A DNA stretch of 32,000 nt from Hansschlegelia plantiphila (GTDB lineage Bacteria; Pseudomonadota; Alphaproteobacteria; Rhizobiales; Methylopilaceae). The notes beneath the pieces were generated by a model. That model was given only the letters and a program-made list of their open reading frames with translations, had not been told where the DNA came from and did no database searches. The position numbers and the translations under genes were made by a program. The stretch covers positions 290,979 to 322,978 of the forward strand of contig NZ_BSFI01000007.1 of assembly GCF_027922265.1 (NCBI RefSeq), in the 5' to 3' direction. The stretch's first letter is position 1. Every line of letters starts with the position of its first letter. This document shows, one piece after another, positions 1-32,000 of this stretch.

Positions 1-1
1 G

Positions 2-82
2 GGCGCGACCTACACGGCCGTGCAGTTCGCGACGCTTGAGAACCATGCGACGATCACGGCGGCGGACTTTACCGTGGTGTGA
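2..82 (+). CDS. 3' end (26 codons + stop) of an upstream RTX-type calcium-binding protein; paralogue of the next gene; 5' part lies outside the window
   Basis: Frame from nt 2 reads GATYTAVQFATLENHATITAADFTVV*. This is nearly identical to the C-terminus of the 316..3129 product (GATYAAVRFATLENHAAISAADFTVV*). Confidence 0.7.
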   Translation, partial: GATYTAVQFATLENHATITAADFTVV

Positions 83-315
83 TCGTCCTCAACGGTCCGG
101 GACGCCGAGCGGCGACCCAAGGATCTCGACGCAGGCGCGCCCGAGACGGCGCCGGAGCTCGGGACGCCGTCGCACGCATGGTCACGCATATCACTTCGGC
201 CCGGCTCCGCGTTCCCGCGGGCCCGCAGGTTTAACTGGCGCGTCGACGCACTCTCGCTCAGACTGCATGGAAACGCTCGGCTGGACCGAGCCACAACCGT
301 CCGGGGGGAACGGAC

Positions 316-3129
316 ATGACGGTCACGATCAGCTACTCGTTGCAGACCATCGGTTCGTTCGCCTATGAGTTGAACGCCCCCCAGGATACGCGACCGGACG
401 TGTGCGGGCTCACCGACGGCGCGTTCGCCGTCGCGACGGATGACGGGACCAACGTCAGGATCAAGCTGTTCAACTCCAGCGGGAGCTTGCCGAACTCCTT
501 TGGGATCGGTCCCTGCACGGAGGCGTCGCTCGCCAATGGGGGCGACGATCGTTTCATTGGCTCCGCGACCGGGGCCGACGGCTACATCACACTGTTCTCG
601 GGGACCTCCAACAGTTTCGGAGGCGGACAACGGGCGACCTCCACCAGTCTGGCCGGAACGTCGTCGCATTCCGACATCTCGGCGCAGCAGTACGTCGGAA
701 CGGTCGCGGTCGCCTGGCAGCAGGACTACTCCGCGACCGACCACGACATCTGGCTCAGCATCCACAAGAGCAGCGATCTCAGCGAGGTCAAGAGCTTCGC
801 GATCGACCAATCGGCGGCGGACGACGAGAACGCCAGCGTCGCCGTCCTGAGCGACGGCGGAATCGTGGTGGCCTGGGACCGCACCGACGCCGGCGGGCGC
901 AGCGCGATCTGGTACGCGACCTACAACGCCGACGGCTCGGTGCGGACCGCCGCGGCCGCCTATGACGACGTCGGCGACGTCAACCGCCATCCAAGCGTCG
1001 CGGCCGCCCGCGGCGGCGGCTTCACGATCAGCTACGAGGACAACGAATCCGGCGCGACGGAGGTCGCGGTCTTCGCCCGTTCGCCGGACGGCCGCACTCA
1101 GAGCTACGTGCAGGTGACGCATGGCGGCGGAGAGATCGGCGACACCGCGACGGCGGCGATCGGCCTATTTGGCGGCGTCTACGCGACGGCCTTCACGCAG
1201 AACCTGTACGACGGCGGCGAGCTGCGCGATCAGGACATCTACGTGACGCTCACCGATCCGGCGACCGGCCGGCCGCTGACCGGCGCCCCGATCCTGATCG
1301 ACGGCTCCGTCGACGTGACCCACTCGGCGACGATCGCCGCGATCCCGGGAGGACCGTTAGGCGGGCCGCGCGGAGAGTTCGTCGTCAGCTACCAGGACGA
1401 CGACGCCGGCGAGATCCACAATCGGATGATGCAGATCGTCGAGACGATCACGGGCGACAGCGCCGCCAACTTCATCCAGGGCGTGACCGGCGGCGCGATG
1501 AAGGTCAACGCCGGGAAGGGCGCCGACGTGATCAACGACAGCCCGAGCGGTGACAGCCTGTCGGGCGGCGCCGGCGACGATCGGTTCATCGACGGGCTCG
1601 GCGACGACCGCTTCGACGGCGGCGCCGACACGGACACCGTCGAGATTGTCTTCGGGAGCCCTACGACCGTCGATCTGCGCCTGACCTCGGCGCAGAACAC
1701 GGGCGTCGGCCGGGACACCTTCATCAGCATCGAGAACCTCACCGGCTCGAGCACCGTCAGCGACACCTTCACCGGCAACGACGCCGACAACGTGCTCAAC
1801 GGCGGCGGCAGGCCGCCCGGGCCCGCGGGGCATGACGTGTTCGCCGGCGGCGGCGGCGACGACACCTACATCATCGGGCAGAGCACCGACGTCGTGACGG
1901 AGGCGGCGAACGCCGGCACGGACACGGTCAAGTGCGACGACAGCTACACGCTGCCGGACAATGTCGAGAACCTGATTCTGCTGAACGACGCCTATGACGG
2001 CAGCACGGCGACCGGCAACGCGCTCGCGAACCAGATCACCGGCAACGTCTTCGCGAACGTCATCGACGGCAAGGCCGGCGCGGACACCATGGCGGGCGGC
2101 GGCGGGGCCGACACCTACACGGTGGACAACGCCGGCGACAAGGTCGTGGAGGCGAACGTCGCAGGCCCGGACCTGGTGAACTCGTCGGTGACCTTCGCGC
2201 TGGCCGGCCAGTACGTCGAGGACCTGACCCTGACCGGCTCCGGGAACATCAACGGGACCGGCAACTCGCTCAAGAACCACATCATCGGCAATAGCGGGAA
2301 TAACGTCATCGACGGCGGGACCGACGCCGACACGATGGACGGCGGCGCAGGCAACGACACCTATTACGTCCAGAACGCCGGCGACCAGGTGATAGAAGCC
2401 AACGTGACGGGCCACGACCTGGTGAAGTCGTCCGTGACGTTCTCGCTCGCGGGCCAATACGCCGAGGATCTGACCCTGACCGGGTCGGCGAAGATCAACG
2501 GCACAGGCAATTCGCTCGACAACACGCTGACCGGCAACGCCGCCGTGAACACTTTGACGGGGGCCAAGGGCGACGACGACTACTACGTCCAGAACTCCGG
2601 CGACAAGGCGATGGAGCTCGACGGGCAGGGCGACGACCGGGTGCTGAGCTCGGTGAGCTACTCGCTGGCGGGGCAGTTCATCGAGCGGCTGCGGCTGACA
2701 GGCGACGGCGACGTCAACGGGACCGGCAACTCGCTGGCGAACACGATAGCCGGCAACACCGGCGACAACGTCCTCGACGGCGGCAAGGGAACGGACCGGA
2801 TCGCGGGCGGGGCGGGGCGCGACACCTTCGTGTTCGCCAACGCGCTGGGCGCGAGCAATGTCGACGTGATCACCGACTTCAAGGCGGCGGACGACACGAT
2901 CCGGCTGGAGAACGGGGTTTTTACGGGGCTGTCGACGGGCGCGCTGGCGTCGTCGGCGTTCTACGCCGGGACCGCCGCGCACGATTCATCCGACCGCATC
3001 ATCTACGACGCCTCGACCGGCGCGCTGCTGTTCGACCGCGACGGAACCGGCGCGACCTATGCGGCGGTGCGGTTCGCGACGCTCGAGAACCACGCCGCGA
3101 TCTCGGCGGCGGATTTCACGGTGGTCTGA
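316..3129 (+). CDS. Large secreted RTX-type (hemolysin-type calcium-binding repeat) protein. It has an N-terminal six-fold repeat region, C-terminal GGxGxD nonapeptide modules, and probably a type I secretion C-terminal domain.
   Basis: ATG at 316 preceded by a G-rich RBS-like stretch, with high GC3. Repeated GGAGDDRF / GGGGDDTY / GGAGNDTYY / GGAGRDTFVF motifs. Roughly 80-aa modules ending in ...SYSLAGQ.IE.L.LTG.G..NGTGN. No N-terminal signal peptide, and an acidic D-rich C-terminus typical of T1SS substrates. Confidence 0.85.
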   Translation: MTVTISYSLQTIGSFAYELNAPQDTRPDVCGLTDGAFAVATDDGTNVRIKLFNSSGSLPNSFGIGPCTEASLANGGDDRFIGSATGADGYITLFSGTSNSFGGGQRATSTSLAGTSSHSDISAQQYVGTVAVAWQQDYSATDHDIWLSIHKSSDLSEVKSFAIDQSAADDENASVAVLSDGGIVVAWDRTDAGGRSAIWYATYNADGSVRTAAAAYDDVGDVNRHPSVAAARGGGFTISYEDNESGATEVAVFARSPDGRTQSYVQVTHGGGEIGDTATAAIGLFGGVYATAFTQNLYDGGELRDQDIYVTLTDPATGRPLTGAPILIDGSVDVTHSATIAAIPGGPLGGPRGEFVVSYQDDDAGEIHNRMMQIVETITGDSAANFIQGVTGGAMKVNAGKGADVINDSPSGDSLSGGAGDDRFIDGLGDDRFDGGADTDTVEIVFGSPTTVDLRLTSAQNTGVGRDTFISIENLTGSSTVSDTFTGNDADNVLNGGGRPPGPAGHDVFAGGGGDDTYIIGQSTDVVTEAANAGTDTVKCDDSYTLPDNVENLILLNDAYDGSTATGNALANQITGNVFANVIDGKAGADTMAGGGGADTYTVDNAGDKVVEANVAGPDLVNSSVTFALAGQYVEDLTLTGSGNINGTGNSLKNHIIGNSGNNVIDGGTDADTMDGGAGNDTYYVQNAGDQVIEANVTGHDLVKSSVTFSLAGQYAEDLTLTGSAKINGTGNSLDNTLTGNAAVNTLTGAKGDDDYYVQNSGDKAMELDGQGDDRVLSSVSYSLAGQFIERLRLTGDGDVNGTGNSLANTIAGNTGDNVLDGGKGTDRIAGGAGRDTFVFANALGASNVDVITDFKAADDTIRLENGVFTGLSTGALASSAFYAGTAAHDSSDRIIYDASTGALLFDRDGTGATYAAVRFATLENHAAISAADFTVV
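1774..2830 (+). repeat. Intragenic tandem repeat: four to five roughly 73-82-codon RTX modules with unit starts at 1774, 2014, 2260, 2506 and 2725
   Basis: Each unit starts with in-frame G-N-(S/A/D)-L/A-x-N. Periods are 240, 246, 246 and 219 nt. Units align at protein level, e.g. VVEANVAGPDLVNSSVTFALAGQYVEDLTLTGSGNINGTGNSL against VIEANVTGHDLVKSSVTFSLAGQYAEDLTLTGSAKINGTGNSL. Confidence 0.8.
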
Positions 3130-3467
3130 AGTCTTCGGCCCACCCGCTCGCGATGGAAAGGCGGCGCGGCCTGAAGTCTGACGGACGAGCGAGTTGCAGG
3201 CGTGACCTCGTCAATTGATTTCTCGCGGACCAGGACGCAAGCAGGCCATCGGGCCGGTCGCCGGCGCTCGCGGGCTCCGCGCCGCCGGCCATGTGATATC
3301 CGTCGATACTGCCGGTGCGAGCGACGAAAACTGTGCCTTCACAGCAATGATCAAATGATAACTATAGAGATTTGCAGTAATTAAACGTCATAATCTTCGG
3401 CGTCTATGGACTCTCGCGGGAGAGCCGACGTTTCATGTCCGCCGAATCGTTTCGGGGGATCGCCTTC

Positions 3468-4358
3468 ATGGGGAAGTTTCTACGCGTCCGGTTGCTGTCG
3501 ACGACGGCGATCGGCCTGGCCTGCGCCGTTTGGTCGGCGGAGCCGGCCTTCGCCGCCGATCTCGCAATCGTCGAGCCGGCGCTGAAGCCCGCGGTTGACG
3601 CCGTCAACGGCAAGCTCGAGGGCTTCGGCGGCTGGGCCGACGGCAGGTTCGGCCGCAAGGGCGACTTTTCCGGCGGCGGCCTCGGCTCCGTCACCTTCCC
3701 GCTCGGACCCACGCTCGGCGCGCAGTTCGACGGCCTGGCGGCGATCCAGGACGGCGACTTCGTCGGCGGCGGCGCGGCCCATCTCTTCACCCGCGACCCC
3801 GACCGCTATCTGCTCGGCGTCTATGGCTCTGCGGTGGGCTTCGAGAACCGCGCCGGCGCGTGGAACGGCAAGATCGGCGTCGAGGGCGAGGCCTATTTCG
3901 ACCGCCTGACGATTTCCGGCGTAGCCGGCTACGAGCATGTCTGGGGCGGCTCGAATTCGTTCGAGCGGATCCGGCGCGGCGGCTCGTTCTTCGACTATGT
4001 CGACGTCAGCTACTACCTGACCGACGACTGGAAGGTCTCGGTCGGCCACCGCTACACCGGCCGCAGGAACGCCGCGGCCTTCGGGACGGAGTTCCGCCTG
4101 CCGTTCCAGGGCCTCGACGTCTCCGCCTTCGCGGAAGGTCGCGTCGGCGAGCACGACTACAAGGCGGTGTGGGCCGGCCTGAAGTTCTACTTCGGCTCGA
4201 CGCCGAAGTCGCTGATCGCCCGCCACCGCGAGTCGGACCCGTCCAACTGGCTCAAGGACGACCTGTTCTCGGTCTCGAGCCGGCGCAAGGCGGGCGGGAC
4301 CGTCCCGCCGCCGCCTCCGCCGCCCTGCGGTTGCGGCGGCCCCTGCGGCTATGACTGA
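3468..4358 (+). CDS. Putative outer-membrane beta-barrel (porin-family-like) protein with signal peptide and an unusual C-terminal extension ending PPPPPPPCGCGGPCGYD
   Basis: MGKFLRVRLLSTTAIGLACAVWSAEPAFA|ADL looks like a Sec signal with an AxA site. Alternating amphipathic strands rich in G/Y/F (GVYGSAVGF, KIGVEGEAYF, ISGVAGYEHV, WKVSVGHRYTG, VWAGLKFYFG). An AT-rich region lies upstream. The upstream ATG at 3435 is an alternative start. Confidence 0.6.
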   Translation: MGKFLRVRLLSTTAIGLACAVWSAEPAFAADLAIVEPALKPAVDAVNGKLEGFGGWADGRFGRKGDFSGGGLGSVTFPLGPTLGAQFDGLAAIQDGDFVGGGAAHLFTRDPDRYLLGVYGSAVGFENRAGAWNGKIGVEGEAYFDRLTISGVAGYEHVWGGSNSFERIRRGGSFFDYVDVSYYLTDDWKVSVGHRYTGRRNAAAFGTEFRLPFQGLDVSAFAEGRVGEHDYKAVWAGLKFYFGSTPKSLIARHRESDPSNWLKDDLFSVSSRRKAGGTVPPPPPPPCGCGGPCGYD

Positions 4359-4364
4359 TCGCTG

Positions 4365-5549
4365 ATGCGGCGTGCGCTTCTCGCCTGGGAGGGCGGCGCC
4401 GGCCGGGGACATGTCACGACGCTCCGGACGGTCGCCGAAGCCCTCGGCGACCGTTTCGTCTTCGACGCCGCGCTGTGCCGGATGGAGTATGCGGCGGAGC
4501 TCGAAGCCTCGTGCGAGGCGGTCTATCCGGCCGCCTATCTCTACTACCGCGAAGAGCAGCGCCGTCTTCGCGGCGGCGCGAAGGCCGCGACCTGGGGCGA
4601 ATTCCTCGGCGACGTCGGCTTCCGGGACGAGGCCTTCCTGAAGCGGCAGATCGCGTGGTGGCAGGAGGTCATCCGCGTCCGCGGGATCTCGCTCGTCGTC
4701 GGCGACTTCGCGCCCTGCGCGCTGATGGCGGCCCGAGGCCTCGGCGTGCCGGCGGTCGCGATCGGCGTCGGCTACAGCTGCCCGCCGCCGGAGATGGCGG
4801 AGTTCCCGGTGTTCCTGCCGAACCACGCCACGCTGATCTACGACGAGGCCGAGACGGTCGCGATCGTGAACCGCGCCGCGACCCCGCTCGGCGTGCCGGA
4901 GATCGACCGGCTGCCGGCGGTCTACGCCTGCGACGACCAGCTCGCCCGCACTCTGCCGATGCTCGACCCCTATGACGGTCGCCGGACGCGCGAGCTGCTG
5001 CCGCCGGTCGCCGATCTGCCGGCGCGGATCTCCGCGGGACACGGCGATGAGATCTTCGTCTATTTCTCGACGTCCGAACGCGACAGTCCGGCGCTGATGG
5101 AGGCGGTCGAAGATCTCGGCGCGCCGACGCGCATGTTCATGCCGGGCGTCTCCGACGAACTCGCCGCCCGCTTCACGGCGAAGGGCGTGATGCTCGAGCG
5201 CGCGCCGGTCCCTGTCGACGAGATCGCCCGCCGCACCCGGCTGATGCTGAACGCCTCGCAGCACGGCATCCTGTGCCTTGGCCTCGGGGCAGGCCTGCCC
5301 CAGGTCAGCGTTCCCCAGCACCTCGAGCAGCTGTTCCACGCCCGTCGCGCGGAGGCGGCCGGCGCGCTGCGCGTCGCGACCCGCGAGGAGCGCGGCGACG
5401 TCGGGGCGTTCCGCGCGGCGGTGCGCGCAGCGCTCGACGATGAGGCCATGGCCGCCCGCGCCCGGACGCTCGCCGAAGAGCTCCGCCCGCTGCTGATCCG
5501 CGACGCACGCGCGCTGATCCGTGAGCGGATTCTGGCGGTGACGGGGTGA
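4365..5549 (+). CDS. GT1/GT28-like (UDP-glycosyltransferase / MGT-like) glycosyltransferase, probably co-transcribed with the OMP gene
   Basis: Starts 7 nt after the OMP stop. N-terminal GGAGRGHV..L..VAEAL resembles the GT-B N-domain glycine loop. C-terminal NASQHGILCLGLGAGLPQVSVPQHLEQLFHARRAEAAGA resembles the HGG.GT...L..G.P....P...DQ..NA nucleotide-sugar motif. Confidence 0.5.
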   Translation: MRRALLAWEGGAGRGHVTTLRTVAEALGDRFVFDAALCRMEYAAELEASCEAVYPAAYLYYREEQRRLRGGAKAATWGEFLGDVGFRDEAFLKRQIAWWQEVIRVRGISLVVGDFAPCALMAARGLGVPAVAIGVGYSCPPPEMAEFPVFLPNHATLIYDEAETVAIVNRAATPLGVPEIDRLPAVYACDDQLARTLPMLDPYDGRRTRELLPPVADLPARISAGHGDEIFVYFSTSERDSPALMEAVEDLGAPTRMFMPGVSDELAARFTAKGVMLERAPVPVDEIARRTRLMLNASQHGILCLGLGAGLPQVSVPQHLEQLFHARRAEAAGALRVATREERGDVGAFRAAVRAALDDEAMAARARTLAEELRPLLIRDARALIRERILAVTG

Positions 5550-5581
5550 GAGGGACCGTCTCCGAGGGTCGGTCGCCGCGG

Positions 5582-6877
5582 CTACGCTCTTGCGGCTTCC
5601 AACTCCTCCCGCGCGGCCTGCCTGCCGCGGCCGAACAGGAACACCGTCGCGACCAGCCCGCAGAGCGCGGCGAAGGACATCCAGAGTCCGGGCGCCGCCT
5701 TGTCGCCGGTGAGCTGGATCAGCCAGGTCGAGATCGCGAGCGAGAAGCCGCCGAGCGTGGTCGCGAGGCTGTAGGCGAGCGAGAAGCCGGACGCCCGGAT
5801 CTCCGCCGGCACGACTTCGGTGAGCGCGACCACCATCGCGCCGTTGTATCCGCCATAGAGCAGCGACAGCCATAGCTCCACGCCCAGCAGCTTCACGAAG
5901 CTCGGGTCGGACGCCAGCCACCGCAGCGACGGGTAGGCGGTGAGCAAAGTGAGGACCGTGAAGGCGATCAGGATCGGCTTGCGGCCGATGCGGTCGGAGA
6001 TCGCGCCCCAGACGGGGAGCCAGATGAAGTTCGAGATCCCGACGCAGATCGTGACGACCAGCACCAGGCTGCGGTCGAGCTTCAGCTCGTGCTCGCCGAA
6101 GGTCGGCGTGTAGGCGGTGATCAGGTAGAACGAGACGGTGGTCATCATCACCATCGCCATGCCGCCGAGCACTATCGGCCAGGCCTGCGCGAGCGTGCGG
6201 TAGACCTCGGACGTCGTGGGACGGTGGGTGCGGGCCGCGAACTCCTCCGTCTCCGCCAGCGAGCGGCGGATCACGAACAGGAACGGCACGATCGCGCAGC
6301 CGATGAAGAACGGCGCGCGCCAGCCCCAGGCGGCGAGCTGATCCGGCGCCATCATATGGCCGAGCGCAAGCCCGAGAGCAGCGGCCGCCACGGTCGCGAC
6401 CTGCTGGCTCGCCGACTGCCAGGCGACATAGAATCCCTTGTTTCCAGGCGTCGCCATCTCCGCGAGATAGACCGAGACTCCGCCGAGCTCGACGCCCGCG
6501 GAAAAGCCTTGCAGGAGGCGCCCGAGCAGCACGAGCAGCGGCGCCGCGAGCCCGATCGTGGCGTAGGCCGGCACGAAGGCGATGAGCACTGTGCCGGCGG
6601 CCATGATCGTCAACGTCAGGATCAGCCCCTTACGGCGGCCGATGCGGTCGACATAGGCGCCGAGCACGACCGCGCCGAGCGGGCGCATCAGGAAGCCCGC
6701 CCCGAAGATCACCAGGGTGAGCATCAGCGAGGCGAACTCGCTGTCCGCGGGGAAGAACGCGCCGGCGATGTATTTGGCGTAGAAGCCGTAGAGGAAGAAG
6801 TCGAACATCTCGAGGAAGTTGCCGCTCGTGACCCTGAGCACGGTCGCGATCTTCGACTGGTCCGGGCGGTTCGCCAT
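5582..6877 (-). CDS. MFS transporter, metabolite:H+ symporter (MHS) family; citrate/tricarboxylate-proton symporter-like
   Basis: N-terminus [43 protein letters not shown] resembles the CitA/CitH-type motif ([22 protein letters not shown]). Twelve hydrophobic segments and an RIGRRKG loop between TM2 and TM3. I chose the ATG at 6877; the track ORF extends to 7195 through a repeat element and non-coding DNA. Confidence 0.85.
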
Positions 6878-6979
6878 GGCGCGTTTTCCCCTCGCTGTCC
6901 GGGGACGGGAGATAGAGCGCGGGACGGGAGAGGCGACCATTGTCCCCAAGTCGCTCCCCGAGGATCCTAAAGCGCCGCC

Positions 6980-7058
6980 GTCCTCCGGCTTGACCGGAGG
7001 ACCCTCTCGGACGTCGAGTTCCGCGGCGGACATGGGTGGTCCGGTCAAGCCGGACCAC
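6980..7058. repeat. Composite palindromic intergenic repeat, family B, copy 1: hairpin gtcctccgg-cttga-ccggaggac, a roughly 33-nt core, then hairpin gtggtccgg-tcaag-ccggaccac
   Basis: Two perfect 9-bp-stem hairpins flank the core cctctcggacgtcgagttccgcggcggacatgg. The same modules recur at 10747..10890. Confidence 0.8.
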
Positions 7059-7098
7059 GACGGGCGATGACCAAAATTCCTAACTAGGAAAATAGTCA

Positions 7099-7127
7099 TT
7101 GACAGCGTGACGCTGTTCGGGTAGGGT
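7099..7127 (+). promoter_or_regulatory. Candidate sigma70-type promoter for the GTA cluster: -35 TTGACA (7099-7104), 17-nt spacer, -10 TAGGGT (7122-7127). The inverted repeat TTCCTA-AC-TAGGAA (7077-7090) lies just upstream.
   Basis: Motifs read directly in the only AT-richer stretch between the MFS gene and g1. About 40 nt upstream of the g1 ATG. No experimental support. Confidence 0.35.
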
Positions 7128-7166
7128 CCGGGCATGCTCCCAGATTGCGTCCGACACGAGGGCGGC

Positions 7167-7646
7167 ATGACCACGGATCCGAAGACCCGCCGCAAGCCGA
7201 TCGGCGAGGCGGCGCGCGAGCTCGCCCGCCGGCTCTACGAGACCTCGCTCACGCCCCAGACCGAGATCGCCGCGCGCGTCGGCGTCAGCCCGCAATCGCT
7301 CTGCCGGCTCGCGAAGAAGCACAGCTGGGAGCGCTGCTCCGGCGCGGGACGGGCGGAGACGGTGCGGCGCATAAGGGCGCGGGTCGACCAGCACATCGAA
7401 CGCGTCGAGGCCGTGCTGACCGAGACCGGCTCCGAGACCGCGGGACCGGCGATCGACGCCGCCGAGCGCGCCGCGCGGACGCTGGCGAGCCTGGTGCGGA
7501 CCCTGCGCGAACTTCAGAAATACGACGCCGACCAGGCGCGCGGGGCGACGGAGGCGGATGACGCGGATGGCGCTCCCGCCGATCTTGACGCCCTCCGCGA
7601 CGCGCTTGCGGACCGGCTTGCTCGCATCCAGGCGGCCGGGGAGTGA
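7167..7646 (+). CDS. GTA g1-like protein: putative small terminase / HTH DNA-binding protein
   Basis: Located immediately upstream of the large terminase. HTH-like segment [27 protein letters not shown] followed by a predicted helical, acidic C-terminus. ATG at 7167 has GAGGG 5-9 nt upstream; the ATG at 7134 is an alternative start. Confidence 0.5.
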
Positions 7647-8916
7647 CCAGTTCTTCGCGACTCTGTCGCGGATGGAGGTCGAATTCGTCGCGACCGACTG
7701 GACGGCGTGGTCTCGGCCCGACCAGCTGCCGCCGGAGGGCGACTGGACGACATGGCTCGTGCTCGGCGGCCGCGGGGCGGGCAAGACCCGCGCCGGCGCC
7801 GAATGGGTGCGCGGCATGGCGCTCGGCCTCAAGGGTTTTTGCGAGCGGCCGGCGGGGCGCATCGCGCTCGTCGCCGAGACCTATTCGGACCTGCGCGAGG
7901 TGATGATCGACGGCGTCTCCGGCCTGCTCGCCGTGCATCCGCGCTGGGACCGCCCGACCTACGAGCCGAGCCGGCGACGCCTGGTCTGGCGGAACGGCGC
8001 GATCGCGCACGGCTTCTCGGCCGAGGACCCGGAATCGCTGCGCGGCCCGCAGTTCGACGCCGCCTGGTGCGACGAGATCGGCAAGTGGAAATCGGCCGAG
8101 GAGACCTGGGACATGCTGCAGTTCGGACTGCGCCTCGGCCGCCTGCCGCGGCAGATCGCGACCACCACGCCGCGCGCCGCGCCGCTGCTGAAGCGCCTGC
8201 TGGCCGACCCCGCGACCGCGGTGACGCGCGCCACGACACGCGCCAACGCCGCGAACCTCGCGCCGGGCTTCCTGCAGGCGGTGGTCGGGACCTACGCCGG
8301 CACCCGGCTCGGCCGGCAGGAGCTCGACGGCGAGATGCTGGAGGACCGCGAGGACGGGTTGTGGACCCGCGCCGCGATCGACGAGGGCCGCGTGGCGGCG
8401 CCGCCGGAGCTTCGCCGCATCGTCGTTGCGGTCGATCCGCCGGCAGGAGGAATAAAATCCGACGCCTGCGGTCTGGTGGCCGTCGGCCTCGGAACCGACG
8501 GCCGGGCCTATGTGCTGGCCGACGAGACGCTGCACGCCACGCGCCCCGAGGTCTGGGCGTCGCGCGCCGCGGCGCTGTGGCGGCGGCTGGAGGCCGACGC
8601 GCTGGTGGCGGAAGTCAACCAGGGCGGCGACATGGTGCGCGCCGTGATCGGGCAGGCCGACCCGGAGATCCCGGTGCTCGCTGTCCGCGCCACCCGCGGC
8701 AAGTGGCTCCGCGCCGAGCCGGTCGCCGCGCTCTATGCGCAGGGGAGGGTCGCCCATGTCGGCGTCCACCGCGCGCTCGAGGACGAGATGATGGCCTTCG
8801 GCCTCGACGGCCTCGCAGACGGCCGCTCCCCCGACCGCGTCGACGCGCTGGTCTGGGCGGTGACGCACCTGATGCTCGGCTCGAAGGGCAGGGGGCCGCG
8901 GGTGCTGGGACTTTGA
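7558..8916 (+). CDS. GTA g2: terminase large subunit
   Basis: Walker A LVLGGRGAGKTRAGAEW preceded by DW..WSRPDQLPPEGDW. Further motifs WCDEIGKW and VAVDPP...DACGLV, the latter nuclease-domain-like. Start is uncertain (ATG 7558/7567 overlapping g1, or ATG 7672). The conserved-looking ATLSRME segment lies upstream of 7672, which favours an upstream start. Confidence 0.9.
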   Translation: MTRMALPPILTPSATRLRTGLLASRRPGSDQFFATLSRMEVEFVATDWTAWSRPDQLPPEGDWTTWLVLGGRGAGKTRAGAEWVRGMALGLKGFCERPAGRIALVAETYSDLREVMIDGVSGLLAVHPRWDRPTYEPSRRRLVWRNGAIAHGFSAEDPESLRGPQFDAAWCDEIGKWKSAEETWDMLQFGLRLGRLPRQIATTTPRAAPLLKRLLADPATAVTRATTRANAANLAPGFLQAVVGTYAGTRLGRQELDGEMLEDREDGLWTRAAIDEGRVAAPPELRRIVVAVDPPAGGIKSDACGLVAVGLGTDGRAYVLADETLHATRPEVWASRAAALWRRLEADALVAEVNQGGDMVRAVIGQADPEIPVLAVRATRGKWLRAEPVAALYAQGRVAHVGVHRALEDEMMAFGLDGLADGRSPDRVDALVWAVTHLMLGSKGRGPRVLGL

Positions 8917-8922
8917 GAACGG

Positions 8923-9447
8923 CTAGCGCGCCAGGTTCGGCGTGAACTCGTCAAAATTCCGGGCCGCGTCAGCGGCGGTTGGGGCTGAGCTCGCTATGCT
9001 CACTCGTATGTTCTGCGTGATTTGAAACATTCCGCTCCGCCAATAGGTTTTTACATGCGTCGCGCCGTCGACGGTCTCGAAAGACGCGAAGGTGCGCAGC
9101 CAACCCTCGTGGGATGTTTTCTGGGACTGAGCGATCAGGCGGAACGAACCGCCGCTCGCCTTATATCCTTGATCGATCCGTTTCAGATTGAATGTCTGGT
9201 CAACAATACCGGACGGTTCGACGCCGATGCTCACCACAGAACCAGGCCGACAGGGCGCCGCCATGCATTCGAAGTAAATGTTCTTGGATCCGGGGACTGC
9301 TTTTCTGCGCCAGCCCGGGTGTAGCTTTGCAAAGTCGGGCCTCGCGGCCTTGCCGGCGGATGATTGACCCGGTGAGTTCTCTGCCGCCGCCAGGCCGGGG
9401 AATGTCAAGATTGCAAGGCCGATCGCGGCCCAGAGCAATACACGCAT
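8923..9447 (-). CDS. Hypothetical secreted protein (signal peptide) with no recognisable family; lower-GC insert antisense to the GTA genes
   Basis: MRVLLWAAIGLAILTFPGLAAA|EN looks like a Sec signal. Codon usage differs from the neighbours, with many A/T-ending codons (gta, ttg, aca, caa, tca, aaa, ata, att). The stop is convergent with the terminase stop, 6 nt apart. Confidence 0.65.
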   Translation of the reverse strand: MRVLLWAAIGLAILTFPGLAAAENSPGQSSAGKAARPDFAKLHPGWRRKAVPGSKNIYFECMAAPCRPGSVVSIGVEPSGIVDQTFNLKRIDQGYKASGGSFRLIAQSQKTSHEGWLRTFASFETVDGATHVKTYWRSGMFQITQNIRVSIASSAPTAADAARNFDEFTPNLAR

Positions 9448-9520
9448 AGCCGCCCCGTACGATGGCTGAGCGAATCCTCAGTAGCGAGCCTGCCGCCGCG
9501 CGGTTGTTTCGTCTACGTCC

Positions 9521-9545
9521 GCCGGGCCCTCGCGCCCGGCTTTTT
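9521..9545 (+). terminator. Rho-independent terminator-like hairpin (gccgggc-cctcgc-gcccggc + TTTTT) 18 nt upstream of the portal ATG
   Basis: Perfect 7-bp all-GC stem, 6-nt loop, then five T. Only the + strand carries the T-tract. Confidence 0.6.
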
Positions 9546-9562
9546 CATTCCGCGAGGGCTCC

Positions 9563-10735
9563 ATGGCCTCCATGCTCTCCCGCCTCTTCGCCCGCGCGCC
9601 GGCGAAGAAGTCCTCCGCGCTCGGTGCGCTCGTCGCATTGCATGGCGGCGGGATGGCGGCCTGGACGGCGCGCGATCCCGTCAGCCTCGCCCACGAGGGC
9701 TACCAGCGGAACCCGGTCGTGCATCGCGCGGTGCGGATGGTGGCGGAGGCGGCGGGCGGCGTGCCGCTGGTGCTGACGGAAGGGGAGCGCGAGCTCGACG
9801 AGCACCCGCTGCTCGCGCTGCTCGCCCGGCCGAACGCGCGGCAGGGCAAAGCGGGGCTGATCGAGACGCTGGTCTCGCACCTGCTGCTGTCGGGCGACGC
9901 CTATGTCGAGGCGGTCGCCGTCGACGGCGAGCCGCGCGAGCTGCATGTGCTGCGGCCCGACCGGATGCGCGTGCTGGCGGACTCGAGCGGATGGCCGGAG
10001 GCCTACGAATACCGCTGCGGCGCGGAGGTCGCGCGCTACGACCAGCGCGCGGAGCCCTGTCCGCCGCTCCTGCATCTCACCTTGTTCCACCCGCTCGACG
10101 ATCATTACGGCCTGAGCCCGCTGGAGCCCGCGGCGCAAGCCGTGGATCTGCACAATGCGGCCTCCGCCTGGAACAAGGCGTTGCTCGACAACGCGGCGCG
10201 GCCCTCCGGCGCGCTGATCTACAAGGGGCCGGACGGGGCGGGACTGACCGACGATCAGGTCGAGCGGCTGAAGAGCGAGCTCGAGGCGCAATTCTCGGGC
10301 GCCGCCAACGCCGGCCGCCCGCTGCTGCTCGACGGCGGCCTCGACTGGCGGCCGATGGCGCTGACCCCTCAGGAGATGGATTTTCTGGAGGCGAAGAACG
10401 CGGCCGCCCGCGACATCGCGCTCGCCTTCGGCGTGCCGCCGATGCTGCTCGGCATTCCGGGCGATGCGACCTACGCCAATTATTCGGAGGCGAACCGCGC
10501 GCTGTGGCGCCAGACCGCGCTGCCGCTGCTGTCGCGCGTCGCCCAGTCGCTCGCGGGCTGGCTGGCGCCGGCCTGGGGCCCCGAGCTTGCGCTCAAGCCC
10601 GATCTCGACGCGGTCGAGGCGCTCTCCGGCGAACGCGAGGCGCTGTGGCGCCGCGTGACCGCCGCGACCTTCCTCGACGACGACGAGAAGCGCGCGGCGG
10701 TGGGGTATCAGCCGAGGGGCGCCGCTGGAGCATAA
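9563..10735 (+). CDS. GTA g3: portal protein (HK97 family)
   Basis: 390 aa. Typical portal motifs include YQRNPVVHRAVRMVAEAAGGVPL, HPLLALLARPN, LLLSGDAYVE, LSPLEPA...AWNKALLDN, FGVPPMLLGIPGD.TYANY.EA.RALW. Position follows the terminase. Confidence 0.9.
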   Translation: MASMLSRLFARAPAKKSSALGALVALHGGGMAAWTARDPVSLAHEGYQRNPVVHRAVRMVAEAAGGVPLVLTEGERELDEHPLLALLARPNARQGKAGLIETLVSHLLLSGDAYVEAVAVDGEPRELHVLRPDRMRVLADSSGWPEAYEYRCGAEVARYDQRAEPCPPLLHLTLFHPLDDHYGLSPLEPAAQAVDLHNAASAWNKALLDNAARPSGALIYKGPDGAGLTDDQVERLKSELEAQFSGAANAGRPLLLDGGLDWRPMALTPQEMDFLEAKNAAARDIALAFGVPPMLLGIPGDATYANYSEANRALWRQTALPLLSRVAQSLAGWLAPAWGPELALKPDLDAVEALSGEREALWRRVTAATFLDDDEKRAAVGYQPRGAAGA

Positions 10736-10746
10736 AGCGCGCCGTC

Positions 10747-10890
10747 GTGGTCCGGCTTGACCGGACCACCCATCCCGGACGTCGAGCTCCGCGTCGAACA
10801 TGGGTCCTCCGGAAACTCGGGTGTTCCCGAGTTTCCCTTCCGACCAGCTCAGATCGGCAGCAGCCGATCTGAGTTCGCAGGCCGGAGGAC
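10747..10890. repeat. Family B palindromic repeat, copy 2. Two further hairpins are nested in the loop of its second hairpin: aaactcggg-tgtt-cccgagttt at 10813-10834 and ctcagatcggc-agca-gccgatctgag at 10848-10873.
   Basis: gtggtccgg-cttga-ccggaccac (10747-10769), core ccatcccggacgtcgagctccgcgtcgaacatgg, then gtcctccgg (10804-10812) pairing with ccggaggac (10882-10890) across a 69-nt insert. Confidence 0.75.
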
Positions 10891-10935
10891 GACGAGTTTC
10901 ATTCTGTAGCCGCCGACGTCTCTCCACTTCTCAGG

Positions 10936-11565
10936 ATGCAGCGCATGCCTCACCCCATCGTCAGGGCGCGCGGCGACGCGCCTGAACTGAAGCGGCTGCC
11001 TGTCGCGCCGGCGGTTTCCGCCGACGGGCTGGTCGAGGGCTACGCCAGTCTGTTCGGCGTCGTCGATCTCGGCCGCGACCGGGTCGAGCGCGGCGCCTTC
11101 GCCGGCAGCCTCGCCCGGCGGGGCGCGCGCGGCGTGCGGTTCCTGTTCCAGCACGATCCGGCCGAGCCGATCGGGGCGTGGCTCTCGATCGCCGAGGATT
11201 CGCGGGGGCTTCGCGTCGCCGGACGGCTGAACCTCGCGGTGACGCGGGCCCGCGAGGTCCACGCGCTGCTCCGCCAGGGCGGGCTCGACGGCCTGTCGAT
11301 CGGTTTCCGGGCGGTCAGGACCGCGCGCGAGGGCGCCGGCGTCCGGCGCCTCGTCGAGATCGACCTCTGGGAGATCTCGGTCGTCACCTTCCCGATGCTC
11401 CCTGACGCCCGCGTCGCCGCGGTCAAGCGCGGGCCTCTACACCTCTCCCCGGTGGGGAGAGGTCGGCCCGCAGGGCCGGGTGAGGGGACGCTTCGCTTGT
11501 CGAGCGCCCGCCCCCTCACCCGCTCGGCTTTCGCCTCGCGACCTCTCCCCACCGGGGAGAGGTGA
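10936..11565 (+). CDS. GTA g4: prohead maturation protease (HK97 family, S78-like); 3' end runs into a repeat element
   Basis: GYASLFGVVDLGRDRVERGAF, FLFQHDP.EPIG.W, GLSIGF and LWEISVVTFPMLPDARV are typical of the family. ATG 10945 (AGGA 8 nt upstream) is an alternative start. The last ~40 codons lie in repeat 11441-11563. Confidence 0.85.
   Translation: MQRMPHPIVRARGDAPELKRLPVAPAVSADGLVEGYASLFGVVDLGRDRVERGAFAGSLARRGARGVRFLFQHDPAEPIGAWLSIAEDSRGLRVAGRLNLAVTRAREVHALLRQGGLDGLSIGFRAVRTAREGAGVRRLVEIDLWEISVVTFPMLPDARVAAVKRGPLHLSPVGRGRPAGPGEGTLRLSSARPLTRSAFASRPLPTGER
11441..11563. repeat. Composite palindromic repeat, family A, copy 1: hairpin acctctcccc-ggt-ggggagaggt, then gggtgagggg...cccctcaccc, then hairpin acctctcccc-acc-ggggagaggt
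   Basis: 10-bp perfect stems at 11441-11463 and 11541-11563. The central inverted repeat is 11478-11487 / 11512-11521. The same modules recur at 14517..14639. Confidence 0.8.
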
Positions 11566-11629
11566 AGACCCGCGCCTCCTTCTTCATCCTCCCGCCGCCT
11601 CAGCGCGGCCTTTTCGCCAGAGGCCTCCG

Positions 11630-12898
11630 ATGACCCAGACCGAACTCCGCTCGCCCGAGACCAAGGCCGCCGAGGGCGCGCCGTCGAGCCTCGAGGTGGT
11701 GACCGCCTTCGACGACTTCATGCGCGCCTTCGACGCGTTCAAGGAGGTCAACGACGAGCGCCTCGCCGAGATCGAGGCGAGGCTGACGCCCGACGTCGTC
11801 ACCGTCGAGAAGCTCGCCCGGCTCGACGACGCGCTCGACCGCCAGCAGAAGGTTCTGGCGGATCTCACGCTGAAGGGCCGCCGGCCCGCGCTGGAGACCG
11901 CCGGAACCCGCGAGACGGCCGCGCCGCGCGAGCACAAGGCGGCGTTCGAGGCCTATGTCCGGCGCGGCGAGGTGTCGACGCTGAAGAGCCTGGAATCCAA
12001 GGCGCTCGCCTCGGTCACGGACTCGCAAGGAGGCTATCTCGTGCCGGAAGCCACCGAGCGCGAGATCGGGCGCCGGTTGGCGGAGGTCTCGCCGATCCGC
12101 GCCATCGCCTCGGTGCAGCAGGTGACGGCCGCCGTCTACCGCAAGCCGTTCGCGACCGAGGGCTTCGCCTCCGGCTGGGCGGCGGAGACGGGCGCCCGCG
12201 CGCAGTCCGCGACGCCGGTGCTGGACGAACTCGCCTTCCCCGCGATGGAGCTGTTCGCGATGCCGGCGGCGACCCAGACGCTGCTCGACGACTCCGCCGT
12301 CGACCTCGACCGCTGGATCGCAGAGGAGGTCGAGACCGCCTTCGCCGAGCAGGAGAGCGCGGCCTTCGTCACCGGCGACGGGACCACGCGGCCGCAGGGC
12401 TTCCTGACGCCGGCCAAGGTCGCGAACGCGGCCTGGGTCTGGGGCAAGATCGGCTATGTCGCGACCGGGGCTGCGGGCGCCTTCGCGGCCTCGAACCCCT
12501 CCGACAGCCTGCTCGATCTGGTCTATGCGCTGCGCTCGGGCTATCGCCGCAACGCCAGCTTCGTGATGAACCGGCGCGTGCAGGCGGCGGTGCGCAAGCT
12601 GAAGGACGCCGACGGCCGCTATCTCTGGGAGCCGCCGGCAAGCGCCGACTCGAGCGCCACGCTGATCGGCTTCCCCGTGGTGGAGGCGGAGGCCGCGCCC
12701 GACATCGCGGACGGCGCCCACGCCATTTCCTTCGGCGACTTCCGCCGCGGCTATCTGGTCGTCGACCGCATCGGGGTGCGCATCCTGCGCGACCCGTTCA
12801 CGGCGAAGCCCTACGTGCTGTTCTACACCACCAAGCGGGTCGGCGGCGGCGTGCAGGACTTCGACGCCATCAAGACGCTGAAGTTCGCGACGAGCTGA
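11630..12898 (+). CDS. GTA g5: major capsid protein (HK97 fold family)
   Basis: 422 aa. N-terminal coiled-coil/delta-like segment (FKEVNDERLAEIEARL...), then GGYLVPE, PVLDELAFPAMELFAMPAATQTLLDDS, FVTGDGT.RPQGFL, GFPVVEAE. The ATG at 11630 follows the repeat; the track start at 11480 lies inside the repeat. Confidence 0.9.
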   Translation: MTQTELRSPETKAAEGAPSSLEVVTAFDDFMRAFDAFKEVNDERLAEIEARLTPDVVTVEKLARLDDALDRQQKVLADLTLKGRRPALETAGTRETAAPREHKAAFEAYVRRGEVSTLKSLESKALASVTDSQGGYLVPEATEREIGRRLAEVSPIRAIASVQQVTAAVYRKPFATEGFASGWAAETGARAQSATPVLDELAFPAMELFAMPAATQTLLDDSAVDLDRWIAEEVETAFAEQESAAFVTGDGTTRPQGFLTPAKVANAAWVWGKIGYVATGAAGAFAASNPSDSLLDLVYALRSGYRRNASFVMNRRVQAAVRKLKDADGRYLWEPPASADSSATLIGFPVVEAEAAPDIADGAHAISFGDFRRGYLVVDRIGVRILRDPFTAKPYVLFYTTKRVGGGVQDFDAIKTLKFATS

Positions 12899-13160
12899 CC
12901 AGTTCTCCCGCCTCCTGCCGCGGCCGGCGCTTCCCCAGGCGTTCTGCTGCGGCGGGAAAGAAACAGGTGAGTGGTATTCCAGCGCCGCCCTTGATCGTAA
13001 CGACCCGTTAACGATCCGGGGGCACGCTCGTCCCAGCCGTTCCTGACATGGCGCGGCTTCGGCGGTTCGCGAGGCGTCCCTCGATCGCGGACCGTCGGAG
13101 ACTTTCTCCGCATTCTCCCCCCGGAGCGGGCCTCTTCGGCTTTCTTCCGTCCTATCGCCT

Positions 13161-13196
13161 AAAGCCCGCCCGACATCCGTCCGGCGGGCTTTTTTT
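13161..13196 (+). terminator. Strong Rho-independent terminator (aaagcccgcc - 12-nt loop - ggcgggcttt + T-run) 21 nt upstream of the g6 ATG
   Basis: Perfect 10-bp stem (13161-13170 / 13183-13192) and a run of 7 T (13190-13196). The minus-strand reading has no comparable T-tract. Confidence 0.75.
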
Positions 13197-13217
13197 CGTC
13201 CGCGCGAGGTCTCTCCC

Positions 13218-13751
13218 ATGCCTGCCGTGCTGCTGACCGCGCCCGAGGCCGAACCGATCGGCCTCGGCGACGCGAAGGCCTATCTGCGCCTCGAACACGA
13301 CGCCGAGGACGACCTGGTCGCGGGCCTGATCGCCGCCGCCGCGCGGCAGGTGGAGAACATCACCCGCCGGGTGCTGATCGCGCAGCGCTGGCGGCTCGAC
13401 GCCAGGCTGCCCTGCGACGCCTCCGGGATCGCGCTCCGGCCGCGCCCGGTGCGCGAGGTCGAGGCGGTTCGGATCATGCTTCCGGACGGATCGTTCGAGA
13501 CGCTCGACCCCGCCGACTGGCGCTTCGACTGGGGGGCGGAGCGGCTTTACGTGACGAAGCCGGCGCCGGCGGGCCGCGGAATCCAGGTCGACCTCGCGGT
13601 CGGCTATGGCGATCCGGAGGACGTGCCGGAATCGCTCAGGCTCGCGGTGCGCAGGCTGGTCGCCGACGGCTTCGAACGCCGCGGCGCCGGCGACGGGGCG
13701 CCCGCCGACGTCACGGCGCTGCTCGCGCCCTACCGGGACTTTTCGCTTTGA
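13218..13751 (+). CDS. GTA g6: head-tail connector (gp6-like, DNA-packaging/adaptor family)
   Basis: Position after the capsid gene. N-terminal ...AKAYLRLEHDAEDDLVAGLIAAAR..VE..T.R.LI.Q.W motif is typical of phage gp6-like head-tail connectors. GAGG RBS 8 nt upstream. Confidence 0.8.
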   Translation: MPAVLLTAPEAEPIGLGDAKAYLRLEHDAEDDLVAGLIAAAARQVENITRRVLIAQRWRLDARLPCDASGIALRPRPVREVEAVRIMLPDGSFETLDPADWRFDWGAERLYVTKPAPAGRGIQVDLAVGYGDPEDVPESLRLAVRRLVADGFERRGAGDGAPADVTALLAPYRDFSL

Positions 13752-14077
13752 ACGCGGCGTCGCCGGGCCTCCTGCGCCGCCGGATCGCGATCGAGCGGCC
13801 GGCGGATGTCGCGGACGGGGCGGGCGGCGTGACGCGTGGCTTCGCCCCGCTCGCGCAGGCCTTCGCCGAGGTCGAGCCGCTGACCGCCGAACAGGCCGAA
13901 CGCGGCCGCGCCCTCGGCCTCAGGAAACTCTGGCGCGTGACGATCCGCGCCCGCGGCGACGTCACGGGCGGTTGCCGCGTCGCCTGGCGGGAGCGCACGC
14001 TCGACGTGCTCGCGGTGCGCGCGCTCGACGCCGACGACCGCTTCGAGGAGATGCTCTGCGAGGAGATCGTCCCGTGA
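13748..14077 (+). CDS. GTA g7: head-tail adaptor / head closure protein
   Basis: 109 aa. LRRRIAIERP...DG.GG....F..LA..FAEVEPL.G.E pattern. The TTG start overlaps the g6 stop (tTTGa), and its 3' end overlaps the g8 start. Confidence 0.75.
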   Translation: MNAASPGLLRRRIAIERPADVADGAGGVTRGFAPLAQAFAEVEPLTAEQAERGRALGLRKLWRVTIRARGDVTGGCRVAWRERTLDVLAVRALDADDRFEEMLCEEIVP

Positions 14078-14490
14078 CCACGCTCTCCCCCGGCCTCGCG
14101 CTGCGCGCGGCCGTCCACCAGCGGCTTGTGGGGGACGCCGCGCTCGGCGCGCTGCTCGGCGGCGCCCGGATCTATGACGAGCCGCCGCGCGCGGCCCTGC
14201 CGCCTTACGTCGTGCTTGGGCCGCTCGCCTCGAAGGACGTTTCCGGCGACGTCGCGCCGGCGCAGGAGCATCAGCTCGTGCTGGAAGTCTGGTCGCGCGA
14301 GGGCGGGCTGTCGGAGGCGCTGAAGGCGGCCGACCGCGTCGTGCGGCTCACGGACGGCGCGGCGCTCGTCCTCGACGGCTGGCGCCTCGCGACCCTGTCG
14401 TGGAGCGCGACCGACGCCGTGCGCATCGCCGACAACGGCCTGCGCCGCGCGAGCATCACCTTTCGCGCGGTGACGGAGCCTGCGGAGTAG
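14074..14490 (+). CDS. GTA g8: DUF3168-like tail completion / neck protein
   Basis: GTG at 14074 overlaps the g7 stop (GTGA). 138 aa. L..RL..D.AL.ALLGGARIYD..P..A..PYVVLG ... EH.L.LEVWSR pattern is typical of this family. Confidence 0.75.
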   Translation: MTTLSPGLALRAAVHQRLVGDAALGALLGGARIYDEPPRAALPPYVVLGPLASKDVSGDVAPAQEHQLVLEVWSREGGLSEALKAADRVVRLTDGAALVLDGWRLATLSWSATDAVRIADNGLRRASITFRAVTEPAE

Positions 14491-14516
14491 CGGCCACGCT
14501 TTCGAACCCCCTGCTC

Positions 14517-14639
14517 CCCCTCACCCGGCGCTGCGCGCCGACCTCTCCCCACTGGGGAGAGGTGAAGAGCGGCGCCTCTTCCTGCACCTCTCCCCGGCGA
14601 GGAGAGGTCGACATGGCGATAGCCATGGCGGGTGAGGGG
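14517..14639. repeat. Family A composite palindromic repeat, copy 2, with permuted module order: cccctcaccc, hairpin, hairpin, gggtgagggg
   Basis: cccctcaccc 14517-14526; hairpin acctctcccc-act-ggggagaggt 14541-14563; imperfect hairpin acctctcc-ccggcga-ggagaggt 14586-14608; gggtgagggg 14630-14639. Confidence 0.8.
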
Positions 14640-14692
14640 GCTCCCGATATCAGAACCAGACGCCCGCCCGGCGCCGCAGAGGAACCGAACAC

Positions 14693-15103
14693 ATGGCCAT
14701 CCAGAAGGGCAAGGATCTGCTCGTGAAGATCGCGGACGGCGCGGGCGGGTTCGTCACGGTGGCGGGGCTGCGCTCGCGCTCGCTGTCGTTCAACGCTGAG
14801 CCGGTCGACGTCACGCACTCCGAAAGCGCCGGCCGCTGGCGCGAGCTGCTGGCGGGGGCGGGCGTCAAGAAGGCGAGCGTCGCGGGGGCCGGCGTCTTCA
14901 AGGACGACGCCTCCGACACGCTGGTGCGCGGCCTGGTGTTCGACGGGGCGATCGCCGCGTTCCAGATCGTGATCCCGGACTTCGGGCGGATCGAGGGGCC
15001 GTTCCAGGTGACGGGGCTCGAGTTCAAGGGCGATCACGCCGGCGAGGTCGCCTACGACCTCGCGCTGGAAAGCGCAGGCGCGCTGAGCTTCACCGCGCTC
15101 TGA
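14693..15103 (+). CDS. GTA g9: major tail protein (TP901-1-like family)
   Basis: 136 aa. MAIQKGKDLLVKI.DG.GGF.TVAGLRS.S.S.N.E.VDVT...S.GRWRELL.GAG...A.V.G.GVF is typical of the family. Position matches. Confidence 0.85.
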   Translation: MAIQKGKDLLVKIADGAGGFVTVAGLRSRSLSFNAEPVDVTHSESAGRWRELLAGAGVKKASVAGAGVFKDDASDTLVRGLVFDGAIAAFQIVIPDFGRIEGPFQVTGLEFKGDHAGEVAYDLALESAGALSFTAL

Positions 15104-15182
15104 GCGGGCGGCGTTACCGCCGTGTACCGGCTCAAGGCCGGGCCACGGCGGACATCCTTCCATTCCGTTGAAAGGTAAGCCC

Positions 15183-15548
15183 ATGCCCGCAAACCGCCGC
15201 CGCGGCGAGACGGAGGCCGTGTTCGACGGCGCGCCGCGGCGCCTGGTCCTCACGCTCGGCGCGCTCGCCGAACTCGAAGACGCCTTCGGGGTCGAGGATC
15301 TTACGGCGCTCGCCGAGCGGTTCGAGAGCGGGCGGCTGTCGGCGGGGGACGCGATCAGGATTCTGGGCGCGGGCCTGCGCGGCGGCGGAACGGAGATCGC
15401 GGACGCCGAGGTCGCCCGGCTGTCGCATCCCGAAGGTGCGGCGGGCTTCGTTCGGTCGGTCGTCGAGCTGCTCGCCGCCACATTCGGCGGCGCCGGGGAC
15501 GGGGAGGGGGCGGCGGAGGCCGCCGGCCCTTTCCCTGGGACGGACTGA
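15183..15548 (+). CDS. GTA g10: tail assembly chaperone (gene transfer agent family protein)
   Basis: RRRGE.EAVFDGAPRRLVLTLGALAELEDAFG...L..RF..GRLSA.D.IRILGAGLRGGG is typical of GTA g10. AAGG RBS lies upstream of ATG 15183; the track ORF begins at a TTG at 15168. Confidence 0.8.
   Translation: MPANRRRGETEAVFDGAPRRLVLTLGALAELEDAFGVEDLTALAERFESGRLSAGDAIRILGAGLRGGGTEIADAEVARLSHPEGAAGFVRSVVELLAATFGGAGDGEGAAEAAGPFPGTD
15527..15533 (+). promoter_or_regulatory. Candidate -1 programmed ribosomal frameshift heptamer C_CCT_TTC in the g10 zero frame, five codons before the g10 stop
   Basis: g10 codons read ggC CCT TTC cct ggg acg gac tga. g10.1 (15548..) is in the -1 frame, which is open from the heptamer (ccc ttt ccc tgg gac gga ctg ATG ggc...). 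Confidence 0.35.
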
Positions 15549-15733
15549 TGGGCTTCGGCCTCGGCGTGCTGCGGCTCGCCCCGGACGCGTTCTGGCGCAT
15601 GACGCCGCGCGAGATCGCCGCCGCGGCGAGCGGGCTTCACGGCGGCGGCGGCGGCCGCAGCGGCGCGCTGAAACGCGCCGACTTCGAGCGCCTGATGGCG
15701 CGCTTCCCCGACCGGGAGACGGACGATGGCTGA
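15548..15733 (+). CDS. GTA g10.1: rcc01693-family tail assembly protein
   Basis: 61 aa. LRL.PD.FWRMTPREI......G.......L.R.D.E.LM..FPD is the typical pattern. The ATG overlaps the g10 stop (cTGATGg). Confidence 0.75.
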   Translation: MGFGLGVLRLAPDAFWRMTPREIAAAASGLHGGGGGRSGALKRADFERLMARFPDRETDDG

Positions 15734-16268
15734 GGGCGACCCCATCAGGATCAGCGTGGACACGGCGGTCTTCCGCCGCGAGCTGACCGAGGCCGAGCGT
15801 CTGTCGCGCGGCTTCGGGCGGGCGCTCGGCGACGCGCTCGAAGGCGGCGTCGTCAAGGGCCGCTCGCTGACCGACGTGCTGCGGAGCCTCGGGACCCGGC
15901 TGTCGTCGCTCGCGCTGTCGGCGGCGCTGAAGCCGGTCGAGACCGCGCTCGGCGGCCTGTTCGGAAGCCTGAGCAAGGGGCTGCTCGGCGGCGTCACGCC
16001 GTTCGCCAAGGGCGGGGTGCTCGGCGCGCCCGCCGTTCTCTCCTCGGGAGGCGCCGGGCTCGCGCTCGCGGGCGAAGCCGGCCCCGAGGCCGTGCTGCCG
16101 CTGTCGCGCGGCGCCGACGGCAGGCTCGGCGTGGCGTCGTCGGGCGGGGCGCATGCGCCAGTGACCATCAACATCGCGACATCAGACGTCGAGAGCTTCC
16201 GGCGCTCGGAGGCGCAGGTCTCCGCAGCCCTCGCCCGCGCGGTGGCGCGGGGGAGGCGCGGCCTGTGA
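15726..16268 (+). CDS. GTA g11: short tail tape measure protein
   Basis: 180 aa, Gly/Ala/Leu-rich helical protein (LSSLALSAALKPVETALGGLFGSL..GLLGGVTPFAKGGV) ending ...FRRSEAQV.A.LARAV.RG.R.L. Overlaps g10.1 and g12. Confidence 0.75.
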   Translation: MAEGDPIRISVDTAVFRRELTEAERLSRGFGRALGDALEGGVVKGRSLTDVLRSLGTRLSSLALSAALKPVETALGGLFGSLSKGLLGGVTPFAKGGVLGAPAVLSSGGAGLALAGEAGPEAVLPLSRGADGRLGVASSGGAHAPVTINIATSDVESFRRSEAQVSAALARAVARGRRGL

Positions 16269-16894
16269 CCCCGTTCCACGACGTGCGCTTCCCGACAGAC
16301 ATCGCGCGCGGGGCGCGCGGCGGGCCGGAGCGACGCACGGAGATCGCGACGCTCGGCTCCGGCTTCGAGGAGCGCAACGCGGTGTGGGCGCATTCGCGCC
16401 GGAGGTGGGACGCGGGGCTCGGCGTCCGGACGCTCGCGCAGCTCTCAGCCGTCGTCGCCTTCTTCGAGGAGCGGCGGGGACGGCTGGTCGGGTTCCGCTT
16501 CCGCGATCCGCTCGACCACGCCTCCGCGGCGCCGGGCGCGGCGATCACGGCGGCGGACCAGACGCTCGGGACGGGCGACGGCGAGACCGTGCGGTTTCCG
16601 CTGACGAAGACCTATGGAGGGGCGTTCGAGCCCTATCGCAGGCCGATCCGCAAGCCCGTCGCAGGGACGGTGCGGGTTGCGGTCGCGGGCGTCGAGACCA
16701 CGGCGTTCGCTCTGGACGCGGGCGACGGCGCGATCGTGTTCGACGCAGCCCCGCCCGTAGGCGCGCCCGTGACGGCGGGCTTCGCCTTCGACGTGCCGGT
16801 GCGGTTCGACGCCGACCGGCTGGAGATCGACCTCGCGGCCTTCGAGGCGGGCTCGGTCCCCTCGATCCCGCTGGTCGAGATCAGGCTGGGGTGA
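16265..16894 (+). CDS. GTA g12: distal tail protein (DUF2460 / TIGR02217-like)
   Basis: The GTG start overlaps the g11 stop. FHDVRFP.DIARGA.GGPERRTEI..LGSG.EERN..W..SRRRWDAG.GVR....L..V..FFEERRGRL.GFRF.D is the hallmark N-terminus of this family. Confidence 0.85.
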   Translation: MTPFHDVRFPTDIARGARGGPERRTEIATLGSGFEERNAVWAHSRRRWDAGLGVRTLAQLSAVVAFFEERRGRLVGFRFRDPLDHASAAPGAAITAADQTLGTGDGETVRFPLTKTYGGAFEPYRRPIRKPVAGTVRVAVAGVETTAFALDAGDGAIVFDAAPPVGAPVTAGFAFDVPVRFDADRLEIDLAAFEAGSVPSIPLVEIRLG

Positions 16895-16904
16895 GGACGG
16901 GCTG

Positions 16905-17777
16905 ATGCGCGACATTCCGCTCCCCATGGCCGTGGCGCTGGCGTCCCGCGTCACCACCTTCGCGCGCTGCTGGCGGCTGACGCGGCGGGACGGCGCGACG
17001 CTCGGCTTCACCGACCATGACGACGACGTCGCCTTCGACGGCGTGACCTATCGCGCGGCGACCGGCATGACGGCCTCCGCCGCGGAAAGCGCGCTCGGCC
17101 TCGCGGTCAGCGGGCTCGACGTGGTCGGCGCCCTCGACGATTCCGGGCTCACCGAGGCCGATCTCGCCCGCGGCGCCTATGACGGGGCGGCGGTCGCGCT
17201 GTTCCTGGTGGACTGGGAGGCGCCTGCGAACCGCCTGCTGCTGTTCGCAGGCGCGCTGGGCGAGGTCGCGCGCGAGAGCGCGGCGTTCTCCGCCGAGCTT
17301 CGCAGCCTCACCCACGCGCTCGCGCAGCCGAGAGGCCGCGCCTACCAGCGCGCCTGCGACGCCGACCTCGGCGACGCCCGCTGCGGGATCGATCTCACCG
17401 CGCCAGAACGCCGGGCGGAGGGGACGGTCGATGGGGCGAACGGCGCGCGAGGGTTCTCGTCCTCCGTGCTCGCCGGGCGCGGTTCGGTCTTCACGCGAGG
17501 GCGCCTCATATGGACCAGCGGCGCGAACGCCGGCGCGTCCGGAGAGGTGCGCCGGCATCTCGACGCCAGCGCCGAGCTCGCCGAGGCGCCGGCGATGCCG
17601 ATCGCGGCCGGAGACGGCTTCGTGGTGACGGAGGGGTGCGACAAGTCCTTCGCCACCTGTCGAGACCGCTTCGCCAACCGCCTGAATTTCCGCGGCTTTC
17701 CGCAGATGCCAGGAAACGACTGGCTGGCCCGCGCGGCGAAGGCCGGCGGCGACAATGACGGGGGCCGCCTTGGTTAA
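16905..17777 (+). CDS. GTA g13: baseplate hub protein (DUF2163 plus BR0599-like C-terminal domain)
   Basis: TTFARCWRLTRRDG..LGFTDHD.D..FDG.TY.A..G... and C-terminal CDK.F.TCRDRF.N..NFRGFP.MPG.D are typical of the family. Confidence 0.85.
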   Translation: MRDIPLPMAVALASRVTTFARCWRLTRRDGATLGFTDHDDDVAFDGVTYRAATGMTASAAESALGLAVSGLDVVGALDDSGLTEADLARGAYDGAAVALFLVDWEAPANRLLLFAGALGEVARESAAFSAELRSLTHALAQPRGRAYQRACDADLGDARCGIDLTAPERRAEGTVDGANGARGFSSSVLAGRGSVFTRGRLIWTSGANAGASGEVRRHLDASAELAEAPAMPIAAGDGFVVTEGCDKSFATCRDRFANRLNFRGFPQMPGNDWLARAAKAGGDNDGGRLG

Positions 17778-18234
17778 CGCTTCGTGTGAGGATCGCCCTC
17801 CAACGCTCGCCCCCGCCACGGTGGTCGCGGCGGCGCGGGGCTGGATCGGCACGCCCTACCGCCACCAGGCGAGCCTGCGCGGCGTGGGCGCCGACTGCCT
17901 CGGCGTGATCCGCGGCGTGTGGCGCGAACTGCTCGGCCCCGAACCCGAACCGCTTCCGCCCTACGCCCGATCCTGGGCGGAGGACGGCGACGCCGAACTG
18001 ATGCTCGACGCCGCGCGGCGGTGGCTGGTCCCGGCGCCGGATGGCGCAATGGAGGCCGGCGACGTGCTGCTGTTCCGCGTCGCCCGCGGCGGCCGCGTGA
18101 AGCACGCCGGAATCGCGACGGGGCCGGCCGCGATGGTCCACGCCTATGACGGACACGCGGTCGCGGAGACCGCGATCCCGGAGGCCTGGCTGCGCCGGCT
18201 GGCGGCGCGGTTCAGGTTTCCCGCCGCCCAATAG
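17755..18234 (+). CDS. GTA g14: NlpC/P60-family peptidoglycan peptidase
   Basis: AARGWIGTPYRHQASLRGVGADCLGVIRGVWREL (catalytic Cys context) and GD.LLFR......KH.GI are present. The 5' end overlaps g13 by 23 nt. Confidence 0.85.
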   Translation: MTGAALVNASCEDRPPTLAPATVVAAARGWIGTPYRHQASLRGVGADCLGVIRGVWRELLGPEPEPLPPYARSWAEDGDAELMLDAARRWLVPAPDGAMEAGDVLLFRVARGGRVKHAGIATGPAAMVHAYDGHAVAETAIPEAWLRRLAARFRFPAAQ

Positions 18235-18289
18235 GTCGCCGCCCGCATCGACGCCGCATCGATCTTCCCGCTGACCGAGGCTTGTCCCC

Positions 18290-21200
18290 ATGGCCGTTCT
18301 CGCCCTCACAGCCGTCGGCGCCGCGGTGGGCGGGGCGATCCTGCCGGGCGGGATCGGGCTGTTCGGCGCGACGCTTTCGGGAGCGGCCCTCGGCGGCGCG
18401 CTCGGCGGGCTGGCGGGCGCCGCGATCGACCAGTCGCTGCTGACGCCGACCCAGAAGCAGACCGGCCCGCGCCTCACCGACATCCGCATCACCGCCTCGA
18501 CCGAGGGGGCGCCCGTGATGCGCGTCTACGGCCGGATGCGGGTCGGCGGCCAGGTGATCTGGGCGAGCCGGTTCCGCGAGACCAAGTCGACCGAGGCGAG
18601 CGGCGGCAAGGGCGGCGGGCCGAAGGTCAAGTCCACGACCTACGCCTATTCCGCGAGCTTCGCGGTCGGGCTCTGCGAGGGCCCGATAGACGCCATCGGC
18701 CGCGTCTGGGCGGACGGCGAGCCGATCGCCAGGGGCGACTACGAGATCCGCCTCTATCGGGGGACGGAGGACCAGCTTCCCGATCCCAAGATCGTCGCCG
18801 TCGAGGGCGAGGACTATGCGCCGGCCTATCGCGGCCTCGCCTATCTCGTCTTCGAGGAGCTGCCGCTCGAGCCCTTCGGCAACCGCGTGCCGCAGATCAC
18901 GGTCGAGGTGATCCGCCGGCCGCCCTCGGCGAAGCCGCAGCTCGAGGACCTCGTCTCCGGCGTCACGCTGATCCCCGGCTCCTCGGAGTTCGCCTATGCG
19001 ACCGACGTGATCGAGCGCAACGCCGGCTTCGGCGCCTGGGAGGCGGAGAACGCCCACGTCGCCGACGGTCGCGCCGACATGCTGACGGCGCTCGACGACC
19101 TCGCGGCGCTTGCGCCGAACGCCGCCCACGTTTCGCTGGTGATCGCCTGGCACGGGACGGATCTCCGCGCCGGCCACTGCGAGATCGTCCCGAAGGTCGA
19201 GACCGACGACAAGAAGACCCGGCCGTGGATCTGGCGCGTCGCAGGGCAGAACCGAACGCAGGTTCCGCTCGTCAGCCGGATCGACGGCGCCCCCGCGCTC
19301 GGCGGCGCGCCGGCGGATCGCGCGGTCCATCAGGCGATTGCGGAGCTCAAGGCCCGCGGGCTGAAGGTGATGCTGAACCCGTTCATCCTCATGGATGTTC
19401 CGGCCGGGAACGCGCTGCCCGATCCCCATGGCGGGGCGGAGCAGGCGGCCTATCCCTGGCGGGGCCGCATCACCTGCCACCCCGCGCCGGGGCGTCCCGG
19501 ATCGCTAGACAGGACGGCTGCGGCCGCGGCTGACATCGACGCCTTCTTCGGCTTCGCGGCGCCGGGGGACTTCGGCTGGAACGAGACCAGCCGCAGCGTC
19601 TCCTATGAGGGCCCGCAGGAGTGGTCCTACCGCCGCTTCGTGCTGCACATGGCGCGCGTCGCGCAGGCGGCCGGCGGCGTCGACGCGTTCCTGATCGGCT
19701 CGGAGATGGTCGGCCTGACGCGGCTGCGCGACGCGACGGGGAGCTACCCGGCGGTCGCCAGGCTCCGGGAGCTTGCGGCCGACGTGCGCGCCATGCTCGG
19801 GCCGGAGGCGCGGATCGGCTATGCGGCGGACTGGAGCGAATACTCAAACCACCGGCCGGACGACGGCTCGGGCGACGTGATCTTCCACCTCGACCCGCTC
19901 TGGGCCGACGACAACATCGATTTCGTCGGGATCGACAACTACGTCCCGCTCGCCGACTGGCGCGACGGGCCGGGCCATCTCGACGCCGCGGCCGGTTTCC
20001 GGGGACCGCACGACGTCGCCTATCTCGACGCCAACATCGAGGGCGGCGAGGGGTTCGACTGGTTCTATGCGGACGCGGCCGCCCGCGAGGCGCAGATCCG
20101 CACGCCGATCGTCGACACCGCGCATGGCGAGCACTGGGCGTTCCGTTTCAAGGACTTCCGGTCGTGGTGGGAGAACCCGCACCACGATTGGCCGGGCGGC
20201 GCCCGGCTCCCGACGCCCACAGCATGGGTCCCGCAGTCCAAGCCCATCGTGTTCTGCGAGCTCGGCTGCCCCGCGGTCGACAAGGGCGCGAACCAGCCGA
20301 ACGTGTTCGTCGACCCGAAATCGGCGGAGTCCGCCGTTCCCTACTTCTCGAACGGGCGGCGGGACGATCTCGTCCAGCGCGCGGCGCTGGTCGCGCAGAT
20401 CTCGCATTGGAGCGCCGCCGGGAACAACCCGCTCTCCGCCCTGACCGGCGAGCGGATGATCGACGTCTCGCGCATCTTCCTCTGGACCTGGGACGCCCGT
20501 CCGCATGCGGCGTTCCCGCTGCGCAGCGACGTCTGGACGGACTCCGCGAACTGGCGGCTCGGCCACTGGCTGACCGGGCGGCTGGGGCTCGCCGCGCTTG
20601 CCGACGTCGTCGCCGACATCGCCGGCGAGCTGGGCGTCGACCTCGACCTCGACGACCTCGAGGGGCTGGTGCGCGGCTACGCGCCGGACCGGGTGATGAG
20701 CGCGCGCGAGGCGATCGAGCCGCTGCTCGACGCCTATGGCGCGACGGCGCGGGCGAGCGGGGCGACACTTCGCGTCTCCAACCGGCCGGAGACGCCGGTG
20801 GCTGAGCTGGCGCCGGAGGATCTCGCCGATCTCGGCGAGAAGACGCCGGCCTTCCGGCTGACTCGCGCGCAGGCCTCCGAAGTGCCGCAGACGCTGCAGC
20901 TTCGCCACGTCGACCCCGACGCTGACTACCGTCAGGGCGCGGTCGAGGCGCGTCGGCTGGCGGGCGAGGGCAGGGCGGTCGCGGAAGCGTCCTTCGCGCT
21001 GGCGCTTGGCGTCGACGAGGCGCAGGCGCTCGCCGACGGCATGCTGATCGAGGCGTCCGTCGCGCGCGAGCGGGGCGAATGGGCGCTGCCTCCGAGCAGG
21101 CTCGCCCTCGAGCCCGGCGACCTCGTGACGTTCTCCGCGCACGGCCGCACGCTGCTGATGCGGCTCGACCAGGTCGGCGAGGAGTTTGCGCGCCCGGTGA

Positions 21201-22219
21201 AGGCGACCCGCGCCGACCCGGACGTGCGCGACGTCGAACTGGTCGTGATCGACCGCCGTCCGCCGCCGGACCCGGCGCGCGCCGTGGCGCCCGTCTTCGA
21301 GGTTCTGGACCTGCCGCTGCTCGCAGGCGACGAGCCGCCTCATGCGCCGCGGCTCGCAGCCTACGCGAAACCCTGGACGCCGGCGGCCGTCTACCGCTCG
21401 GAGGAGGGCGGGACTTTCGCGCTGGACCAGACGCTGCCGTCGCCCGCCGCCATCGGCCGGCTGACCGCGCCGCTCGGGCTCCACGCCAGCGGCCGCTTCG
21501 ACCGGGCGAACGCGATCGAGGTCGAGATCGGGCCGGACCGCACGCTCGAGAGCCGCAGCGAGAGCGCGGTGCTCGGCGGCGCCAACGTCTGCGCCGTGCG
21601 CGGAACGTCGGGCGCGTGGGAGGTGGTCCAGTTCCTCGACGCCGAGCTCGTCGGGCCGGGCCGCTGGCGGCTGACGGGCCTGCTGCGCGGCCAGGCCGGC
21701 ACGGAGGATGCGATCGGCGCGGATGTGGACGCCGCCTTCGTGCTGATCGACGACCGCACGCCGTCCGCGACCCTGCTCGCCTCGACGCGAGGCCTCGACA
21801 TCGTCTGGCGGGCCGGACCTGCGACCCGGCCGCGCGACGACGAGACCTATGTCGAGACCACGGCGGAAGTCGGCGCGCGCGGGTTGAGGCCTTATGCGCC
21901 CGTCCACTTGTCGGCGCGGCGCGACCCGCTGACCGGAGACGTCCCGCTGGGCTGGGTCCGCCGGACCCGGCTCGGCGGCGACGACTTCGAGATCCGCGAC
22001 GTCCGGCTGGGCGAAGACAGCGAGGCCTACGAGGTCGCGGTGCTGGCGGATGGACAGGTCGTGCGGACGTTCGAGGCGTCGGCGCCGCATATTGTGTACC
22101 TGCACGCGCAACAGATCGCGGATTTCGGCCTGGAGCCGGCGACGATCGCCTTCACCGTCCGGCAGCTCTCCGCCTCGGTCGGGCCGGGCCTGCCGGCCGG
22201 CGCCGAGATCGCCGTGTAG
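18290..22219 (+). CDS. GTA g15: host-specificity / central tail fibre protein (GTA TIM-barrel-like domain plus phage-tail domains)
   Basis: 1309 aa. Gly/Ala-rich N-terminus, then TGPRL.D..ITASTEGAP...VYGR.R.GGQ.IWA, YRG.AY.VFE.L.L..FGNR.PQ...EV, GYAADWSEY and F.GIDNY.PL.DWRD. Follows g14, as in RcGTA. Confidence 0.9.
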   Translation: MAVLALTAVGAAVGGAILPGGIGLFGATLSGAALGGALGGLAGAAIDQSLLTPTQKQTGPRLTDIRITASTEGAPVMRVYGRMRVGGQVIWASRFRETKSTEASGGKGGGPKVKSTTYAYSASFAVGLCEGPIDAIGRVWADGEPIARGDYEIRLYRGTEDQLPDPKIVAVEGEDYAPAYRGLAYLVFEELPLEPFGNRVPQITVEVIRRPPSAKPQLEDLVSGVTLIPGSSEFAYATDVIERNAGFGAWEAENAHVADGRADMLTALDDLAALAPNAAHVSLVIAWHGTDLRAGHCEIVPKVETDDKKTRPWIWRVAGQNRTQVPLVSRIDGAPALGGAPADRAVHQAIAELKARGLKVMLNPFILMDVPAGNALPDPHGGAEQAAYPWRGRITCHPAPGRPGSLDRTAAAAADIDAFFGFAAPGDFGWNETSRSVSYEGPQEWSYRRFVLHMARVAQAAGGVDAFLIGSEMVGLTRLRDATGSYPAVARLRELAADVRAMLGPEARIGYAADWSEYSNHRPDDGSGDVIFHLDPLWADDNIDFVGIDNYVPLADWRDGPGHLDAAAGFRGPHDVAYLDANIEGGEGFDWFYADAAAREAQIRTPIVDTAHGEHWAFRFKDFRSWWENPHHDWPGGARLPTPTAWVPQSKPIVFCELGCPAVDKGANQPNVFVDPKSAESAVPYFSNGRRDDLVQRAALVAQISHWSAAGNNPLSALTGERMIDVSRIFLWTWDARPHAAFPLRSDVWTDSANWRLGHWLTGRLGLAALADVVADIAGELGVDLDLDDLEGLVRGYAPDRVMSAREAIEPLLDAYGATARASGATLRVSNRPETPVAELAPEDLADLGEKTPAFRLTRAQASEVPQTLQLRHVDPDADYRQGAVEARRLAGEGRAVAEASFALALGVDEAQALADGMLIEASVARERGEWALPPSRLALEPGDLVTFSAHGRTLLMRLDQVGEEFARPVKATRADPDVRDVELVVIDRRPPPDPARAVAPVFEVLDLPLLAGDEPPHAPRLAAYAKPWTPAAVYRSEEGGTFALDQTLPSPAAIGRLTAPLGLHASGRFDRANAIEVEIGPDRTLESRSESAVLGGANVCAVRGTSGAWEVVQFLDAELVGPGRWRLTGLLRGQAGTEDAIGADVDAAFVLIDDRTPSATLLASTRGLDIVWRAGPATRPRDDETYVETTAEVGARGLRPYAPVHLSARRDPLTGDVPLGWVRRTRLGGDDFEIRDVRLGEDSEAYEVAVLADGQVVRTFEASAPHIVYLHAQQIADFGLEPATIAFTVRQLSASVGPGLPAGAEIAV

Positions 22220-22241
22220 GGCGCAAGACCCTTCACCCGAT

Positions 22242-22348
22242 GTCCCGGCCTTGAGCTGGAACCCAGAACCGTGATCCGCGCGCGGACCGCGGGCTGCGCC
22301 TTGTCCTGCGTCGTCCGTGCGCCCGGGTCCCGGCTCAAAGGCCGGGAC
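22242..22348. repeat. Possible third palindromic intergenic element: gtcccggccttgagc ... gctcaaaggccgggac, including the local hairpin gtcccggc-tcaaag-gccgggac at 22327-22348
   Basis: Long-range inverted repeat 22242-22256 / 22333-22348, with the GC palindrome ccgcgcgcgg in between. Only one copy is visible in this window. Confidence 0.4.
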
Positions 22349-22390
22349 AGGCGCGCGCTTCCCCAAGTCTCGATACGCCTGGAGCATCCC

Positions 22391-23872
22391 ATGAGCGCGA
22401 GCCCGCATCTCGGCCTCAGCTATCTCGCGCCGGCGCAGAAGCATGTGACGGTCAACGAGAGCTTCCGGCGGCTGGACGCCCTCGTGCAGCTCGGCGTGCT
22501 GGACCGCACGCTGACCGCCCCGCCCGCGACGCCCGCGGAGGGCGACCGCCACATCGTGGCGCCGGGCGCCGCCGGCGCCTGGAGCGGCCATGACGGCGAA
22601 CTCGCAGCCTTCCTCGACGGCGTCTGGGTCTTCGTCGAGCCGAAGCCTGGTTGGCTCGCCTATGTCGCGGCCGAGGGCGCGCTGTTGGTCTTCCTCGGCG
22701 GCGCCTGGGTCGGCGCGATGGCCGCGCTCGCCTCGCTCGACGAGCTGACGCGCCTCGGCGTCGCGACGACGGCGGACGACGTCAACCGGCTGGCGGTCTC
22801 GTCCGCGGCCGCGCTGTTCACCCATGCCGGGGCCGGCGTGCAGGTGAAGCTCAACAAGGCGACGCCGACCGACACCGCAAGTTTGCTGTTCCAGGACGGC
22901 TATTCCGGCCGCGCGGAGTTCGGGCTCGCGGGCTCTGACGGCGTCAGCCTCAAGGTCTCGGCCGACGGCGCGAGCTGGACGACGGCGCTCAGCGTCGACC
23001 CGTCGTCGGGCGCGGTCGACCTGCCGCAGTCGCCGACGTTGCTGGTCGAGAAGTTCACCGCGTCCGGAACATGGACGAAGCCCGCCTGGGCGACCCGGGT
23101 GCGGGTCATTCTCATTGGGGGCGGCGCGGGCGGCGGCTCCGGTGCCTTGCGCGCCGCCGGCGTCGCGGTTTCCGGCGGGGCCGGCGGCGCGCCCGGGCAA
23201 ACGGTTGATCACGAGTTCGAGGCGGGCGCGCTCAGCGCGACCGTCGCCGTGACCGTCGGCGCCGGCGGGGCGGGCGGCGCGGCGCAGTCCACGGCGAGCT
23301 CCGATGGGCTTCCGGGCGCGCTTGGCGGCGACACCGCGTTCGGAGGCTACGTGAAGGCGGTCCAGATGGCCGGCGGCTTCGGCGCGGGCGGGTCGACCGC
23401 GACGGTCGCCGGAGGAACCCACGCCGGCTATCGCGACATGCCGCCGACGACGACCGCCTCGGGCGGTTCGGGCGCTACGGGCGCGGGCGGCGCCGGGCAG
23501 AACGGATATGGCCGGGCCTCGGGACCGGCGGGCGGCGGAGGCGGGCTGACCGCCGCCAACGCCGAAGGCGCCGGCGGCCCGTCGGGCTCGGCGTTCAACA
23601 GCGTCGGAGCTCCCCAGGCCGCGGATGGCGGGCTGACCCCGGGCGGTCCCGGAGCTGCGGGCGCGCCGTACGCCGGGATCGCCGAGGCGCTGCTCGAAGG
23701 CTGCTGCGGCGGCGGCGGGGCGGCCGGGAACGCGGTCAACGGCGGCGCGGGCGGCGCGGGCGCGGCCCCCGGCGGCGCAGGCGGCGGCGGCGGCGCGAGC
23801 CGCAACGGCCGTTCGTCCGGCAAGGGCGGCGACGGCGCGCGCGGCGAAGCCTGGATCATCTCGATGCGCTGA
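22391..23872 (+). CDS. DUF2793-like N-terminal domain protein with a long Gly/Ala-rich C-terminal domain; candidate GTA fibre / receptor-binding protein
   Basis: GGAG RBS 6 nt upstream of ATG 22391. N-terminus PHLGLSYLAPAQKHVTVNESFRRLDALVQ...GDRHIV...W.GHDGELAAF.DG.W.F..P..GW matches the DUF2793 pattern as I recall it. From about aa 235 the protein has repeated GGAGG/GGxGG tracts ending GGDGARGEAWIISMR. Confidence 0.7.
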   Translation: MSASPHLGLSYLAPAQKHVTVNESFRRLDALVQLGVLDRTLTAPPATPAEGDRHIVAPGAAGAWSGHDGELAAFLDGVWVFVEPKPGWLAYVAAEGALLVFLGGAWVGAMAALASLDELTRLGVATTADDVNRLAVSSAAALFTHAGAGVQVKLNKATPTDTASLLFQDGYSGRAEFGLAGSDGVSLKVSADGASWTTALSVDPSSGAVDLPQSPTLLVEKFTASGTWTKPAWATRVRVILIGGGAGGGSGALRAAGVAVSGGAGGAPGQTVDHEFEAGALSATVAVTVGAGGAGGAAQSTASSDGLPGALGGDTAFGGYVKAVQMAGGFGAGGSTATVAGGTHAGYRDMPPTTTASGGSGATGAGGAGQNGYGRASGPAGGGGGLTAANAEGAGGPSGSAFNSVGAPQAADGGLTPGGPGAAGAPYAGIAEALLEGCCGGGGAAGNAVNGGAGGAGAAPGGAGGGGGASRNGRSSGKGGDGARGEAWIISMR

Positions 23873-23923
23873 GGCAGCGGGCCCGCACGGGCGCGGCCAT
23901 TTTCGAACATCCGGAGACATCCC

Positions 23924-24616
23924 ATGAACGTGCTGGACATCCAGCGGCGGCTGCTCGCGCTCGGGCATAATCCGGGCCCGCTCGACGGCGTCTGGGGACG
24001 CCGCACGCGGCTCGCCGTCGTCGCCTTCCAGAAATCGGTCGGCCTTGACGCCGACGGCGTCGTCGGGCCCCTGACGACGGCCGCGCTGCTCGACCGGCCG
24101 GGAACGGCCAAGGCTACGGCCGTCCCCGTGGCTCCGCCCTGGCTTTCCGAAGCGCGCCGCTTCATGGGGCTGAAGGAAATCGCGGGGCCGGCCTCCAACC
24201 CGCAGATCCTCGAATGGGGACGGCGGGTGGCGGAGTGGTACGTCAACGACGACGTCCCGTGGTGCGGTGTGTTCGTCCACGCGATGATCGCCGCGGCGCT
24301 GCCCGAAGAGACGCTGATCGCGAACCCCTGCTACGCGCGCGGCTGGGCGAGGTTCGGCGTCGCGCTGGCGGCGCCGGCGGCCGGCGCGATCCTCGTGTTC
24401 GAGCGCGGGCCGAACGCCGGCCATGTCGGCTTCTACGTCGGCGAGGATTCCGGCCGGTTCCGCGTGCTCGGCGGCAACCAGTCCAACAGCGTGTCCGAAG
24501 CCTGGGTCGCCAAGGCCAGGCTCCTCGCCATCCGATGGCCGAAGACCGCGCCCCGCCCGTCCACCGGCGCGGTCGCCGTCTCCGCCGCCGGCTCCGTCTC
24601 CACCAACGAAGCTTGA
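23924..24616 (+). CDS. Peptidoglycan-binding domain (PG_binding_1) plus TIGR02594-like (CHAP/NlpC-like) cell-wall hydrolase; putative endolysin
   Basis: IQRRLLALGHNPGPLDGVWGRRTRLAVVAFQKSVGLDADGVVGPLT is a PG-binding repeat. PWLSEARRFMGLKEIAG.ASNPQILEW, WCG.FV and GHVGFYVGED..RFRVLGGNQSN.V are the TIGR02594 pattern. GGAGA RBS. Confidence 0.8.
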   Translation: MNVLDIQRRLLALGHNPGPLDGVWGRRTRLAVVAFQKSVGLDADGVVGPLTTAALLDRPGTAKATAVPVAPPWLSEARRFMGLKEIAGPASNPQILEWGRRVAEWYVNDDVPWCGVFVHAMIAAALPEETLIANPCYARGWARFGVALAAPAAGAILVFERGPNAGHVGFYVGEDSGRFRVLGGNQSNSVSEAWVAKARLLAIRWPKTAPRPSTGAVAVSAAGSVSTNEA

Positions 24617-24629
24617 GGTCTCGTTCGCC

Positions 24630-25001
24630 ATGGGCCACGCCATCACGAAGTCGAAGCTCGAAAACGCCGTCGCGGACGCCGCCGCCGGCGTCATCCGCGA
24701 GGCCGCCATCGCGGGCTCGACCCCCGGCCGCTCGATCGCCGACGCCCGCCGGGTCGCGGCCGAAGTCGTCGCCGATCCCCGCCTCGCGGCGGCGCTCGAG
24801 CCGGTGTCGCGCGTCCAGAGCCAGACCATCCGCGGCATCGTCGTCGCGGCCGGCGCCCCCCTGATCGTGGCGATCGGGCGGATCGCCGGCGTCGAGATCG
24901 TCGATGGCGACGCTGCGACGCTCGTCTCCACTCTCGTCTCGCTCGCGGGCGCGGCCTACGCCTGGTATGGCCGCGAGACCACCACGCGGCCGCTCGCCTG
25001 A
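24630..25001 (+). CDS. Small membrane protein with two C-terminal TM segments; holin-like candidate
   Basis: 123 aa with high GC3. Hydrophobic segments IRGIVVAAGAPLIVAIGRIAGV and ATLVSTLVSLAGAAYAWYG. Starts 14 nt after the hydrolase gene. No family recognised. Confidence 0.45.
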   Translation: MGHAITKSKLENAVADAAAGVIREAAIAGSTPGRSIADARRVAAEVVADPRLAAALEPVSRVQSQTIRGIVVAAGAPLIVAIGRIAGVEIVDGDAATLVSTLVSLAGAAYAWYGRETTTRPLA

Positions 25002-25013
25002 AGGAGCCTTGTG

Positions 25014-25493
25014 ATGACCGCCTCCGCGGCCTCGCTCCGGCGCGACGCCTATGCGCATGACGACGCCAAGCTCGCGGCGCTGGAGCAACGGGTCTACGGC
25101 CTCGAGCGCGGCGTCCAGGATCTCAACCAGCTGTTCACCGGCCGGATCGGCGAGGTCTCGGCGCAGCTCTCGGGTCTGACGACCAAGCTCGACGACCGCT
25201 CGCGCACGCCGTGGGCGACGATCGTCTCCGCGATGGGCGTCGTGCTCGCGATCGTGATCGCCGGCGGGCAGCTCGTGAAGACGCCGGTGGACGATGCGAT
25301 CCGGCGGCTCGAGCGCGACGTCACGCGGCTCGACGGCTCGATCAAGGGCGTTGAGCGAGAGGCTCGGGAGGCGCAGCTTGCGGCGCCGGGGCGGGGCGAG
25401 CTGGAGGCGCGCTGGATTCTCGAAGAGCGCTCGATCGACGCGCTGCAGCGGCGGCTCGACCGCTACGAGCGCGCCCCGGCGCCTGGCGGATGA
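25014..25493 (+). CDS. Single-pass membrane protein with flanking predicted coiled coils; lysis-associated (spanin- or holin-regulator-like) candidate
   Basis: AAGGAG RBS 7 nt upstream of ATG 25014 (GTG 25011 is an alternative start). Central TM WATIVSAMGVVLAIVIAGGQLV. Heptad-like charged helices on both sides (LAALEQRVYGLERGVQDLNQL; IRRLERDVTRLDGSIKGVEREAREAQ). Confidence 0.45.
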   Translation: MTASAASLRRDAYAHDDAKLAALEQRVYGLERGVQDLNQLFTGRIGEVSAQLSGLTTKLDDRSRTPWATIVSAMGVVLAIVIAGGQLVKTPVDDAIRRLERDVTRLDGSIKGVEREAREAQLAAPGRGELEARWILEERSIDALQRRLDRYERAPAPGG

Positions 25494-25590
25494 CGCGGCC
25501 TCTGGCCGAGCCGGCGGTCCGGCCTAACTCGCCTGACGGGGCCTGCGATGTTCATTGCGGGTTCAGCGCGGAGGCGCGACACAGTTGGGA

Positions 25591-26112
25591 ATGATCCGGC
25601 CCCTCGCAACGGCGCTGAGCGCGATCGTCCTGGTCTTCGGGACGTGCGCAGCCGTCATTTCGGGAGAGCCGGCGCCTCCGCCTCCCGACGCGCCCTCCCG
25701 GCTCCCGCCGCAGCACGACGAGTCCGGACCGGAGCGCGCCCGCGCCGCGTCGCGGGACCATGACGGCGACGCGCGCGGCGGGGACCGCGACCGACCGCCC
25801 GCACGCATGGCGGACCCGCGATTCCAGGGGCTGGAGCGCGCCCGCGCCGCGGCGCGCGGCGCCGACCCCGGCGGCGGCGTCGATTGCCTGTCCGCCAGGG
25901 ACGCGCGGAGCGCCACCCTGCAGAAGCGCGCCGTCTCGCTCGCGGAGGCCGTGCGCGTCGCGCGAGACGCGTGGGACGGCGAGGTGATCGACTACAAGCT
26001 CTGCACCTATGACGGCAGGCTCGCCTACGAGCTGACCCTGCTCAACACGAACGGCCGCGTCGCCCGCGTCCGGGTCGACGCCTCGAACGGCAAGCTGGTC
26101 GGGGTGAGATGA
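25591..26112 (+). CDS. PepSY-domain periplasmic protein
   Basis: Signal/anchor MIRPLATALSAIVLVFGTCAAV, a Pro/Arg/Asp-rich linker, and a C-terminal PepSY-like fold motif (VSLAEAVRVARDAWDGEVIDYKL..YDGRLAYELTLLNTNGRVARVRVDASNGKLV). The track ORF begins at a TTG at 25555. Confidence 0.7.
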   Translation: MIRPLATALSAIVLVFGTCAAVISGEPAPPPPDAPSRLPPQHDESGPERARAASRDHDGDARGGDRDRPPARMADPRFQGLERARAAARGADPGGGVDCLSARDARSATLQKRAVSLAEAVRVARDAWDGEVIDYKLCTYDGRLAYELTLLNTNGRVARVRVDASNGKLVGVR

Positions 26113-26189
26113 CCGCCGAGCCGCAAGGCGCGACGCCGCGGCCGCGCTCCGCCATAATAAGCCGCTGATCCGAACGAGGCCACGATCCC

Positions 26190-26858
26190 ATGCGTCTGCT
26201 CGTCGTCGAGGACGACCCCGACCTCAACCGCCAGATCGTCACCGCCCTCGAAGACGCGGGCTACGCCGTCGACCGCGCTTTCGACGGCGAGGAAGGCCAC
26301 TTCCTCGGCGACACCGAGCCCTATGACGCGATCGTGCTCGACATCGGCCTGCCGAAGATGGACGGCATCAGCGTGCTGGAGCAGTGGCGGCGGGACGGCA
26401 AGGCGGCCCCGGTGCTGATCCTGACCGCCCGCGACCGGTGGTCGGACAAGGTGCAGGGCTTCGACGCCGGCGCCGACGACTATGTCGCGAAGCCCTTCCA
26501 CATGGAGGAGATCCTGGCCCGCGTCCGCGCGCTGCTGCGGCGCGCCAGCGGGCACGCCTCGAGCGAGATGCTCTGCGGGCCGGTGCGGCTCGACACCCGC
26601 GCGGGCCGCGTGAGCGTCGACGGCCGCAACATCCGCCTGACCTCGCACGAGTATCGCCTGCTCGCCTATCTCATGCACCATCAGGGCAGGGTGGTGTCGC
26701 GCACCGAGCTGGTCGAGCATCTCTACGATCAGGACTTCGACCGCGACTCCAACACGATCGAGGTGTTCGTCGGCCGCCTGCGCAAGAAGCTCGGCGCCGA
26801 GATCATCCAGACCGTGCGCGGGCTCGGCTACCTGCTCGCCCCGCCAGAACCGGCGTGA
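26190..26858 (+). CDS. OmpR/PhoB-family two-component response regulator
   Basis: MRLLVVEDD...D.IVLD.GLP.MDG (receiver with phospho-Asp context), LILTARD...DKV.GFDAGADDY..KPF, and a C-terminal winged helix (LT..EYRLL.YLM...G.V.SR.EL.E.LY......SNTIEV.V.RLRKKLG...I.TVRG.GY.L). Confidence 0.9.
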   Translation: MRLLVVEDDPDLNRQIVTALEDAGYAVDRAFDGEEGHFLGDTEPYDAIVLDIGLPKMDGISVLEQWRRDGKAAPVLILTARDRWSDKVQGFDAGADDYVAKPFHMEEILARVRALLRRASGHASSEMLCGPVRLDTRAGRVSVDGRNIRLTSHEYRLLAYLMHHQGRVVSRTELVEHLYDQDFDRDSNTIEVFVGRLRKKLGAEIIQTVRGLGYLLAPPEPA

Positions 26859-28303
26859 GCGCGCCGGCCGACCATCCGGCCGCGCCCGGAACGATCGGCA
26901 AGACCCAGGGCCCGACCGCCGCCGGAGCTCGGCGGCCGCATGTCGCCTCGGTCGCGTCCCGGCTGTTCGTGTCGGCCGCGCTGTGGGCGGGGGCCGTGCT
27001 GCTGATCGGCGGCGTGACGCTGTCTTCCTATTACACCCGCTCGGTCGAGCGGGGCTTCGACCAGCGGCTCCACGTCTATCTCAAGACGCTGGTCGCGGCG
27101 GTCGCGGACGGCGCCTTCGGGCGCGAGGATCCCGGGTCGTTCGGCGAGCCGCGCTTCGACCTCCCGCTTTCCGGCTGGTACTGGCAGATCACCCGCATCG
27201 ATCGCGACCCGCCGGAATCCACCACCTCGAAGTCGCTGTTCGAGGGCCAGCTGCCGCGGCTCGCCGATCTCGGCGTCGGCGAGACGATCGTCGGCACCCG
27301 CGAAGGCTATGCGCGCGGGCCGGACGAGCAGCGGCTCCGCGTGGTCGAGCGCACCGTCGACCTCGGCCAGGACGGCCGCTACCTGATCGCGATCGCGGCG
27401 GCGGCGGACGAGATCGACAAGGACATCGCCGACTTCAACGTCGCCCTGCTCATCAGCTTCCTCGCCCTCGGCATCGGCCTGCTGGTGACGACCTGGTTCC
27501 AGGTCACGTTCGGTCTGAGGCCGCTCAGGCGCATCCGCTCGCAGCTCGCGGAGGTGCGCGCCGGCGGCCGCTCGCGGCTCGACGGCGCCTTCCCGAAGGA
27601 GATCGCGCCGCTCGCGGGCGAGCTCAACGCGCTGCTCGAATCGAACCGCGAGATCGTCGAGCGCGCGCGCACCCATGTCGGAAACCTCGCCCACGGTCTG
27701 AAGACGCCGCTGTCGGTCATTGCGAACGAGGCGGACGCCGGCGACGACCCGTTCGCGCAGAAGGTCCGCGAGCAGGCCACCCTGATGCGCCGGCAGATCG
27801 ATCATCACCTCGAGCGCGCCCGCCTGTCTGCGGGCGTCGCCTTCGCGGGCGAGACCGCCGAGGTGAAGCCGGCGCTCGAGGCGCTCGCCCGCACGATGGA
27901 GAAGGTCCACCGCGACCGCGATCTCACGGTGGAGGTCGCTCTCAGCGAACCGCTGCGGTTCCGCGGTGAGCGTCAGGATCTCGAGGAGATGGTCGGCAAT
28001 CTCGTCGACAACGCCTGCAAATGGGCGGCTACGACCGTCCTGATCGCGGCCTCGTCCGTGGCGGCCGTCGACGCCGGCCGGGCGAGGTTCCGCGTGCTCG
28101 TCGACGACGACGGTCCGGGCCTCGACGACGGCCAGCGCGAGGAGGTGCTGCGTCGTGGGCGGAGGCTCGACGAGACCAAGCCGGGCTCGGGGCTGGGGCT
28201 TGCGATCGTCAGCGACCTCGCCGCGATGTATGGCGGCCGGCTTTCGCTCGACCGCGCGCCGTCGGGCGGCCTGCGCTGCGACCTCGAGCTGCCGGCGGCG
28301 TAA
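26855..28303 (+). CDS. Sensor histidine kinase (two TM segments, HAMP, HisKA, HATPase_c)
   Basis: GTG 26855 overlaps the regulator stop (GTGA). TM1 LFVSAALWAGAVLLIGGV, TM2 ALLISFLALGIGLLVTTWF followed by the HAMP motif LRPLRR. H-box HVGNLAHGLKTPLS, N-box GNLVDNACKWA, G-boxes DDDGPGL and GSGLGLAIV. Confidence 0.9.
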   Translation: MSAPADHPAAPGTIGKTQGPTAAGARRPHVASVASRLFVSAALWAGAVLLIGGVTLSSYYTRSVERGFDQRLHVYLKTLVAAVADGAFGREDPGSFGEPRFDLPLSGWYWQITRIDRDPPESTTSKSLFEGQLPRLADLGVGETIVGTREGYARGPDEQRLRVVERTVDLGQDGRYLIAIAAAADEIDKDIADFNVALLISFLALGIGLLVTTWFQVTFGLRPLRRIRSQLAEVRAGGRSRLDGAFPKEIAPLAGELNALLESNREIVERARTHVGNLAHGLKTPLSVIANEADAGDDPFAQKVREQATLMRRQIDHHLERARLSAGVAFAGETAEVKPALEALARTMEKVHRDRDLTVEVALSEPLRFRGERQDLEEMVGNLVDNACKWAATTVLIAASSVAAVDAGRARFRVLVDDDGPGLDDGQREEVLRRGRRLDETKPGSGLGLAIVSDLAAMYGGRLSLDRAPSGGLRCDLELPAA

Positions 28304-28324
28304 GACCTGCGCCGCCGCTGCTCT

Positions 28325-30004
28325 TCAATCCTCGCGCAGGCTCGCACGCGCGGCCATCAGGCCGAGCGTCGGACGGCCCGGCGAGGGCGGCGGAGGCGCG
28401 CCACGGGCGCCGGCGGCCGCGAAGGCGTGAGACGGCAGGTCGGCGGAGAACCTGCCGGCGTCGCCTCCGAGGCCGAGGCCGATCCGGCGGGAGAGCGCCT
28501 GCGGCCCGTCCGCGCCCTGGCCGATCGCCTCCGCGATGTCGGCCGCCGTGATGTCCGCGCCGAAATCGACGAAGGCGCTCGCCGCGTCCTCGGCGGTCAG
28601 GCGGCCGAGATAAGCCGCGACCGGGCCGTCCGGCTCGTCCCGGACCGCCTCGACGACCGGAGCGTCGCGCGTGGGCTCCGCGAACAGGTGACGCGCGGCG
28701 GCCGAGCCCGCGGCCCAGCCCGCGGCGATCGCGTCTCCCACGCCCGATCCCCCCTGCGCCGAGAAGAGCCCCTCATCCGGTCCGAGCCCGGAGCGCGCCA
28801 GCAACTCGTCGCGCGGCGCGAAGCCGCCGGAGACGACCAGCCCGTCGACCGTGAAGCTGCGCGCCGCGGAGGCCGCCCCCTCGCCGAACCGGTTGGCGGC
28901 GTGGACGGCGACGACGTGGCTGTCCTGCTCGTCGTAGTCGACGCCAGTGACCACGCTCGCGAAGCTGAGCGGAACCCCCATCGCCTTCGCGAGGTCGATC
29001 GCCGGCCCTTGCGGATCCTCCCGCGCGTCGATCACCATCTTCACCGAGACGCCGGCCTCGCTGAGGTCGATCGCCGTGCGATAGCCGTCGTCGGAAAGCG
29101 TCGCGACCACGACGCTTTCGCCGGGCGCGACCGCGTGGCGGCGGAGAAGCGCCCGGACGGCGAGCGAGTTCATCACCCCCGGGCGGTCGTTGTCGCGAAA
29201 GGCGAGCGGGCGCTCGCGGACGCCGGTCGCAAGCACCACGGCGCCGGCCGAGACCACCCGCACGGCGACGCGGCCGGGCTTCCTCGGGTCGACCCGCTCG
29301 ACGGCGACGACCGATCCGTCGGCCTCCACCGCGATCGCTGTCGCGCCGAGCGTCAGCGCGCTGCGGTCGGCGAGGGCCGCCGCCTGCCGGGTCGCCCACT
29401 GGCCGGGCGCGCGGCCGTCGATGCGACCGTCGAACAGGTCCGCGGCGCCTCCCGCCCGGAACGACGCCTCGAGAACGACCACGCTGAGCCCGGCGGCCCG
29501 CGCGGCCGCGGCCGCCGCAAGGCCCGCGAGGCCCGCGCCCACCACGACGACGTCGCAGGTTTCGCGGCGGGCGTCGGGCGATGGCTCGGTCGGCGGCAGG
29601 CGAGGGGCCGGCAGCGGCAGGACGCGTCTCAGCCGCTCGAGCGCGAGTCGCGGCGCGAGGCGACCGAACGAAGCCTCGGCGGCCGAGCGGAGCGGTCGCG
29701 CCGCGAGCCCTTCGCGGATCGCGATCTCGTCGCCCGACACCCCGGCCCACGCCCCGGAATCGTCCTCGAGAGCGACGAGGGCGATGTCTTCGAGGCCGAG
29801 GGCGGCCAGCGCCCTGGGACGGCCGAGCAGGGGGCTCGCGCCCCAGCGCGGCGCGGCTCCGGCGAGCAGGGCGCTCGCCAGCGTGTCGCCGTAGAAGCCC
29901 GAACAGGAGCGTCCCGCGAAGCGAAAGCCGACCGGCTCGTCGCGGTCGATCGCCGCGCCGAAGCGCCGATCCGCGGACGCCGGCAGACGGTACGGTCCGC
30001 TCAT
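28325..30004 (-). CDS. Sarcosine-oxidase-alpha-like / opine-oxidase-A-like FAD/NAD(P)-binding oxidoreductase; corresponds to the N-terminal half of SoxA and lacks a GcvT-like folate-binding domain
   Basis: ATG at 30004 (MSGPYRL...) overlaps the upstream stop (ATGA). F.FAG....G..GDTLASALLA is like the SoxA N-terminus. Rossmann motif CDVVVVGAGLAGLAAA. FVDFGADITAADIAEAI..GA resembles the SoxA FVD.QNDVT..DI motif. The track ORF's extra 300 N-terminal codons overlap the upstream gene and are rejected. Confidence 0.65.
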   Translation of the reverse strand: MSGPYRLPASADRRFGAAIDRDEPVGFRFAGRSCSGFYGDTLASALLAGAAPRWGASPLLGRPRALAALGLEDIALVALEDDSGAWAGVSGDEIAIREGLAARPLRSAAEASFGRLAPRLALERLRRVLPLPAPRLPPTEPSPDARRETCDVVVVGAGLAGLAAAAAARAAGLSVVVLEASFRAGGAADLFDGRIDGRAPGQWATRQAAALADRSALTLGATAIAVEADGSVVAVERVDPRKPGRVAVRVVSAGAVVLATGVRERPLAFRDNDRPGVMNSLAVRALLRRHAVAPGESVVVATLSDDGYRTAIDLSEAGVSVKMVIDAREDPQGPAIDLAKAMGVPLSFASVVTGVDYDEQDSHVVAVHAANRFGEGAASAARSFTVDGLVVSGGFAPRDELLARSGLGPDEGLFSAQGGSGVGDAIAAGWAAGSAAARHLFAEPTRDAPVVEAVRDEPDGPVAAYLGRLTAEDAASAFVDFGADITAADIAEAIGQGADGPQALSRRIGLGLGGDAGRFSADLPSHAFAAAGARGAPPPPSPGRPTLGLMAARASLRED

Positions 30005-31239
30005 CGCGCCGGCTCCCGTTCGCGGAGATGCGGCCGGCGGGTCGGCGCGAACGGCGCCATCGCGGGGTCGGTGGCGAGGCCGAACAGCAGGGCGACGACG
30101 TGGCGCGCCGCCGGCACCGCCCCCGACAGCGCGTCGCGGCCGAAGCCGAGCGCGAGCCAGAGTCCGGGAATCTCTGCCGCCCCGATCTGCGCCGCGCCGT
30201 CGATCCCCGTCCATGTCGTCACCGGCTCTTCCCCCGTCACGACGCTGCCCGCAAGCGAGGGCGCGACATCCACCAGCCGCCGCGCAAGGGAGTCGCCCCC
30301 GAGGGGGCCGGACACCGTGAGGACGCCGGAGATGTCGCGCGACAGCGTCAGGTCGTCGATGACCAGGGCCGGCCCGAGCGCCGGGCCGCCGGCCTCGACG
30401 GCGAGCGTCTGCCGCTCCTCGCGCTTGAGGGACAGCCGTCCCTTGCCCTCCCGGACCAGCCGGATGGCGGCGAAATCGTCGGCCAGGACCACCGAGCGTG
30501 CGGACACCAGGCGGTCGCCCAGCCGGACGCCGACCACCTCCGCGCCGTTCCGCTCGAGCCGCGTCACCGGCGTCGCCGCGAACAGGGCGGCGCCGGCGGC
30601 CGCCGCGGCGTCGGCCAGCGCGAAGGCGAGCGCGTCGGCGTCGAGCGTAACCGCGCCGGGCTCGTAGAGCGCGACGGCGAGCCCCGCGCCGGAGCCGAGC
30701 GGCGGGCTGAGCGCCGCGACCTCGAGCGGGGGCACCATCCACGCGGCGACGCCCGCCGCCTTCGCCGCCGCGGCCGCTGCGCCAAGCGCCTCGCTGTCGG
30801 AGGCGGAGACCGAGAGCGTCAGGCACCCCGTCGCGTCGAGCGCCACGGGGGAGGGCAGCCGGCGGAGCAGGTTCCTCGCTCGCTTCGGCGCGCGGACCTC
30901 GCAAAGCATGCGAAGGCGGTCGCGGTGCGCCGCGCGGACCACGGGCCAGGCGCGTTCGTCGGGTGAGCCGGCGATCTCGTCCGGCGCGAACAGCGCGACT
31001 GCGGCGCCCTCGTTCGCGCAGGCCCGGGCGATTGCGAGCGCACGCACGCCGCCGCCGACCACGACGACGTCGTAAGCGGCGTCGGAGGCGAGGCGGTCGG
31101 GATGCGTCGGCCGTCCCTGCGCGGGGCGCGAAGGACGCAGCAGGGCGGAGGAGAGAGCGCGGCGGAACAAGGGCTGGTCGTCTGTCCGAACCGGAGGGCG
31201 GAGTCGGCCCAACCTACAGCGGCCTGCGCCGCGGTTCAT
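30001..31239 (-). CDS. FAD-dependent oxidoreductase (DAO family; SoxB / OoxB / HcnC-like subunit)
   Basis: YDVVVVGGGVRALAIARACANEGAAVALF dinucleotide-binding motif and a glycine-rich C-terminal FAD region (LWLALGFGRDALSGAVPAARHVVALL). Start is uncertain (ATG 31239, or an in-frame TTG about 70 nt downstream). Translationally coupled to the SoxA-like gene. Confidence 0.65.
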   Translation of the reverse strand: MNRGAGRCRLGRLRPPVRTDDQPLFRRALSSALLRPSRPAQGRPTHPDRLASDAAYDVVVVGGGVRALAIARACANEGAAVALFAPDEIAGSPDERAWPVVRAAHRDRLRMLCEVRAPKRARNLLRRLPSPVALDATGCLTLSVSASDSEALGAAAAAAKAAGVAAWMVPPLEVAALSPPLGSGAGLAVALYEPGAVTLDADALAFALADAAAAAGAALFAATPVTRLERNGAEVVGVRLGDRLVSARSVVLADDFAAIRLVREGKGRLSLKREERQTLAVEAGGPALGPALVIDDLTLSRDISGVLTVSGPLGGDSLARRLVDVAPSLAGSVVTGEEPVTTWTGIDGAAQIGAAEIPGLWLALGFGRDALSGAVPAARHVVALLFGLATDPAMAPFAPTRRPHLREREPAR

Positions 31240-31341
31240 CCCGCTTGCGACGGATTCATAGGTTTTCCGCGACGCGACGGCGTGTCTCTTCTCGACAGGC
31301 TGGAACCTCTCTATGTGAGGCCGGGGAAGGAAACGGGTGCA

Positions 31342-32000
31342 ATGACGGCTCTCTGGGTGACGGTCGCAGCGATGACCGGCGCGGCGATCTTCGTCGTGCT
31401 CGCGTCCCTTGCGCGTCATCGCGCCGCCGGCGGCCCGGCCGAAGCGGCCGACGCCGCCGTCTATCGCGACCAGCTCGACGAGATTTCGCGCGACCAGGCC
31501 CGCGGGCTGATCGACGAGCGCGAGGCGGAGGGGGCCCGGACCGAGGTGGCGCGGCGCCTGATCGGCGCTTCCGATCGCGAAGAGGCGGCCGCCGGGCCTG
31601 CCACGCGCGCCGACCGTCGGCGCAGGCTGGCCGCAGCCGCGGCGCTCGTCGGCGTTCCGCTGATCGCGCTCGGCGGCTATGGCGCTCTGGGACGCCCGGA
31701 GATGCCCGACCTCCCGCTCGCCGCCCGCCTCAATGCGAATCCCGAAAGACAGCGGGTCGTCGATCTCGTCTCCCGCGTCGAAGCGGCGCTCGCGAACAAC
31801 CCGGACGACGCCCGCGGCTGGACCGTGGTCGCGCCGATCTACCTCAGGCTCGGCCGCGCGGAGGACGCGGCGGACGCCTACGCCAACATCATCCGCATCG
31901 AGGGCTCCTCGCCCGACCGCGAGGCCGACCTCGGCGAGGCGCTCTACGCGGCCGCCGACGGCGTCGTGACGGCCGAAGCGCGGGCGGCCTTCGAGCGCTC
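31342..32000 (+). CDS. ccmI: Cytochrome c-type biogenesis protein CcmI/CycH; 5' part, continues beyond the window
   Basis: Open frame from ATG 31342 to the window end, so it is absent from the ORF track. N-terminal TM (WVTVAAMTGAAIFVVLASL) followed by AAVYRDQLDEISRDQARGLIDEREAEGARTEVARRLI, the characteristic CcmI motif. A second TM (AAAALVGVPLIALGGYGALG) and the beginning of TPR-like repeats follow. Confidence 0.75.
   Translation, partial: MTALWVTVAAMTGAAIFVVLASLARHRAAGGPAEAADAAVYRDQLDEISRDQARGLIDEREAEGARTEVARRLIGASDREEAAAGPATRADRRRRLAAAAALVGVPLIALGGYGALGRPEMPDLPLAARLNANPERQRVVDLVSRVEAALANNPDDARGWTVVAPIYLRLGRAEDAADAYANIIRIEGSSPDREADLGEALYAAADGVVTAEARAAFER

Follow-up and report, generated by a model that had tools for sequence, protein, structure and literature searches.

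The window, i.e. the whole stretch of 32,000 nucleotides of Hansschlegelia plantiphila DNA that was analyzed, carries a complete RcGTA-type head-tail cluster, as identified on basis of matches to Pfam and NCBIfam models. The genes for the g2 terminase, the g3 portal, the g4 protease, the g5 capsid and g11-g15, including the megatron gene, are co-linear, which is the arrangement by which such clusters are defined. Genes g6-g15 are contiguous and the sole interruption of the cluster lies at 8917-9562, where a gap of 646 bp between terminase and portal holds an antisense ORF of 174 aa (ORF174). The relevant features are:

7134-7646: g1-like ORF
7558-8916, plus strand: large terminase gene g2, left border of the variable slot (Terminase_6N, 8.9e-29; Terminase_6C, 8.1e-19)
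8917-9520: lineage-specific segment of ~604 bp, lacking a DNA match in related loci (blastn, 80 loci)
8923-9447, minus strand: ORF174, 174 aa, ATG start (ORF listing)
9382-9447, minus strand: putative signal-peptide coding part of ORF174, MRVLLWAAIGLAILTFPGLAAA, with predicted cleavage before ENS (sequence and heuristic)
9448-9520: 5' region of ORF174, which would have to contain its promoter
9521-9548, plus strand: terminator-like hairpin, right border of the slot (stem-loop 9521-9540), GCCGGGC-CCTCGC-GCCCGGC followed by TTTTTCAT
9563-10735, plus strand: portal gene g3 (Phage_portal, 1.5e-87; TIGR01537 portal_HK97, 2.4e-66)
10936-11565: prohead protease gene (proheadase_HK97 match)
ending at 12898: major capsid gene (major_cap_HK97 match)
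13218-13751: head-tail connector gene
18290-22219: gene for the megatron protein of 1309 aa (GTA_megatron, 1768 bits)

Further tail genes encode the tape measure protein (RcGTA_tape), the distal tail protein, the hub and the NlpC peptidase, with matches that include TIGR02217, TIGR02218 and TIGR02219. The region 3' of the megatron gene encodes a DUF2793/glycine-rich protein and then a PG-binding/CHAP enzyme.

The original prediction, made from the DNA letters, had placed an ORF of this size on the opposite strand between terminase and portal, with its stop 6 nt from that of the terminase, and on both points the sequence agrees. The terminase TGA occupies 8914-8916, the spacer is GAACGG and the ORF174 stop TAG lies at 8923-8925 on the minus strand, the top strand across both stops reading TGA-GAACGG-CTA. 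The predicted product is identical to GLK67899.1 / WP_271168142.1, which NCBI labels as a hypothetical protein of H. plantiphila. ORF174 occupies 525 bp of the unique 604-bp segment. In mononucleotide shuffles of the gap, an ORF as long as ORF174 appeared in 2.5% of the cases, and given this P value of 0.025 its length by itself is weak evidence for a gene. A crude consensus scan of 6800-13300 recovered no Sigma-70-like promoter, although alphaproteobacterial promoters may escape such a scan, and no minus-strand terminator was found 3' of ORF174 in a scan of the same region. One candidate Shine-Dalgarno-like sequence precedes the start codon (...ACGGGGCGGCT-ATG), and it is weak.

The composition and codon usage of ORF174 had been said to differ markedly from those of the flanking genes, and the numbers bear this out. 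The GC content of ORF174 is 0.592 (GC1 0.56, GC2 0.53, GC3 0.686) versus 0.739 for the terminase gene, and the GC3 of the terminase and portal genes is 0.92 and 0.91, respectively. Codons ending in A or T make up 31.6% of ORF174 versus 7.5-9% of the flanks. The sliding-window GC analysis that had been proposed as a check identified ORF174 as the lowest-GC stretch of 525 bp in the 32-kb window (z = -3.6; equally low windows 0.14%), and the segment 8917-9520 taken as a whole has a GC content of 0.601 versus 0.733 in the flanking genes. Furthermore, the codon adaptation to the GTA genes amounted to 0.36 for ORF174; of nine other genes that were scored, eight lay at 0.70-0.84 and one (28427-30667) at 0.56. 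The order GC3 > GC1 > GC2 within ORF174 agrees with a coding frame.

The N-terminus of the predicted product (MRVLLWAAIGLAILTFPGLAAA, followed by ENS) contains a single basic residue (M-R), a hydrophobic core of 20 residues with a mean Kyte-Doolittle value of 2.09, and A-A-A at positions -3 to -1. It displays the n-, h- and c-regions that are typical of signal peptidase I substrates, and a lipobox cysteine is absent. The predicted signal peptide comprises residues 1-22 and begins exactly at the first ATG; of the window's 96 ORFs with 100 aa or more, 2 passed the simple heuristic used. The Sec signal peptide with cleavage between LAAA and EN that was proposed earlier is thereby corroborated. 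Together with the GC3 > GC1 > GC2 pattern, the signal peptide adds to the case for ORF174 as a gene. When the residues are read as a Sec-type signal, the product is very probably exported. The predicted mature protein has 152 aa, a mass of 16.5 kDa and a pI of 9.8, and it contains Cys61 and Cys66, a CxxxxC arrangement that could possibly form one disulphide.

The original statement that no family could be recognized for ORF174 still holds after the HMM and structure searches that it had called for. Neither Pfam-A (hmmscan, even at E = 10) nor NCBIfam yielded a family, and the same was true of PHROGs and PADLOC at E <= 1. A word-indexed search of 5.8e9 proteins retrieved ORF174 itself and nothing else, and an exhaustive phmmer search of 1.84e9 cluster representatives gave no credible match beyond self. 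Five long tandem-repeat proteins returned by phmmer were rejected as artefacts upon inspection of their sequences, as the scores were summed over 4-24 short stretches. No match was obtained from plasmids, phages, metagenome contigs or viral contigs either. Among all PDB chains (phmmer, E <= 10) only five unrelated ones were recovered. Single-sequence AlphaFold2 prediction resulted in a pLDDT of 45.8 for full ORF174 and 40.6 for the mature domain; such low values are expected from single-sequence prediction and say little for or against ORF174 as a gene. The low-confidence models consist mostly of beta strands with one or two helices, one of them C-terminal, and on this basis the mature protein is probably beta-rich. 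A Foldseek search of the PDB with the low-confidence model gave nothing at E <= 0.001, with TM-scores of ~0.2.

The UniRef entry of the ORF174 protein (UniRef100_A0A9W6MUZ0) carries the name 'Invasion associated locus B family protein'. By this name, ORF174 would belong, as a highly divergent representative, to IalB (PF06776; 3DTD), a family of beta-sandwich proteins that alphaproteobacteria export. According to its description (PMC6299047), IalB has a mass of 19.9 kDa, carries a signal peptide and is built from 11 strands and two helices. The gross features are indeed alike, as ORF174 likewise encodes an alphaproteobacterial protein of ~19 kDa with a signal peptide, and the mature domain is predicted, at low confidence, to share the predominance of beta strands and the one or two helices. 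Nevertheless, ORF174 leaves the PF06776 model unmatched even at E = 10 and has no NCBIfam match, the PDB sequence matches at E <= 10 do not include the solved structure 3DTD, Foldseek with the poor model retrieved no IalB structure, and NCBI names the protein hypothetical. Because every sequence test that was run came out empty, the UniRef name is unsupported, and it may be a machine-generated guess; we consider membership of the IalB family improbable. When an IalB-family seed was sought by eye among the 133 signal-peptide ORFs of the related loci described below, none was found suitable.

For comparison, 80 related loci were fetched with a terminase probe, taking one genome per species; nearly all of these were from Hyphomicrobiales. 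In alignments of the window with the loci of Hansschlegelia and Methylopila, DNA homology reaches the terminase stop (8907-8916) and then ends. It picks up again at 9521 in H. quercus and at around 9554-9628 in Methylopila. Since homology ends at the terminase stop and restarts at 9521, 8917-9520 constitutes a discrete segment that is limited to one species. A blastn search with this segment against the 80 loci gave short chance matches only, and tblastn with ORF174 against the same loci gave no match at E <= 1e-3 and only chance matches up to E = 50. ORF174 thus lacks an ortholog at the same position in the 80 related clusters and does not qualify as a member gene of the GTA; conservation at this position with host-like composition had been named as the finding that would speak against an acquired gene. 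No direct or inverted repeats were found to flank the segment, and no transposase or integrase ORF was found in the insert or among the ORFs that flank the junction. The original claim of horizontal acquisition is in line with the absence from the 80 loci, the deviant composition and codon usage (GC3 0.69 versus 0.91, codon adaptation 0.36) and the lack of a family, and on these grounds it is well supported that 8917-9520 represents foreign, recently acquired DNA.

The position between terminase and portal was probably occupied before ORF174 arrived. Methylopila sp., M. musalis and M. turkensis possess an antisense gene of 111-135 aa there, which ends at most 13 nt from the terminase stop. The encoded proteins have a signal peptide, a Gly/Ser-rich middle part and a conserved C-terminus (...ENxADDPSxNQGI...), and the genes have a host-like GC3 of 0.80-0.92. 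The terminase most similar to that of the window (90% identity) is found in H. beijingensis, in which the contig breaks 65 bp past the terminase stop. The antisense strand of this remnant reads ...GASEGAADDPSLNAGIDRR followed by a stop that abuts the terminase stop. Its end, ...AADDPSLNAGIDRR and stop, agrees with the Methylopila C-termini (...ADDPSLNQGIYRDP...), with an identity of 72% over 18 residues to the sequence of M. musalis. In the tblastn comparison, which was run without composition correction, low-complexity noise dominated, and of its matches only the strong ones in the same slot were kept. A profile of the three Methylopila sequences gave nothing at E <= 0.01 in a large protein database, probably because the proteins are short and of low complexity. 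Considering that a different antisense gene for a secreted protein is present at this position in H. beijingensis and Methylopila, ORF174 probably replaced such a gene, a reading that depends on only some 20 H. beijingensis residues at the contig end. The common ancestor of Hansschlegelia and Methylopila would then have had an antisense gene for an exported protein in the g2-g3 slot already. H. plantiphila would have swapped it for ORF174 after the split from H. beijingensis, H. quercus would have swapped it for hicBA, and M. jiangsuensis would have lost it.

The original prediction had taken a tight operon, in which g2 is directly followed by g3, as the norm. To place the insertion, the distances at three junctions were collected for related Hyphomicrobiales clusters:

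g1-g2 (n=24): median -85 bp (overlap); >400 bp in 1, >1 kb in 1
g2-g3 (n=71): median 204 bp; >400 bp in 29, >1 kb in 22; largest 5.5 kb
g4-g5 (n=50): median ~0 bp; >400 bp in 5, >1 kb in 2

Terminase and portal are separated by 25-130 bp in many of the related clusters and by 219 bp in M. jiangsuensis, but the proposed norm is wrong for Hyphomicrobiales given that 29 of the 71 junctions exceed 400 bp. It is also at odds with the active Caulobacter GTA, in which gtaQS and a terminator lie between terminase and portal (PMC11150451). Likewise, the view that ORF174 interrupted a previously uninterrupted pair does not agree with the different antisense gene for an exported protein that Methylopila and H. 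beijingensis hold at this place. As judged from the related loci, the insertion at g2-g3 is real but not exceptional. Published definitions of GTA clusters allow up to 5-8 kb between adjacent genes (PMC6821227). In the GTA literature that was searched, no discussion of the terminase-portal junction as a hotspot was found. The genes recovered from the g2-g3 junction of other clusters are:

H. quercus: HicB-like (DUF1902) and HicA toxin-antitoxin pair, sense strand
Bauldia MAG (locus L049): aldo-keto reductase (AKR) and an RHH/PIN pair
Nitrobacter (locus L046), with fragments in locus L076: GIY-YIG
loci L016 and L079, with fragments in locus L071: low-GC DUF6968 genes
Kaistia: bestrophin-like and GGDEF
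locus L071: ABM monooxygenase
Methylopila: small exported proteins and DUF1236
Breoghania: small exported protein family

These cargo families are unrelated between clusters, and the cargo ORFs are found in both orientations (32 plus, 26 minus). Around a third of the enlarged gaps (9 of the 29) has a GC content more than 5 points below that of the flanks, and with -12 points the gap in the window counts among the strongest deviations.

The right border of the slot is formed by the terminator-like hairpin at 9521-9540, which has 7 G-C pairs and a 6-nt loop and is located 22 nt upstream of the portal ATG. With a folding energy of -16.2 kcal/mol (z = -3.6) it is the best terminator-like site in 6800-13300. 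In H. quercus the hairpin is found 3' of hicA and has exactly the same bases, and therefore it is part of the conserved border and not of ORF174. In 11 of the 71 loci, the 200 nt that precede the portal gene contain a terminator-like site, versus 11 of 280 in a control of coding stretches. The idea that a terminator before the portal is a universal feature of the GTA backbone was rejected, as it was found in these 11 loci only, with 10 of the 11 representing cargo-bearing junctions.

A comparable arrangement has been described for Caulobacter crescentus, the only organism in which the matter has been investigated. There, gtaQS and four IHF sites lie between the gene for the large terminase (gtaT, CCNA_02880) and that for the portal (gtaP, CCNA_02877) (PMC11150451). 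Directly downstream of gtaT lies a strong terminator, terGTA, that is passed only by RNA polymerase modified by the anti-terminator GafZ (PMC11150451; PMC9632790). The two systems thus have in common that the same terminase-portal junction of an alphaproteobacterial GTA contains extra DNA and a sense-strand terminator element. The elements themselves are different: terGTA consists of three GC-rich repeats of 150 bp, whereas Hansschlegelia has one hairpin of 7 G-C pairs followed by a T-run. Moreover, gtaQS belong to the cluster, while ORF174 is antisense, of foreign composition and found in one species, and anti-termination is known for Caulobacter, whereas the Hansschlegelia junction is known here from its sequence. 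If the same logic applies, antisense cargo of 600 bp would be no obstacle to a processive polymerase that resists terminators, and insertions would therefore be tolerated without killing the GTA. By this analogy, a terminator at the junction that is bypassed could explain the tolerance of insertions.

Based on the above, we propose, with a probability of around 0.6, that ORF174 is a passenger, namely an orphan gene, probably with an exported product, that currently fills a recurrent cargo slot. The segment 8917-9520 would be a recently acquired, lineage-specific cassette with one gene in a variable slot of Hyphomicrobiales RcGTA-type clusters. The ORF174 protein would be exported via Sec, reach the periplasm or envelope and, after cleavage, be a basic protein of ~16.5 kDa; ORF174 would be cargo rather than a part of the GTA. 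The GTA genes 3' of the junction may be reached by terminator-resistant transcription, as in Caulobacter, or may be transcribed from a start of their own.

The original description of ORF174 as a moron-like cargo gene can be maintained in part. Phage morons are additional genes with transcription of their own that sit amid the conserved genes of structural modules in tailed phages. What agrees with phage morons is a single small gene of deviant composition (GC 0.59 versus 0.73) located exactly between two head-module genes that are conserved and, in many clusters, adjacent. It also agrees that the gene is absent from close relatives and that the slot holds different cargo in different lineages. 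The part that does not stand is the carrier, which is an RcGTA-type cluster and not a transmissible phage or prophage. In classical morons, a promoter and a terminator come with the gene; for ORF174, which is antisense, the crude scan recognized neither element. GTAs are not known to favour their own genes in packaging, and as a domesticated GTA does not transfer these, the cargo would have come by ordinary chromosomal recombination and not with the particle. ORF174 equally resembles the orphan genes of bacterial variable regions, which are short, have a deviant GC content and no homolog among billions of proteins, and reside in hotspots of turnover; it is set apart from these only by its location in a GTA head module.

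Other explanations have to be weighed against that of an exported passenger. ORF174 could be non-functional: if the segment consists of foreign DNA in decay, a long reading frame with hydrophobic residues at its start may persist there by chance or for a limited time. An inert ORF would be in keeping with the lack of a homolog in any of the collections searched, the unrecognized promoter and weak ribosome-binding site, the modest P value of the shuffles and the low pLDDT of both structure predictions (46 and 41). On the other hand, decay is difficult to reconcile with a complete and well-formed signal peptide at the first ATG, of a kind that is rare in the window, with codon-position GC values that suit a coding frame and with an ORF that takes up most of the unique segment, and we regard it as unlikely. 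A role for ORF174 as an exported accessory of the GTA, one that masks or modifies an envelope receptor or the capsule and so alters GTA adsorption or uptake in producer or kin cells, would be in the spirit of the recipient exclusion, receptor masking or envelope modification that had been raised. All of the evidence that speaks for it is positional, namely the location inside the head module and the fact that the sister taxa hold another antisense gene for an exported protein in the slot and Breoghania yet another. Considering that the cargo elsewhere is not related to the envelope (toxin-antitoxin, GIY-YIG, GGDEF, AKR, methyltransferase), that ORF174 occurs in one species and matches no PHROG, PADLOC or phage sequence, and that its antisense orientation speaks against co-expression with the GTA operon, such a role is very improbable.

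The insert might also be mainly regulatory, with transcription of ORF174 running against the terminase gene from its 3' end and acting together with the hairpin to gate or dampen the GTA structural genes. The convergent stops lie close together without a recognized minus-strand terminator after ORF174, the strong sense-strand hairpin directly precedes the portal gene, and an alternative 11-bp stem could mask the portal Shine-Dalgarno sequence. However, H. quercus, whose cargo is on the sense strand, has the hairpin too, and hence the hairpin is independent of ORF174; the alternative stem is not conserved in that species, and strong transcription of ORF174 is not indicated by the sequence. We therefore rate a regulatory insert as the least probable of the explanations considered. 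Finally, g2-g3 could be a dedicated cargo slot beside a terminator that is overridden by GTA-specific anti-termination, with occupants, ORF174 included, that are coupled to the GTA. This is a speculative extension that we consider doubtful. If true, the occupants would be switched on, or silenced by antisense read-through, at the commitment to lytic GTA production, and ORF174 would be an orphan envelope protein that is, for instance, silenced by operon read-through in producer cells.

Taken as an exported passenger, ORF174 alone is one more species-specific orphan gene, and the recurrent turnover of cargo at g2-g3 may merit more attention than ORF174 itself. The g2-g3 junction of domesticated GTAs changes its cargo often, and this cargo includes toxin-antitoxin modules and exported proteins, which makes strict g2-g3 adjacency ill-suited as a criterion in GTA annotation. 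The junction coincides with the site at which the Caulobacter GTA has a terminator that requires anti-termination. If the link between junction and terminator is true, it would account for the fact that a 'tight operon' tolerates insertions, even antisense ones, and it would provide a simple comparative handle on GTA regulation beyond the two model organisms.

Among the related clusters, the junction between the terminase (g2) and portal (g3) genes ranked first in variability and that between the portal and prohead protease (g4) genes second. The latter interval has a median of 488 bp and exceeds 1 kb in 15 of 58 cases; in the window (10736-10935) it measures 200 bp, with a somewhat reduced GC content of about 0.66. 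The g2-g3 slot was found to hold the following genes in the related loci that were fetched with the terminase as probe (L numbers):

L001:7511-7947, sense, HicB-like (DUF1902) and HicA toxin-antitoxin pair of Hansschlegelia quercus
L002:7373-7780, L004:7352-7687, L005:7360-7707 and L052:1099-1164, antisense, small Gly/Ser-rich exported proteins of Methylopila and H. beijingensis
L006:8135-8458, L007:7858-8148 and L009:4105-4416, antisense, Breoghania exported protein, about 105 aa long

The antisense proteins of Methylopila and H. beijingensis share a conserved C-terminus, ENxADDPSxNQGI, and their genes are kept immediately 3' of the terminase stop. This family had no match in Pfam, and a profile search of a large protein database returned nothing. 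The Breoghania protein, which differs from this family, is conserved genus-wide (60-74% identity), with an MFRKTAI start, a middle part rich in Tyr, Arg and Asp, and a GYRTVCR C-terminus. An RHH/PIN pair is found in the slot in L049; in H. quercus the hairpin present in the window recurs 3' of the HicB-like/HicA pair.

That terminator hairpin competes with an alternative structure in the window, where the transcript of 9524-9561 can form an 11-bp stem of GGGCCCUCGCG paired with CGCGAGGGCUC (-21.1 kcal/mol). Such a stem would mask GAGGG, the Shine-Dalgarno sequence of the portal gene. Because this pairing is not preserved in H. quercus, it may be fortuitous. Two further terminator-like hairpins lie within the 319-bp gap (12899-13217) 3' of the major capsid gene, which is where an attenuator is usually located:

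13121-13139, sense, terminator-like hairpin
13176-13188, sense, terminator-like hairpin

In unrelated GTA clusters, DUF6968 genes (Pfam E-value about 1e-32) were repeatedly observed immediately 3' of the terminase:

L016:7354-7689, DUF6968 gene
L079:7284-7661, DUF6968 gene
L071:7364-7530, DUF6968, present as fragments only
L060:6965-7276, DUF6968 copy located elsewhere within the GTA cluster

The GC content of these genes is about 0.50, versus 0.68 in the flanks, and DUF6968 may represent a family with a repeated association to GTA clusters.

The surroundings of the cluster in the window include the following:

316-3129, upstream of the cluster, 937-aa protein with RTX calcium-binding repeats, in a lower-GC portion (GC 0.66-0.69)
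22271-24616, immediately 3' of the gene for the 1309-aa megatron protein, DUF2793 and glycine-rich (tail-fibre-like) protein, then a PG_binding_1 and CHAP enzyme

Given the latter two proteins, the GTA cluster seems to be extended past the megatron gene by adsorption and lysis functions.
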